Positions 1 through 64,000 of a stretch of DNA of 64,000 nucleotides are shown piece after piece. The notes under the pieces were generated by a model, which saw only the letters and a list, made by a program, of their open reading frames with translations, did no database searches and was not told the DNA's origin. The position numbers and the translations under genes were made by a program. Within the stretch, counting starts at the first letter, position 1. Every line of letters starts with the position of its first letter. Origin of the DNA: a virus; IMG/VR virus record IMGVR_UViG_3300020204_000005, one strand, 5' to 3'.

Positions 1-681
1 AGACCCGCTACCAAAATCAAATTTACCCCCAGGAACATTCATTAAATGAATCGCCTTTTTACCTTCGGGTAATGCGGTAATTCGATAAGTTAAATCACCA
101 CCAATAATTCTTCTTTGTATGTTTATTTGTTGCATTCTAAGTAACATATCAAAAGCTGGCATCATAAAGTAACTTCCTCCCATATTCCCCATTTGGGCGA
201 ATCCTCCCTGACCTCCGATACCTCCACCACCTAAAGTACCAAAAGACCATGGGTCAAATAAAAGGTTGTTCATTGGGGTCGGGGTAAACCATAATAATTC
301 ATTAATTTCTCTACCCGCTGGTATTTCATATATTTGTTTACCTCTTTCGAGATTAAAAAAATCTTTTTTAAGTACATAATCACCACCCGCTTGCAAACCA
401 ACAATTTTAGAATATGCGTAAGTATATCTTTCTTCATAATCTAAACTTTTTGTAATAAAAGCCCTTGATAATGACTGAGTATCAAGATTAAGATTATATA
501 ACGAAGTCCATTGAGATTCGATTAACCAATCTTGAACATATTGAGAATAATCCTCAATAGATAATTCTAAAATTGAATCTAGTTGTTCATCTTCTAACTC
601 AACCGACCTAAGAGGTGCTCCTAATGTATGTCTCAATTTAGTATATAGTTGAGTTCTTTCTGGTTCTGCGATAATTGACAT
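1..681 (-). CDS. Neck/head-completion protein, T4 gp13-like (partial, runs off the left edge; absent from the ORF track)
   Basis: Manual translation from the ATG at 681: MSIIAEPERTQLYTKLRHTLGAPLRSVELEDEQLDSILELSIEDYSQY..., open to position 1. The LGAP-x-x-x-VEL-x-x-EQ pattern matches the N-terminus of gp13-type neck proteins. A TATTTAT motif lies 15 nt upstream. Confidence 0.8.
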   Translation of the reverse strand, partial: MSIIAEPERTQLYTKLRHTLGAPLRSVELEDEQLDSILELSIEDYSQYVQDWLIESQWTSLYNLNLDTQSLSRAFITKSLDYEERYTYAYSKIVGLQAGGDYVLKKDFFNLERGKQIYEIPAGREINELLWFTPTPMNNLLFDPWSFGTLGGGGIGGQGGFAQMGNMGGSYFMMPAFDMLLRMQQINIQRRIIGGDLTYRITALPEGKKAIHLMNVPGGKFDFGSGS

Positions 682-702
682 GTTGACTTTTTATTATAAA
701 TA

Positions 703-2241
703 TCAACTTACTTCATAAATTAAATTCTCAATCGGGAAGGTATAGTTACCCTCAACTATTTTAGAATCTTTATTATTAAAAATTAATATACCTTTTTTAG
801 GATTTGCGAATATAATCCAATCAGTATCATATTTCTTAACTTGTCCTGTATTAAAAACTGTTATATTCCCGTTATCGGTTTTTATATAACTAAAAGGTTT
901 AATTTGTGAAGTTTTGGTTTCTCCATTGACGTTTACTTTACAATCAACACCCCCAATCATGTCTTCTTGACTACCTAAACCACCAATCCTTTCGATATTT
1001 TCCTCACCAAATTTCTTTTCAAGAACTTCTACAGTATAATCTTCCCTCTTATCACCTAAGTCATGTGTCAATCCTAAAGTCGACATTAAATTTTTGAACG
1101 TTCCTGAATTTTGATTAAATATTCTTGATTTATAATCATTTAAAAATCTTACAAATTTTTTAGTTTCACTTATTTGGACGTATGGTGGTTGACCTATAAT
1201 TTTTATTTCAGGTTTATTCATTGATTTTAAAACTTTATTAACATCAGTTAATAAAATACAAAAACAATTATAATTGGTGTTAAGTTTATTAATCACTGAC
1301 CTACCACTCCCTTCTAAATCATATATACCTGACATCTCACCTTCTTTGTACCCATTTTGACCATAATAATTATCGGGAAATACGTCTTTTAAAATTGAGT
1401 CAATGGCATACCGATAGGTTGTTTTAACTTTAGGATTAATGTTAAATACAAATCTGATAGCATCGTTCATCTCTTTACTACATTTCTCAGAAACACCTTC
1501 TTTTATTATTTGTCTAAACCCTACCGATTCATTTAATTTTGATGTCGATTTAGAATTAAATAACTTATTTACAAACTCCCAATTTACAGATTTCCAAAAG
1601 TTTTTAATATATTCATCTCTTTTATTTCTATATTTTAAATAATAAGCGTGTTCCCATAAATCAAGACCTAAAATAGGAAATCCTCCGTCTTGTACGACAT
1701 TCATTAATGGATTATCTTGGTTTGGTGTTGATATAATTTTTAAAGTGTTTTTATTATTTAGAACTAACCAAACCCATCCTGAACCAAATCTTTCTTTCGC
1801 TATTTCTTCAAATTTAGATTGGAATTTTTTATACGAACCAAAGTCTTTATTAATCCGATTCAAAACATCTCCAAAAGGTTTTTGAGTTTTAGGTGATAAC
1901 ATTTTCCAAAACAATGCGTGATTAAATGCACCACCAGCGTTATTTCTAATTGTTTTATCAAATTTACTGATAGTTTTAATAATTTCCTCTAACTCTAAAT
2001 CACCTCCTTTTTTCTTGGACAATGCTTTATTAAGTTTGTCTACATAACCCTTATAATGTTTATTATAATGGTATGACATGGTTTCGGAATCAATAAATTG
2101 TTTTAGTGCGGAGTAAGAATAAGGTAACTTCTCAATACCTATTTTTTTCATTTCAAACAAAAAGAACTTTTCATTTTCCTTTTGTTCTTGTAAGATTAAC
2201 GATTTATTTAAAATCTTAATCTTATTTTCAAATTTTTTCAT
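703..2241 (-). CDS. sodA: Mn-type (SodA-like) superoxide dismutase fused to a C-terminal PD-(D/E)xK/Mrr-like nuclease domain
   Basis: SOD motifs LPYSYSAL, HYNKHYKGY, NNAGGAFNHALFW, FGSGWVWL, TPNQDNP and DLWEHAYY. The GG and NQD residues are Mn-type signatures. An extra C-terminal region of about 270 aa contains GDKRE...EDMIGGVD...QIKP. Confidence 0.88.
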   Translation of the reverse strand: MKKFENKIKILNKSLILQEQKENEKFFLFEMKKIGIEKLPYSYSALKQFIDSETMSYHYNKHYKGYVDKLNKALSKKKGGDLELEEIIKTISKFDKTIRNNAGGAFNHALFWKMLSPKTQKPFGDVLNRINKDFGSYKKFQSKFEEIAKERFGSGWVWLVLNNKNTLKIISTPNQDNPLMNVVQDGGFPILGLDLWEHAYYLKYRNKRDEYIKNFWKSVNWEFVNKLFNSKSTSKLNESVGFRQIIKEGVSEKCSKEMNDAIRFVFNINPKVKTTYRYAIDSILKDVFPDNYYGQNGYKEGEMSGIYDLEGSGRSVINKLNTNYNCFCILLTDVNKVLKSMNKPEIKIIGQPPYVQISETKKFVRFLNDYKSRIFNQNSGTFKNLMSTLGLTHDLGDKREDYTVEVLEKKFGEENIERIGGLGSQEDMIGGVDCKVNVNGETKTSQIKPFSYIKTDNGNITVFNTGQVKKYDTDWIIFANPKKGILIFNNKDSKIVEGNYTFPIENLIYEVS

Positions 2242-2284
2242 ATGGCTATTAATAATATATCTATAAATAAGCCAATATTTTGAT

Positions 2285-4066
2285 TTATCTCAAACTGTTA
2301 ATTCTATTCATCATTTCCTCAACAACATCGGCCTTATCCAAATTGTCCCCCATGACGGTTTCAAAAATATTTTTCTTATTTGCTAAGATATCATAAATAA
2401 TCCCCTCAATAGTATTCTCAAATATTGGATAATAAACGGATACATTTGATTTTTGACCGTATCTATAAGCCCTATCTTCGGCTTGTGAGTGGTCAGATGG
2501 AACAAATGATAAGTCGTTCATAATAACCGCCTCACCCGCAGTTAAGGTTAACCCAACTCCTGCGGCTTTTAAGTTCCCAACAAAAACTTTTATTTTTTCG
2601 TTCTCTTGGAATTGGTCGACCGCATATTGTCTTTGTGGTTTACTTGTACTACCGTCTAATCTAACCGCTTGTTTTCCAAAATGGTCGGCAATTTTATTTA
2701 ATGTGTCGGTGAAATTTGTAAAAATTATTACCTTTTTATCTTGGTCTAAAATATTTTGAGCTAATTCTATAGTATTTTTTATTTTCTCTTCAGCAATTAC
2801 TTGTCTGACTTTCATAAGTTTAGAAAATTGAACAGTTAGTGAATTAGATTCTTCTTTTTTATTATCATACCAATCATAATATTCCCCCATTAAACCTTCG
2901 TAATGTTTTGATTTTAATCTTAAGTAAACAGGTGTAATGATTTTATCAGGTAAATCTAAGACCTCAGTCTTTAATCTCCTCAAAACTTGTCTTGAGGTTC
3001 TATCTCTTAATTCTTCTAAATTAGATGCTCCCGTAACGTTCCAAACTTTACGATTACCTGCTTTAAACTGATACCCTTGACAATATCTGATTGCGTAAGC
3101 CATCCAATTCTGAGCTACAGGACTTTCAATTAAATTTAATAAGTTAAAATAATTCATCGGTCTTGAGGTCATAGGTGTACCAGTAAGTAACCATAATCTT
3201 TCCGCCCTTTTACTAAAACTATTCACTAATTTGGTTCGTTGTGCCTGACCATTTTGGATGTAATGGGCTTCGTCAATTATAACCAAATCGGGATTAAATT
3301 GGTAAATCAAAGTGTTTTCTTTTTCTTTACCTGTATCATAAAAATTTCTAAGAATATCGTAATTAACAATTACAAAATCATGTTCTAAAGAGAAATTTTT
3401 ACTTTCCGCAATATAAACTGACCTATCAGTATAATTTGCAATCTCTCGTTGCCAATTTATTTTTAATGATGCGGGACATACAATTAGTATTCGTTTAGCT
3501 TTAGTCTCTAAAGCGGCAACTATTGTTGCGGTTGTTTTACCTAAACCCATATCATCCGCTAAGATAAATCTTTTTGAACCCGCAAGTTTTTCGACTGCAG
3601 GAATTTGGTGTGATAATAGAGGTCTATGAGAATATTTAGAATAATCAATCTCTACTTTTTCTACTTTATGAGTTTTCATTATCGCTCCTTTTGGTAACCA
3701 AAAATCGTGCAAAGATTCCGTTTCAAATACCTTACCCCAAATATGATATGATTTTTCTTTTTCAGTTAATAATTTCTCAACCCAAACTTGTTCAGGTATT
3801 GTGGTATAAAGTTTTTCATCAGCAATTTTTTTCGCAAAATACGGGTCCAACTCAACCCATTTTTTTGCCACTTTGGGTTGTGTCTCATGAAAATTTATAA
3901 TGTAATCCGATTGGGAACGGGTGGGGTAAAACTTTTTATTATTTTCTTTTTTATGTTTTAAATTTAATATAAAATTATTACTCCCTAAGTAGTTACCAAG
4001 AATTTCTAAAGCCCTCATCTCAATTAATGATGAGGTGTTACCTGTTATTACTTTATCTATTGACAT
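2285..4066 (-). CDS. SNF2-family (SMARCAL1/HARP-like) superfamily 2 helicase/ATPase
   Basis: Motifs ILADDMGLGKT (I), IIDEAH (II), LLTGTP (III), GVGLTL (V) and QAEDRAYRYGQ (VI). Confidence 0.93.
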   Translation of the reverse strand: MSIDKVITGNTSSLIEMRALEILGNYLGSNNFILNLKHKKENNKKFYPTRSQSDYIINFHETQPKVAKKWVELDPYFAKKIADEKLYTTIPEQVWVEKLLTEKEKSYHIWGKVFETESLHDFWLPKGAIMKTHKVEKVEIDYSKYSHRPLLSHQIPAVEKLAGSKRFILADDMGLGKTTATIVAALETKAKRILIVCPASLKINWQREIANYTDRSVYIAESKNFSLEHDFVIVNYDILRNFYDTGKEKENTLIYQFNPDLVIIDEAHYIQNGQAQRTKLVNSFSKRAERLWLLTGTPMTSRPMNYFNLLNLIESPVAQNWMAYAIRYCQGYQFKAGNRKVWNVTGASNLEELRDRTSRQVLRRLKTEVLDLPDKIITPVYLRLKSKHYEGLMGEYYDWYDNKKEESNSLTVQFSKLMKVRQVIAEEKIKNTIELAQNILDQDKKVIIFTNFTDTLNKIADHFGKQAVRLDGSTSKPQRQYAVDQFQENEKIKVFVGNLKAAGVGLTLTAGEAVIMNDLSFVPSDHSQAEDRAYRYGQKSNVSVYYPIFENTIEGIIYDILANKKNIFETVMGDNLDKADVVEEMMNRINSLR

Positions 4067-4106
4067 TATATATCTATAAAAATAATAATTATTTAGATAT
4101 TTATCA

Positions 4107-4622
4107 ATGATGAATAATAAAGTCCCAATAACAAGAGTAGGAAAATTTTTTGGTTCCGATGATTATAACTTAGATTTATCTATAGGTGAAGAATGGTTAT
4201 ATGGTGACATGAATTTTACTTTAGTATTATACAGAATTGATAGAATCAAAACTAAAACTGATGATGTATACGGAGAATCTTTAAAAGACGGGATTAAATT
4301 TTTACCTCCTGTCGAATTTAAAGGTTATGTTCAAATAATGGCCCCTGAAAATAAAAATATTGGAACTTCTAAAGTTAACCAATTTGAGCCAGGTAATATA
4401 AAGGTTTCAGTTTATACTAAACACTTGGAGGAACTTGGTGTAGACATAAGTCATGGTGATTACCTTGGTTATTATGAAACTGAAGATAGAGTTAGATACT
4501 ATGTTGTTAACAATGATGGTAGGGTAATTTCAGATAATAAACATAATTACGCGGGATACAAACCGTACTATAGAACTATTATGGGTTCTGCAGTAACCGA
4601 TAATGAATTTAGAGGATTATGA
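4107..4622 (+). CDS. Neck/head-closure protein, T4 gp14-like
   Basis: 171 aa with a DDVYGE...F-x-PPVE pattern. It sits between gp13-like and gp15-like genes upstream of the sheath. Confidence 0.65.
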   Translation: MMNNKVPITRVGKFFGSDDYNLDLSIGEEWLYGDMNFTLVLYRIDRIKTKTDDVYGESLKDGIKFLPPVEFKGYVQIMAPENKNIGTSKVNQFEPGNIKVSVYTKHLEELGVDISHGDYLGYYETEDRVRYYVVNNDGRVISDNKHNYAGYKPYYRTIMGSAVTDNEFRGL

Positions 4623-6064
4623 AAATAGTACTAACAGAAACTCAAATATTAAAATTACTTGAAAGAGTTAATTCAGGTAAGGTTACTTGTGATAAATGTG
4701 GTCATAACAATTCTGAAGAAGATTATATCGGTAAAAACGTAATGGTTTATTATAATTTACACAAACATACATTTTCTGTTACATATAAATCTAAAGTTAT
4801 TTTACACGCCGATTACGTTAAACTTAAAGATGTTGAGTTTAGAGTTCGAGGAGGTGGTAAAGAAAAAGTTAGAAATGAAAAAAGAAAAAATGTTCATGCT
4901 TTTGTAATTGGTAAATTAGAAGATTATTGTGAGTTTCCTTGTAATAAAATACCCGATGAAAAATCGGATAAAGTAATTACATACGACCCATACAAATACG
5001 ATTCGTTTGTTTATAAAAATAGTAAAGAACCTGTATATAAAGCGAAAGAGGTCGATATGATTAATCATAAAAATAAAATTTTTGTAATTAATGAAATCAA
5101 ATCGAAAATAATTAAAGAATCTGAAGAAGAACAACCAACAAAATACACATATTTGACAATGGGTCTTTTTGAAAAGTTCAACACCAAAAGGTATTATTTT
5201 AATAAGATAGTTCCCGTTGTTGATGGCTCACCAATACCTAACAAAATTAAGATGTATGGTAGCGATGGTGATTTTGAATTTAATAAAGAAGATATTACTA
5301 TAAATCAAGATGAGGGGGTTGCCTTTATTAGTAAATCAACTATGGATAGTTTAAATCCTAATTTTAGTATGACTAATCATTCTAAATTATCCTCTTCAAT
5401 TGGGATTACTCCGTCAAACGTAAGACAGTCTTTAGAAATGGCCTTTCCTGATAATTGGAATAAAGGAGATAGTTTATATACTCCAGGTTTAAGAGGTGTG
5501 TACACTATAGGTGAAAAAATGGGGAACTCTGAAGAGGATTGGTCAATTATGAATTATTTTGATACTAAAGATGAAATACATAGTTTAATTTACTTAAAAT
5601 ATTTTGACGATATAAAATCAGGAAAAAATATTAACGATATCATCGAATGGATGTCCGATTTATTTAAAAATGAAGAATACACACAAATGTTAGTTGATAG
5701 ACAATGGAGCTCCATAAAAAATGGTTTAGAATTGGAAAAAATGTCTGTTAATAACTTTTTAGACAAGGTTGGGTCTTCTAATATCATTTATTATCCTCAT
5801 GGTTCTAAGATGGATAGGTGGTTAGGTGTTGACGTTACAATTGATGGTGTTAATTACCAAATTAAACCATTAAAGGGGTTTATTGTTAACGATGGTCTTT
5901 ACAGTGTTAGTACTTATGGTATGAGAGATTACACAACAAAAAAATCTGTAGATAAAATTGCGTTCTCAAGTAAATCAAAAACATTAATATTTGATAACAA
6001 AGATTATACAGTGATTAGTAAAACAAGAGTTGTTTTTAAAGAAGAACCGTTAATAATAGAATAA
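4619..6064 (+). CDS. Mosaic hypothetical protein: conserved phage domain (VYYNLHK...KRKNVHAFVIG), a middle region, and a C-terminal Mrr-like nuclease domain paralogous to that of the SOD fusion
   Basis: N-terminus MKIVLTETQILKLLE. The C-terminal part contains FPDNW...GVY...SIMNYFDT and GLELE...DRWLGVD...QIKP...LIFDNKD. Confidence 0.6.
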   Translation: MKIVLTETQILKLLERVNSGKVTCDKCGHNNSEEDYIGKNVMVYYNLHKHTFSVTYKSKVILHADYVKLKDVEFRVRGGGKEKVRNEKRKNVHAFVIGKLEDYCEFPCNKIPDEKSDKVITYDPYKYDSFVYKNSKEPVYKAKEVDMINHKNKIFVINEIKSKIIKESEEEQPTKYTYLTMGLFEKFNTKRYYFNKIVPVVDGSPIPNKIKMYGSDGDFEFNKEDITINQDEGVAFISKSTMDSLNPNFSMTNHSKLSSSIGITPSNVRQSLEMAFPDNWNKGDSLYTPGLRGVYTIGEKMGNSEEDWSIMNYFDTKDEIHSLIYLKYFDDIKSGKNINDIIEWMSDLFKNEEYTQMLVDRQWSSIKNGLELEKMSVNNFLDKVGSSNIIYYPHGSKMDRWLGVDVTIDGVNYQIKPLKGFIVNDGLYSVSTYGMRDYTTKKSVDKIAFSSKSKTLIFDNKDYTVISKTRVVFKEEPLIIE

Positions 6065-6065
6065 G

Positions 6066-7103
6066 ATGCCGTTACCAAAGAAAATAAAAAAATATATTCC
6101 ATTAACAGAGTCTAAAACTTTGTTACCTAGAAGACAAGAATTATTAGATAAAATTAATAAGGACGGTACCTATTTACCTAAATCAATTTTACATGCCGAT
6201 TTAGATAAAGGATTTTTAGAATTTGTTAAAGAAGAATTAAAGTGTGTTGTTGAGGGAACTACCATACCAATGGTCGATATAATAATCACAACACAAAATT
6301 GGTCTCAGTTTGTTGAAACTTGGGATTTTCAAAATATAGATAAAAATGCCGAACCTCCATTTCTGACAGTAATAAGAGTTCCTGAAGTTAAATTTGGGAC
6401 CAATCCTGCGGTTCTATACAACATTCCTAATAGAAGACAATATTTTTATGCTCAAGTACCAACTTGGGACGGTCAAAGAGCAGGTATGGACATTTATAAG
6501 ATACCCCAACCTGTTCCTGTGGATATAACTTATCAAGTTAAGATAGTTTGTAATAGAATGAGGGAACTTAATAGATTCAATCAGATTGTGATAGAAAAAT
6601 TTGCATCAAAACAAGCGTACCAAGTTATTAAAGGTCACTACATTCCTATTGTCATGGGTAATATTTCTGACGAATCTGTTATGGACATTGAGAAAAGAAA
6701 ATATTATATACAAACTTACGAATTTACAATGTTAGGTTTTTTAATTGATGAGGATGAATTTGAAATTTCTCCAGCAGTAACTAGATTACTACAGGTTGTT
6801 GAGGTTGATACTAAAACATCAAGAAGGCAAGTGAAGATGAATTCTAATATTGAAAAGGAACCTAATGAAGTTTTATTTGTTATCGGTAATGATACTATAT
6901 CACAAGTTTTTGATTATGTTGCCGATATTAAAATAGTTGGTTCTGAAAATATCAGTGAATATGATGTGTTTATAAACAACAATTATTATGGTACTGATAT
7001 TACGGATATACAAATCAATACCAATGATATTCTTAAATTTGTTATTAATAAAACCAATGTTAATTCAGAATCTAAAATATTCATATACGGAATCTTAATT
7101 TAA
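6066..7103 (+). CDS. Tail terminator/sheath stabiliser, T4 gp15-like
   Basis: Contains PVPVDITYQVKIVCNRMRELN and lies just upstream of the sheath, after the gp14-like gene. Confidence 0.7.
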   Translation: MPLPKKIKKYIPLTESKTLLPRRQELLDKINKDGTYLPKSILHADLDKGFLEFVKEELKCVVEGTTIPMVDIIITTQNWSQFVETWDFQNIDKNAEPPFLTVIRVPEVKFGTNPAVLYNIPNRRQYFYAQVPTWDGQRAGMDIYKIPQPVPVDITYQVKIVCNRMRELNRFNQIVIEKFASKQAYQVIKGHYIPIVMGNISDESVMDIEKRKYYIQTYEFTMLGFLIDEDEFEISPAVTRLLQVVEVDTKTSRRQVKMNSNIEKEPNEVLFVIGNDTISQVFDYVADIKIVGSENISEYDVFINNNYYGTDITDIQINTNDILKFVINKTNVNSESKIFIYGILI

Positions 7104-7264
7104 TTCTCTCCGTAAATATCTTTCTTTTCTTTACATTTTTCAGTAATCATCTTTTCTAAGAAACGATACATTTTAATACCGTGTTTTTCACAATACTTTT
7201 TTAATAGGTCGTGAACCTCGGTTGATATCTTTAAATTCTTTATCTTTTTAACCTCTTTAGACAT
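7100..7264 (-). CDS. Small (54 aa) putative ribbon-helix-helix DNA-binding protein (below the ORF-track length cutoff)
   Basis: Manual translation: MSKEVKKIKNLKISTEVHDLLKKYCEKHGIKMYRFLEKMITEKCKEKKDIYGEN*. It shows an alternating beta-strand (KNLKIS) followed by two amphipathic helices separated by G. Confidence 0.6.
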   Translation of the reverse strand: MSKEVKKIKNLKISTEVHDLLKKYCEKHGIKMYRFLEKMITEKCKEKKDIYGEN

Positions 7265-7386
7265 AGTAGAAAAAAGGCAGAATTTATTCTACCCAATTTA
7301 TAAATAGTTGCAAGAAAGTAAAGTATTTTGGTTTTTTAGTGAATATTTATCAATAAAATAAATTAACAAGCTAAATTAAAAAAATA

Positions 7387-10300
7387 ATGGCATCTAACAA
7401 CAAAGTATTCGTATCTCCTGGAGTGTATACATCTGAGGTTGATTTAAGTTTCGTAGCCCAAAGTGTTGGGGTTACAACGTTAGGTATCGTTGGTGAGACT
7501 TTAAAAGGTCCAGCATTCGAACCAATCTTTATTAGAAACTTTGATGAATTCACTACATTTTTTGGAGGAGTATCCCCTGAAAAATTCATTAATACACAAA
7601 TACCTAAATATGAGGGGGCTTATATTGCAAAATCATATTTACAACAATCTAACCAATTGTTTGTAACGAGAGTTTTAGGTTTATCAGGTTATGATGCGGG
7701 TCCTTCATGGACTATATCAACAAAGGCAAATGTTGACCCATCAACTGTAGGGTTTTATTGTGAAGACCCTGTTATTGAGAATTGTGAACCTAAATGTAAT
7801 GATTACTTAACAATTGACTACTCAATTGATTTCACAGGTTGTACTAATAGTGTGGACAGTATTAAATTTATCAACCCATCACAAATACCTGATGAAATTG
7901 CTGAAAAGATGAATTTACCCTATGAAAAATTTGATGGTAGTACGTCAACAATATATGGTGATATGACAAGTCAAATTATTGATATCTTAACTGATAATAC
8001 ATTAGAAACATCTTCAATATATTATTACGGAGCGATTTCAGGTGAAACTTATGATACATTATCACCAGTGTTTACCGCAGAAACTAATGTTTTTGGTGTT
8101 GACAATGTTAGTTCTTCATTAATAAATTTTTCAGCGTCAGTTAACGACCCTTGGTATTATGCAACTTTTGATAATATAGGTAATGCACTTTATAGTGGTT
8201 ATTCGTTTTGGAGTATTGTTACTGATTTGGCATTAATTCCTGTAACGACCACTACAACATTAACACCTTCAACAACTACTACAACTACTAACCCTTGTGT
8301 TACACCAATCCCAACATCAACTACTACAACAACAACTGCTAAACCTGTTAATTGTTATACAGGTAAGTTAATTGGTAGATTGTATATCTATTCAGGTACT
8401 GCATACACTGACTATGATGATTTAGTAATTGCAACATTACGTTCTAGAGGTTTAGCAACTTATGGCACTGATGACGGCGCGGTATATGAAGTTTCAGGGT
8501 TAACAGATGTTGAAATGGTTTGTGGTAATGAATATTCAGGAGTTACTAAAAACCCTTACTCAACTTTCGGTTTAAATGTTACAAATAAAAATGGTGAGAA
8601 ATTCTTCTTTGAAACATCGTTTTCTAATTCAGATACTAAATACTTAACTAAAGTATTTGGTTCGTCTAACTTCGCAAAACCTAAAGATGTAGTACCGTTA
8701 TTTGTTGAGGAAAGATTCCAAGCATTATTAAACTACGCGTGGAGAAAAGGTTATATTAGAGGATTAAATTGTGAATTAACTGCATTACCAAATGCTAGAC
8801 AAGGAAATGACCCAACATCAATCGCATGGTATTTAGAAAAATACCAATCACCGATGTCCCCTTGGGTTGTGTCTGAATTAAGAGGTAACAAAGTTTATAA
8901 ATTATTTAAATTCACAACAATTGCTGATGGTAACGAGGCTAACATAGAAGTTAAAATATCAATCGCAAATATTTCATTCAGTAATGGAACATTTGATGTG
9001 ATTGTTAGAGATTTCTTTGACTCAGATGCTGCCCCTTCAGTTATCGAAAAGTTTACTAACTGTTCAATGGACCCAGGCCAAAATAACTTTATTGCTAAAA
9101 AAATAGGAACTGTTGACGGTGAGTACGCGTTAAATTCTAAATATATTATGGTTGAGATAAACGAGGACGCTCCTGTAGACGCTTTACCTTGTGGATTTGA
9201 GGGATACCAATTTAGAGAATACGCGGGTGTAAGACCTCCATTCCCTATCTATAAAACTAAATATGACTTCCCTGGTGAAGTTGTATATAACCCACCTTTT
9301 GGTTTGTCTTCAGGAGCTGATGATATCGTAAGAAGTGCGGGTGATAACATTAGAAGAACATACTTAGGTATCTCAGATACAGTAGGATTTGACGTTGATT
9401 TTTATTCATATAAAGGTAAACAACTACCATTAGATATTTGTACTGATGTAACAGGTGATGATTGGTTCTATAAATCGAGAGGTTTCCACATGGACATAAA
9501 TGCTTCAGGTATAACAATTGGTAATGGTTTCATTACAAGTGGTACACCAGCATTCTTTGTAGGTTCTGCACCATTTACAACAGACCCTGAAGATTCTTCT
9601 AACCCATATTTTAGATTGTTTGCACGTAAATTTAGTTTACTATGTTCAGGTGGTTTTGACGGATGGGACATTTATAGAGAGAGTAGAACTAATGGAGATA
9701 AATTTGCATTAGGACAACCAGGTTATAGAAAAGGGTCATGTCCATCATTTAAATACCCAAGTGCTACAGGTTGGGGTGCGTTTAAACAAATTACTGTTGG
9801 TGACAACACACAAGATTGGGCGAACACCGACTATTACGCATACTTATTAGGTCAAAGGTCTTTTGCAAATCCTGAAGCGGTTAATATTAACGTATTTGTT
9901 ACACCTGGTATTGATTACGTCAATCACTCAAACTTAGTTGAAGACGCTATAGATATGGTCGAGAACGATAGAGCGGATTCAGTCTATATTTGTACAACCC
10001 CTGACTACAATATGTTTGTACCATCTACGGGTGACCAATTAGACTTTATTTACCCACAAGAAGCGGTAGATAATCTTGAGGAGGCAGGTTTAGACTCTAA
10101 CTATACCGCAACATATTACCCTTGGGTACTTACAAGAGATACCGTTAATAACACACAAATTTACATCCCACCAACTGCGGAAGTAACGAGGAACTTAGCG
10201 TTAACGGATAACATCGCATTCCCTTGGTTCGCCGCGGCGGGTTACACAAGAGGTATTGTAAACGCTATCAAAGCGAGAAAGAAACTTACTCAAGAAGATA

Positions 10301-10716
10301 GAGATGTATTATATAAAGGAAGAATCAACCCAATTGCAACTTTCTCTGACGTAGGTACTGTAATTTGGGGTAATAAAACTTTACAAATTAGAGAATCTGC
10401 ACTTGACAGAATCAATGTTAGAAGATTATTATTACAAGCTCGTAAATTAATATCTGCGGTTTCTGTAAGATTATTGTTTGAACAAAACGATGAGAAAGTA
10501 AGACAAGATTTCTTAGATGCGGTTAACCCTATATTAGATGCAATCAGAAGAGACCGAGGTTTATACGATTTCCGTGTAAATGTTTCTTCAGACCCTGCAG
10601 ATTTAGATAGAAACCAATTAACAGGTAAGATTTATATCAAACCTACTAAATCGTTAGAATTCATAGACATTACATTCTACATTACTCCAACAGGGGCATC
10701 GTTTGATAATATCTAA
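7387..10716 (+). CDS. Contractile tail sheath protein (gp18-like), enlarged to 1109 aa by insertions
   Basis: N-terminal FVSPGVYTSEVDLS and C-terminal PWFAAAGYTRG, RINPI, WGNKTL, RINVRRLL and IYIKPTKSLEFIDITF are sheath signatures. Confidence 0.96.
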   Translation: MASNNKVFVSPGVYTSEVDLSFVAQSVGVTTLGIVGETLKGPAFEPIFIRNFDEFTTFFGGVSPEKFINTQIPKYEGAYIAKSYLQQSNQLFVTRVLGLSGYDAGPSWTISTKANVDPSTVGFYCEDPVIENCEPKCNDYLTIDYSIDFTGCTNSVDSIKFINPSQIPDEIAEKMNLPYEKFDGSTSTIYGDMTSQIIDILTDNTLETSSIYYYGAISGETYDTLSPVFTAETNVFGVDNVSSSLINFSASVNDPWYYATFDNIGNALYSGYSFWSIVTDLALIPVTTTTTLTPSTTTTTTNPCVTPIPTSTTTTTTAKPVNCYTGKLIGRLYIYSGTAYTDYDDLVIATLRSRGLATYGTDDGAVYEVSGLTDVEMVCGNEYSGVTKNPYSTFGLNVTNKNGEKFFFETSFSNSDTKYLTKVFGSSNFAKPKDVVPLFVEERFQALLNYAWRKGYIRGLNCELTALPNARQGNDPTSIAWYLEKYQSPMSPWVVSELRGNKVYKLFKFTTIADGNEANIEVKISIANISFSNGTFDVIVRDFFDSDAAPSVIEKFTNCSMDPGQNNFIAKKIGTVDGEYALNSKYIMVEINEDAPVDALPCGFEGYQFREYAGVRPPFPIYKTKYDFPGEVVYNPPFGLSSGADDIVRSAGDNIRRTYLGISDTVGFDVDFYSYKGKQLPLDICTDVTGDDWFYKSRGFHMDINASGITIGNGFITSGTPAFFVGSAPFTTDPEDSSNPYFRLFARKFSLLCSGGFDGWDIYRESRTNGDKFALGQPGYRKGSCPSFKYPSATGWGAFKQITVGDNTQDWANTDYYAYLLGQRSFANPEAVNINVFVTPGIDYVNHSNLVEDAIDMVENDRADSVYICTTPDYNMFVPSTGDQLDFIYPQEAVDNLEEAGLDSNYTATYYPWVLTRDTVNNTQIYIPPTAEVTRNLALTDNIAFPWFAAAGYTRGIVNAIKARKKLTQEDRDVLYKGRINPIATFSDVGTVIWGNKTLQIRESALDRINVRRLLLQARKLISAVSVRLLFEQNDEKVRQDFLDAVNPILDAIRRDRGLYDFRVNVSSDPADLDRNQLTGKIYIKPTKSLEFIDITFYITPTGASFDNI

Positions 10717-10724
10717 TAAAAAAT

Positions 10725-10756
10725 GTGGTGAGTCGGTTAAAAAATCGGCTCATCAT
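10725..10756 (+). terminator. Stem-loop after the sheath gene (possible terminator or processing site)
   Basis: TGAGTCGGTT-AAA-AATCGGCTCA forms a stem with G-U pairs. The U-tract is weak. Confidence 0.4.
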
Positions 10757-10772
10757 TATTTATTAATATAAT

Positions 10773-11591
10773 ATGATAGATAGAAAATATATTGTTGAGG
10801 GTATTAATGAATCAGGAACACCTGATATGAAATATTATGCGTTTGATTGGGATGATAATATTATGACAATGCCAACACAAATAATATTAAAAGATGATAA
10901 CGATAAAGAGGTTGGGATGTCAACCGAGGATTTTGCCGAATATAGAACTCAAATTGGTAAAGACCCTTTCGAATATGAAGGTCACACAATTGTAGGATTC
11001 GCAGAAGACCCGTTTAGATACTTTGGTGTGAAAGGGGACAAACAATTTGTTGTTGATTCAATGATTGCTAAAACAGGACCCGCTTGGGGAGACTTTGTAG
11101 AGGCAATTAATAACGGTTCAATCTTTTCAATAATAACTGCCAGAGGACATACCCCAAGTATTCTAAAAGAAGCGGTTTATAACCTAATTGCTTCAAACAG
11201 AGGAGGGATAAATTCAAAAGAGTTAATTAAAAACCTTAAAAAATATAGGGATTTAACCGATGAAGAAAAATTATCCACTAAAGAATTAATCAATGAGTAT
11301 TTAGATTTATGTAGATTTCACCCTGTAAGTTATGGTGAGGGTTCCGCAACTAATCCTGAAGAAGGTAAGGTTAAAGCTATGAAAGATTTTATTCAGTATA
11401 TTAAAAATGTTTCAGAATATATTAGTAAAAAAGCATATTTAAAGAACAAAATATCAAATAATTTTGAATTACCTAGTATTGGTTTTTCTGATGACGATAT
11501 AAGAAACGTAGAAACAATTAAAAGTCGTTTTGAAGATGAACCTATGTTAAAGACCTACTCAACTACAGGAGGAGTTAAAAAACTATATTAA
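10773..11591 (+). CDS. HAD-superfamily phosphatase-like protein
   Basis: Motif I FDWDDNI (DxD), motif II SIITARGH and motif IV GFSDDD. Confidence 0.75.
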   Translation: MIDRKYIVEGINESGTPDMKYYAFDWDDNIMTMPTQIILKDDNDKEVGMSTEDFAEYRTQIGKDPFEYEGHTIVGFAEDPFRYFGVKGDKQFVVDSMIAKTGPAWGDFVEAINNGSIFSIITARGHTPSILKEAVYNLIASNRGGINSKELIKNLKKYRDLTDEEKLSTKELINEYLDLCRFHPVSYGEGSATNPEEGKVKAMKDFIQYIKNVSEYISKKAYLKNKISNNFELPSIGFSDDDIRNVETIKSRFEDEPMLKTYSTTGGVKKLY

Positions 11592-11658
11592 TTAAAAGCT
11601 CTAGTAGAAATTTAAATAAAAAAAAAAGAAAAGTAAAGAGAAAAAATTTAACTGAATA

Positions 11659-11670
11659 TATTTATAAATA
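11659..11670 (+). promoter_or_regulatory. TATTTAT(AAATA) putative phage promoter upstream of the tube gene; one example of a motif found before about 16 genes
   Basis: Sense-strand TATTTAT at 4098, 7344, 10757, 11659, 13213, 15192, 27309, 32002, 36859, 36885, 39252 and 60790. On the minus strand it occurs at 696, 2263, 58258, 59739 and 63208. Confidence 0.65.
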
Positions 11671-11707
11671 AAAAAACAAATAAACAAAAAATTAAAAAGA
11701 AAACACA

Positions 11708-12196
11708 ATGGCTGATTTATTAATGAAAATGCCGATACCTTATGAACCGAAAAGACAAAACAGGTTCATTCTTCGTTTCCCATCTACATTGGGTATTAAC
11801 GAATGGTTCGTAGAAACTACATCAAGACCACATATAACAATTAACCCAGTTGAGATTCAATTCCTTAATACATCAACCTATGTGGCAGGACGTTTCACTT
11901 GGAGCACGATTAATGTTAAATTCCGTGACCCTATTGGACCTTCAGCGTCTCAGGCGTTAATGGAATGGGTACGTTTATGTGCTGAGTCTGTAACAGGTCG
12001 TATGGGTTATGCGGCGGGTTACAAAAAGAACGTTGACTTAGAAATGTTAGACCCAACAGGAGTTGTTGTTGAGAAATGGATTATGGAAGGTACTTTTTTA
12101 TCTGATGTAAACTTTGATTCATTGGCTTATAACTCTGACGCAATTGCTTCTATTACGGCGACTTTAAGACCTGATAGATGTGTGTTAGTATACTAA
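11708..12196 (+). CDS. Tail tube protein (gp19-like)
   Basis: 162 aa with EPKRQNRF, YKKNVDLEMLDPTGVVVEKW and ITATLRPD. It follows the sheath. Confidence 0.92.
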   Translation: MADLLMKMPIPYEPKRQNRFILRFPSTLGINEWFVETTSRPHITINPVEIQFLNTSTYVAGRFTWSTINVKFRDPIGPSASQALMEWVRLCAESVTGRMGYAAGYKKNVDLEMLDPTGVVVEKWIMEGTFLSDVNFDSLAYNSDAIASITATLRPDRCVLVY

Positions 12197-12220
12197 TTTA
12201 ATAAAATATATAATATTTTT

Positions 12221-12250
12221 GTCCCACATATTGATTATGTGGGATTTTTT
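12221..12250 (+). terminator. Rho-independent terminator after the tube gene
   Basis: TCCCACATA-TTGAT-TATGTGGGA followed by TTTTTT. Confidence 0.8.
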
Positions 12251-12299
12251 ATTTAAAAAAAACTAATATACCGTATATTTTATAGTAAAAGATAATACT

Positions 12300-13058
12300 A
12301 TGGAACAAAATGCTTATACAGTAGGTCAAGAAAATTTTAATTTACCACACGATGTTGTCGAGTTACCCTCTAAAGGACTCTTCTATAAATCAAAAAAGAA
12401 ATCAGTTAAAGTTGGTTATTTAACCGCAAATGATGAAAATTTTATTGTGAACGCTTTTAAAGGTGGTTCAGGTAATATTGTTTTATCATTAATAAGAAAT
12501 AAAGTGTACGAACACGATTTAAGGCCCGAAGAGTTACTTGAAGGTGATGTTGAAGCAATTCTTATCTTTTTAAGAAATACATCATTTGGTCCCGAGTATA
12601 GTGTTACTTTAACCGACCCTATGACAAGTAAACAATTTACGGCAACAATTATATTAGATGAATTAAATATAAAAAAACCAACACATTTACCAGATGAGAA
12701 TGGTTTTTTTACTACTAAATTACCTAAGAGTGAGGCGGTTGTTAAATTAAAGGTTTTAACTTATTCAGAATTAATAGAATTAGAGAAACAAGCTGAACAA
12801 TATCCCCAAAATTTAACCCCACCAAAAATAACATGGAAATTAAACAAACAAATTGTTGAACTTAATGGGTCTCAAGACAGAGAACAAATTTCAAAGTTTA
12901 TCGAATCCATGCCAATAATGGACTCAAAATATATTAGAAATTTTTTAAGAGAAAATCAACCGTCATTAGACCTTAAACAAAATGTTGTAGCCCCGTCAGG
13001 AGAATTGGTATCTTTCGAGATTGCCTTTGGGGTTGAATTTTTTCGGCCTTTCTTTTAA
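12300..13058 (+). CDS. Tail assembly chaperone / baseplate hub assembly protein (T4 gp26-like)
   Basis: Contains LPHDVVELPSKGLFY, LTANDE and a C-terminal GVEFFRP. It lies between the tube and tape-measure genes. Confidence 0.75.
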   Translation: MEQNAYTVGQENFNLPHDVVELPSKGLFYKSKKKSVKVGYLTANDENFIVNAFKGGSGNIVLSLIRNKVYEHDLRPEELLEGDVEAILIFLRNTSFGPEYSVTLTDPMTSKQFTATIILDELNIKKPTHLPDENGFFTTKLPKSEAVVKLKVLTYSELIELEKQAEQYPQNLTPPKITWKLNKQIVELNGSQDREQISKFIESMPIMDSKYIRNFLRENQPSLDLKQNVVAPSGELVSFEIAFGVEFFRPFF

Positions 13059-13203
13059 TTACAGACAATATCTTATTGACGAATATTATATAATGGCTCG
13101 GTTTTTAAGAACTTCTTATTCCGACTTTAATCTTATGCCAACATATATGAGAAAATATTTAATCGATAAAATTATTGAGTCAAATCAACCTAAAAATAAT
13201 TAG
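13021..13203 (+). CDS. Small overlapping ORF (gp51-like / chaperone 'T' segment), probably expressed by frameshift from the upstream gene
   Basis: It overlaps the chaperone 3' end in the +1 frame. The track start is TTG; the first in-frame ATG is at 13093. The helical segment MPTYMRKYLIDKII is typical of such ORFs. Confidence 0.6.
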   Translation: MPLGLNFFGLSFNYRQYLIDEYYIMARFLRTSYSDFNLMPTYMRKYLIDKIIESNQPKNN

Positions 13204-13234
13204 ACTCATAAGTATTTATAATTAAAACAATACT

Positions 13235-15172
13235 ATGGGAGATGGAGATGGTAAAAGTAGTGGTATAGTAGGGGACTTTAAAAAAGTTATGTCCGAAATG
13301 ACCACAATCAAAGGTCTCAAAGACACTATCCTTGAGGTAGAAAACGCCGCTTACAAATTAGCTCAAGATTTCGCGTTAGGAGCCCAAAACATTGATTTAA
13401 TGAGGGCGGGATTAGCTGACGCCGCTTCAGATATAAAACGTTTAGGAGGGAGCTTTAATGATGTTATTGCTATGCAAACATCCGCGTACACTAATTTAGG
13501 TAGAAATGTAACATTGACCGCCGATGGGATGAAAGATTTATATGCGACTACTAAAGCGACGGGTCAAGATGCTAATACATTAGTATCTAAATTTAAAGAT
13601 ATTGGTACGGGTACTTACGACATAGGTAAAAATATGGAGGTTGTTTTACAATCCGCTAGAGATATTGGTGTTAATGGTAAAGCGGTAAGTGACCAAGCGT
13701 TGTCAAACATGGAATTGATGAATAAGTACAACTTTGAAGGAGGTGTGCAGGGTCTTGCAAAAATGGCCGCTCAAGCGGTTAATTTAAGGGTTAACGTTGG
13801 TGATATGAAAGTTCTTATGGATAAGGCGTTCGAACCTGACCAAGCAATACAATTAGCCGCGTCCATGCAAAGATTGGGAGCAACGCAAGCCGACCTACTT
13901 GACCCATTAAGGTTAATGGATTTAGCTCAAAACGACCCAGGTGAATTAATGAATCAAGTTGCTGAGTTAGGTAAACAGTTCACCCAATTTAATGAAGAAA
14001 CAGGTAAATTTGAAATTGCTCCTGGAGGTAAAAGACAATTAATGGAATTGGCTAAAGAATTGGGAATAAATTATGAACAACTAACTAAAATGTCATTAGC
14101 GGGAGCTGAATTAGATGATAAATTAAGTAAGATTTCTTTCCCAACCGATATTGCCGATGAAGATACTCAAAAAATGATTGCTAATATGGCCGAAATGAAG
14201 GACGGTCAATATATGATTAAGTTCAAAGACGAACAAGGTATCACTCAAGAAAAAAATGTTATGGAATTAAAAGACTCCGATATAGAAGCGATTGCCAAGG
14301 CACAATCCGAAGCACCGAAAACTATGGAAGAAATTGCCGAGTCACAATTAAGTACTTCAGAATCAATGTTGGCCGAATTACAAAGTATGAACAGAGCGGG
14401 ATACGGTTTAGCAGGTAGTAAAGGTGCGGGGGATGTATTAGGAGCTGCTAGAACAGGGGCTAAATTAGTTGCGGGAGGTATTAGAGATATACAAGGAGAA
14501 TCACAAGACTTTAGAAAAGGTACTGATAAATTATTAATTAATAATCTTGATGCTATAAACAAAGCCATGTCAGGAGAAGGGTCATTAAATGAAGTTTTAA
14601 AAACCGCAACAACATCTATTGGAGGTGTCACAAGTGCAATAAAAGACAATCTTAATGTGGCCTTAACCAATGCCACTACCGAAATGGATAAGTTCTCTAA
14701 AAGTGGAAACTTATTTGCCGAAACACTTAAAGGAACTTATGATTCAGCGGCAAAATATATTCAGGAACATGAAAAATTATCAAAATTGGGAATTAATTTA
14801 GCGACTGAGAACAAAAAAACCGAGAGTGTTACAACTGAAACATCCACAATAAAGGTTAGTGATTTTTACATTAAAACATTACCTGAAGACAAGTTAATTA
14901 TGGCTGGTGGTACTAATTTAGACGGTGGTAATAATACCACTCAAGATATGGGACCTAAAGAAATGAACGTTAATGTTGTTTTAGACGTGAAAGCTCCATC
15001 AAACATTAATACAACTCAAATTTTGGCCATGCTTGAAGACCAACAAATTAAAAATGCTATAGTTAAAGCCTCTCAAGACGCAAATACTTCAGGAGGAATG
15101 ACAGGTCCTAATAACCAAACAGTAAGAAATAAATCAATTGTTGATAGTGCTTTAAGTATGTCGAATCTTTAA
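13235..15172 (+). CDS. Tape measure protein
   Basis: 645 aa, rich in Ala, Gly, Met and Lys with a helical character. It directly follows the chaperone pair. Confidence 0.8.
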   Translation: MGDGDGKSSGIVGDFKKVMSEMTTIKGLKDTILEVENAAYKLAQDFALGAQNIDLMRAGLADAASDIKRLGGSFNDVIAMQTSAYTNLGRNVTLTADGMKDLYATTKATGQDANTLVSKFKDIGTGTYDIGKNMEVVLQSARDIGVNGKAVSDQALSNMELMNKYNFEGGVQGLAKMAAQAVNLRVNVGDMKVLMDKAFEPDQAIQLAASMQRLGATQADLLDPLRLMDLAQNDPGELMNQVAELGKQFTQFNEETGKFEIAPGGKRQLMELAKELGINYEQLTKMSLAGAELDDKLSKISFPTDIADEDTQKMIANMAEMKDGQYMIKFKDEQGITQEKNVMELKDSDIEAIAKAQSEAPKTMEEIAESQLSTSESMLAELQSMNRAGYGLAGSKGAGDVLGAARTGAKLVAGGIRDIQGESQDFRKGTDKLLINNLDAINKAMSGEGSLNEVLKTATTSIGGVTSAIKDNLNVALTNATTEMDKFSKSGNLFAETLKGTYDSAAKYIQEHEKLSKLGINLATENKKTESVTTETSTIKVSDFYIKTLPEDKLIMAGGTNLDGGNNTTQDMGPKEMNVNVVLDVKAPSNINTTQILAMLEDQQIKNAIVKASQDANTSGGMTGPNNQTVRNKSIVDSALSMSNL

Positions 15173-15214
15173 TAAAAAATAAGGTAATACCTATTTATAT
15201 AAAAATAAAAATAA

Positions 15215-18200
15215 ATGTCTGACAGTACTTTATCATTCTCATCATCATCTTCTTTTAGGGATGTATTAATGGCAAGAAATCTTCCACCTTACGATGTCCC
15301 AGGTGTTTACACACCACCATCGGGGCCTCTTAATTACGAAGTTGTTCAGACTGTTTCTAATGTCATCGATTCTCCTGATGAATTAATTGCTAACGACCCA
15401 TTTGCTCAACAATTATACCCATTAAATGAATATGGTCCTGAAGGAGGTTATAATTTAAATATAACATATAATGGTCCACCATTACCTGTAGATTCTAATA
15501 AAGGAGAATACGACCCAACAGACACTGTATTAGATTTGGTTAATGAATTTTATATTGACGCGGCATACATTGAAAATAAGTTTGGACCTGAAGGAGGGTT
15601 TAAAGACATGGTTGTTATTGACAATATTCAAAACAATAACAAAATATATCTACCTTATTGGAACCCACCAATCTTCACACCATCTGTATATACACCATAC
15701 GAGATTTTAATTAATAATAATCCCGCAGGATTGTCTCAAGACTCGTTTATCGCTAAGTTAGGAGCTCAACAATTAAGAGCTTTATTCCAAGAAAGAGTTG
15801 CCGCTGAATTATTTCAGAATACAGTTGGTTTAGTTAATTTAGAATCATTATCAGACCCATTTGAAGCGAGTCTTATTATTACAGGTCAAGAACCTTTGAT
15901 TTATAGAAATTGGAGAATTACGGTTGCGGAAAACCCAATAGTTGCGGCCGTAGATTTTGCCACAAGATTAACAGGTGCTTATTGGCCTGTATCACCAATA
16001 CCTGGTGATTATTTTGAAGAGAACGAACCTAATGCGGGCGCATCATCCCAAATATCAGGTGCTTTAAATGTTGTTAACCAATTAACAGGGGGTTTTTTAG
16101 GACCTATCTTAAACAAGACAAGAAACCCTTCCGAAATATTCTTAGCTAATACAGGTAACGGTCAAAGGTCAGCGTTATTTGCCAACATAAATTATAATAG
16201 ATATAAACCCGACTATAAGAAAAATTTTGGAGGACTTCTTGGTGTTGCACAAGCTTTAGTTAATTTAGCGGTTAATTTAATTGACCCTAATAACGGAACT
16301 TTAGTTGGAGGATATTATGTTGGTAGTAGAAATGCCGAACCATCAACGATTACGTCACCACCAAATCAGGTACCTGTTAACCCGTTTGGTAAACAAGAAC
16401 AAGCTCCTGTATATGGACCTTCAGAACTTGGTATCTTATATGAAGGTAATGAAAATAAAATAAATTTTGGTTTAGCTGGTAAATCATCATCTGATGGTGG
16501 TGGTATTGACGGACAATTTGTTTGGACCTCACCTAAATATAAAGGTGACGCGGGATATAAAGCAACTGTTGGTGGAGGCACAGGAAGTTTAGATGAGGAA
16601 TTTAATCAAATTGCGTCTCAATATAGTAGAGGAGAATCTACAAATATAACATTTAAACAAAGTTCAATTCTAGACCAAACCCAAAGACTTGTTGATTCGG
16701 CAGATAATGTTTCGGGGATTAACCGATTAAAACATGTCGGTAACGCAATTAACCAAGTTAGTAAAGTTTTCAATGACGGATATAAGGAAATGACCAAAGG
16801 TTCTCAAGTTGTAAGTTATAAAGACAATACAACGGGAGAACAAGTTGGTACTGAATATTGTAGAGTATTTACAAAAGATACACCATACTACACTTACGCC
16901 GATTTACAAAAAACTGATGGTATTACAACTTCAGGTAGAAGATTTACTAATTCTGTTTTTGATAATACGTACAATTTAAATATTGCACCACTTAAAAACC
17001 CTGGCTCTACGAATATACAACCAAACGCTAAGGGGGATTTGGTAGCTAAAAAATATATGTTCTCAATTGAAAACTTGGCATGGAGAACATCAAGTAGACC
17101 TGGTTTTACTTATGATGAACTTCCTGTTTGTGAAAAAGGACCTAATGGTGGTAGAGTTATGTGGTTTCCACCTTATAATTTAAGTTTTAGTGACTCAAGT
17201 TCACCAAACTTTACACCTACAAATATTATGGGTAGACCTGAACCAATTTATACATATAATAACACTAGCCGAAGCGGTACGTTAAGTTGGAAGATAATTG
17301 TAGACCACCCATCAATAATGAACGTTTTAGTTGATAAACAATTAAAAGGACAAAACTCCGAAAGAGTAAATTCGATAATAGATTCGTTCTTTGCGGGTTG
17401 TGTTAAATATGACATTTATGAATTAGCTAAGAAGTTTAACACTATCCCAACAAAGGATTTATTTACGTACCAAGAAATTTTAAATAACCCAAGATTAACC
17501 CCTGAAGAATTGGCGGGTATTAATAAAGAAATACCTAAAGAAAATACCGCAGATGGAGGAGCGAATTCTACACCTACAGGTAACCAAAATACTAATACTG
17601 ATGTATCATCTACCCCTGACACTTCAGGAAAAGATTTTGAAGGTAAGTACCAAGATTTAGCGTTTTATTTCCATAATGATAGACCCGACCCCAACTCTAG
17701 TAATACCGTCGCTAGTAAACCATTTAATGTTTGGTACGAATCTTACACTACCACAGACTTTATTCAAAAGTATGTTAACAATGCCGATGCAATATTTAAA
17801 TCCGATTCAAAAAGTAGAAACGTTAAACAATTTTTTGATACGGTAATCATCCCAAATTTTAACGCAATTGCAAAAAATGAAAAAAACTTTATTGTTGAAG
17901 CTTATAATTTAATTAAAGAAAAGAAAGCAAAAATTACTGTTGAAATGGTTGGCTCCGCTTCAGCACCTGCAACTAAAGATTATAATGTGAATTTGTCTAA
18001 ACGAAGAAACGATTCCGTTATTAAATTTTTAAAGGCAACAACTATTGGAGAAGCAAATTTATCTAAATATATTGATGATGGTAGTTTAAAATTCACATTA
18101 TTGAGTGAAGGTGAAACAATTGTTATACCTAAAGCACCTGATGACTCACCTGCTAAAGGACCTGGATTTGATGTAAATTGTACTACAGATATAAAGGATA

Positions 18201-20320
18201 AAAACGGGGCGGTAACAACACTTTCTCAAATATTCTCTGTTGACGCCATGGCTTGTAGACGAGTTAAAATTGGTAAAATAAAAGTAGATATTACCCCTGT
18301 GCCCGCAACAACAACTACCTCAACCGCCGCACCACCACCACCTGTAGTTGAACAACCAAAAACTGAAAACATACCTGTTGTAAAACCAAAACCTACAGTT
18401 GAGATAGTTAAAAAACTTAAAGAGGGAATCGCCAAAAAAATATTAAGAAACTTATTAACTGAATGTGATTACTTTGAATTAATTAAAGAAGAAAACCCGA
18501 TGGTTTATAACACATTCAAAGAAAAGATTAAATACTTTAATCCTACTTTCCACTCAATAACACCTGAAGGATTGAACGCTCGTTTAACATTCTTAAATCA
18601 ATGTGTTAGACCTGGAGAAACAATCCCAACGATTGGTGCTGATGGTAAACCAAAATATAATGACGCAGTTAATACGTCATTCGGAGCTCCACCTGTATTA
18701 GTATTAAGAATAGGTGATTTCTACCACACTAAAATAATACCTACAGGATTACAGTTCCAATATGAACCAATTACCTTTGACATGAATCCTGAAGGTATCG
18801 GTATCCAACCAATGATGGCCAACGTAACATTGAGTTTTAATATCATCGGAGGAATGGGTCTTGCAAAACCTGTAGAACAATTACAAAACGCACTTTCATT
18901 TAACTATTATGCGAATACTGAAATATACGATGAAAGAGCAGTTGCAACTGAAGATACATCAGCATTAGATAAAGAAGTTGTCGATGCGATATTGGCTTCA
19001 GAAGTCCCTGCAACAGTTAATAATGTTGACACACAACAAACAAATAATGGAGGTTCAACAATCGGCACAATTATAACCAACATCCCCGTCCAAGGTGGCC
19101 AGGAAGGTGAAATTAGTTATGCTGATATTATGGATAAATTATTAACCGAAACAAAAAATTATTTTGAAACTGTGGTTAATAAATTAGAAAGTACTAATCT
19201 ACAATACTCATATCCTGTAGTTAGTATGTTAAGTAAAGACCCTTTATATTATGATGGTTATATATTTTTAGGTGACCCAACAGTTAATGACCCAGGACCT
19301 AACGGTAATAAAAAAACTGTCGAAATTTTTGGTAAATCTAACAATGTTGAGGACTTAATTAATAAAGAATTTAAACTTTGTATTGAGGATATTGATAACG
19401 ACTTTAACCCTATTATTGATAAACTTCTAAAAAAATATGGTTTTGCTCAGTCACCTGAAAAACTAAACGGAGTTAAGAATAATATGAAAGAATATATTTC
19501 TAACTTAGAAAAGACATTCACAAATGGAGTATCAACTATCATACAAGATTTAACATTATTCCAACAGAACTATGTACAGTTAATTAGAAAAGTAAATTTA
19601 GTTACAAGTAAAACTGATGGTAAAATTTTAGATACTAATTTACCTAGAGTTTATAGTTTATATAATGCTCCTGACCAAACTGGTAAAATAGATGAAAAAA
19701 CCGTAACTGTACTTGAAGAATTATCTTACGATTATGGTAGATTGGAAACCGCTATGGGTTTATTCATACCATTATTAAAAGATAAAGATAAAGGTTTTAG
19801 AATAGCGTTTGATGATAAAGAATATGTTGAGACTGGTAATTTTAGATTATTAAATCAAGGGGATTTTGAGGGAGGTAATACCCAATCTACATTTGCGAAT
19901 CAAAATTTCTTCTTAATTATGTGTAGAATATTAACTGATAAAAATAAAAAAGATGAATTTATTAATTACGTTATTAAAGGTGATATATTGAATATTAAAG
20001 ACCCTGTAAATTTAAAAAATAAATTTGAAAATATTGTAGATGACTTAGAAAAAATATATAAAAAAGAGTTAAAAGAAGAAGAAAAAATATATGATAAGTT
20101 AAAGAAAAATTCTACTTACAAAGATTTAACAGAAGGTATAAATGAAGTTATGTACACACCTAAAAAAACAAGAAAATGTAGTTATACTACAGTACCCAAC
20201 CAAAATACCGAAACTGTTAAGTTCCAAACTACAGAAATTAGTAATTTATATAAATCGGTAAATACCCCACCAGATGATAATAAAACTTACATAGGAAAAG
20301 TTAAATTTAGTAAAACATAA
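15215..20320 (+). CDS. Large baseplate/tube-initiator protein with an inserted OmpA-like domain
   Basis: The tube-initiator-type motifs FPPYNLSFSD...GRPEPIYTYNNTSRSGTLSW and PPVLVLRIGDFYHTKII...NVTLSF flank an OmpA-like segment (FYFHND...GSAS...YNVNLSKRR). Confidence 0.65.
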   Translation: MSDSTLSFSSSSSFRDVLMARNLPPYDVPGVYTPPSGPLNYEVVQTVSNVIDSPDELIANDPFAQQLYPLNEYGPEGGYNLNITYNGPPLPVDSNKGEYDPTDTVLDLVNEFYIDAAYIENKFGPEGGFKDMVVIDNIQNNNKIYLPYWNPPIFTPSVYTPYEILINNNPAGLSQDSFIAKLGAQQLRALFQERVAAELFQNTVGLVNLESLSDPFEASLIITGQEPLIYRNWRITVAENPIVAAVDFATRLTGAYWPVSPIPGDYFEENEPNAGASSQISGALNVVNQLTGGFLGPILNKTRNPSEIFLANTGNGQRSALFANINYNRYKPDYKKNFGGLLGVAQALVNLAVNLIDPNNGTLVGGYYVGSRNAEPSTITSPPNQVPVNPFGKQEQAPVYGPSELGILYEGNENKINFGLAGKSSSDGGGIDGQFVWTSPKYKGDAGYKATVGGGTGSLDEEFNQIASQYSRGESTNITFKQSSILDQTQRLVDSADNVSGINRLKHVGNAINQVSKVFNDGYKEMTKGSQVVSYKDNTTGEQVGTEYCRVFTKDTPYYTYADLQKTDGITTSGRRFTNSVFDNTYNLNIAPLKNPGSTNIQPNAKGDLVAKKYMFSIENLAWRTSSRPGFTYDELPVCEKGPNGGRVMWFPPYNLSFSDSSSPNFTPTNIMGRPEPIYTYNNTSRSGTLSWKIIVDHPSIMNVLVDKQLKGQNSERVNSIIDSFFAGCVKYDIYELAKKFNTIPTKDLFTYQEILNNPRLTPEELAGINKEIPKENTADGGANSTPTGNQNTNTDVSSTPDTSGKDFEGKYQDLAFYFHNDRPDPNSSNTVASKPFNVWYESYTTTDFIQKYVNNADAIFKSDSKSRNVKQFFDTVIIPNFNAIAKNEKNFIVEAYNLIKEKKAKITVEMVGSASAPATKDYNVNLSKRRNDSVIKFLKATTIGEANLSKYIDDGSLKFTLLSEGETIVIPKAPDDSPAKGPGFDVNCTTDIKDKNGAVTTLSQIFSVDAMACRRVKIGKIKVDITPVPATTTTSTAAPPPPVVEQPKTENIPVVKPKPTVEIVKKLKEGIAKKILRNLLTECDYFELIKEENPMVYNTFKEKIKYFNPTFHSITPEGLNARLTFLNQCVRPGETIPTIGADGKPKYNDAVNTSFGAPPVLVLRIGDFYHTKIIPTGLQFQYEPITFDMNPEGIGIQPMMANVTLSFNIIGGMGLAKPVEQLQNALSFNYYANTEIYDERAVATEDTSALDKEVVDAILASEVPATVNNVDTQQTNNGGSTIGTIITNIPVQGGQEGEISYADIMDKLLTETKNYFETVVNKLESTNLQYSYPVVSMLSKDPLYYDGYIFLGDPTVNDPGPNGNKKTVEIFGKSNNVEDLINKEFKLCIEDIDNDFNPIIDKLLKKYGFAQSPEKLNGVKNNMKEYISNLEKTFTNGVSTIIQDLTLFQQNYVQLIRKVNLVTSKTDGKILDTNLPRVYSLYNAPDQTGKIDEKTVTVLEELSYDYGRLETAMGLFIPLLKDKDKGFRIAFDDKEYVETGNFRLLNQGDFEGGNTQSTFANQNFFLIMCRILTDKNKKDEFINYVIKGDILNIKDPVNLKNKFENIVDDLEKIYKKELKEEEKIYDKLKKNSTYKDLTEGINEVMYTPKKTRKCSYTTVPNQNTETVKFQTTEISNLYKSVNTPPDDNKTYIGKVKFSKT

Positions 20321-20643
20321 TGGCAAGACAAAGTTATAATAGATATTCGGATTTTTTAGTTGACGGACAACAAACGGTTGTTCCGTATATCACCCTACCC
20401 TCAAAATCTACGGATAAAAGGTTTATATATAAAGTTGGTCAATCTAGAATGGATAAGATTTCACAACAATATTACGGGTCCCCAACTTTTGGATGGTTAA
20501 TAATGATGGGTAATCCTATATATGGAGGACAAGAATGGAATATTCCTGACGGAACTATATTGACAATTCCATTTCCTTTAGTAGCTTCTTTACAGGACTA
20601 TAAAAATCAATTAGACAACCACTTCTTCTATTATGGTAGATAA
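20320..20643 (+). CDS. Baseplate wedge protein, gp53/LysM-like
   Basis: RMDKISQQYYGSPTFGWLIMMGNP...IPDGTILTIP. Its position between the tube initiator and hub is typical. Confidence 0.75.
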   Translation: MARQSYNRYSDFLVDGQQTVVPYITLPSKSTDKRFIYKVGQSRMDKISQQYYGSPTFGWLIMMGNPIYGGQEWNIPDGTILTIPFPLVASLQDYKNQLDNHFFYYGR

Positions 20644-23600
20644 CAATGAAAATATTTTAGTTGAATTTGATTACAACAATATAACAGTCATAGACCCTAA
20701 CAAAGTTATTGACGAAAATGGTAATGCCAAAGAACGATTAGTTAAACATGAAAATTTGGTAATGTATGCCAATTTAGAGTGTAAAGTAATCCCAAGAACT
20801 AAATTGGCGGTTGGTGTTGCAAGTAATGATGCGATACAAACAATTTCATTAGCGTCGATTAATTTTTTAAAACCTGGTGGTAAGACTTTTTTAGATAATG
20901 CTTATACTGATGAAATAACGGGTAAAGATACTGTAAAGGGTGAGGGAATTAATCAACCTGTAACTAAAGCGGTAAAAAATCCGCAAAATAGTGATGACAC
21001 TTATTTAAGACAGAGTATTAACTCTTATGGTAAGGCAGGTTCTGTTGATAATGGATTGTTAGGTATAACATCTATTAGTATTAGTTATGATTTGTCATTT
21101 ATGGCAACCATAACTATAAAATTGGTTGACATTAAAGGGAGAGCTTTATTTGAAGCGGGTGATAACTCACCATATGCCGCATTCTTCAATTTGCCATACC
21201 CAATGTTTTATTTAACGTTAAAAGGATATTATGGTAAAGCGGTTAGATTACCATTAATGTTAAACACCTTTAACGCGTCATTTAACTCATTTTCAGGTAA
21301 TTTCGATATTGATTTGAAATTTTACACTTATAAATTCACTATATTAAGTGAATTGTCTATGGGTTATTTATTAGCCGCCCCCCACATGTATCAATCAAGA
21401 ATTAAAATTGAGACTAAACAAGGTACTGCCAGTCAATTTACACCTGTTGAAGATAGTGTTGTTGAGAGAGGGTTTCAAAAAGTTAAAGAAATGTATAGTG
21501 AATATAAATCAAAAGGATTAATTCCTGATGATTTTCCTGAGATTACTTTGATGCAAATGCAAGACAAGATTGAAGTATTCATTAAAAATGTTATGGATTC
21601 ATTTACAAAACAAAATTTAGATTCTATAACCGATATTGAGACTTATGATAAAATATTAAAAGAATATAAGAAAAAAGTTTATTTAGGTAAGGGTAATTCT
21701 TGGTTTGATACATATATGGATTCTAAAAATTATTATGTATTAAACGATACTGATAAAACTAGAGTATATACTTTTAAATCAGAATATAATGATGAAACTA
21801 AAAGAGAAGAAGGAATAACAAAATTAAAAGGTATTCTCGCCGAAAACAATGACTTACTTAATAAAAATGCAACAGTAGGAACTAATGGTAAATACACTAT
21901 AAATAATAAAAGTAAAAACGTTTCAGTACCTAATAAAATCACTTATGAGATTTTTCCAAAAACAATAACTAGTAGTAATGATATTGATATTAATGAAACT
22001 TACAGACAAAGAAAAAAGAGTAAAAAAGAGCCACCCGACTCTGAGAAAAAAGAATTATTAGCTGAATTAGACAGAACTAACCAATTTAATTCTGGTTCAA
22101 TAAAGAATAAAGACGGTAGTACCAATCCTGTTTATACTTATTTTGTTTTTGAAGGTACTAATACATTCTTAGACTTAGCGGACAAGATGAGTAAAGACTT
22201 GTTAGCGATTAGAGAAGAAGTGGAAGTTGAGTTGACCAAAGCTTTATCTGAATTGTTACAAGATAAAAACTCAGGTATTGGGTTTGTACCAAACATCAGA
22301 AATGTTTTAGCGGTTATTTTTGCAAATGGTGAAGCGTTTTTAAGAATGATGGATGATGTACATACCGCAGCTTGGGAACAAAGAGATAACAAGTATAGAA
22401 AGGCAGTAATTTTTGATAAACAAGTGGCAGGAGCGTCCGCAGATGCGGTTTTATCGGGTGATGATAGTAACACCCCTGTATACCCTTGGCCACAATTAAT
22501 TGTTGAGACAACAGGTGAGAACGGTCAGGAAAAATATGAAATTAAATACCCTGGAGACCCTTCTATTGTAAATAGAACCAAAGGGTATCTTTTTGATGTT
22601 TGGCCTGAAATAGAATTTGTTGAAGAATTTATAAAAGGGTTAGCGGAAAGAAAAAGTCCAGCACCAAACCCGTCAGAAAATAATAATGAAGTTACGGACC
22701 CAAAAAGAACATCTTTTAATGCGATTGAATTCCCTGTAACTAATGAAGTATATGGAAACAAAGAAGAAGTTAAATTTTTCTATGAGATTTACGAAAGAAT
22801 TATTATGGTATCGAATTATTCTAAATTATCGAGAAGTAATAATAAAACATCTGAAGGTGATGTAATAACAAATATTATTGCCGAATCAGAAAGCCAAAAT
22901 ATTGTTAAGAGTTTATCTAATGATAATCCATTCTTAATACAAAAATTAAAAAATTACGGTATTAACGCATCCAACTTTACAACAATATTAAGACAATTTT
23001 CAAACGAAGGAATTGGAGAAAGTTGGCAAAATTTTATTAGGGGTGAGTTTAATACTAAGTACCTTAAAAACGATATTAAAAATTCTAGTTTTGAATTTAT
23101 CGATGTGGACATTATTAACAAATCAATTTCACAACCTTTAGTTTCATTAGAAAATGAAGACGCTGCAATTGAGATTATTACTAATTCTACCAACACTAAT
23201 AAATTTGATACTACAGACACATTCCCATTCACTAATAAACAATGGGATAAAACTTATTTGGCTAATGGTACTACTATTGTCGACGCAAATGGAACTTTAG
23301 ATACTAGAAAAGTATTAAATTACAATAAAAATAAAAAATTAATTACAAATTTCTTAGACACAACATCAACAGATAAAGTTAGACCAATTACAAACTTTAA
23401 TTTCATAAGTGTTGAGGTACCAAATATAATTAATTTTAAAGACGATTTAAAATCATTCTATAGTAGTAGAACTTTTGACAAACAATTACCTACTGAAGGT
23501 AATTTAAGATATTCTAACTATAACGGTAATGTGGTTAATGACCAAACAACGTCAATGTTTAACACACCTTATTTTATTAATTCAATTCAAGAAGGTGTTA

Positions 23601-26600
23601 AAAATTTTAGAAATAATAACCAATACCCATTTGTCTCTTCCGCATATTATTTTATTAATAGCTTACCTTTAGCGACATTAAGGGAGAAATTTAAAACATA
23701 TGAAAACAATGTTGCTAGTGATTTAGATTATATTTTTGCATCCTTTAAAAAATACGGGGCGATTCATAAATTACCTTACGCTTGGATTTTAAAAATTGGT
23801 TCTGTTTGGCATCGATATAAAAAATTTATTGAGGATGGTGTAGATATTTTAGACGGGTCTTGGAAATCTTTTGATTATGCGTTTAATTTTGACCCTGTAA
23901 CAACCGCCACTACAAGAAATTATGCTTTAATAATTGATGAGGCACCCATAGATATTGTTCTACAAAAAGACACAACAATAGGAACCGAATTATCTTCATT
24001 AATAAATGTTGGGTTTTATCCGCAATTAATTAATGATTTTAATGTATTTTATCAAGGATACCAAATATTCGAGGGGTACACCGATTCTCAGATACAGTCA
24101 GGTATTACATCAGGAACTTCAGTATATTATGTCGATAGCGCTATTATTAACGAAGCGGAAGGATTCGACCCTAATAACGATATGAGGGATTTAAGAATTA
24201 TACCTTGGTCTGTAACCGTAGATGAGGTAAATAAAAAATTCACATATATAATGCCATCACATGGTTCTGATATTAATCAAACAAAAAATGAGTGTTTTAA
24301 AGACGGTAAGTTAAATATTGAAGTTAATTCTAACCAATCAATTTATAATGGTTCTGTTAGATTATTTTGGGCAGCACCCCAATATGGGTATTTTGACCAT
24401 TCTAAAATAGTTAAACCAACACCGTTTGATTATATGAAACAAGTTTTTTCGGGACAATCGTTACAAGAGAACTTCTCAATTAACGGAACACCCGACAAGT
24501 ATTCTAAATTTAGCGAAATGTTGTCAGTCTTCCAAAAAGAAATATTAGATGGTTTCGAAGATGAGTTTTTAAAGTTTTCTAGGTCAATATATGATTATAG
24601 CGATTTCCCAGCAAATGCTGATGAAACAACAAAATCGTTTAAAAACTTCCAAATGTTATTCAGGTCCTTAATGAAGGTACCTATTTTGACAGGGGCAACA
24701 GGAAGTGAAATCGTTGATAAAATACAGGATAAACAAACATCAACTATTGCGGAAACCGTTAAGGCGTTTTTGAATTATGACGTTATTTTTAAATATGGTA
24801 ACCCATCATCATACGATAGAAAATTATTTTTAACCTTCTCAACACTACCATTAACTGACCCATACACTTGGGAAAGTTATAAAAGTGTAACACCTAATTC
24901 ATTACCTACTAATGGTGGTGGTGTTACTTTATCGTCATCGCAATCAACTTTTAATTTGGCGTGGGATGCTCTATATTTAAATGTTGGGTTTTCGGAAATA
25001 CCACAGTTGGCATACACCAATAATGGTTCATATATAACAGATTTCTTTATTGATTTAGATGTTGCGTTCACACCCGACAATGTTAAATTATTTGCACCAA
25101 TCATTAAAATATATGCAACACAGAAATTAAACAAATTCCAACCTGACCCAATACCACCTGTAGACCCACCACCAACAACTCCTAGTAGTATTGTTGGAAT
25201 TGCGAATTTAGCGAGTGGTGATACTATAACAGTTAGAACTGAGATGGGTAAAAAAGTCGCTTATGTTGCAAATAACACAGGACTTATTTTATTTGAAAGT
25301 TTACCTAAAATATCTCCACCAACAACAGGATTTACACAATCATTAATTGATGAAACAATTATTCTTTTTTACGGTTCCTTGGCGACAAACCCAACGGATA
25401 AACAATATATTGTTAATATAGAATTTTTCTCACCACCTACATATCCACAAATACCAAACGCACAATCAAAAGAAGGTCAGACTGCTTTTTATGAGGTAAT
25501 GACAAATTATCTATTAGGGATAGAAAATTTCCAAGGTAAAGTAGTAAATAACTTAATGATTAAGTTACAAAAATCATTACCTGATGTTAACAACACTCCC
25601 GAAAGTCAGGTAGAATCAAAATTAGATGGTGACCAAAGTAAAGTTGAATATTGGGAAACCTTTAAATCATTAAATGATAAATGGGTTTCAGGAAATGATT
25701 TTAAGAATAAAACATTATTTGAAGATGTTTTATTATTGGATAGAGCAAGTAGAAATATTGGAGATAAAGTTTTAGTTGATATTTTTAAACTTAAAAATAG
25801 ATTGTTAAATATTAATACCAAAGCTTCTATTTTAACTTTTGTACAAAGTATTTTAGTGGAAAATCATTTTGTGGTTATGAACATACCATCATATGTTAAT
25901 TTCTATAATGTACAAGATGCTATTAAGAATCCTAAACCAAAACCTGAAGGGACTTTAGAATTTGCCAATACTTTATTTGGTACATTTTTAAATGTAGATT
26001 ATAGAGATTCATCAGCAAAAATGGTTTGTTTCTATGCAGGTAAACCAAGTGAACAATTGGATTTAAAAAACAATGTTGATTTTAGATATAGAAATGATGC
26101 TTTTGATTTAAGAAGGTCAAGCGATAATCCTTTAGTTGAGAATCAAATTAATAAAAACGACTGGGATAAATCTAATAAAGTGGTTGGGTTTAATATTGAC
26201 ATAGGACCTCAAAATCAAGGGATTTTTAAATCCTTTTCAGTTAGCCAAAGTGCGGGAAAGGCAACCGCAGAATCGTTACAAGTGACTAATGAGATGGCTA
26301 ACCAAGGAGGTAACCGAGGTGCAACAACTCAAAACGTTTCTTTATATAATTTATATAAAAATAGAAGTTATGAATGTAGTGTTTCTATGTTAGGGAACGC
26401 ATTGATACAACCAACGATGTATTTTAACTTAAGATATGTCCCTATGTTTAGTGGACCATATATGATTCAATCTGTGACACATACAATAACAACCTCTGAT
26501 TTTGAAACTACTTTTACAGGGATTAGACAACCTACGGCATCATTACCAAAAATAGATAAATTCTTACAATCTTTACGTAATAATTTATTACAAGGTGTGT

Positions 26601-27274
26601 TGGAAAAAAATAAACAAGCTAAGAAGGGTGAAACTAAAGATTCTAAAGGTAATGTAATATCGCAAAAAGATAAAGTAACATCAAATGCTAGTGGTAATGA
26701 AGAAGTTGTCCAATCTCCAGCATGTACCACCGCAAGTAATTACAGTACTTATACAACATTGAGTTCACCTGCGGAAAAACAAATTTCGTTTAGAGATGCT
26801 TATGGGACTATTATGTCATTAATGACAAGTAATAATATTGTTGATGATGGTAAATTAAAATTCGTTGTTTTCTCAGCGTTATATCTTAAATCAGGAACAT
26901 CGACAGGATTTAAAACATACGAAAGTAATTATTCGGGTGTCGATTTAACCAAATATTGGGGAGGGTCAAGTAGTTATTTCGAAACAAGTAAAAATTATTT
27001 CTGTGTTAAAAATAATGACAGTGGTTTAACATTACCATATGCGGTATTTGAAAGTAGTTCTAAAAATATTGAAATGTTATTGATTAGATGGAAGGATAGA
27101 ATGGTTAATGTTCCTAATAGTGAACCTAAATCAATTACTAAATTTTTAATATTAAATAATAGTGCTGAAGTTTTAAATGAGAACGTCTACACAACAATGG
27201 ACCCAACACAACTCTCAAACTTAGAATCTAAAGTTCTAACCGCGGTTACTAAATTTTTAGAAATGAGTGTATAA
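20633..27274 (+). CDS. Very large baseplate hub protein (gp27/VgrG-like), 2213 aa
   Basis: N-terminal LGITSISISY...LVDIKG and C-terminal YECSVSMLGNALIQP...GPYMIQSVTHTI...FETTFTG are hub-like motifs. It follows the gp53-like gene. Confidence 0.65.
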   Translation: MVDNNENILVEFDYNNITVIDPNKVIDENGNAKERLVKHENLVMYANLECKVIPRTKLAVGVASNDAIQTISLASINFLKPGGKTFLDNAYTDEITGKDTVKGEGINQPVTKAVKNPQNSDDTYLRQSINSYGKAGSVDNGLLGITSISISYDLSFMATITIKLVDIKGRALFEAGDNSPYAAFFNLPYPMFYLTLKGYYGKAVRLPLMLNTFNASFNSFSGNFDIDLKFYTYKFTILSELSMGYLLAAPHMYQSRIKIETKQGTASQFTPVEDSVVERGFQKVKEMYSEYKSKGLIPDDFPEITLMQMQDKIEVFIKNVMDSFTKQNLDSITDIETYDKILKEYKKKVYLGKGNSWFDTYMDSKNYYVLNDTDKTRVYTFKSEYNDETKREEGITKLKGILAENNDLLNKNATVGTNGKYTINNKSKNVSVPNKITYEIFPKTITSSNDIDINETYRQRKKSKKEPPDSEKKELLAELDRTNQFNSGSIKNKDGSTNPVYTYFVFEGTNTFLDLADKMSKDLLAIREEVEVELTKALSELLQDKNSGIGFVPNIRNVLAVIFANGEAFLRMMDDVHTAAWEQRDNKYRKAVIFDKQVAGASADAVLSGDDSNTPVYPWPQLIVETTGENGQEKYEIKYPGDPSIVNRTKGYLFDVWPEIEFVEEFIKGLAERKSPAPNPSENNNEVTDPKRTSFNAIEFPVTNEVYGNKEEVKFFYEIYERIIMVSNYSKLSRSNNKTSEGDVITNIIAESESQNIVKSLSNDNPFLIQKLKNYGINASNFTTILRQFSNEGIGESWQNFIRGEFNTKYLKNDIKNSSFEFIDVDIINKSISQPLVSLENEDAAIEIITNSTNTNKFDTTDTFPFTNKQWDKTYLANGTTIVDANGTLDTRKVLNYNKNKKLITNFLDTTSTDKVRPITNFNFISVEVPNIINFKDDLKSFYSSRTFDKQLPTEGNLRYSNYNGNVVNDQTTSMFNTPYFINSIQEGVKNFRNNNQYPFVSSAYYFINSLPLATLREKFKTYENNVASDLDYIFASFKKYGAIHKLPYAWILKIGSVWHRYKKFIEDGVDILDGSWKSFDYAFNFDPVTTATTRNYALIIDEAPIDIVLQKDTTIGTELSSLINVGFYPQLINDFNVFYQGYQIFEGYTDSQIQSGITSGTSVYYVDSAIINEAEGFDPNNDMRDLRIIPWSVTVDEVNKKFTYIMPSHGSDINQTKNECFKDGKLNIEVNSNQSIYNGSVRLFWAAPQYGYFDHSKIVKPTPFDYMKQVFSGQSLQENFSINGTPDKYSKFSEMLSVFQKEILDGFEDEFLKFSRSIYDYSDFPANADETTKSFKNFQMLFRSLMKVPILTGATGSEIVDKIQDKQTSTIAETVKAFLNYDVIFKYGNPSSYDRKLFLTFSTLPLTDPYTWESYKSVTPNSLPTNGGGVTLSSSQSTFNLAWDALYLNVGFSEIPQLAYTNNGSYITDFFIDLDVAFTPDNVKLFAPIIKIYATQKLNKFQPDPIPPVDPPPTTPSSIVGIANLASGDTITVRTEMGKKVAYVANNTGLILFESLPKISPPTTGFTQSLIDETIILFYGSLATNPTDKQYIVNIEFFSPPTYPQIPNAQSKEGQTAFYEVMTNYLLGIENFQGKVVNNLMIKLQKSLPDVNNTPESQVESKLDGDQSKVEYWETFKSLNDKWVSGNDFKNKTLFEDVLLLDRASRNIGDKVLVDIFKLKNRLLNINTKASILTFVQSILVENHFVVMNIPSYVNFYNVQDAIKNPKPKPEGTLEFANTLFGTFLNVDYRDSSAKMVCFYAGKPSEQLDLKNNVDFRYRNDAFDLRRSSDNPLVENQINKNDWDKSNKVVGFNIDIGPQNQGIFKSFSVSQSAGKATAESLQVTNEMANQGGNRGATTQNVSLYNLYKNRSYECSVSMLGNALIQPTMYFNLRYVPMFSGPYMIQSVTHTITTSDFETTFTGIRQPTASLPKIDKFLQSLRNNLLQGVLEKNKQAKKGETKDSKGNVISQKDKVTSNASGNEEVVQSPACTTASNYSTYTTLSSPAEKQISFRDAYGTIMSLMTSNNIVDDGKLKFVVFSALYLKSGTSTGFKTYESNYSGVDLTKYWGGSSSYFETSKNYFCVKNNDSGLTLPYAVFESSSKNIEMLLIRWKDRMVNVPNSEPKSITKFLILNNSAEVLNENVYTTMDPTQLSNLESKVLTAVTKFLEMSV

Positions 27275-27328
27275 ACTTAATTACAATAATTTTTATTGAA
27301 GATTGTAATATTTATAAATAAAACTATT

Positions 27329-27553
27329 ATGAACACAAAAATGATATTAGATAGTTATTTAGGTAAAAATACTAAAACTACTGAAAAGGATATGGGTGAC
27401 GGAACAAAACAAGTTTGCGACCTAGAAACAGGTGATTGTTATACTGTTAGAATGAAAGACGGTCTTATTGAAAGATTTGACAATACAGTTAAAACTAATA
27501 AAAAAATCCAAGTTGAAACTACAACAGGTGTTAAACAATTATTAAACGGATAA
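27329..27553 (+). CDS. Hypothetical protein (74 aa; start moved from the track's 27296 to ATG 27329)
   Basis: The ATG at 27329 is in frame and lies 8 nt after the TATTTATAAATA motif. Confidence 0.6.
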   Translation: MNTKMILDSYLGKNTKTTEKDMGDGTKQVCDLETGDCYTVRMKDGLIERFDNTVKTNKKIQVETTTGVKQLLNG

Positions 27554-27557
27554 TAAA

Positions 27558-28262
27558 ATGGGTAAGATAGACAGTAGAATTATTAACGAAATAAAAAGAT
27601 ATAGAGAAATAAACGGATATATCTTTGAACAAGACGCGGCATTACCACCGCCTCCGCCACCACCCGCAGACCCTGCGGCAGGAGGAATACCACCACCCCC
27701 ACCACCCACAGACCCTATGGCGGGAGGAGCACCACCACCTCCAGGAGGTGGCATGGCTGCGGGAGCACCACCACCACCTGCAGCACCTGTAGATGTTGCA
27801 AATGACCCTGATGTTGAAAAACTTGGAGACAAGGGTGAAGAAGGTAAAAAAGGTAAAGAGATTGAAATTACGGATTTAGTTAAAACACAAAAAAATGTTG
27901 AGACTAAACAAGAAGAATATTTTAATAATTTATTTAAACATTTAACAGATTTAGAATCCAAACTTTCAGATATGGATAACATCATGAATAAGTTAAATGA
28001 TTTAGAAACAAAAATTGAAAAAATAAGACCTAAAACACCTGAAGAAAAACTTGAATTAAGAAGTTTAGATTCAGGACCATACAATCAAAAACTTAGCGAC
28101 TTTTTTGAAGATAAGATGGATGATATGGAAAAATCAGGTAAAAATGAATATGTTTTAACTCAAGACGATGTTGAAAATTATTCATCAGGAGATATTAAAA
28201 AAAGTTTTAGAGACTTTGGTTCTGATACACCTGAACCAGACGCTTTTATACAAGTGAGATAA
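27558..28262 (+). CDS. Pro-rich, acidic coiled-coil protein (possible internal head or scaffold-type protein)
   Basis: N-terminal IINE...IFEQ, then poly-Pro runs and PPPPA/GG repeats, followed by a coiled coil (LTDLESKLSDMDNIMNKLNDLETKIEK). Confidence 0.6.
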   Translation: MGKIDSRIINEIKRYREINGYIFEQDAALPPPPPPPADPAAGGIPPPPPPTDPMAGGAPPPPGGGMAAGAPPPPAAPVDVANDPDVEKLGDKGEEGKKGKEIEITDLVKTQKNVETKQEEYFNNLFKHLTDLESKLSDMDNIMNKLNDLETKIEKIRPKTPEEKLELRSLDSGPYNQKLSDFFEDKMDDMEKSGKNEYVLTQDDVENYSSGDIKKSFRDFGSDTPEPDAFIQVR

Positions 28263-28293
28263 ATTTAAGGTCGATTATTTCGACCTTAAATTT
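28261..28293. terminator. Perfect 14-bp hairpin separating the structural operon from the replication cassette
   Basis: AAATTTAAGGTCGA-TTATT-TCGACCTTAAATTT. Confidence 0.75.
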
Positions 28294-28296
28294 TAT

Positions 28297-28325
28297 TTGA
28301 CAAAACCACGGCTGACACTTATACT
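28297..28325 (+). promoter_or_regulatory. Sigma70-type early/middle promoter upstream of the SSB gene
   Basis: TTGACA (28297-28302), a 17-nt spacer, then TATACT (28320-28325). Confidence 0.75.
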
Positions 28326-28356
28326 TGTAATAAATAATAAATAAATATAATCAATT

Positions 28357-29214
28357 ATGGCGACAAACAGTTTAGACGCAGTACTTGCACAGTACGAAAA
28401 ATCACAACAAGGTAATCAATCCTCTACCTTAAAAATGTCTCAAGACGAAAGGATGAAAAAATACTTTGCGGCAATCCTCAAAGACAACGAAAAACAAGGT
28501 CAGAAAAGACTAAGAATCCTCCCAACCAATGATGGTTCATCACCCTTTAAAGAAGTTTGGTTCCACGAAATCCAAGTGGATGGTAAATGGCAAAAATTCT
28601 ATGACCCAGGAAAGAATGATAATGAACGTTCACCACTTACTGAAGTGTACGAAGAGTTAATTTCTACAGGGAAAGAGAGTGATAAGAAATTGGCAACAAC
28701 TTACAAACCTCGTAAGTTTTATATTGTTAAAGTTGTCGACCGAGATAACGAACAAGACGGTGTTAAATTTTGGAGATTTAAACACAACTACAAGAATGAA
28801 GGTATTCTTGACAAAATCATACCTATTTGGAGAGCAAAAGGAGATATCACAGATGCTGAAAAAGGTCGAGACATTATCCTTGAGTTAACTAAAGCTAAGA
28901 CTCCAACAGGAGCGGTATATACCGTAATCCAAACAGTGATGTATGATGACCCAACACCAATCCATGAGGATAAAGAAACTGCAGATTCTTGGGTTAATGA
29001 TGAGTTGACTTGGGAGGATGTTTATTCTAAAAAACCTGTAGAATATCTTGAAGCTATTGCTCGTGGTGAAACTCCTAAATGGGATAGTGAAAAAGGTGGA
29101 TATGTTTACGGGGATTCATCAGAAGCGGAAATGAGTATTGGGGGTAGTTCAGAAACTCCTAAGTATGAAGACCCACAAGCAGATGATGAAGTGGATGAAG
29201 AGTTACCATTTTAA
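28357..29214 (+). CDS. Single-stranded DNA-binding protein, T4 gp32-like
   Basis: Contains RLRILP, PFKEVWFH, RKFYI.VVDR, GVKFWRF and DITDAEKGRDIIL, and ends in an acidic tail (DDEVDEELPF). Confidence 0.85.
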   Translation: MATNSLDAVLAQYEKSQQGNQSSTLKMSQDERMKKYFAAILKDNEKQGQKRLRILPTNDGSSPFKEVWFHEIQVDGKWQKFYDPGKNDNERSPLTEVYEELISTGKESDKKLATTYKPRKFYIVKVVDRDNEQDGVKFWRFKHNYKNEGILDKIIPIWRAKGDITDAEKGRDIILELTKAKTPTGAVYTVIQTVMYDDPTPIHEDKETADSWVNDELTWEDVYSKKPVEYLEAIARGETPKWDSEKGGYVYGDSSEAEMSIGGSSETPKYEDPQADDEVDEELPF

Positions 29215-29229
29215 TTAAAATAAAATATA

Positions 29230-29265
29230 AAAGCATGGACATTACGTCCATGCTTTCTTATTTTT
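29230..29265 (+). terminator. Rho-independent terminator after the SSB gene
   Basis: AAAGCATGGAC-ATTAC-GTCCATGCTTT followed by a T-rich tract. Confidence 0.75.
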
Positions 29266-29280
29266 AAAGTAAAAATTATA

Positions 29281-29505
29281 ATGGAAAAAGAAAACAAAAT
29301 CACACAAAAAATGTATGAAGCTTTATGTAAAAAATATGAAGCCGAAGTAGCGGATTCCGAAACTTCATTACTTATCTATTTCACAAATTCAGTAGGGATT
29401 GGAGAACACCCACAACATATTGAGGAAATGGATAAATTAGTTGAGAAAATTGCAAACGCTAAAGACAAATTAGAAACAATTAAAGAATTTTATAAATACA
29501 ATTAA
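29281..29505 (+). CDS. Small helical phage hypothetical protein
   Basis: 74 aa helical hairpin with a GIGEHPQH turn. It is co-oriented in the operon. Confidence 0.6.
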   Translation: MEKENKITQKMYEALCKKYEAEVADSETSLLIYFTNSVGIGEHPQHIEEMDKLVEKIANAKDKLETIKEFYKYN

Positions 29506-29507
29506 TT

Positions 29508-30515
29508 ATGGCAATTAAGAAAAATGACTTTAGCTCTATAAAGAAAAAGTTTTCGTCTGATGCAAAATATAAACCACAGAGGTTTTTTGATTTAGGACCT
29601 GATTTTTTAGATGCCGTTGGATTACCAGGACCTGCGATAGGTCATTTGAACATGTTCTTAGGACACTCTGACACAGGTAAAACTACTGCACTTATTAAAA
29701 CTGCCCTAGATGCTCAAAAGAAAGGAATCTTACCTGTATTCATTATTACAGAACAGAAATGGTCTTTTGAACACTCAAAATTAATGGGGTTTGAATGTGA
29801 AGAAGTTGTTGATGAAGAAACAGGTGAATTAACTTGGGACGGATTTTTCCTATTCAATAATAACTTTGACTATATTGAGCAAATTACTGATTACATAAAT
29901 AGTTTATTAGATGCACAAGAAAAAGGGGAGTTAGATTACTCACTTTGTATTATGTGGGACTCTGTAGGTTCAGTACCATGTAAAATGACTTATGAAGGTA
30001 AAGGTGGTAAACAACATAATGCGAGTACTTTGGCGGATAAAATTGGAATGGGGATTAATCAACGTATTTCAGGTTCTCGTAAGGCGGATTCTAAATATGA
30101 AAACACTTTGATTATCGTTAACCAACCTTGGGTAGAATTACCCGATAATCCTTTTGGGCAACCAAAAATTAAAGCTAAAGGTGGCGAAGCGATTTGGTTA
30201 AACTCTTCTTTGGTATTTTTATTCGGTAATCAAAAAGGTGCGGGAACGACAAAAATTACCGCAACTAAAGATAAAAGAACTGTTAAATTTGCATCGAGAA
30301 CTAAAGTGTCTGTATTGAAAAACCACATCAACGGACTTGGATTTGAAGACGGTAAAATTATAGTAACACCTCATGGATTTTTACCTGGTAAAGATTCTAC
30401 AGAAGAAAAAAGTTCTATTGAACAGTATAAAAAAGAATATGCTGATTATTGGAAAGAAATTATCGGAGTCGAAGGAGATTTTGATTTGAAAACAGAAAAA
30501 GAAGAAGTTGAGTAA
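29508..30515 (+). CDS. recA: RecA/UvsX-like recombinase
   Basis: Walker A GHSDTGKTT, Walker B WDSVGS, and IIVNQ and GGEA motifs. Confidence 0.9.
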   Translation: MAIKKNDFSSIKKKFSSDAKYKPQRFFDLGPDFLDAVGLPGPAIGHLNMFLGHSDTGKTTALIKTALDAQKKGILPVFIITEQKWSFEHSKLMGFECEEVVDEETGELTWDGFFLFNNNFDYIEQITDYINSLLDAQEKGELDYSLCIMWDSVGSVPCKMTYEGKGGKQHNASTLADKIGMGINQRISGSRKADSKYENTLIIVNQPWVELPDNPFGQPKIKAKGGEAIWLNSSLVFLFGNQKGAGTTKITATKDKRTVKFASRTKVSVLKNHINGLGFEDGKIIVTPHGFLPGKDSTEEKSSIEQYKKEYADYWKEIIGVEGDFDLKTEKEEVE

Positions 30516-30533
30516 CAATTTAATTTAAAATTA

Positions 30534-31541
30534 ATGACTAAGACTTTATTGGTCGATGGTAATAACCTAATCAAAATAGGATTTCACGGTGTCAAAGACT
30601 ATTATCATGAAGGTAAACATATTGGAGGAATTTGGCATTTCTTAAATACATTACGCAAATTTATTGAAGAGTTTAACTACGATAAAGTAGTTGTTTTTTG
30701 GGACGGAGACGATAGCTCCGTCCATAGAAAACTCTTATATCCAAGATATAAAGAAAATAGAAATCAAGAATCTAATGAACATAAGGTAACATCTTTTAAT
30801 TACCAAAAAGATAGGGTAAAACAGTACCTTGAAGAACTATTCATTAGACAAATCAACATTGAAAATAACGAGGCGGATGATTTAATTGCGTATTACTGTA
30901 AAATTGCTCTTAATGAGAATATTACAATTTTTTCGGCTGATAGAGATTTAACACAATTAATTTGTGAAAATGTATCATTGTATTCACCTAATACAAAACA
31001 GACGTATAAACAAGGTGATAACATAAAATTACATGATATCGAAGTTCCCCACTCAAACGTAAAAACATGTAAAATATTAATGGGTGACAAATCAGATAAT
31101 ATTGATGGGATTTATTATTTGGGTGAAAAAACTTTAATTAAGTTATTCCCTGAGCTACTTGACAAACCACTATCAGTAACCGATATTTTAATAAAGGCTG
31201 AAGAGTTATTAAAAGGAGATAAAGATAACACGGTACTTAAGAATCTTTTAACAGGTAAAACAAAAACAGGAATTTACGGTAACGAATTTTTTGAAATTAA
31301 TGAGAAAATTGTCGACTTATCAACCCCACTTATTACCGATGAAGGTAAAGAAATCGTTGAATTATATTACTCAGAAACATTAGACCCTAATGGTAGAGGT
31401 CATAGGAATGTTATACGAATGATGATGGAGGATGGATTCTTTAAGTTCTTACCAAAAGGAGATAATAATTGGGTAAACTTCCTAACCCCATTTTTAAAAT
31501 TAACAAGAAAAGAAAAAAAAAAATTTAAAACAAATAAATAA
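30534..31541 (+). CDS. 5'-3' exonuclease / flap endonuclease (T4 RNase H or Pol I N-terminal type)
   Basis: Motifs LLVDGNNL, VVVFWDG, EADDLIA, SADRDLTQL and LMGDKSDNIDG. Confidence 0.92.
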   Translation: MTKTLLVDGNNLIKIGFHGVKDYYHEGKHIGGIWHFLNTLRKFIEEFNYDKVVVFWDGDDSSVHRKLLYPRYKENRNQESNEHKVTSFNYQKDRVKQYLEELFIRQINIENNEADDLIAYYCKIALNENITIFSADRDLTQLICENVSLYSPNTKQTYKQGDNIKLHDIEVPHSNVKTCKILMGDKSDNIDGIYYLGEKTLIKLFPELLDKPLSVTDILIKAEELLKGDKDNTVLKNLLTGKTKTGIYGNEFFEINEKIVDLSTPLITDEGKEIVELYYSETLDPNGRGHRNVIRMMMEDGFFKFLPKGDNNWVNFLTPFLKLTRKEKKKFKTNK

Positions 31542-31542
31542 A

Positions 31543-32001
31543 GTGAATATGAAAGACCAAGAAACAACAAAGCTAGAATTTTTGATGATGGTAAATGGTA
31601 ACATCATTGTCCAAAGATTTTTTAATGTTAGGAACTTTAATCCCCTTGCTAAAAATTCGTTAAATCTTTACGAATATCTTTCCGATTTTAAAGACGTATT
31701 GGAGAGAGAATTAAAGATTAAAACTGTCACATATATGTTGGATAATACGTATGAAATTATAAACAATCCAAACGTACTTGAAACATCAAATACTGAAGGT
31801 CCTGAAAATTTTAACATTTTTATTAAGTCGGGTGACACGACAATTTGTCATAGACAATTTGATGCTAAAGTGTTCCCACCAAAAATAAGATACACCGTAG
31901 ATATACGTCCGCACATAAAAAGTGTACTTTCGGCTTTAACTGACATTTTTTCATCTAAAAAATTAACTTATGACTATATTGGAATTAGTCTAAAGGGGTA
32001 A
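31543..32001 (+). CDS. Hypothetical protein in the replication cassette
   Basis: 152 aa ORF tightly coupled between the exonuclease and helicase genes. No recognisable motif. Confidence 0.65.
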   Translation: MNMKDQETTKLEFLMMVNGNIIVQRFFNVRNFNPLAKNSLNLYEYLSDFKDVLERELKIKTVTYMLDNTYEIINNPNVLETSNTEGPENFNIFIKSGDTTICHRQFDAKVFPPKIRYTVDIRPHIKSVLSALTDIFSSKKLTYDYIGISLKG

Positions 32002-32029
32002 TATTTATCTAAAACAAAAGAGAAAAAAT

Positions 32030-33409
32030 ATGGCGTCGAACAAAAATTTTGATTATTTAGGAAGTACATTTCAGATTCAATTATTAAACCAAATCATTAT
32101 TGATAAAGAGTTTGCAAGGTCAATAATTGATGTAATTGAAACAAACTATTTTGAAAACAAATATTTTAAATTAATTATCCAAATGATTAAGGAGTTTTAT
32201 TTAAAATATGAGTATGTCCCTACTTTTGACACCTTAGAACAAATTACAAAATCTGAATTCCAACAAGAGATGGCGTCTAAAGTTATTTTAGACACTCTTA
32301 CTAAAATTAAAGACGCTCCACTCGAAGGAGGTGATTTTGTACAGGAAAAGGCTTTAAAATTCTGTAAACAACAAGAATTACAAAAAGCAATTTCAAGAGC
32401 ACAAAAAGTAATTGATGGAGGTGAATTTGAAAACTACGATAAGTTAGAAACTTTAGTTAGAGAAGCTTTACAGGTAGGTGAAAGAGAAGATGGTATGTCA
32501 GATATCTTTTCTAATTTAGATGACGTTTTAAATGAAGATTATAGACACCCAATCCCAATGGGAATACCAGGAATTGATAGACTACTTAAAGGAGGTTTAG
32601 CTAAAGGAGAAATAGGTGTAGTTTTAGCACCAACAGGAGTTGGTAAATCAACATTACTTACAAAAATCTCAAACCACGCATTTAATTTGGGGTACAATGT
32701 TTTACAGATATTTTTTGAGGATAACCCAAAAATTATACAAAGAAAACATTTTACACTCTGGACTAAAATCCACCCCGATGAATTATCGGTTAAGAAAGAT
32801 GAGGTTATGTCAAAGGTTAAAGAAATTAAAGAAACCATGACTAACAGATTAATTCTTAAAAAATTACCATCAGATACTGTAACCATGTTACAAATTAAAA
32901 ATCAAATCAGAAAAATGGTTGCTGATGGTGTTAAAATAGATATGGTTTTATTAGATTACATTGATTGTGTTGTTCCTGATAAAAACTTAGGTGACGAATG
33001 GAAGTCTGAAGGTTCAGTGATGAGAGCTTTTGAAGCGATGTGTCACGAAATGGATATAGTAGGATGGACTGCAACTCAAGGAAATAGAAGTTCAATATCT
33101 TCTGAAGTTGTTACAACAGACCAAATGGGTGGGTCTATAAAGAAAGCTCAAGTAGGTCACGTTATCATTTCTGTGGCTAAAACACTACAACAAAAAGAAA
33201 TGAAATTGGCCACTATGGCTATCACTAAGTCAAGAATTGGTGACGATGGTATCGTATTTGAAAATTGTAAATTTGATAATAGTATGTTAGAAATCGACAC
33301 CGAATCTTCAGTTACTTTCTTAGGGATTGAAGAACAGAAAGAAGAAAACAACCGACAAAGAATTAAAGATTTGTTGGACAAAAGAAAACAAAGAGAAGAC
33401 AAAAACTAA
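32030..33409 (+). CDS. dnaB: Replicative DNA helicase (DnaB / T4 gp41-like)
   Basis: Walker A APTGVGKST, Walker B LLDYID, and WTATQGNR and KSRIG motifs. Confidence 0.92.
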   Translation: MASNKNFDYLGSTFQIQLLNQIIIDKEFARSIIDVIETNYFENKYFKLIIQMIKEFYLKYEYVPTFDTLEQITKSEFQQEMASKVILDTLTKIKDAPLEGGDFVQEKALKFCKQQELQKAISRAQKVIDGGEFENYDKLETLVREALQVGEREDGMSDIFSNLDDVLNEDYRHPIPMGIPGIDRLLKGGLAKGEIGVVLAPTGVGKSTLLTKISNHAFNLGYNVLQIFFEDNPKIIQRKHFTLWTKIHPDELSVKKDEVMSKVKEIKETMTNRLILKKLPSDTVTMLQIKNQIRKMVADGVKIDMVLLDYIDCVVPDKNLGDEWKSEGSVMRAFEAMCHEMDIVGWTATQGNRSSISSEVVTTDQMGGSIKKAQVGHVIISVAKTLQQKEMKLATMAITKSRIGDDGIVFENCKFDNSMLEIDTESSVTFLGIEEQKEENNRQRIKDLLDKRKQREDKN

Positions 33410-33415
33410 AAAATT

Positions 33416-34366
33416 ATGAATGAAAATATATTAAGGGAAAATCCTAATAGGTTTGTTATCTTCCCAATTCAGTATAATGATATTTGGGAATATTATAAAA
33501 TGCACCAAGCGGCGTTTTGGACGGCTGAAGAAGTAGATTTAAGTGGAGACATTAGAGATTGGGAAAATTTATCTGAAAATGAACAATATTTTATTAAAAA
33601 TATTTTATCATTTTTCGCGGCTTCCGATGGTATTGTTAATGAAAACTTAGCGGAAAATTTCTATAGGGAAGTACAATATCCTGAAGCAAAATTTTTCTAT
33701 GGTATACAACTTGCAATGGAAAACATCCATTCATTAATGTATTCATTGTTAATTGATACCTACATATCAAATGAGGAAGAAAAAAACAAATGTTTTACTG
33801 CGTTAGATAACTTACCCGCAGTTCAGAAAAAGGCGAAATGGGCTCTTAATTGGATAGAGAACGCATCTTTCCAAGAAAGACTTGTAGCATTTGCCGCAGT
33901 TGAGGGTATTTTCTTTTCAGGTTCATTCTGTTCTATATTTTGGTTGAAATCGAGAGGTATTATGCAAGGATTGTGTAATGCAAATTCTTTAATATTTAAA
34001 GATGAAAATTTACATTGTGATTTTGCAATTCATTTGTTGAATAATCATTGTGAAAACAAACCATCAGAAAAAAGAATTAAAGAAATTCTACTTTCGGCTT
34101 TAGAAATTGAAAAAGAATTTATCACTGAGTCATTACCTGTATCATTAATTGGTATGAACTCAAACCTAATGAAACAATATCTTGAGTTTGTTGTTGATGG
34201 ATTATTGATTAAACTTGGTTGTAAAAAACATTTTAATGTTGAACAACCATTTAAATTCATGGAACAAATTGCCGTAGAAACTAAAGGTAATTTCTTTGAA
34301 TCGAGAACCGTTGAATATCAGAAAGCGAAATTGAATGAGACAATTTCATTTACTGATGATTTTTAA
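33416..34366 (+). CDS. nrdB: Ribonucleotide reductase class Ia beta subunit
   Basis: [32 protein letters not shown] (radical Tyr), [10 protein letters not shown] and DENLH. Confidence 0.96.
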
Positions 34367-34385
34367 TTAATTATTTTTTTAGATT

Positions 34386-36812
34386 ATGATGTCACTTAGA
34401 ATTAAAAAAAGAAGTGGGGATGATGCGTCATTTAACCCACAAAAAATCTATAACAGAATTAAACGAGCTTCAAAAGGGTTGAACGTTAATTCGGATGAGA
34501 TTTTTATTAAAGTAATTACTTCAGTACCAACTGAAGGTTTAATTACCACTAAAGAATTAGATAAACTTATTTATGAGATTGCAGCGGCTTTTACAGGAAG
34601 TCACCATGATTATTCAAGATTAGCATCTTCAGTTGCGATTTCCTCATACCATAAAGAGACTAACCCAAGTTTTTATGAAACAATGACACTATTACATTCA
34701 GAAGGAATTATAAATGGTGATTTTATGGATACAATGGTTCTTTATGGTAAAGAATCTATTGATGAGGTTATAAATCATGATAATGATTATAACTTTGATT
34801 ACTTTGCTTGGAGGTCTTTACAAGAAATGTATTTACTTAAATTGTCAAATGGTAAAGTAGTTGAAAGACCACAACACATGTATATGAGAGTTGCTATTTG
34901 GGTTACAAAATCGTTTGAACAAGCTCTTGAATATTATAAATCATTATCAAACCAATTGATTTCACCTGCAACACCTATCATGATTAATGCTGGAACAAAA
35001 GTACCTCAGTTAGCGTCTTGTGTTTTACATTATAATAATTCTGATTCTCGTAATGGTTTATTACATACATTAAACGACATCTCAACATATTCATCAAACG
35101 CTGCAGGAATCGGATTATCAATGTCAAATATTAGAAGTAAAGAAAGTAGAATTTCTTCTTCAGGTGGATTTGCGGGAGGGTTATTAAAGTATTTAAAAAT
35201 TGTAAATGAATCTCTTAGATTCTTTAATCAACAAGGACGTAGACCTGGTAGTGCCGCCATCTATTTAGAACCTTGGCACAAAGACATTTTTGACTTGTTA
35301 GATATGAAGAAAAACACAGGTGCGGAGGAATTAAGGGCTCGTGATTTATTCACTGCATTATGGATTCCTGATAATTTCATGAGAGCGGTTAAATCAAATG
35401 GTGATTGGTATTTGTTCTGTCCTAATGATATTAAAAGAGCTGGTTTGAAACCATTACAAGAATGTTATGGTGAAGAATACGAGGAAGTGTATTTACAAGC
35501 GGTTAAATTAGAATTAGGTAAAAAAGTAAAAGCACAAGATATATGGACTAAAATAATTGAATCACAAGTTGAGACAGGTGTTCCATATCTTTGTTCTAAA
35601 GACAATGCAAATAGAAAAACTAACCATCAAAATATTGGTGTTATTAAACAATCAAATCTTTGTAATGAAATATATCAATATACCGATGAGGGTACTACTG
35701 CGATTTGTACTCTTTCATCTATGGTATTGAAGAACTTTATTATAGATGGTAAATTTGATTTTAATTTACTTTATAGTGAAGTTAGAAAAGTGGTAAGAGC
35801 GTTAAATAAGGTTGTCGACATCAACAATTATTCAACAGAAAAAGGACGTAAAGGAGGGTTGAAACAGAGAGCAATTGCAATTGGAACTCAAGGACTTGCT
35901 GACGTATTTTATTTAATGGATTACATTTTTACTTCGGAAGAGGCTCGTAAACTTAACAAAAATATATTTGAAACAATTTACTTCGCGTCTATAACAGAAA
36001 GTATGGAATTGTGTAAATCGGGAGAATATAAACCATACGCACATTTTGAAGGTTCACCTATGTCCAACGGAATCTTTCAATTCGACATGTGGGGATTAAA
36101 TGATAGTAATTTATTTTGGGATTGGGAAAAATTAAAAGAGGATGTTAAAGAATATGGTGTTTGTAATTCATTATTTACCGCTCAAATGCCTGTTGCGTCT
36201 TCGGCTAAAATAACAGGTTCTTTTGAAATGACGGAACCCGCTCACTCGGCTTTATTTAATAGGAGAGTTGTTGGAGGTGAGATTATGATTGTGAACAAAT
36301 ATTTAATTAGTGATTTTGAAAAAATTGGCATTTGGTGTGAGGATTTGAAAAACGAAATCATTCTTAATGAAGGGTCAATCCAAAACGTTAATTTCAATAA
36401 TTATATTGATTTGGAAGACAAACGATACAACTTTAAAGTTAAACGTGTGGAACACCTCATTCAAAAATATAAAACAATTTGGGAAATATCACAAAGAGAG
36501 TTAATTGATATGGCGGCTGATAGAGCACCATTTATAGACCAATCACAATCTATGAACATCTATATGGCGAACCCAACATTGTCTAAAATAACATCATCGC
36601 ATTTCCATTCTTGGGAGAAAGGGTTAAAGACACTTTGTTATTATGTAAGAACAAAAGCAATATCAACAGGAGCAAAACACTTGGCTATTGATACCTCAAA
36701 AGTTGAAAAACCTAAAACAATTACTGAAAAACCTAAAGTTGATTTCAACTCGGTAAACTTACCACCAAAACCCGAGAATTCAGATTTTGAATGTTTTGGA
36801 TGTTCATCATAA
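34386..36812 (+). CDS. nrdA: Ribonucleotide reductase class Ia alpha subunit with ATP cone
   Basis: N-terminal ATP cone (IKKRSG...F...KI..RI), ISPATP, ASCVL, SNLCNEI, QMPVASS, CYYVRT and a C-terminal CFGCSS. Confidence 0.96.
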   Translation: MMSLRIKKRSGDDASFNPQKIYNRIKRASKGLNVNSDEIFIKVITSVPTEGLITTKELDKLIYEIAAAFTGSHHDYSRLASSVAISSYHKETNPSFYETMTLLHSEGIINGDFMDTMVLYGKESIDEVINHDNDYNFDYFAWRSLQEMYLLKLSNGKVVERPQHMYMRVAIWVTKSFEQALEYYKSLSNQLISPATPIMINAGTKVPQLASCVLHYNNSDSRNGLLHTLNDISTYSSNAAGIGLSMSNIRSKESRISSSGGFAGGLLKYLKIVNESLRFFNQQGRRPGSAAIYLEPWHKDIFDLLDMKKNTGAEELRARDLFTALWIPDNFMRAVKSNGDWYLFCPNDIKRAGLKPLQECYGEEYEEVYLQAVKLELGKKVKAQDIWTKIIESQVETGVPYLCSKDNANRKTNHQNIGVIKQSNLCNEIYQYTDEGTTAICTLSSMVLKNFIIDGKFDFNLLYSEVRKVVRALNKVVDINNYSTEKGRKGGLKQRAIAIGTQGLADVFYLMDYIFTSEEARKLNKNIFETIYFASITESMELCKSGEYKPYAHFEGSPMSNGIFQFDMWGLNDSNLFWDWEKLKEDVKEYGVCNSLFTAQMPVASSAKITGSFEMTEPAHSALFNRRVVGGEIMIVNKYLISDFEKIGIWCEDLKNEIILNEGSIQNVNFNNYIDLEDKRYNFKVKRVEHLIQKYKTIWEISQRELIDMAADRAPFIDQSQSMNIYMANPTLSKITSSHFHSWEKGLKTLCYYVRTKAISTGAKHLAIDTSKVEKPKTITEKPKVDFNSVNLPPKPENSDFECFGCSS

Positions 36813-36821
36813 AATTAAGAT

Positions 36822-36853
36822 AAATCACGACTAATGTCGTGATTTTTTATTTT
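36822..36853 (+). terminator. Rho-independent terminator after nrdA
   Basis: AAATCACGAC-TAAT-GTCGTGATTT followed by TTTATTTT. Confidence 0.8.
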
Positions 36854-36896
36854 AACTCTATTTATTAGAAAAATCAGAAGACTATATTTATTAGAT

Positions 36897-37355
36897 ATGG
36901 CAGAAGGTAGAACATATGGTATTAATTTTCCTTTTAGAGATTCGGCTAAAGGTACTTATTTAGCTTTATCAGAAGAAAGTGATGAAGAGATTAGAAGTAG
37001 TTTAATTCATTTACTTTTAACAAGAAAAGGTACGAGATATTATTTACCTGATTTTGGAACTCGTTTATATGAATTCATATTTGAACCCATGGATGGGCCA
37101 ACTTTTTCAGATATTGAGGCAGAAATAAGAGAATCTGTTACGGAATATATACCAAATATTACAATAACCAATATAAGTATTACTGACGCTTCCTTAGAGG
37201 AAGAAAATAAAGGAACTTTCATTAATGCAAACGGAGATAGAGAATTTGTGGTCCCTGGCATTGGTGAGAAAGAACATACCGCTAAAATTAAAATTGATTA
37301 TACCATCACGGCATCGGCATTTAATCCGAGTGATTTTGTAATTATTAATATATAA
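36897..37355 (+). CDS. Baseplate wedge / sheath initiator (gp25-like)
   Basis: GINFPF, IRSSLIHLLLTRKGTRYYLPDFGTRLYEFIFEP. Confidence 0.92.
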   Translation: MAEGRTYGINFPFRDSAKGTYLALSEESDEEIRSSLIHLLLTRKGTRYYLPDFGTRLYEFIFEPMDGPTFSDIEAEIRESVTEYIPNITITNISITDASLEEENKGTFINANGDREFVVPGIGEKEHTAKIKIDYTITASAFNPSDFVIINI

Positions 37356-37361
37356 TATATC

Positions 37362-39200
37362 ATGGCAAATAAAAAGATTTCTTATACAACTAGAGATTTC
37401 CAACAGATAAGAACTGAGTTAATAAATTTTACAAGATTATATTATCCTGAACTTATTGATAATTTTAACGACGCTTCGGTTTTCTCCGCTTTATTGGATT
37501 TAAATGCTGCGGTAACGGATAACTTACAATTCAATATTGATAGAAGTATACAAGAAACCGTATTACAATATGCACAACAAAGGTCATCAGTATTTAATAT
37601 TGCAAGAACATACGGACTTAAAGTTCCTGGCCAAAGACCTTCAGTTGCTCTTGTTGATTTTTCGATAACAGTACCCGCATTTGGTGATAAAGAAGATTTA
37701 AGATATTGTGGTATATTAAGAAGAGGGGCTCAAGTTAACGGTGCAGGTCAAGTATTTGAAACAGTTTATGATATTGATTTTTCATCACCAATCAATGCCG
37801 AAGGATACCCAAATAGACTTAAAATACCTAATTTCGATTCAAATAATAAGTTATTAAATTATACAATTGTTAAAAGAGAAACAGTTGTAAATGGGGTTAC
37901 CAAAGTATTCAAAAGAACCATAACCGCAAACGATGTTAAACCATTCTTTGAATTATTTTTACCTGAAAAGAATGTTTTAGGTGTTACAAGTGTTTTATTA
38001 AAAGATGGTACTCAATATGCAAATATACCATCACCACAAGAATTTTTAGGTAATGATAATAGATGGTATGAAGTAAAGGCTCTTGTTGAAGATAGAGTCT
38101 TTGTTGAAGACCCAACTAAAGTTTCTGACCAACCTGGTATTAAAGTTGGTAAATACTTAACAACAAGTGATAAATTTATAACTGAATACACACCTGAAGG
38201 ATTTTTAAGAATGACTTTTGGTGGTGGTAGTCAATCCGCAGATGAACAATTAAGGGAATTTGCAAGGAACGGGTTAAAACTTGATTTGTATAAATATTCC
38301 AACAACTTTGCATTAGGTAGTGTATTAAAACCAAACTCAACGTTATTTGTCCAATATAGAATTGGTGGAGGTTCAGGAAGTAATTTAGGTATCAATGTAA
38401 TTACTCAAGTAGGTACGGTTTCATTTTTTGTTAACGGTCCTTCAGCTTCTGTTAACACAAATGTGGTTAATTCATTATCGTGTAATAATGTTACTGCAGC
38501 AATTGGTGGAGCACCCGCACCGACTACTGAAGAAGTAAGAAATTTAGTGACATTTAACTTTTCAGCACAAAACAGGGCGGTAACTGTTAATGACTATGAT
38601 TCGATTATAAGAACAATGCCGTCCCAATTTGGAGCACCCGCTAAAGTTGCGATTACCGAAGAAAATAATAAGATAAAAATAAAAATGTTGTCTTTTGACG
38701 AGTCAGGTAATTTAACTGAGATAGTATCTAACACACTTAAAAATAATATCGCTAATTACCTTTCAAATTACAGAATGTTAAATGATTACATTTCAGTTGA
38801 AAGTGCAAATGTTATTGATTTATCAATGAACATTGATGTGGTATTAGATAATAGTCAAACACAAGGGGCTTTAATTGCTCAAATTGTAAATTTAGTTACT
38901 GAATATTTTTCACCTTCAAATAGACAGATGGGTAGTAATGTTTATATATCGGAAATTAGAAGACAAATACAATCACAAAATGGTGTGATATCAGTATCTG
39001 ATATCCAAGTATTTAATAAGGTTGGAGGACAATATTCTTCATCTCAAACATCTCAAGGATATATTGATGACGAAACAAAACAAATTGGTTTAGTCGATGA
39101 TACAATTTTTGCAGAACCTAGTCAAACATATCAAGTTAGATACTCTGGTAAAGATATTAATGTGAGAATTAAAAACCTTTCTACAGTTAATTTTTCTTGA
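37362..39200 (+). CDS. Baseplate wedge subunit (gp6 / baseplate J-like)
   Basis: YTTRDFQQIRTEL, YRIGGGSGSN and AQNRAVTVNDY. It follows the gp25-like gene. Confidence 0.9.
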   Translation: MANKKISYTTRDFQQIRTELINFTRLYYPELIDNFNDASVFSALLDLNAAVTDNLQFNIDRSIQETVLQYAQQRSSVFNIARTYGLKVPGQRPSVALVDFSITVPAFGDKEDLRYCGILRRGAQVNGAGQVFETVYDIDFSSPINAEGYPNRLKIPNFDSNNKLLNYTIVKRETVVNGVTKVFKRTITANDVKPFFELFLPEKNVLGVTSVLLKDGTQYANIPSPQEFLGNDNRWYEVKALVEDRVFVEDPTKVSDQPGIKVGKYLTTSDKFITEYTPEGFLRMTFGGGSQSADEQLREFARNGLKLDLYKYSNNFALGSVLKPNSTLFVQYRIGGGSGSNLGINVITQVGTVSFFVNGPSASVNTNVVNSLSCNNVTAAIGGAPAPTTEEVRNLVTFNFSAQNRAVTVNDYDSIIRTMPSQFGAPAKVAITEENNKIKIKMLSFDESGNLTEIVSNTLKNNIANYLSNYRMLNDYISVESANVIDLSMNIDVVLDNSQTQGALIAQIVNLVTEYFSPSNRQMGSNVYISEIRRQIQSQNGVISVSDIQVFNKVGGQYSSSQTSQGYIDDETKQIGLVDDTIFAEPSQTYQVRYSGKDINVRIKNLSTVNFS

Positions 39201-39273
39201 TAATTTATTTTATTAATTTCTAAATTATCATTTTGAAAATGGTATATAAACTATTTATCAAAAAAGATTAGGA

Positions 39274-42200
39274 ATGTCAAATTCATATAGAATAAGAACC
39301 GAAGTAGGTGTAGATAAATCATTAAAGGTATTACTTGAACAAGAATATGAATATCTTGAGATATTATCCCTAAAGGTTTTACAAAGTCAAATTTATACAA
39401 GACAATGCTCAGATTATGGTGTAATCATAGGTAGGGTAACCGCTAATAATGGGTTTGGAATACCAAATGCTAAAGTTTCAGTATTCATACCTTTATCCCC
39501 TGAAGATGAAAACAATCCTATAATAAGTGAATTATACCCTTATAAATCTTTAAGTGACACAAATGAAGATGGGTATCGATATAATCTCCTACCTTATAAA
39601 CAACAACATAGTGGTCATAGCCCGACAGGTACTTTCTTTGATAGAGAAGATGTCCTAACAAACCCTACATTCATTGAGGTTTACGATAAGTATTATAAAT
39701 ATACCGCTAAAACAAATGATAGTGGTGACTACATGATATTTGGAGTTCCATTAGGAGAACAAACAATACATGTTGATGTTGATTTATCCGATATAGGAGA
39801 ATTCTCATTATCACCCCAAGATTTAGTCAGAACAGGAGCGGCAACTGAAGCTCAAGTTGCGGGGACACAGTTCAAAACGTCATCAAACCTAAATTCATTA
39901 CCACAAATTATTTCAATTAATAGAGTTGTTGAAGTAGAACCTCTTTGGGGACAACCTGAAGTATGTAGTTTAGGTATTATCAGAAGCGATTTCGATTTAA
40001 CAAGTGAAGCAAATATTGATATAACACCCACCGCAATTTTTATGGGGTCAATAGTATCAACAGTTGATAATCATACACAAAAAAGAAATTGTAAACCTAA
40101 AAATAGACATGGTAATTTATGTAGTTTAGTTGCGGGTCCTGGTGAAATATTAGTAATTAGACAAACTATACAACAAGATGTTAATGGTAGACCTGTTTTA
40201 GAGACATTTGATTTAGAACAGGGGGGGCAAGTGATTGATGAAAACGGTACATGGTTAATTGATGTACCTATGAATTTGGATTATTATATAACCAATGAAT
40301 TTGGTGAAAAAGTATTATCAAATGACCCTGAGAAAGGAGTACCAACAAGAGGTAAATACAGATTTAAAGTTAAATGGGCACAATCACCTACATTATCGGA
40401 ACCTGTTAAAAGAGGTTATTTTTTAGTACCTAACATAAAAGAGCATGGATGGGTTATTAATGGTGGGAATAGAATCGACCCTTTAACTAATGGGTCCGCA
40501 TCACCGTCAGATACTTTAGAGGCTATTAAATCGTATTCGTTTAGTTTAGATTGGAATGACTACCCTGATATACAAGGTGCTATTAATTGTGAAGACACCT
40601 TTTATGATATGCAATATAATAAGGTATATACGGTATCACAATTAATAGACCAATATAGAAAAGGATATATACCTAGTAAAGTGATTGGGGTCAAACACAT
40701 TCTTGATGATGTATGCGAGAGCGAAAACGTTAAATTTCCAACAAACGACGCTTTCTTAAGATTTGATTTAATATACTTATTATTTACAATAATGATGTAT
40801 ATATTTAAACCAACTTTATACCAATTATTAGTAATTGTACACGTTTTAGCATTTTTAATAAAATTCATTTTAGGTCCTATATTAGCAATTGTTGTTGCAG
40901 TTGTTTTTTTGATAGTCATATTAGTATGTAATTTCATTAATGGTATTATTTGGGTTATAAATTTATTTGCGAATGTTAATAAATTGGATTGCCCCACTAT
41001 TCAAGACCTGCAAGAACTAATTGTTAAATTACTTAATTTATGGAAGTTATTTACAAAAATAAATTTACCTAACTTATCTTATAGTGATTGTGAATTATGT
41101 AACTGTAAAGAACCTGATAGTGTTGAAAATAACGCTACAAGCCCATCACCAACTAATATAGATTCCGAATCCATTATTAATAATTCAGGAATAAATTCCT
41201 ATTTAACGAATTATTTAGATAGTAGTAAATATACCGCAAACCAAGGATTTTCTTACCCAAGTGCTTTTGAAAGTATTATGGCAGGTGCTAGTTTTGATGG
41301 TTCAGGGCCTAAAACTTATACACCCCAAATGACTAAATATGGTAATGATAATGGTGATGACAGACATTTGTTTACGAGTAGTTTAACTTTAGCTGAGAGA
41401 ATTAATCTATTCAATAACAAAGCTAAATATTTTAATGATGGTGGGGGGACTAATCCTGGAGGAGGGTTTAATAGAATTAAAGTAACTTTCCAAACACAAC
41501 TTAATAATCCTATAGTAAAGTATCATTATGACAACGTTATTGTGGTCTCAATTAAAGATACTAAACTATCAGAAATGCAGGCAGGTCAGATAGTCACATT
41601 CCAAAATCCAGAACTTTCTGCAGACGTTAATTTAACAGGGTATACTCAATTAAATCAATTTGCAACCAAAAGTATTACAGGAACTTCAATTAACGACAAT
41701 GGTCAAATTACAGTATATTATTCGGACCCATCTGATTTAAATGGTTCGTCATCACCATTGTCAGTGTTATATGATATTGAACAAGACCCTGATGATGCTA
41801 CATATGCAAAATTTGGAATGGATATCGAATATTTCCAAGTCATAACCGCTATGACTTATAGTAATTTTAGCTCATTATGTACCCCAAACCCATTATCTTT
41901 AAGAGATAGATATTTGTTTAATAATATGAGATTTGAATATCTTAAATCGGTAACTAATTGTTGGTATGATGATTATTATCAAAACCCATTACAATCTTAC
42001 GATAATTATGAAAATCAAGTTATAACATTTTTGGTTAGAGGTGTTGACCCTTATAGTACAAGAAAACAAAATTCATATGATTTAAGTAGATTATTTGGAT
42101 ACACATCATGGGGAATACCTGGGTTAACTGTAACAGGTGATTATAAATTAAATCACCCTATAAGAGGAGGTGTTAAATCAGTTAAACATAGTATGATAAG

Positions 42201-44367
42201 TGATGTAACATTAACCGACAGTAATAATTATAATTTATATTATGATTCATTTCACTTCCTACCTGAATCTAACCCATCAAACGCAGGGTTTAGTGGGTTT
42301 ACCTCTACATTACCAAGTTATTACTCTAGACTTGACGCTTCTGATTTATCTTTTACACCTTTAGGTGCGTTATCATTAAATAATGTTTGTTCTTCAGGTC
42401 CTTTTGGGTATAATGTTGCAAGTATAAGACCTTTTAATACAATTATATCTAATGGTAATGGATTTTTACTTGAATGGGATGTTGTCGTTCCATTTGTTTT
42501 TCCTCCGAACTGTACTGAGATTAGAACCGCAACACAAAATAGTTACCCTAACGATAACAAAGGTTATTTTGTTAATGAAATTGTTGAGGGTGGTTCGGCT
42601 ATGTTACAGAGAGTTAAAGTTCAATTTGGTGTAGGAACCTACGCAAATGGATATTCATACGCACCTAAATACGCGACAGTTCCTTACGGATATAATAATT
42701 TAGGTATTAATGGTAACCAAATTATTATGAGGTCGGATAGATTACCGACATCAACAAGTACAAAAGAAACCTCCAATAATAGTTTTGCATTACAGATGAA
42801 TCCTAATTTTGCGGTTTATTTAGTTTCAGATGACGGGTCAGTACCTGTTAATAATGAATCAACACAACCATCAACTTCAACAGGAGCGAACCAAGATAGT
42901 AGTGAAGATAATGATGGTAATAAAGTGTTAGATTCATTTAATTGCCCTCAAATGGTTCCTCTTGGTTGTTATTATGGGGCAACACCTGGTTGTGGTAATT
43001 CGTTCACACCCACAGAAATTGACATACAACCTGATAATGATGGGTGTTATTATAATGGTATAAACGGTGAAAAAATAATGGTTAATGGTTGTTATGTTAC
43101 AGTAACAAGTATATTTTTATCTTTACCCAAAGATTTTAAAATATTAACTGAATGGTCCTCAAGATTATTAATTACATTTGGCGCTTGTAGAGACGTTTGG
43201 TCTCAAATGTTCACTAATAATTGGATTAATGGTACGTTATACGCATTTGCATTTAAGAATGATAGATTCTTTACAGGTCCAACCGACACACCTGCAAATT
43301 CACCATATAGTTTATATTGTAGAGATACAGTTTATTTGCATCCAACTACTTTAAACTTTTATTATAGGTCAAGTCCTTGGGATGGTAATAGTTTTATTGG
43401 GGCTCAACCTCCAACACCTCTTTTTGGAGGTAGTTACGGAGGAAATGATAAAAACCTAAGATTTCCAACAACAATGTTAGATATGGGACCTAGAACACAA
43501 TACTTACAAGAATTAATAATGTCAGATGATTTTGATGGTTATGTAGTAAATAAATTAGGACCAACAACGTATACTGATGTTTCTGAAATATTGAATTTAT
43601 TCATCATTAGTCGACTATCTAATACTAGTTTCTTATCACAATTATTTGGGACTTCAGGAGCAAATATATTAAGTTATTTTAACGGAAGGACTAAATTTAT
43701 GGTTGACGCCGACTACGCACAAACAGTTTCTGTAAGTTCAGAATTAGGTGTTGCAGAATTTAATTCAGAAAATTACCCCCAACTTACATGTGCTCAAGAC
43801 CCTATTTATTTTAATGGTGGTAATGCTACTGATGGTATTATAGGTGTTTTCTTTTCATCAGACACACAAGTTAGAGATTTTATAACCCCTAAAAGAACAA
43901 TTATTGTTGAAGATGCTATGGTAACTGATGATTGTGCGTTTGGTAACTTTAAAGTCTTTTCACAAACTGTCCCATTCTACCAATGGAACATTAAACAAAA
44001 CCCTGACCAAGATAGTATTTTTGGTTCACAAGGTAATGAATGGTATACGACACCTTTAGGTAGTAGTTTTTATAGTAACAAATACCAATCAATGGATAGA
44101 TTAGAGCAGACTTCAAGATATATGAGAACAAATACAAGTAGTTTTATTAAAGATTTTAAAGGGTATATTTATTCATACAATACTTCCACAGGACAATATA
44201 ACCCAAATCATGATTCGGTACAACCTAATTCAACACCTTACAGTTCATCAGAAAGAATATTTACAGTTGGGGCACCTTTCCACTTCTATTTTGGTCTTAA
44301 AAAAGGAAAAACCGCATTTGACAGATTTGCAACTAAATGGATTAAAACTGATATAATTACAGATTAA
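39274..44367 (+). CDS. Large putative structural protein (1697 aa) with an N-terminal carboxypeptidase-regulatory-like beta-sandwich and a long internal hydrophobic segment
   Basis: GVIIGRVTANNGFGIPNAKVSV...AKTNDSGDYMIFGVPLGEQTIHVD. It lies in the baseplate operon with an upstream TATTTAT. The hydrophobic stretch is at about 40762-40975. Confidence 0.6.
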   Translation: MSNSYRIRTEVGVDKSLKVLLEQEYEYLEILSLKVLQSQIYTRQCSDYGVIIGRVTANNGFGIPNAKVSVFIPLSPEDENNPIISELYPYKSLSDTNEDGYRYNLLPYKQQHSGHSPTGTFFDREDVLTNPTFIEVYDKYYKYTAKTNDSGDYMIFGVPLGEQTIHVDVDLSDIGEFSLSPQDLVRTGAATEAQVAGTQFKTSSNLNSLPQIISINRVVEVEPLWGQPEVCSLGIIRSDFDLTSEANIDITPTAIFMGSIVSTVDNHTQKRNCKPKNRHGNLCSLVAGPGEILVIRQTIQQDVNGRPVLETFDLEQGGQVIDENGTWLIDVPMNLDYYITNEFGEKVLSNDPEKGVPTRGKYRFKVKWAQSPTLSEPVKRGYFLVPNIKEHGWVINGGNRIDPLTNGSASPSDTLEAIKSYSFSLDWNDYPDIQGAINCEDTFYDMQYNKVYTVSQLIDQYRKGYIPSKVIGVKHILDDVCESENVKFPTNDAFLRFDLIYLLFTIMMYIFKPTLYQLLVIVHVLAFLIKFILGPILAIVVAVVFLIVILVCNFINGIIWVINLFANVNKLDCPTIQDLQELIVKLLNLWKLFTKINLPNLSYSDCELCNCKEPDSVENNATSPSPTNIDSESIINNSGINSYLTNYLDSSKYTANQGFSYPSAFESIMAGASFDGSGPKTYTPQMTKYGNDNGDDRHLFTSSLTLAERINLFNNKAKYFNDGGGTNPGGGFNRIKVTFQTQLNNPIVKYHYDNVIVVSIKDTKLSEMQAGQIVTFQNPELSADVNLTGYTQLNQFATKSITGTSINDNGQITVYYSDPSDLNGSSSPLSVLYDIEQDPDDATYAKFGMDIEYFQVITAMTYSNFSSLCTPNPLSLRDRYLFNNMRFEYLKSVTNCWYDDYYQNPLQSYDNYENQVITFLVRGVDPYSTRKQNSYDLSRLFGYTSWGIPGLTVTGDYKLNHPIRGGVKSVKHSMISDVTLTDSNNYNLYYDSFHFLPESNPSNAGFSGFTSTLPSYYSRLDASDLSFTPLGALSLNNVCSSGPFGYNVASIRPFNTIISNGNGFLLEWDVVVPFVFPPNCTEIRTATQNSYPNDNKGYFVNEIVEGGSAMLQRVKVQFGVGTYANGYSYAPKYATVPYGYNNLGINGNQIIMRSDRLPTSTSTKETSNNSFALQMNPNFAVYLVSDDGSVPVNNESTQPSTSTGANQDSSEDNDGNKVLDSFNCPQMVPLGCYYGATPGCGNSFTPTEIDIQPDNDGCYYNGINGEKIMVNGCYVTVTSIFLSLPKDFKILTEWSSRLLITFGACRDVWSQMFTNNWINGTLYAFAFKNDRFFTGPTDTPANSPYSLYCRDTVYLHPTTLNFYYRSSPWDGNSFIGAQPPTPLFGGSYGGNDKNLRFPTTMLDMGPRTQYLQELIMSDDFDGYVVNKLGPTTYTDVSEILNLFIISRLSNTSFLSQLFGTSGANILSYFNGRTKFMVDADYAQTVSVSSELGVAEFNSENYPQLTCAQDPIYFNGGNATDGIIGVFFSSDTQVRDFITPKRTIIVEDAMVTDDCAFGNFKVFSQTVPFYQWNIKQNPDQDSIFGSQGNEWYTTPLGSSFYSNKYQSMDRLEQTSRYMRTNTSSFIKDFKGYIYSYNTSTGQYNPNHDSVQPNSTPYSSSERIFTVGAPFHFYFGLKKGKTAFDRFATKWIKTDIITD

Positions 44368-44368
44368 T

Positions 44369-46156
44369 ATGGGTAATAGAAATGATTTACGAGTGGTTTT
44401 AGGGTCTTTGAGATATAAGTCAGCACCTAACACAAACTTATTTTTTCAAGTACCACTTAAACAAACTTTTAAAGAAAATACTGAATTTGATAGAAGTATT
44501 GATGTTGATTTGGAACAAGTATTTAATAATGAACGACAAGAATCAGATATTTTTAGACCTACCGCAAAATTTTCATTATTATTTAAAAATTCATATTCAG
44601 GTTTTACAAATTATCCACCATTTGAAAATAATTTATATTATCTTAATTCACAAGAAGCGGCAATTGCTCAATGTTTAAATGGTAATCCTGATGCGATAAG
44701 TTGGACAGGACTACCCCAATATAACGAATTTGATTTTGTTAGGAATGATTATAATGTACCTGGTTATACACAATTACCTGATGAACATATAATCTTCACA
44801 CCTAAAAGTGCTTCGAGTTATAATTGGAATTTTTTTGTTAGTTATCCATATGAAAATGATTACACTAAACAATTAAAGGCCGTTGATTTTAAAACAAACA
44901 TTACGTTAAATTGGATAGTTGGTGATGGTATACCGTTTATAATTGAAAAAGTCGACAATGGAGGATTGGGACAAATATCTTTTAGATGTCCTATTAAACA
45001 TGGATTATCAGTAGGGGAATTTGTTAAATTAAGTTTATCTTATAATGGAGATGATTTATTCCAAGTGAATTCATTAGGAGCTCAAACTTATGGAAGTGAA
45101 GAGTATGTATTTAATATTGTAGATGTTGGATACACTAGTGTTTTTAATAATAATGTGACTGGCACGGCAAAGAGAGTTATACTAGGTGACAGTGAAACAG
45201 ACACGATATCTGAATATTATGTTAGAAGACATAAAATATTAACAAATTCTGAAAATGCAGTTGTAAGTAAGGCGGGATTTGAACAAAGTATTTTTGGGGA
45301 GACTAAAAAATTTGAGAGTAGTGGTTTTACCCCGAATCAAGTATCAAGAGTCTCTATTAAAGAAGGTTCACAATCATATACCTTATCATTTAATAAAGAT
45401 ATTAAAATAAATCCTTTAAGAGATAATCAAAAAAGACCATTAACAGAATTATTTTTTACTGTTATATGGAAAGGTTTTTTCGGATGGACCTTTGGGTTAC
45501 CAAATGGTAATGGAGGTTTTAACGGATTAAAAGAAGGGTGGGAATTTAACCTACCTTTAAACTCGACAGGACAACCAAATAGTTGGTGGAGTAACTCAAA
45601 TTCGGACTCCGATGTTAACATACCACTTGGGGTTTACAACACTGCTCAAGGGTTACCACCATACGTGTCACCATCATTCAACGGGTTTACATATATTGAT
45701 TCATTAAAGGAAGATGATATAATAGACGGAGATGTTTGTGAATGGAGTAATTATGACCAAAAAGAGAGAGTTATTTCAAAAATTTACCATAAGATAAAAT
45801 TTAACCCTTTTGTATTTTCTATAGGAGGAAATCCCGCAAATCAATTTGGTTATTACTATCAACCTCATCATGGAGTTACGATTAGAGTATTCTCAGATTA
45901 TATCGAAGATGGGGACCCCCAAAATGTTGTAGGTATTCCTGATTATTCTTATTTCTCAACAACTAAAAATTTATTTATATGGAGAGATTTATATCCATAT
46001 GGTTATATTGATAGTTCTTTTAACGGTGTTAATTATCCATTTTTAAACGGTGTTCATTATCCATTTAACAATAATATATTCAGAATAATACCTGAAGGAA
46101 CTAATTATAATGAACAGACCATAATAGCAGAACCATTAATTGACGATTGTGAGTAA
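44369..46156 (+). CDS. Hypothetical structural protein (baseplate/fibre operon)
   Basis: 595 aa ORF translationally coupled to its neighbours, with an aromatic, beta-rich composition. Confidence 0.6.
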   Translation: MGNRNDLRVVLGSLRYKSAPNTNLFFQVPLKQTFKENTEFDRSIDVDLEQVFNNERQESDIFRPTAKFSLLFKNSYSGFTNYPPFENNLYYLNSQEAAIAQCLNGNPDAISWTGLPQYNEFDFVRNDYNVPGYTQLPDEHIIFTPKSASSYNWNFFVSYPYENDYTKQLKAVDFKTNITLNWIVGDGIPFIIEKVDNGGLGQISFRCPIKHGLSVGEFVKLSLSYNGDDLFQVNSLGAQTYGSEEYVFNIVDVGYTSVFNNNVTGTAKRVILGDSETDTISEYYVRRHKILTNSENAVVSKAGFEQSIFGETKKFESSGFTPNQVSRVSIKEGSQSYTLSFNKDIKINPLRDNQKRPLTELFFTVIWKGFFGWTFGLPNGNGGFNGLKEGWEFNLPLNSTGQPNSWWSNSNSDSDVNIPLGVYNTAQGLPPYVSPSFNGFTYIDSLKEDDIIDGDVCEWSNYDQKERVISKIYHKIKFNPFVFSIGGNPANQFGYYYQPHHGVTIRVFSDYIEDGDPQNVVGIPDYSYFSTTKNLFIWRDLYPYGYIDSSFNGVNYPFLNGVHYPFNNNIFRIIPEGTNYNEQTIIAEPLIDDCE

Positions 46157-46955
46157 TAAATTTTTATTTACCATACCTAACGATACTAAAGGGATTCAAA
46201 TTCCTATAGAAATGAAATGGGATTTTTATGGTAGAACTGATAGTATTGAGTTATATGAGGATGATGTTTTAACAACAATCATAGGGGTTGCTGATGATTT
46301 TGAAGTAGTTAGATTTTCACATAACTCCTATGGTAATAATCAAGAGACTAAATTAGGATACGAGTTTTATTTTTATGATGGACCACCACCAACAAACCAA
46401 AGCGTTTTAACATCCACAGTTACTGATTGGAAAAATAGTTATTTATCTGAAGGATTTACAGGTGATGAAATTTATTATTATACCAAACCATTCACAAAAT
46501 CATTTTTTAAATTAGATTTTTATGATACTAACGATACAGTTACACAAACTAATTATTTTAGTGTGATTATACCCGTTCAGCAAGGAGAAACTGAAAGTGT
46601 TAGTATTTCACCCTTATTTCCTAACGTTAATATTAAAAAACCAAAATATTCATTAGATTTTGTTGGTGATAAAGAAGGTTTCTTTTTGTATTGGTTAGTG
46701 AATACAGAATTTTTAAACATCAACACCTTTTACATGTCGGCTAAATTTTTTGATGGTAAACTAGGGGTTTTTGTTAGAATGATGAACGAACCACAATCAT
46801 CATTACCTAATAAATTTGTATTTGATTCTCCGAGGTATTTTTTTAATAAAGTTGTTTTAGATTATAACACTAAAACATATGAAATATTTGATTATTTAAA
46901 CAACCGTATAGGTGCGGGAACACCAATAAAATGGTATGAATATATTAACCCTTAA
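46140..46955 (+). CDS. Hypothetical structural protein
   Basis: 271 aa ORF overlapping both neighbours in the same operon. Confidence 0.6.
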   Translation: MTIVSNKFLFTIPNDTKGIQIPIEMKWDFYGRTDSIELYEDDVLTTIIGVADDFEVVRFSHNSYGNNQETKLGYEFYFYDGPPPTNQSVLTSTVTDWKNSYLSEGFTGDEIYYYTKPFTKSFFKLDFYDTNDTVTQTNYFSVIIPVQQGETESVSISPLFPNVNIKKPKYSLDFVGDKEGFFLYWLVNTEFLNINTFYMSAKFFDGKLGVFVRMMNEPQSSLPNKFVFDSPRYFFNKVVLDYNTKTYEIFDYLNNRIGAGTPIKWYEYINP

Positions 46956-48142
46956 TGGACGAAAGATATTATAGTATAAGAATATCACCTGAAGTAATTA
47001 ATGGTGATTTATTTTTACATTCATATGATGCGGGTAACTCAGAACCAGACCCTAACGACCCTTGTTGTGAAATTGTAACATCAACAACAACTTTAAATTT
47101 TACAGGTCTTACTTACGTGTATTCATCGATGACCCAAGTAGTTAGTGGAGGTACTGATGGAAGTTCGTTATTAACGGGACTAACTGTCCCTGTGTTTTTA
47201 ACCGAAACGACTGTTGATGTTGGTTATTATTCTGTTTTTGATGGTATGGTATTACAAAAAGATACCATGACTAATTTTTTATTTTCGGCATCGACATTTT
47301 CACCATATACCTATTATTTTTATAATACTTCAGATACTGAATTTAAAAAATATTTACAATTTGCAACATATAAAGTGGATTGGGGAGATGGAACGCCAAT
47401 TGATTTAATTACAACAACCGCACCCAATTTTTATAGTCATACTTATGCTCAAGATGGTGAATTCACAATAACTTTTTCAGGAATGAGTCCTTGGGGAACA
47501 AATATTGTTGAAAAAACAGTCTATGTCCCATTCACAGGAGTTACAGTACCTAACCCAAATGGAACCGCGTATTTTTTACCTGCGGGAGGTAGTTGGTCAG
47601 GAACACCTTTAATGTATGATTATTTATTTACGGGAGATTCAAATTGTGATGTTTATGACCAATCAAGTTATAACTATACCACTGTACCATTTTTAATTTC
47701 TGGGTATACCACATCTACGATGACTGATTTACAACAATACGGTAGTAAATTTAATCCGATGATGTTTAATGGTAAATATAAAATAGGTGTACAAGTTACA
47801 GGAACATCTGGTAGTATTGGGACTTTTTGGGGTCCATCTTTAGATAATACTTATACTGCCTATACAATAAATGATATTGATTATTATGATTATAGTGATG
47901 GTACTACAGTATTCATGACTTATTCATCAGGTATGACACCTGATATGATAGTCTGTTCAGCAATTACAAAAAATGAGGTATTATTGAACGTAATTGATGA
48001 AGCAGAAATACAAACTAATGTATTTATAGAAAGAGGTAAAAACTCGGCATTAGAACGAATCCAAAGGTTAGGAGAAGTTGATAATGTGGGGGACCTTGAA
48101 AAATATGGATACAAATTTTTTAATGTAAAAAATACAGGATAA
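46955..48142 (+). CDS. Structural protein with a PKD-like domain
   Basis: YKVDWGDGTP...SHTYAQDGEFTIT matches the PKD signature WxWGDG...HTY..G. Confidence 0.65.
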   Translation: MDERYYSIRISPEVINGDLFLHSYDAGNSEPDPNDPCCEIVTSTTTLNFTGLTYVYSSMTQVVSGGTDGSSLLTGLTVPVFLTETTVDVGYYSVFDGMVLQKDTMTNFLFSASTFSPYTYYFYNTSDTEFKKYLQFATYKVDWGDGTPIDLITTTAPNFYSHTYAQDGEFTITFSGMSPWGTNIVEKTVYVPFTGVTVPNPNGTAYFLPAGGSWSGTPLMYDYLFTGDSNCDVYDQSSYNYTTVPFLISGYTTSTMTDLQQYGSKFNPMMFNGKYKIGVQVTGTSGSIGTFWGPSLDNTYTAYTINDIDYYDYSDGTTVFMTYSSGMTPDMIVCSAITKNEVLLNVIDEAEIQTNVFIERGKNSALERIQRLGEVDNVGDLEKYGYKFFNVKNTG

Positions 48143-48143
48143 T

Positions 48144-49049
48144 ATGGCAACAGGAACTTACGGTACAATAAGACCAGCGGACGTTTCCCCCGAAGATGTT
48201 GAGATAATTTTAAATTATACCCCATCAAGAGATGAAACTAATAATTTTGTATTAACTAAACTTGATGCGAAAACATTATTAAGACCTTATTTTAATAATG
48301 ATAGTACTGGGGGTTCCTCAGTAGAAGTGTTAGGTGGTTTATATAATTTAACATTACCTTCAGACCAATTTAATAAATTAGGGATTTATACTCTTTATAT
48401 TAGACCTGCTCAAATCAGGACAACTATTTTGGATTGTGGGGTATTATCATCATTACCTAATGTTAGAGGTTTAGTAATTGATTTAAATTCAGTACCTTCT
48501 GAATATAGAAATAAATTTATAAATCAAGGGTTAGTTGGATTTAGAATTGAATATCTTAATACCGATGGGTCTAAGATACCTAATTTTTTTAGAATCATCA
48601 CATCATCATTTTTTTGTGAACCCGTTGTTCAAAATTTAACCAACACATCGCAAAAAGCTATAAGATATAGATACACCGAAAATAATACTAATTTAGTATT
48701 CTGTACTTTATCACCATCATCTGCACCAACAAACAAACCAAACGCAATACCTTTTATTGGACAACCAAATCAAAGTATTGTAATATCTAATACATTCTTC
48801 AATCCAATAACATTAGATGTTGAAGTTGCGGAACATGACTTCTCAACGTTGGCAATTGCATTGTTTGGAAACCAAACTAAGTCTATCGATGACGGTATTT
48901 ACACGATGTACGACACTCAAAATAACATCTATAGACAATACAATCTATATGAAATTAGAGACCAATTTAACGAGTTATTATTTGAGGTTAGACAAGATAG
49001 AGGTGATAATATTGATTTTAGTAAAAACTTTACAAATATAACACAATAA
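48144..49049 (+). CDS. Hypothetical structural protein
   Basis: 301 aa ORF coupled between baseplate-operon genes. Confidence 0.6.
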   Translation: MATGTYGTIRPADVSPEDVEIILNYTPSRDETNNFVLTKLDAKTLLRPYFNNDSTGGSSVEVLGGLYNLTLPSDQFNKLGIYTLYIRPAQIRTTILDCGVLSSLPNVRGLVIDLNSVPSEYRNKFINQGLVGFRIEYLNTDGSKIPNFFRIITSSFFCEPVVQNLTNTSQKAIRYRYTENNTNLVFCTLSPSSAPTNKPNAIPFIGQPNQSIVISNTFFNPITLDVEVAEHDFSTLAIALFGNQTKSIDDGIYTMYDTQNNIYRQYNLYEIRDQFNELLFEVRQDRGDNIDFSKNFTNITQ

Positions 49050-52000
49050 TGGCGATTAAAAAATATACTTGCCCTCCACAATCCGCAACAGGGGCGGGAA
49101 CTTTTTCAGATGACTTAGTTGGATTACAATTAGTTGCTGGAGGAGGTTTAACGCAAGGAAATTTTGAATTCGTTACGTCAACGTCTGAAAAGACTAATAG
49201 GAATTTTATTACAGGTGTTTTTTCTGACCCTATCAATTTAGAATCGATAGGTATTAATAGTATTGAACAATCTAAAACTATTTTAGAAAAAAACTTTAAA
49301 GTCTATCCAAATTTTGATTTAACCCAAGTTAATAATTTTACACTATATGGGTCAATGGTCAAAAGAATGTCGGCATCCGCAACTAAAATTATTAGTTTTT
49401 TCCCCGCAGCTATCGAATCGACCTTCATGGGTATAAATTATATTACAGGAGTAACCGCAAATAATATAGTTTATAGTGAATTAAATGACTCAACAACATT
49501 TGATTTAGATATTGCAAGATTAAGAAATCCATTCGATGTTGATTTTACCAATAACTCAACAAGAAATTTAGAACTTAAAGAAATACAAGTTTCTCCTTTA
49601 AGAGATATGAAAATACAATACGCTAAGTATTCTTTATTTTTTAATGATGGTGAATATAAAGTTATAAATATAGTACCGACAGATAGTTTAAGTAATGGTA
49701 TTTTAACATTAACTGTTAGTGGAGACCCTTTTTCAGGTGAAACTGTTGTTTTTGATAATTTAGTTATACGTCCTAATGACCTTGAAGTTAATAGTGTTTT
49801 TAAAGAAGTTTTTGATGAGGTTGAACAGTTCTTATTAAATAGGAATGTTAGCCCAAAGTATACATCAACATTTAATATACCAAGAGAAGCTGAAGATGGT
49901 AGTTATTATATTGAATCACTTAATCTTACATGGCCATTATATGGTACATGGAATATCGATATTTTAACAAAGGCTTTTGAAAGTTACATTATATCGTTAA
50001 ATGATGTTAGTGAATCTTTTGACGGATATAAAACAAATTTAATTTCTAGGTTTTTAACAACAGGTGCATTTAAAGAGTTTGATACGATAGGTCAAAAAAT
50101 GGAAAAAGTTCTACAAATTTATGGTAGAAGTTTTGACGAAACTAAAAAATATATAACCGCATTGTCATTTATGACATCGGTTAATTATAATGTTGGTAAT
50201 GATATACCATCACAATTATTAAAAAATTTAGCACAAACTTTAGGTTGGACAACTAATATGTCCCCAATTTCTAACGAAGAGTTGTTGTCATCAGTTTTTG
50301 GAAAAACAAAACAAGATAAAAGTAACTTTACAGGAATATCTCAACCACAAACACCCGATGAATTAAATTACCAATACTTTAGAAATTTAATTTTAAATTC
50401 CGCATTTTTATTTAAGTCTAAAGGAACTAGGAAATCAATTGAAATATTATTAAGACTTATTGGAGCTCCAGAAGCATTAATTGAATTTAATGAATATGTT
50501 TATTTAGCGGACCAAAAAATAAATTTATCTCAATTTAATGAACAATATATACAAATATCTGGAGGTACTTACATCGAATTTACCCCAATATTAGACCCAA
50601 CAGACATCTATTCAATTTTTGGAAATCAATACACAGGGTTTACGACAAGCGCAACTATAAAAGATGTGAATGTAAGTTTAGATGATTACCCGATGGACGA
50701 ATTCGGGTACCCATATTCACCTCCAGATACCGAAGATTACTTTTTCCAAAAAGGTAGTGGATGGTTTGAACAAACACCACAACATAGGGCACCTGAAGAA
50801 GTTAACCTAACTAATAGTGTGTTTGTGGGAAATAACCCAAATTATCAAACAATGTTATTACCGTATTCATATGGACAAGAATATTTAAATAGATTTAGAA
50901 AATTCCCATTTATGAATTTAGGGTATCAATTAACACCTACAATTGATAATAATAAAAGTTGGGTGGATAATGAAGTTGGTATTAGAACTAATCTTGATGG
51001 TAATTTTAATGCTAGATATTTTGTAGAAGATGATAGATTAGTACTAAATGTTAAGAATGTTGATTTATTTTTAAATCCTGCTCAAGGGTTGGTTTATGAT
51101 GTATGGGTAATGTCTAGAGAATTTAACTACCCAATACCAAATCAAGGATTAAATTATATCCCACCAACATACTGTGACCCTAAACCATATAGTCCGTACC
51201 CTGGAAGAGGAGGTGTTGATTGGACGGAAATTGTACCATTACCAAAAAGAAAAACATTTTTTGAATTCGCTCAAACTTTTTGGTATAATATGATTAATGT
51301 GAGAAATCGACAATATGCCACAAACGGAAAAACAGGAGGTTACCCAACACTCGATTCAATATATTGGAAGTATTTAGAATCTCAACAAACTATCAATATT
51401 CCAAACGATAATTTTACATACAAAACAATGATGGATTATGTGAATGGATTGGGGGATTATTGGATTAGGTTAGTTGAGCAAATGATACCTGCAACAACTA
51501 TTTGGAATACGGGTGTTAAATTAGAGAATTCTATATTCCATAGACAAAAATTTGTTTGGAGAAGACAAGAAGGGTGTCAATTAATACCTATACCATGTAA
51601 ACCATGTTCATTAATAAATAACATATTTACATATGACTGCCCAATCGAAAGTGTAGAATGTGCAATATATCCTTGGGTTAACAACCCACAAATTCAAACT
51701 TTAAATGCGGTTTTAGGAAATGTTTTAAATTCGTATTTAACTACTAATGGTTATACATTAAATGATTGTGATTTTAATGGTATGACAACTAAATGGTTTG
51801 TTGATATTAGAGTTGACGATACCGTGGTTGTAAGTTATCCATTCTTTAGTGGTGTTGGTTATAGTAGCCCATCATATAGTTCACCAACTGTTGACATGTG
51901 GGATGATGCGTTAAGTAACGCTTTGGATTCTTTAAAAGATTATGGATTTGATTATTATTTAACAAATGAAGATACGGTTGTTGTTTATAATCAAGTATGT

Positions 52001-52069
52001 TCAGTTTCTGAACAAGGTATCAATTTTAAATTGAATATAGGGATAAACTTTGAAATATTATGTAATTAA
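49049..52069 (+). CDS. Baseplate wedge subunit, gp7 / P2 gpI-like, extended
   Basis: The pattern LLKNLAQTLGW...FLFKSKGTRKSIEILLRLIG (KGT-x-x-SI) is characteristic of this family. Confidence 0.65.
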   Translation: MAIKKYTCPPQSATGAGTFSDDLVGLQLVAGGGLTQGNFEFVTSTSEKTNRNFITGVFSDPINLESIGINSIEQSKTILEKNFKVYPNFDLTQVNNFTLYGSMVKRMSASATKIISFFPAAIESTFMGINYITGVTANNIVYSELNDSTTFDLDIARLRNPFDVDFTNNSTRNLELKEIQVSPLRDMKIQYAKYSLFFNDGEYKVINIVPTDSLSNGILTLTVSGDPFSGETVVFDNLVIRPNDLEVNSVFKEVFDEVEQFLLNRNVSPKYTSTFNIPREAEDGSYYIESLNLTWPLYGTWNIDILTKAFESYIISLNDVSESFDGYKTNLISRFLTTGAFKEFDTIGQKMEKVLQIYGRSFDETKKYITALSFMTSVNYNVGNDIPSQLLKNLAQTLGWTTNMSPISNEELLSSVFGKTKQDKSNFTGISQPQTPDELNYQYFRNLILNSAFLFKSKGTRKSIEILLRLIGAPEALIEFNEYVYLADQKINLSQFNEQYIQISGGTYIEFTPILDPTDIYSIFGNQYTGFTTSATIKDVNVSLDDYPMDEFGYPYSPPDTEDYFFQKGSGWFEQTPQHRAPEEVNLTNSVFVGNNPNYQTMLLPYSYGQEYLNRFRKFPFMNLGYQLTPTIDNNKSWVDNEVGIRTNLDGNFNARYFVEDDRLVLNVKNVDLFLNPAQGLVYDVWVMSREFNYPIPNQGLNYIPPTYCDPKPYSPYPGRGGVDWTEIVPLPKRKTFFEFAQTFWYNMINVRNRQYATNGKTGGYPTLDSIYWKYLESQQTINIPNDNFTYKTMMDYVNGLGDYWIRLVEQMIPATTIWNTGVKLENSIFHRQKFVWRRQEGCQLIPIPCKPCSLINNIFTYDCPIESVECAIYPWVNNPQIQTLNAVLGNVLNSYLTTNGYTLNDCDFNGMTTKWFVDIRVDDTVVVSYPFFSGVGYSSPSYSSPTVDMWDDALSNALDSLKDYGFDYYLTNEDTVVVYNQVCSVSEQGINFKLNIGINFEILCN

Positions 52070-54996
52070 TGTGTGATTTAAATGTATCTATTGCGGGTAT
52101 AACAGGTGATTGTTTTAATACTGATTCAGGTGCTTTTACAATATCTATTAACGGTACGGCACCTGACTATACAGTTGATTGGATAAACCCTCCTTATGGA
52201 ACAATTCCATTAGGACCTGGAGTTGTTGGATACACTATAGATAATTTATCTGCAGGTACCTATACATTTGACATAATAGACAGTTGTTTACCCGATAATA
52301 ATTACCAAACAATTAATGTTAATGTTTCATCAGGGACTTGTGTGAGTTTAACAGGTGTTGAGAACACAAGTTGTGGTTTAAATAATGGTAGTTTAACCGC
52401 AACAACAACAACACAGTATAACACCGCAAAATTCTATCTTTATGATACGACTATTGGATATATAACATCCGCAACATCATTAAATAATTTTTATGTGTTT
52501 GACAATTTAGGTGCAGGAACATATTATGTTGTTGGAGATGACGGGGGCGGTTGTACAGGTAAATCAGAAACTTGTATAATAATGAATTCAAATGAACTTA
52601 GTGTTGGTTTATTCATAGTTAACGCTTCATCTTGTGCGCCAAATACAGGAGCTATTTATGTTACAGGAGTTACAGGTACACCACCATATACTTATTCATG
52701 GAGCCCTGGAGGGCAAACTACCAATTCAATAACAGGACTAACAGTAGGTAATTACATTTTAACTGTTACAGACTCTGAAGGATGTATACAAAGTTCGGGA
52801 ATTACAATTACCGCAAAACCACCTGTTGGTTTGGTCGATATTTCATTTGTTAACCCTACTTGTTTTGCTTCTGATGGTGAAGTTAGTTTAATAGTTTCAG
52901 GAGGAACCGCACCATTCCAATATGTAGGGTCGAATGGACACATTGATACTACATTTAGTAACACTAATACATTTTATAATATTCCTGCGGGACCATTTAC
53001 AGTAGTAGTTAAAGATGCGGGTAATTGTAGTTTTACTGCAACGACTACATTGTTAACACCTGGAGGGTTAAATGTCACATCAGTTAATGTAACCAATTCA
53101 ACATGCAGTGGGAATGGAGGTAAAATTGATGTTAATATTTTTGGAGGTTCGCCACCATATACATATACTTTAACGGACTCATTAAGTAATAATACAGTGG
53201 TAAACGGGAATTTTACTAGTTGGTCTTTTAATGGTCTTTCTTCAGGTAGTTATATTTTAACAATTTCAGATTCAGGACCTTGCGATTTTGTGGGTACATA
53301 TATAGTTAATAATAATGAATTATTTGAATTAACAGTTGAAACAACAGGTACGACATGTAATCAAGAAGATGGTTCGGTATTACTATCAATTACCCCAGGA
53401 GGTACCCCACCATTCCACTATGAAATTGATGGTTATTCAGACTTCTCAAATAATTTAGAATTTTTATATGAAAATCTACCAAGTGGTAACTATGTTGCAA
53501 CAGTTACCGATGCTAATTATTGCCAACAAGAATTACCATTTACAATTGTAGGCTCAAGTACCGTAGATTTTCTTTTAATTGGTACTGATTCATTAAATGG
53601 TAGTAATGGAACCATAAGCGCATTAATTACAAATGGTACACCACCATTTACATTAACTTGGAGTCCAAATGTTAACGGTCAAACGGGTACTGAAATCGAC
53701 ACTCTTAGTGCTGGAACATATACTTTAACTGTTGTTGATAATAATGGATGTAGTAAAACAAGAACAATTACAATAAATGGGTTTAATAAATTATCTTCAT
53801 ATCAAGTTTATAATATTTGTGATGAAGACTTTTTTAACACAGGTCAAACAGGTAGGAAAGGACCTCAAGAAATGTTAACTGAAGGATTCCATGATTTAAC
53901 AAGTGGAGACACTAACTGTATTTTAAATAGAGCTATTTTCACAGTAAAAACAATTATTAATGGGGATTTAAAAGAACAATCATTTTATACAGGGGCAACA
54001 CTATCAGATTTCCCATCAGATAATGAATTTTATGATGTTGTGGAAAGTTTACTTTTAACTTATAATATCATTGGTGAAATTGTGATTGACGCGGTTAAAA
54101 ATACATTAACAATTGAAAGCGTATGTGACGTAACAATCGAAACTTTAGACGCAACTGTTAAAGTTGAGTTGGACATATCTTATGATATTAGTTGTGAAAC
54201 TTGTGAAACTCAAACACCAACACCAACACCTACAGCAACGCCTACACCTACTCCGACGCCAACAATATCAGTCTCAGCATGTACTGTAATTTACGTTGTT
54301 GAAAATAATGATATATACGCATATGACCTATCATCAAATGTTAGTACATTGTTACCGGTCCCGTCAAACGTTAGTAACGTTGATATTGCACACACGGATA
54401 GTAAATTATGGGTAAACAATAATTTTATGGTAAGGGAATGGGATATAACATTAAGCCCATTTAGTGCAACATTCAATAGAGATATAACATTCCCATTTAC
54501 AGTAGGTAATGGTTTAGGGGTCATCGATAATCAAACACTTATAACAACAAATGAATCATCCCCTCAATCAGTTTATGAGATGGATATTACAACCACAACT
54601 GCGGTTGATACATTTAAATTTAACTTACCACCAACACATTTAGTTGCCGGAGATATAATGTTAACAACAACCAATAAACTTTTAGTTACCACCGCGGAAA
54701 GTCCAAACATATATCTATTACAATATGATTATTTAACGGGTGTTTTAGAGTTAACAATAACTCTAAACCCAACTGTTGGTGGTGGTCCTTGGGGTATCTT
54801 CGAGGAATTTGGTAATATTTATATCACCGATTCATTGGGGCGTATCTATAATGTGGATACGTCAAGTCCGTATAACATTACTTTAATTAACTCCACAGGT
54901 AACTTAATATATGGAGCATCTCAATCACCAGTATGTTTAACGACTGATTTTACAACTCCAACCCCAACCCCAAGTATTACTCCTACCTTAACTTAA
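52069..54996 (+). CDS. SprB-repeat fibre/adhesin-like protein with a PT linker and a C-terminal beta-propeller-like domain
   Basis: About six units of the type C..G.I....(G)GT(A/P)P(Y/F).Y.W...G.Y.(L/V).V.D..GC, a TPTPTPTATPTPTPTPT linker, and a repetitive beta-rich C-terminal domain. Confidence 0.75.
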   Translation: MCDLNVSIAGITGDCFNTDSGAFTISINGTAPDYTVDWINPPYGTIPLGPGVVGYTIDNLSAGTYTFDIIDSCLPDNNYQTINVNVSSGTCVSLTGVENTSCGLNNGSLTATTTTQYNTAKFYLYDTTIGYITSATSLNNFYVFDNLGAGTYYVVGDDGGGCTGKSETCIIMNSNELSVGLFIVNASSCAPNTGAIYVTGVTGTPPYTYSWSPGGQTTNSITGLTVGNYILTVTDSEGCIQSSGITITAKPPVGLVDISFVNPTCFASDGEVSLIVSGGTAPFQYVGSNGHIDTTFSNTNTFYNIPAGPFTVVVKDAGNCSFTATTTLLTPGGLNVTSVNVTNSTCSGNGGKIDVNIFGGSPPYTYTLTDSLSNNTVVNGNFTSWSFNGLSSGSYILTISDSGPCDFVGTYIVNNNELFELTVETTGTTCNQEDGSVLLSITPGGTPPFHYEIDGYSDFSNNLEFLYENLPSGNYVATVTDANYCQQELPFTIVGSSTVDFLLIGTDSLNGSNGTISALITNGTPPFTLTWSPNVNGQTGTEIDTLSAGTYTLTVVDNNGCSKTRTITINGFNKLSSYQVYNICDEDFFNTGQTGRKGPQEMLTEGFHDLTSGDTNCILNRAIFTVKTIINGDLKEQSFYTGATLSDFPSDNEFYDVVESLLLTYNIIGEIVIDAVKNTLTIESVCDVTIETLDATVKVELDISYDISCETCETQTPTPTPTATPTPTPTPTISVSACTVIYVVENNDIYAYDLSSNVSTLLPVPSNVSNVDIAHTDSKLWVNNNFMVREWDITLSPFSATFNRDITFPFTVGNGLGVIDNQTLITTNESSPQSVYEMDITTTTAVDTFKFNLPPTHLVAGDIMLTTTNKLLVTTAESPNIYLLQYDYLTGVLELTITLNPTVGGGPWGIFEEFGNIYITDSLGRIYNVDTSSPYNITLINSTGNLIYGASQSPVCLTTDFTTPTPTPSITPTLT

Positions 54997-55070
54997 ATGT
55001 ATGGTGTTTCGGTAATCAAATATTAATCAGTAATACTACTAAATTTTTAGAATTAACTAATAGTTAAAAA

Positions 55071-55098
55071 AAAATATCGTCTAAAAAGACGATATTTT
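55071..55098. terminator. Bidirectional terminator between convergent operons
   Basis: Perfect 12-bp stem AAAATATCGTCT-AAAA-AGACGATATTTT with A/T tracts on both sides. Confidence 0.8.
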
Positions 55099-55122
55099 AA
55101 ATAATCGGTATTTTGAACGATA

Positions 55123-55734
55123 TTACCAAATTTTTTCCTGATTCATATAACCTAATACACAACAGTACGCATCGGTCATATCAAAATTCTCTTTTTTTAA
55201 CGTATTATTTTTAGTATAGACCCAAGTAATTTGAGGTTCTCGTTCTGCAACCAAATCCCATATAATTTGTTTTTTGTCACAATCTTTTGGGTACCCACCG
55301 AACAGTACAAATTTACCTTTATCATTTTGTTGAATTAAATTAGGAAAGGCAGATTTTCTAGAATTATAAGTCGAGACGTACTCAGGAATAATACCCAAAA
55401 TATCGTATATTTCTTTAGTTATTAGGGTATTAAACCTCATTAAAGTCTGAATGGTATAAACATTATTACTATTCATTAAAGGTTCCTCAATCACAACTTT
55501 AGTTATACCTAAATTTTTATATTGAAGTAATTTACTTCTAAAAATTTCACTTTTTAGAATTAATTCTTTAATTTTATTATCTTGTTTAGGTTTAGGTATA
55601 GGTGATACATGGGTTAATTCCAACAACTCTCTTGACTCGATGTCAAATAATGCCCAACCAATGGTTTTGGTCGACACGTCTAACCCCAATACTTTTGGAG
55701 TATTCTCGATAGATTTTTTCATATTAAATGTCAA
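55123..55734 (-). CDS. ruvC: RuvC-like Holliday junction resolvase
   Basis: VLGLDVSTKTIGWA (catalytic D), VVIEEP (catalytic E) and DMTDAY (two catalytic D). Confidence 0.82.
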   Translation of the reverse strand: MTFNMKKSIENTPKVLGLDVSTKTIGWALFDIESRELLELTHVSPIPKPKQDNKIKELILKSEIFRSKLLQYKNLGITKVVIEEPLMNSNNVYTIQTLMRFNTLITKEIYDILGIIPEYVSTYNSRKSAFPNLIQQNDKGKFVLFGGYPKDCDKKQIIWDLVAEREPQITWVYTKNNTLKKENFDMTDAYCCVLGYMNQEKIW

Positions 55735-58252
55735 ATTTAATCAAAAACTGCTGAATACCTTGTCTTAAAACAGGGGACTGCATTTTTGATATAATCATAA
55801 GATTTTTGTTAGAATCGTAAAGTCCAATTTCAGTTAAATACGAAGGTTTACCTTGTACCCATGTTGGATTTGATGTTGCTTGAAATTCAGCCTGACTCAA
55901 ATTTATCTTATATCTCATCTCATAAATTGTTGCTTGAATGTCAGTTTCTAATGAACCGTAGAAATAATATTCATCACCAAAATTTAATGATGTACCTGTA
56001 TAACCAACGGGTGTTAATGGTATATAATTATTTAAGTTGTATGTTGGAGCGTCCTCATATAATTCATTTGTAATTACAAATGTCGTACTTGTTAACGATT
56101 CTTCAGTGATATAACCATTAACCATCATACTTGAGATTTGGTCTGTAAAATCAATTATCTTCCACTCAGAAGAGTTTGGTCTTCCTGTACCATCTACTTT
56201 TTGACAAATAATTTCAAATTTATCGGCGTAGAATCCTGATACAACATCACATCCCACAGGACAAGTTGTTGTTGTCGTAGTAAATGGGTCAAAAGTAGTC
56301 GTTGTCGTAGTAAATGGGTCAAACGTGGTAGTGGTTGTTGTTGGACTATATTCAGGTCTCAAACAAGGGAACTCAGCACCAAATCTAACCGCCACATTTT
56401 GAGATGGTTGTGGGTTACAATCAATATTAGGGCCTTGCATTACTGTGTAATAGTTACAATGTAATGAGTTTGTAAATACTGAAGTATTACTTAGTCTATA
56501 AGTAACGTGCATATATTGTGTATTACCCGTTAAAACACCTGTTAAAGAATTACTATCATTACCACAAGTATTAGGTGTGACTAATGAAGTCTTAGGAGCG
56601 GGTAACGTCCAATTCCTATTTGATTTATAAGACATTGCCGCGATAACTTCCTCATCGTCAATAATGACAAGTTTAGAATCAGGAAATACTTTACCAATTC
56701 TATTAGGTAAGTTATTTGTATTTCTATGAGTATCCCATAAATGATAGTATCTAATACCTGGGGAATTCATATCACTATTTTTAGTTGATTGTAAGTACTC
56801 AACTTTAAATAAATCTAAATCCTCAAATTCAGGTGGGTCAACCCAAAAAGTTTCACCAAAACAACATTCAGGATTTTTATGCCACATCAACCAAGGAATG
56901 TGTAATTTAAAGTTTCTTGCTTGACCCGTAGTATCTGAAGGGTTTGACACATCAAACGGCTCAAACGCAAATTTTTCACCATAGAAGAAATCTATAGTTT
57001 GATTTGTATAATGAATAACCGCAATTGCTTTTTGTTCTTCAGGAGTTACGATTACTTTATCACCTAATGAATCATAATGGTACACTGAACTAGTGTTAGT
57101 TTGACCACTACTTGAAGCATAACCAAAGTATTCTTTAGTACCAAGATATTGTCTTGAACCAAAGTTGGTATAATCTTTACTAATCGATGAGAAAAGACCT
57201 GCAGGGTTTTCAGACCAAGGAATATTCATATTCCAAACTTTAACATCAAACTCATCAGTATAACAAACAGATTCATAGTTAATAACATTATCCCTCCAAT
57301 GAGGACGAGGAGTTATCGAATCATACATGGTTTGCATATTTGGTGGATATACAATCATTCTTGCATAACAATCAGAAGATAAATTTGAAAAATCAGGTGT
57401 TGGTCTATCTAATGTAAATTCACCCAAACATATTGATGTTATTTTATAAGTTAACATTGAATAACAACTACTAATAGGTGTTAAACAATCTGGCGGTGGT
57501 GGTGGGGGACAAGCTCTACTTGGGGTAGGTGTTGGACAGAATGTTGCAGATGGAGTTGGGGTAGGTGTAGGTGTCTCACAAGTAAATGACGCTGATGGGG
57601 TAGGTGATGGTGTTGGAGTTAGAGTATTATTACTTGCAGTTATACTTGGAGTAACCGTCATTGTTGGAGTTGGAGATGGTGTTGGGACATTTGAACATGT
57701 ATTATTATATAAACCATTACCATCATAAAATATCGTAACAATGTCACCTACCGCAGGTTCTCTGAATGAAACACCATTAGAAACTAAAATTGGTGTTATA
57801 ACATTGGTACCGTTTAAACTATTCATTCTTACTGAATAGTTTGCGTTGATAGCATATAAATCGTTAGTTATTGCACTCCATGAAGTAGTTTCGGCAGTTG
57901 TATTACCTGTGAAGAAACCTCTCATGGCGGCTCTGTTATAAACAGGACTAACTATTGAATCCATAAAAGGAACACCATATGTGTTGCCTGTAGAACCATC
58001 TACATAATATGGGTATTTAATATTTTCTTTATTTGATTGAGGAGACCCGCTAGAATTTTGAGCATTGAAGTTTGGCTCAAGAATCGTGGTATCAAATTGA
58101 TTATAGGACACTGGTAATGTGTTATACGAAACTTCACTATCACCTATTTGAAAATAAGAAATATTAAAATTACCTTGTGATAATTTTTGTCTTCCTGTAT
58201 CAGTTAATCTTGTATTAATTAACCCCGATGTATTTTTAATAATGTATCCCAT
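55724..58252 (-). CDS. Tail collar / fibre-attachment-type structural protein with PT and poly-Thr repeats
   Basis: N-terminal RLTDTGRQKLSQGNFNISYFQIGDSE and C-terminal LTEIGLYDSNKNLMIISKMQSPV (collar-like). Several PT and T-rich tracts lie between them. Confidence 0.6.
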   Translation of the reverse strand: MGYIIKNTSGLINTRLTDTGRQKLSQGNFNISYFQIGDSEVSYNTLPVSYNQFDTTILEPNFNAQNSSGSPQSNKENIKYPYYVDGSTGNTYGVPFMDSIVSPVYNRAAMRGFFTGNTTAETTSWSAITNDLYAINANYSVRMNSLNGTNVITPILVSNGVSFREPAVGDIVTIFYDGNGLYNNTCSNVPTPSPTPTMTVTPSITASNNTLTPTPSPTPSASFTCETPTPTPTPSATFCPTPTPSRACPPPPPPDCLTPISSCYSMLTYKITSICLGEFTLDRPTPDFSNLSSDCYARMIVYPPNMQTMYDSITPRPHWRDNVINYESVCYTDEFDVKVWNMNIPWSENPAGLFSSISKDYTNFGSRQYLGTKEYFGYASSSGQTNTSSVYHYDSLGDKVIVTPEEQKAIAVIHYTNQTIDFFYGEKFAFEPFDVSNPSDTTGQARNFKLHIPWLMWHKNPECCFGETFWVDPPEFEDLDLFKVEYLQSTKNSDMNSPGIRYYHLWDTHRNTNNLPNRIGKVFPDSKLVIIDDEEVIAAMSYKSNRNWTLPAPKTSLVTPNTCGNDSNSLTGVLTGNTQYMHVTYRLSNTSVFTNSLHCNYYTVMQGPNIDCNPQPSQNVAVRFGAEFPCLRPEYSPTTTTTTFDPFTTTTTTFDPFTTTTTTCPVGCDVVSGFYADKFEIICQKVDGTGRPNSSEWKIIDFTDQISSMMVNGYITEESLTSTTFVITNELYEDAPTYNLNNYIPLTPVGYTGTSLNFGDEYYFYGSLETDIQATIYEMRYKINLSQAEFQATSNPTWVQGKPSYLTEIGLYDSNKNLMIISKMQSPVLRQGIQQFLIKFDI
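56271..56330 (-). repeat. 30-bp tandem duplication encoding (TTTFDPFTTT)x2
   Basis: GTTGTCGTAGTAAATGGGTCAAA (23 nt) is identical at 56271 and 56301. Confidence 0.9.
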
Positions 58253-58278
58253 TGATTATAAATATTCTTATTTAATTT

Positions 58279-59709
58279 TTATGACGTTATAATTGAACAA
58301 CAACCACAACCGTAAATTTTTAAGTTTGATAAATTATATGTTTCATCACTTGTACCAACATAACAATTAACAAATTCATTTCTATTTACACTTGTTATTG
58401 TTCTAATTTTAAAATCACTTGTGTTATCTATAGTAATTGAATCCCACACTTCATTTAATGAAGTTAACCAAACATTTTCCGATTGACAACCTGCAACTGT
58501 ATTAATAATACTATCATCGTTTGTTGAAGATGAGGACGGTGGAATTATATTGATACCATCAATAGTTAATGAGGTCTTGGTATTAAAAGTGGCGGAATCT
58601 TCATTAGGTGAAGATTTAGATAAGTTTAAATGACTCAATTTAAAGTTAATACTTGTACCATCAGGTAAATCAGGTGTTATTGATAATGTTGTCGTGTACT
58701 CTTTAGTTAATAATGTACTATTTGCTTGTAGTGTTTTAGGTAGGGTAACTAATTTAACGTTATAAGTGGTTGGAGGTGATGGAGGATTTAACGTTATATT
58801 ATTACTAACAGTAAATCCTTCAGAATCACTAACAACAACATTGTAGGAACCTGAACATAAATTACTGAACATTGGTATATTTCTATATGTCAAACCACCA
58901 TTAATCGAATATGAATATGGAGGGTAACCACCACTTGATTTAATTGTTAAACCACCATCACATCCACATATTGTTTGGTTTTTAGTAATTAAAACATTCA
59001 TAGGTTGGACCGAATCTTCTGATTCTGCCGAGAATCTACCATTTGGAATCCTTACTATTTGATTACAGTTACCTTCATAAACTATTACAGTACCTGTAGC
59101 GCCAATAATAAACCAACTACCATAAATTGGTGGGTAAGTAGGATTTGAATTAAATATTGTATAAGTTGTTGGAGTTGAAGCCGATAACTTCCATTGTAAA
59201 AGAGTTGAGTCCCAATATATTACTTGTGTTGAGTCATTAGAAATCCAAGAAGGTTTAGAATTAAATAAACCGTTAGGTGAAAAATTAGTTTGAGTTTCTA
59301 CATAAGAACCTTGTTTAAGTATATTTGTTGTCATACAAAGTTGATACTCAATATAAGGAGTTGTAGGTGTTGGGGTCGGTGTGGGGGAAGGTGTTGGTGT
59401 TGAACCTGTTAAAATACATTTTGTATTTGCGGTAAAATCGCCATAAGAATCAATAACTGTTGCTTCATAAACACCTGCAGTTAAATTGTATATAACGGGT
59501 GAAATGTTACCGTTATTCCAGCTTATATAATATGGAGGAGTTCCTCCCGTTATTGTTAAATAAATCGAACCATCGGATGATGATGGAGAAGGATGAGTAA
59601 GATTACACTCAACACCCATAGGGAATAAAGTGATTGGTTCACATTCATTTGTGAACTCAGGTATTATTGGTTTAGGTGTAGGAGTTGGTCCTAAAAAAGG
59701 ATAAGTCAT
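58279..59709 (-). CDS. Second SprB-repeat, PT-linker fibre-like protein
   Basis: TGGTPPYYISW...AGVYEATVIDSYG and SGGYPPYSYSINGG...SGSYNVVVSDSEG, plus PTPTPKP and TPTPSPTPTPTPTTP tracts. Confidence 0.7.
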   Translation of the reverse strand: MTYPFLGPTPTPKPIIPEFTNECEPITLFPMGVECNLTHPSPSSSDGSIYLTITGGTPPYYISWNNGNISPVIYNLTAGVYEATVIDSYGDFTANTKCILTGSTPTPSPTPTPTPTTPYIEYQLCMTTNILKQGSYVETQTNFSPNGLFNSKPSWISNDSTQVIYWDSTLLQWKLSASTPTTYTIFNSNPTYPPIYGSWFIIGATGTVIVYEGNCNQIVRIPNGRFSAESEDSVQPMNVLITKNQTICGCDGGLTIKSSGGYPPYSYSINGGLTYRNIPMFSNLCSGSYNVVVSDSEGFTVSNNITLNPPSPPTTYNVKLVTLPKTLQANSTLLTKEYTTTLSITPDLPDGTSINFKLSHLNLSKSSPNEDSATFNTKTSLTIDGINIIPPSSSSTNDDSIINTVAGCQSENVWLTSLNEVWDSITIDNTSDFKIRTITSVNRNEFVNCYVGTSDETYNLSNLKIYGCGCCSIITS

Positions 59710-59748
59710 GAACTTAAATATTTTCTTTTAGTTTTTTAATAAATACAT

Positions 59749-60729
59749 TTATTCCTGAAATTTTATAACCCTTTTCATAATATCAATATATTTTCTTGTG
59801 GCACTTGTGGACTCAATGTACTCAAAAAAGTCAATGTTTGATTTTAACATTTCCAATGGATTAATGTTAATGTAATCACCTTTGAAAAATTTTTTATCTT
59901 TTAGGTCGTTGGTCACACCTGCCATATGTAATATTGGGTGTTTTTCATAAGTACTGATTGAGTCAGTTGCCCAAGAAAAACTTAAATCACTAACTACTTT
60001 AGTTTCTAAACCAAAATACCAAAGGTTCCATAACAGAGACCACATCTCCGCAGTCCAAAATTGTATTTCACCTGGGCTAATTGGATACCTTTTTTGAAAA
60101 TCTAACATTTGGTCATATAGAGGAGCACAATCGTAGTATATTTTAAACCATAGTTCCCATGGAGTGTTTTTAATAATGTATTGACCACCACCTGAATTAG
60201 GTTGGTTCTTTTTTACCTCATCAATAGTAATACCTATTACATCAACCATTTCTTGTAAAAGTTGATTTTCTCCACAATCAGGATGTTGATTTTCGTATCT
60301 ATCGCAACAACTAACAATATAATCATAACCTATATAACCAATGGTATCTGAAAGATATATTGTGTCATCACTAAGTAATTTATCAAAATCAGGAAGTTCT
60401 CTAAAAATAATGTCAGCATCGTGTAAGAAAAAACACCTACCAAATTCAGGGTTTTGTTCCAACCATTTATAAATTAAAAAAGGTTTTATACTTGGGATAT
60501 AATGTTTTCTTTGTCTATCATCTAAATAATGGTGGATATTAATACCCAATTCTTTGAGTTTTAAAGAATCTTCAGTAGGTTCTGTATTACCTTGAACCAT
60601 ACCAAATATCACATGAATTTTATTTGGGTCAATACCTAAATCTATAAAGTTTTGAGTATAAACTCTAACTTGCCAATGAAAATATGGAACGTCAGGTTGT
60701 GCCGTTACAAATACTAAGTTTTCTTTCAT
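59749..60729 (-). CDS. GT-A fold glycosyltransferase resembling plant peptidyl-serine galactosyltransferase / hydroxyproline arabinosyltransferase (GT96/GT95-like)
   Basis: YIPSIKPFLIYKWL, FFLHDADIIFRELP (DxD), GGGQYII, WTAEMWS and a late ILHMAG. Confidence 0.75.
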   Translation of the reverse strand: MKENLVFVTAQPDVPYFHWQVRVYTQNFIDLGIDPNKIHVIFGMVQGNTEPTEDSLKLKELGINIHHYLDDRQRKHYIPSIKPFLIYKWLEQNPEFGRCFFLHDADIIFRELPDFDKLLSDDTIYLSDTIGYIGYDYIVSCCDRYENQHPDCGENQLLQEMVDVIGITIDEVKKNQPNSGGGQYIIKNTPWELWFKIYYDCAPLYDQMLDFQKRYPISPGEIQFWTAEMWSLLWNLWYFGLETKVVSDLSFSWATDSISTYEKHPILHMAGVTNDLKDKKFFKGDYININPLEMLKSNIDFFEYIESTSATRKYIDIMKRVIKFQE

Positions 60730-60801
60730 AACACTATTTGAAATTAAATATAGAAAACAATAATTTGTAATAAATGCTATTTTGGGTAATATTTATTGTA
60801 T

Positions 60802-60978
60802 ATGAAGTTACTTAAAACAATATCAAAATTAGTCGTAGAATCACAACGTGCTTATGATGAAGCATGTGAAAAAGGTGTTAGTGAAAAAGAATTGGATAGA
60901 CTTGAAAAAAATTTAAGAGAGACTAGACTATTAATGAAACTATACGATAATGTGGGTAAAACTAACCCTAAAGACTAA
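60802..60978 (+). CDS. Small helical hypothetical protein (58 aa; start moved to ATG 60802)
   Basis: MKLLKTISKLVVESQRAYDEACEKG... with TATTTAT at 60790-60796 just upstream. Confidence 0.55.
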   Translation: MKLLKTISKLVVESQRAYDEACEKGVSEKELDRLEKNLRETRLLMKLYDNVGKTNPKD

Positions 60979-61052
60979 TCAAATCCCCTTTAACAATAAA
61001 CCACATTTAGTATTTGTCCTAATGTCGTAAGGACCTGTACCTGTCGCACCAG

Positions 61053-61322
61053 TTAAGTAATAAGTGTTGGTGTTGGAGTTATAGGAAGTGAGTTACATGG
61101 TACAGTTTTAAAAGTAATACATCCTTCTGAAAGAGAAACCAATTTGATACCTACTTCAGGAATATTATTAAAAATTGAAGGTAATGGTGAAATAACAACA
61201 GGAGGCCCCACACTTGTATTTATAGTTGCGACTAATACACATTGTCCACCATATGAATTACAAACATAAACTTCATATGGAAAATTAGAACCTATTATAG
61301 ATGTAATATCGATACCATTCAT
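61053..61322 (-). CDS. Small Cys-containing beta protein, paralogue of 62979-63197, ending in a PT linker (probably truncated)
   Basis: VYVCNSYGGQCVLVATI aligns with VYLCDNPITMCVYIDTI, and IKLVSLSEGC with LKIVDDNNC. Confidence 0.6.
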   Translation of the reverse strand: MNGIDITSIIGSNFPYEVYVCNSYGGQCVLVATINTSVGPPVVISPLPSIFNNIPEVGIKLVSLSEGCITFKTVPCNSLPITPTPTLIT

Positions 61323-61328
61323 AAATTA

Positions 61329-62978
61329 CTAATTATATGATAAACAAGTTTCACAATCAGTATATAATGTTGGAGTCACAACACTTGAAAAATAGTTACC
61401 TGTGTAGTTTATAATATTTGAACCTGGTGGAAGTGAAGGATAGTTCGGGTAAACCCCATAAAAAGTCCAACAGTTACCATCATTACCATAGAACGTTTTA
61501 GATGAATCTAATGAAGGTCCTGGAAAATTTTGAATTAAGTATTGATTTATTGTTTTTTTTGTATTTTTACCAAGTTCTTTAGAGGATGAAAACTCAACTG
61601 TAGTTTTTTTACAATTAAGGTAAACGTAAAATTGTTGAGGTAATGAAGGAGTTGGTGTCAAAGTAGGAGTTGGTGTTAAAGTAGGAGTTGGTGTCATACT
61701 AGGTGTTGGACTCGGTTCAGGATAACATTCAACACACTGACCTAAATTGAAGTAACCCACAGGACCTTCAGTTAAAATAATTTCAGTCACACCAATACTT
61801 TCAGGATTAACACCTACATATGAAATACATTTAGAAACACCATCGACAGTTGCTTTGAATATCATATATTCCTCTAAAGTATCACCTGATGGTGTAGGTA
61901 CTGACATAGTGGTGTAATACATCATACCATTAATACAATCTTGGAATTGTTTACTAACAGGACAAGAAAGGTCACCCTCAATTGTTGTGAAAAAAACATC
62001 ACCTGTTATGTTACAAGGTCTATTTATTATTCTTGTTGGTGTTGGAGTGGGTGTTGGTGTTGGTGTTGAGGTTGGAGTAATGCCAACAATAACCGCATCT
62101 ACATCTATGTTAGCACATGTTAAGTTAGTTGCGGTAGGGGTAGGGGTAGGTGTTAAAGTTGACGTTGGAGTTGGAGTAGGACTAATAGAAACATCACAAT
62201 CAAAAATTGCGGTAAAATCAAAAACCTCACAATAAGTTGTTGTTGTAGTAGTTGGAGGGCAAACACCTGAAGAGAAAAATTCTTCACATAAATCAGGACA
62301 TTCTGAAAAACAAGGTGACTTACCTGATAGGAGACACATACCACCTAAAGATGTTGATAAACACCATTGTTTGTTACCTATTGAATAGTAAATATAATAG
62401 TTGTTTGAACTTCCCGTCCAATATAGTTGTGAATTATAAGTACCCGCACTGTAGTAAGTACTGTCAAAAATTGTATCGGTTCCACTTATACAATATATTT
62501 CCTCACACACAGGAGGGACTGAACAAGGGAATGAAGTAATACAAGAGTTACAGTCAAGATATGAAGTACCCAACCTAAAATTATCTGAGGAAAAAATTGT
62601 GTAATAAGGTAAAGCTGATGTATAACCTGAATTAACAATTCGATAACAACCATTTAATTCATTGTTAGGGTTTGAAGATGATATTATATCTGTAAAATAA
62701 AGAGTATCGCCTAACCCAAAATTTACTGAATCCCTTCGAGAAATTGCAATGGCGAATGTTTCGCCACTACAACAACCCGAAAATTCTAAAACAGGAATTT
62801 CTTTTTCTATTAAGGTTACTACAATATCTACTGATGGTGATGTTATAGTTCCCGCCGCGTTAATGTAATAATATAATGAAGGTTCTAGGTCAAAAACTTT
62901 AACCGAAGATAAAATATCTGTGAATGTAAAACCAACATAAGTTGATGGTCCCGTATTTTGAATTTGATATATCGGCAT
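61329..62978 (-). CDS. Cys-rich modular fibre-like protein with several PT and poly-Thr linkers
   Basis: About 27 Cys by manual count, recurring (Y/L)xxCxxC motifs and four PT/T tracts. Confidence 0.7.
   Translation of the reverse strand: MPIYQIQNTGPSTYVGFTFTDILSSVKVFDLEPSLYYYINAAGTITSPSVDIVVTLIEKEIPVLEFSGCCSGETFAIAISRRDSVNFGLGDTLYFTDIISSSNPNNELNGCYRIVNSGYTSALPYYTIFSSDNFRLGTSYLDCNSCITSFPCSVPPVCEEIYCISGTDTIFDSTYYSAGTYNSQLYWTGSSNNYYIYYSIGNKQWCLSTSLGGMCLLSGKSPCFSECPDLCEEFFSSGVCPPTTTTTTYCEVFDFTAIFDCDVSISPTPTPTSTLTPTPTPTATNLTCANIDVDAVIVGITPTSTPTPTPTPTPTRIINRPCNITGDVFFTTIEGDLSCPVSKQFQDCINGMMYYTTMSVPTPSGDTLEEYMIFKATVDGVSKCISYVGVNPESIGVTEIILTEGPVGYFNLGQCVECYPEPSPTPSMTPTPTLTPTPTLTPTPSLPQQFYVYLNCKKTTVEFSSSKELGKNTKKTINQYLIQNFPGPSLDSSKTFYGNDGNCWTFYGVYPNYPSLPPGSNIINYTGNYFSSVVTPTLYTDCETCLSYN
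61648..61701 (-). repeat. 18-bp tandem repeat (about 3 copies) encoding (L/M)TPTPT units
   Basis: GGAGTTGGTGTYAAAGTA units at 61648, 61666 and 61684, the third degenerate. Confidence 0.85.
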
Positions 62979-63197
62979 TTATAATAAACTTAAATTTTTA
63001 ATTATTTCACAATTATTATCGTCAACTATTTTTAAATTGTAACTAGTTTGACCGTCAACGGATGGTGGTACAAAAAAATCATATGGAAAAGAATTTATCG
63101 TATCGATATAAACACACATAGTAATTGGGTTATCACATAGATAAACATTACACGGGGTTACCCCTGTCACATCATTTATTGTTATTTGTGTTGGCAT
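62979..63197 (-). CDS. Small Cys-containing beta protein (paralogue of 61053-61322)
   Basis: 72 aa. It is the first gene of the leftward operon, with TATTTAT upstream at 63208-63214 on the minus strand. Confidence 0.65.
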   Translation of the reverse strand: MPTQITINDVTGVTPCNVYLCDNPITMCVYIDTINSFPYDFFVPPSVDGQTSYNLKIVDDNNCEIIKNLSLL

Positions 63198-63275
63198 TCT
63201 TTTTTAGATAAATATAATGACCCCTGAAAACTTGTGAAGATTGATTATTTTAATATTATATCTTATTTTTAAGTG

Positions 63276-64000
63276 ATGTCAGACGATGCAGAAATTTTAG
63301 TAGAATTATTACGAGAAGTCCTTGGTGATGAAAAACAACATTACGAAAATAAAGGACAGATTGCTTTTGACTGCCCCGTTTGTGATGATGGTAGGAATAA
63401 AGGAAATCTTGAAATTAATTATTTTTCACATGTGTATAAATGTTGGGCATGTGGAGATGTAAACGATACTCACGGACCTTTAGGTAAGTTGTTCGACACA
63501 TATGGTAATAAGAAACAAAAAAAAGTTTATAAAGTTCTACAACCTGAAGAGTTTAAACCTAAAGAAAAGAGAGTTAAAAAATTAACATTACCACCAAATT
63601 TCACAACTTTTAAAGATTCCTCCCCTGTATATCCCGTTAGAAAACAGGCATATAATTATCTTAAAAATAGAGGTATTGACGATGAAATAATTGAAAAATA
63701 TGGTATTGGATTTTGTGATACGGGAACACATGCTAGTAGAATAATTGTACCATCCTACAACAAAAACGGGGAGTTAAATTATTACATCGCAAGAAGTTGG
63801 ATACCAAACACTAAATCAAAATACAAAAACCCTGAAGCCGAAAAAGACAAAATAATCTTCAACGAGAATTTAATAGATTGGAAAAAAGATATTTACTTAG
63901 TTGAAGGTGTTTTTGATGGTTTCTTTTTACCAAATAGCGTCCCGATGTTAGGTAAACACATGTCACAACTTTTATTTGAAACCATTTATAAAAAATGTAA
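63276..64000 (+). CDS. dnaG: DNA primase (DnaG / T4 gp61-like), partial, runs off the right edge; absent from the ORF track
   Basis: Manual translation from ATG 63276: MSDDAEILVELL...FDCPVCDDGRNKGNLEINY...YKCWACG (zinc finger)...YLKNRGI...RIIVP...YIARS...KYKNP...LVEGVFD (TOPRIM). It is open to 64000. Confidence 0.9.
   Translation, partial: MSDDAEILVELLREVLGDEKQHYENKGQIAFDCPVCDDGRNKGNLEINYFSHVYKCWACGDVNDTHGPLGKLFDTYGNKKQKKVYKVLQPEEFKPKEKRVKKLTLPPNFTTFKDSSPVYPVRKQAYNYLKNRGIDDEIIEKYGIGFCDTGTHASRIIVPSYNKNGELNYYIARSWIPNTKSKYKNPEAEKDKIIFNENLIDWKKDIYLVEGVFDGFFLPNSVPMLGKHMSQLLFETIYKKC

Follow-up and report, generated by a model that had tools for sequence, protein, structure and literature searches.

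A soluble GT-A glycosyltransferase family coupled to threonine-rich tracts in phage genomes, with a candidate role in O-glycosylation of phage proteins

P0001, a protein of 326 residues encoded in a 64,000-nucleotide stretch of DNA from an uncultured giant phage (IMG/VR record IMGVR_UViG_3300020204_000005; here termed the window), belongs to a family whose genes are, in several phage lineages, tightly coupled in their placement to Thr tracts. P0001 is likely to be a cytoplasmic O-glycosyltransferase for the Thr-rich tracts of the phage's own proteins, and the phages that carry such enzymes probably sugar-coat their own particles. The enzyme would be made in the infected cell as a soluble, metal-dependent (DxD) GT-A protein and would move a sugar from a nucleotide sugar to Thr, possibly also to Ser, within Thr- and Thr/Pro-rich tracts, the transfer onto phage proteins taking place before or during assembly. 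The first candidate acceptors would be the proteins encoded around P0001 (476, 842, 549 and 975 aa), and the sheath is among the further proteins with tracts that are possible acceptors. We infer that the tracts are indeed the acceptors and that the sugar is linked through the Thr oxygen. Benefits such as protease resistance, the provision of spacers or adhesion are a matter of speculation. The window features concerned are the following.

7387-10716, plus strand: tail sheath, 1109 aa, PHROG 23, with a poly-Thr insert at residues 285-320
15215-20320, plus strand: protein of 1701 aa with a short Thr/Pro tract at residues 1027-1042
52069-54996, plus strand: SprB-repeat protein of 975 aa with a TP linker at residues 713-735 and a C-terminal TP tract
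55724-58252, minus strand: protein of 842 aa with TP linkers at residues 190-238 and poly-Thr at residues 633-665 before a C-terminal module; candidate acceptor
58279-59709, minus strand: protein of 476 aa directly downstream of the glycosyltransferase gene, with SprB repeats and a TP linker at residues 101-120; candidate acceptor
59749-60729, minus strand: P0001, soluble GT-A glycosyltransferase of 326 aa, PHROG 4417, with the DxD motif at D104-A-D106; candidate O-glycosyltransferase for Thr-rich tracts
61053-61322, minus strand: protein of 89 aa with the C-terminal end P-I-T-P-T-P-T-L-I-T; possible small acceptor
61329-62978, minus strand: protein of 549 aa upstream of the glycosyltransferase gene, with four Thr/Pro tracts; candidate acceptor

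The translation of ORF 59749-60729 is free of stops over its 326 residues and displays every motif named by the sequence-only reading, in the order in which they were given: Y-I-P-S-I-KP-F-L-I-Y-K-WL is followed by H-DAD-I-I-F-R-E-L-P, GGGQYII and W-T-AEMW. These motifs are no chance features, since they are kept in an alignment of 59 relatives (30-54% identity) in which W19, Y77, D106, M229, W230, H268, G271 and K283 never vary and D104 hardly does. P0001 is a member of PHROG 4417 (E 1.2e-71, residues 7-321 against profile positions 3-291 of 293), a group annotated as of unknown function, and its family comprises 822 cluster representatives at 50% identity. The protein possesses neither a membrane segment nor a hydrophobic anchor and its sequence starts straight at the first strand. 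Searches with P0001 returned no match in Pfam at E values up to 10 and none in a PDB sequence search, while the sole match of a PDB profile search, to TAL effectors, was rejected as a spurious repeat match. A megablast search of cultured phages with the P0001 region likewise gave no match.

The predicted structure of P0001 (pLDDT of 97.5) identifies it with high confidence as a DxD GT-A glycosyltransferase. D104-A-D106 is located just after the strand formed by residues 99-102, and the top Foldseek and VIA matches are all GT-A enzymes. Foldseek retrieved UGGT, WbbM, XXYLT1, glycogenin and LgtC, with E values down to 3e-7, and VIA-align gave Z scores of 14.9 for glycogenin, 14.4 for Skp1 α-GalT, 14.2 for LgtC, 13.9 for UGGT and 13.2 for GlyE, the VIA matches extending over 210-245 residues at 8-12% identity. 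The best structural matches thus include GT8/GT24-type enzymes that act on proteins or protein-linked glycans, namely glycogenin, Skp1 α-galactosyltransferase (6mw8), UGGT and GlyE (the last from the pathway of the serine-rich-repeat adhesin in pneumococci); several of these enzymes are cytoplasmic and glycosylate proteins. P0001 differs from these enzymes in its low identity and in giving no match to the Pfam model of CAZy GT8 (PF01501), so that the likeness is structural only (Z 13-15). Best matches to DNA- or lipid-modifying transferases would, according to the sequence-only reading, have spoken against its proposal, and neither the Foldseek nor the VIA list is led by such an enzyme.

The same reading had likened P0001 to the plant hydroxyproline arabinosyltransferases (HPATs; CAZy GT95, PF23452), and this resemblance holds at the level of the superfamily but not as membership of GT95. 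Alignment with hhalign of the P0001 family (A1) to the bacterial side of PF23452 (A4) gave a probability of 90.9% and an E value of 1.1e-6 over 261 collinear columns, with the DxD, W-x-x-[DE]-M, His and Lys motifs in register; A4 holds 28 bacterial rather than plant proteins, most with a recorded PF23452 match and the others close homologues of these. The plant-type resemblance is thus real yet distant. Among the atlas neighbours the HPAT domain is present in 10% of members, and 3 of the 59 relatives gave HPAT matches, the best at E 0.046. P0001 itself falls below the Pfam gathering threshold for PF23452 and therefore represents a sister family, and the type II membrane anchor expected of GT95 is absent from its sequence. 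The Pfam HPAT model found no match in five phage records, but since the control genomes likewise gave none this blank carries no weight. Like P0001, HPATs are GT-A enzymes with a DxD motif, and the homology spans the whole domain. Plant HPATs act on peptides rich in Pro and hydroxy-amino acids. Unlike HPATs, P0001 is soluble and is accompanied by no evident prolyl hydroxylase, its likely acceptor being Thr and not Hyp.

Tract-bearing genes make up 7 of the approximately 40 genes of the window, whereas their share of all genes is 1.1% in 117 viral loci that served as controls. The Thr/Pro tracts that had been ascribed to the 549, 476 and 842 aa proteins, to the 975 aa SprB protein and to the tail sheath are present in all five, and a 1697 aa protein of the window carries a shorter one. 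With the sheath tract, poly-Thr is established in one recognised virion component of this phage, and in the giant phage the tracts are internal linkers of large proteins, the sheath included. Across 80 related loci of this phage's lineage a tract gene occupies position +1 from the transferase gene in 74% and position +2 in 73%, the frequency dropping to 0-5% six or more genes away. The C-terminal module of the 842 aa protein is swapped among members of its family, and the AlphaFold model of this protein is unusable (pLDDT 42). The 549, 476 and 842 aa proteins gave no phage-database match; neither the 549 nor the 842 aa protein matched cultured phages, and no family was found for the 549 aa protein. 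Since a RuvC-like resolvase gene shares the leftward block with the transferase gene, the block is no operon of structural genes alone. The window shows no excess of TAnnTTTG, the -7 promoter motif of Bacteroidota, which occurs 102 times where 109 occurrences are expected.

A co-occurrence of enzyme and tracts had been proposed as a check across related phages, and the family does follow Thr-rich tracts across unrelated ones. In 80 loci from diverse genomes a Thr-tract gene is located directly upstream of the homologue (-1) in 36, against a base rate of 1.1%, and additional maxima lie at -5/-6 and +5. Proteins that bear the tag belong to major head (PHROG 10 and 840) and major tail families (PHROG 88, 238, 117 and 14018), and in Bacillota phages the tract genes are those of major head and major tail proteins with poly-Thr ends. 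The major tail proteins of phiFL1A, SA2, phiCTP1, iLp84 and VPE25 all possess a poly-Thr C-terminal end (5/5), and in each of these phages the homologue resides within the head-tail gene module, right after the tail gene in phiFL1A, SA2 and phiCTP1 (in SA2 with one small ORF between), whereas in iLp84 and VPE25 it follows the head genes. Relatives of P0001 are thus found beside major capsid and tail proteins that bear putative acceptor tails. In a single family of tail proteins, a poly-Thr tail is present at 15 of 19 loci with the glycosyltransferase and at 0 of 74 loci without it (Fisher 5e-14); alignment A3 was used here, the broad tail-protein alignment A2 being too diverse. When viral loci were chosen solely for an (ACN)8 run, 7 of 118 contained the glycosyltransferase, which adjoins the poly-Thr gene in 6, against 0 of 117 (GAN)8 control loci (p 0.007). 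Approximately 7 of 65 single-domain homologues display no Thr-tract gene nearby. The comparative signal as a whole is a correlation, and some of the loci share their descent.

GT60 polypeptide α-GlcNAc-transferases (PF11397), which perform mucin-type initiation on Thr-rich proteins, form an unrelated sequence family to which P0001 gives no match, but a PF11397 gene is present in the same genome and in 5/5 related large genomes checked. Because the lineage also has this enzyme, P0001 might extend chains in this phage rather than start them, the GT60 enzyme adding the first sugar on Thr and P0001 a later one. Such an arrangement, which we consider rather unlikely, would fit the fusion of both domains in P0145, P0160 and P0162, as expected of successive steps, and the fact that the nearest structural neighbours (Skp1 α-GalT, XXYLT1, UGGT and GlyE) mostly extend protein-linked glycans. 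However, the GT60 gene is located 55-85 kb from the P0001 homologue in the lineage, where it is the tract genes that are adjacent, and no GT2, GT1 or GT60 gene was found in five small phages that carry a homologue together with poly-Thr tails. At least in those five phages, therefore, the family works without a phage-encoded partner, which suggests that a P0001-family enzyme may be able to start a chain by itself.

A different target is very improbable. The enzyme would then act either on the phage DNA or on a polymer at the host surface (teichoic acid, O-antigen or capsule), so as to exclude superinfecting phages or mask a receptor, and the tracts would be mere flexible linkers, as Thr/Pro linkers commonly are, serving as spacers without glycosylation. 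The RuvC-like resolvase is a DNA enzyme in the same block as P0001, and phage glycosyltransferases are best known, according to a review, for DNA glucosylation and serotype conversion. These points are opposed by the lack of a membrane segment in P0001, by the fold lists described above and by the location of the gene inside the head-tail modules of lytic and temperate phages, away from integrases. A polymer or DNA target is opposed also by the way in which presence or absence of the glycosyltransferase tracks poly-Thr tails inside one tail-protein family, and by the occurrence of the domain in peptide-modification contexts and in fusions, where relatives join a P0001-type domain to GT60 or protein O-fucosyltransferase (O-FucT) domains. 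A GT-like protein that is decayed or lacks catalysis, and that serves Thr-rich proteins as a lectin or chaperone, for instance, would also fit the Thr-tract association, but this reading is a shade more improbable still, since the DxD, His and Lys residues are invariant or nearly so in the 59 relatives and align with the same HPAT-family positions, the pattern of a conserved active site.

O-glycosylation of the phage's own Thr-rich tracts, the reading we favour, concerns a superfamily that also occurs in peptide-modification contexts elsewhere. HPAT-family relatives are fused to a PqqD peptide-binding domain. The known glycocin transferases are, to our knowledge, GT2 enzymes. In a Bacteroidota sister clade of the P0001-type domain, the neighbouring genes encode a C39-ABC exporter, HlyD, thioredoxin-like proteins and small Cys-rich peptides. 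These loci resemble glycocin clusters of the SunS/sublancin type and the enterocin F4-9 cluster (PMC8620827), and differ from them in their enzyme, whose domain is of the PHROG 4417 type and is joined to a further one at the C-terminus, and in a LanC-like neighbour. This glycocin-like clade is not part of the phage system.

Among tailed phages, we know of experimental virion glycosylation only in a few mycobacteriophages, in which immune recognition is altered. Literature searches returned no description of the P0001 family, nor of poly-Thr-tagged virion proteins outside mycobacteriophages. In the mycobacteriophages Che8, Corndog and Myrna, phage-encoded glycosyltransferases are present and the subunits of capsid and tail tube carry glycans at their C-terminal ends, according to PMC12619734 and PMC13313380 on Freeman et al. 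(2023, Cell Host Microbe 31:1216). It is the same two proteins that bear poly-Thr tails in the Bacillota relatives. The proposed system differs from that of the mycobacteriophages in its hosts (Bacillota, Bacteroidota and others), in its enzyme family, the uncharacterised PHROG 4417, and in its predicted acceptor, a simple poly-Thr or Thr/Pro tag that in the giant phage takes the form of internal linkers.

A wider proposal, on which our judgement is evenly balanced, is that a poly-Thr or Thr/Pro tag and a soluble HPAT-like transferase constitute a portable module that glycosylates capsids, tails and large linker-rich proteins in phages of several bacterial phyla. At least four families of major tail proteins and two of major head proteins would have acquired this module, the same superfamily would serve Bacteroidota glycocin-like clusters and PqqD-guided peptide modification, and the glycosylation of extensins by plant GT95 enzymes would be one branch of an old peptide-directed family. 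The prediction is open to direct test in cultured phages such as VPE25. The tag and enzyme may offer a minimal pair for O-glycoprotein production in bacteria, and the finding would bear on antibody recognition and clearance in phage therapy, on the biology of dairy phages, on adsorption and on the stability of particles. A large family that has had no annotation (the 822 representatives at 50% identity) receives a proposed function. If the family acts as its genomic placement suggests, a PHROG 4417 gene together with poly-Thr tags would be a simple sequence signature predicting glycosylated virions, and glycosylated capsids and tails would be common among phages of enterococci, staphylococci, lactic acid bacteria, clostridia and Bacteroidota and among aquatic giant phages.

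An uninterrupted reading frame on the minus strand, 59749-60729, specifies a protein of 326 residues (P0001, hereafter the transferase), in which all the motifs listed in the sequence-only reading occur in their stated order. Among 59 relatives with 30-54% identity, W19, Y77, D106, Y132, G181, M229, W230, F251, H268, G271 and K283 are invariant and D104 nearly so; this alignment shows the motifs to be core features conserved across a family. P0001 belongs to PHROG 4417 (E 1e-71 in the PHROGs search), a group of unknown function, and clustering at 50% leaves its family with 822 representatives, of which 299 fall below 1e-30; functional names are absent among the matches listed. The Pfam search with P0001 returned no match and the PDB sequence search no usable one. 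An AlphaFold model computed with the alignment of relatives as input has a mean pLDDT of 97.5, and the Foldseek search that had been proposed for this protein retrieved GT-A glycosyltransferases only. Glycogenin took the top rank in an all-against-representatives structural search (Z 14.9), followed by Skp1 alpha-galactosyltransferase (Z 14.4), LgtC (Z 14.2) and UGGT (Z 13.9); WbbM and LARGE1 were also among the highest-ranked, placed between UGGT and GlyE of the pneumococcal serine-rich-repeat pathway (Z 13.2). In the model, the DxD comes after a central strand, a GT-A-like placement. The transferase is predicted, almost certainly, to be a catalytically active GT-A enzyme and, lacking a hydrophobic anchor, is expected in the cytoplasm.

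The description of this enzyme as plant-type (GT95) stands as distant homology but not as membership. Pfam HPAT (PF23452) is not matched by P0001 and only weakly by 3 of the 59 relatives, and HPAT-bearing clusters were among the neighbours of P0001 in a language-model search. An Acidimicrobiales genome supplied a true PF23452 member, whose 25.7 bits exceed the cut-off, and an alignment of its homologues, most of them with PF23452, was compared with that of the P0001 family. The two aligned in hhalign over 261 collinear columns (90.9% probability, E 1.1e-6), with the N-terminal W-Q, DxD-x-x-F-R, W-x-x-[DE]-M, His and Lys motifs in register. Since the motifs align in this way and P0001 itself does not match Pfam HPAT, the family is, on sequence comparison, a distant sister of HPAT/GT95.

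The Thr/Pro tracts reported for the surrounding proteins are real in the 549, 476, 842 and 975 aa products and in the tail sheath; tract-bearing genes make up only 1.1% of genes in 117 control viral loci. The genes concerned, with the transferase and a neighbour, are the following.

7387-10716, tail sheath (PHROG 23) with a poly-Thr insert
52069-54996, plus strand, 975 aa SprB-repeat protein with one internal and one C-terminal tract
55123-55734, minus strand, RuvC-like Holliday-junction resolvase (PHROG 159, E 6e-8)
55724-58252, minus strand, 842 aa protein with TP tracts at residues 190-238 and poly-Thr at 633-665
58279-59709, minus strand, 476 aa protein with one Thr/Pro tract
59749-60729, minus strand, the transferase
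61329-62978, minus strand, 549 aa protein with four Thr/Pro tracts

The resolvase gene is the last of the leftward block and shares 11 bases with the end of the 842 aa gene, so that a gene for a DNA enzyme runs in the same direction as the tract-bearing genes. Upstream of the transferase gene is a gap of 323 bases, largely taken up by a putative ORF of 60 aa on the other strand (60796-60978, plus), whose product is rich in charged residues and helical-looking. The 8-mer ATATTTAT lies at most 80 bases upstream of seven window genes, where 0.4 would be expected; TATTTAT, its core of seven bases, is found upstream of the sheath, 476 aa and 842 aa genes. Elements of either type precede genes at 7387, 10773, 13235, 15215, 39274, 58252 (minus), 59709 (minus) and others, and at the transferase gene the variant TATATTTA stands at -23. 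The element is possibly a phage late-promoter element.

The arrangement is shared by 80 related loci (58-92% identity), where the transferase gene is followed by genes for proteins of about 470 and 840 aa, both tract-bearing. Tract genes occupy the first downstream place in 74% of these loci and the second in 73%, falling to 0-5% at a distance of at least six genes. Within the 842 aa family (among its members P0358, P0382, P0384 and P0398) the first three quarters are kept, and the C-terminal module that follows the poly-Thr linker is exchanged, the alternatives including beta-propellers (PF25174, PF21783, PF10282). Module swapping of this kind is seen in receptor-binding proteins and suits the 842 aa protein as a candidate surface or receptor-binding protein; it found no match among cultured phages.

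The proposed co-occurrence of enzyme and tracts was borne out in two comparisons. Within one tail-protein family, a poly-Thr C-terminal tail (the tag) is present in 0 of 74 viral loci without the transferase, in the single viral locus with it and in 14 of 18 genomic loci with it (Fisher 5e-14, viral and genomic loci together); in three of the four exceptions the tract resides on a different small protein adjoining the transferase. An enzyme-independent sample of viral loci, picked for an (ACN)8 run, contained the transferase in 7 of 118, abutting the poly-Thr gene in six of those seven, against 0 of 117 control loci picked for a (GAN)8 run (p 0.007). In a tree of 101 domains the window falls within a well-supported giant-phage clade with adjacent tracts in 9/10, a separate Bacillota-phage clade has them in 36/37, and single-domain forms adjoin a tract gene in 58 of 65 cases. 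P0001 very probably acts on phage proteins, at their Thr-rich tracts.

Among cultured phages, 77 records contain a homologue. Enterococcus phiFL1A and Clostridium phiCTP1 have it directly behind the gene for the major tail protein, and Staphylococcus SA2 has one small ORF in between; in Lactobacillus iLp84 it follows the major capsid gene and one small gene, and in Enterococcus VPE25 it is directly behind a head gene. All five phages have 6 to about 20 consecutive threonines at the end of the major tail protein. In VPE25 this run is of ten (L563:9626-10243), with the homologue five genes upstream, and the head protein preceding the homologue has no tag. Of 80 diverse bacterial-genome loci, 36 have a Thr-tract gene next to the homologue on its upstream side; secondary peaks are at -5/-6 and +5. 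PHROG searches assign the tagged proteins to major head (10, 840) and major tail families (88, 238, 117, 14018); thus the tag is attached to several unrelated structural-protein families. The gene immediately upstream in Bacillaceae prophages L417, L420, L430 and L434 encodes small proteins (113-122 aa), whose N-terminal half matches major-tail PHROGs (checked for L417) and whose C-terminal half is a stretch of K-P-T-T-T-T-T-type repeats 50-65 residues long; in the last three, the canonical tail protein, encoded further downstream, is untagged.

Chromosomal homologues in Bacteroidota are 510-600 aa fusions of the GT domain to an extra C-terminal domain and form one clade. Their clusters in Chitinophaga (L438:4403-10824), a Bacteroidetes MAG (L443:6311-10578) and Pedobacter (L474:6446-10418) hold a C39-peptidase ABC exporter, HlyD, thioredoxin-like and LanC-like proteins and small Cys-rich peptides, a company resembling that of glycocin clusters; each looks like a putative, undescribed glycocin/RiPP-type cluster. 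Many bacterial HPAT-family proteins (P0332-P0347, homologues of L561:1327-2196, minus strand) are fused to PqqD (PF05402), the leader-peptide recognition domain of RiPP (peptide natural-product) pathways, which implies peptide-directed glycosyltransferases. Clusters and fusions together support a superfamily predicted to act on peptides.

In five homologue-carrying phages (39-103 kb) searches for GT2, GT1 and GT60 genes found none, control genomes being positive for GT2 and GT1, and the homologue is their sole recognisable phage transferase. For this giant phage, extension by P0001 of chains primed by GT60 is a live alternative to the start of a chain, because a GT60 gene is conserved in its lineage, 55-85 kb from the transferase gene, and both domains are joined in some proteins elsewhere. 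Each of the five related large phage genomes (G006-G010, 177-318 kb; behind L024, L044, L047, L014 and L078) carries a GT60 (PF11397) gene of about 415 aa and a PHROG 4417-type gene; the lineage has kept the pair of candidate polypeptide transferases. The multi-domain proteins P0162, P0145 and P0160 combine PHROG 4417-type and GT60 domains, P0162 with protein O-fucosyltransferase and F5/8 type C domains in addition. Marine Actinomycetota and Bacteroidota MAGs encode related multi-domain forms, 1000-1377 aa long, which adjoin Thr/Ala/Pro-repeat genes in L407 and L410.

For modification of Thr tracts by P0001, the closest known system is mycobacteriophage virion glycosylation, in which glycans are described on the C-termini of capsid and tail-tube subunits (PMC12619734, PMC13313380). 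The predicted strategy is the same; the transferase differs, being of an uncharacterised family, the candidate acceptor is a simple tag and the hosts span a much wider range. In the literature searches made, neither this enzyme family nor poly-Thr-tagged virion proteins of phages other than mycobacteriophages were described. VPE25 is a well-studied lytic phage and provides a ready experimental model for the pairing of tag and homologue.
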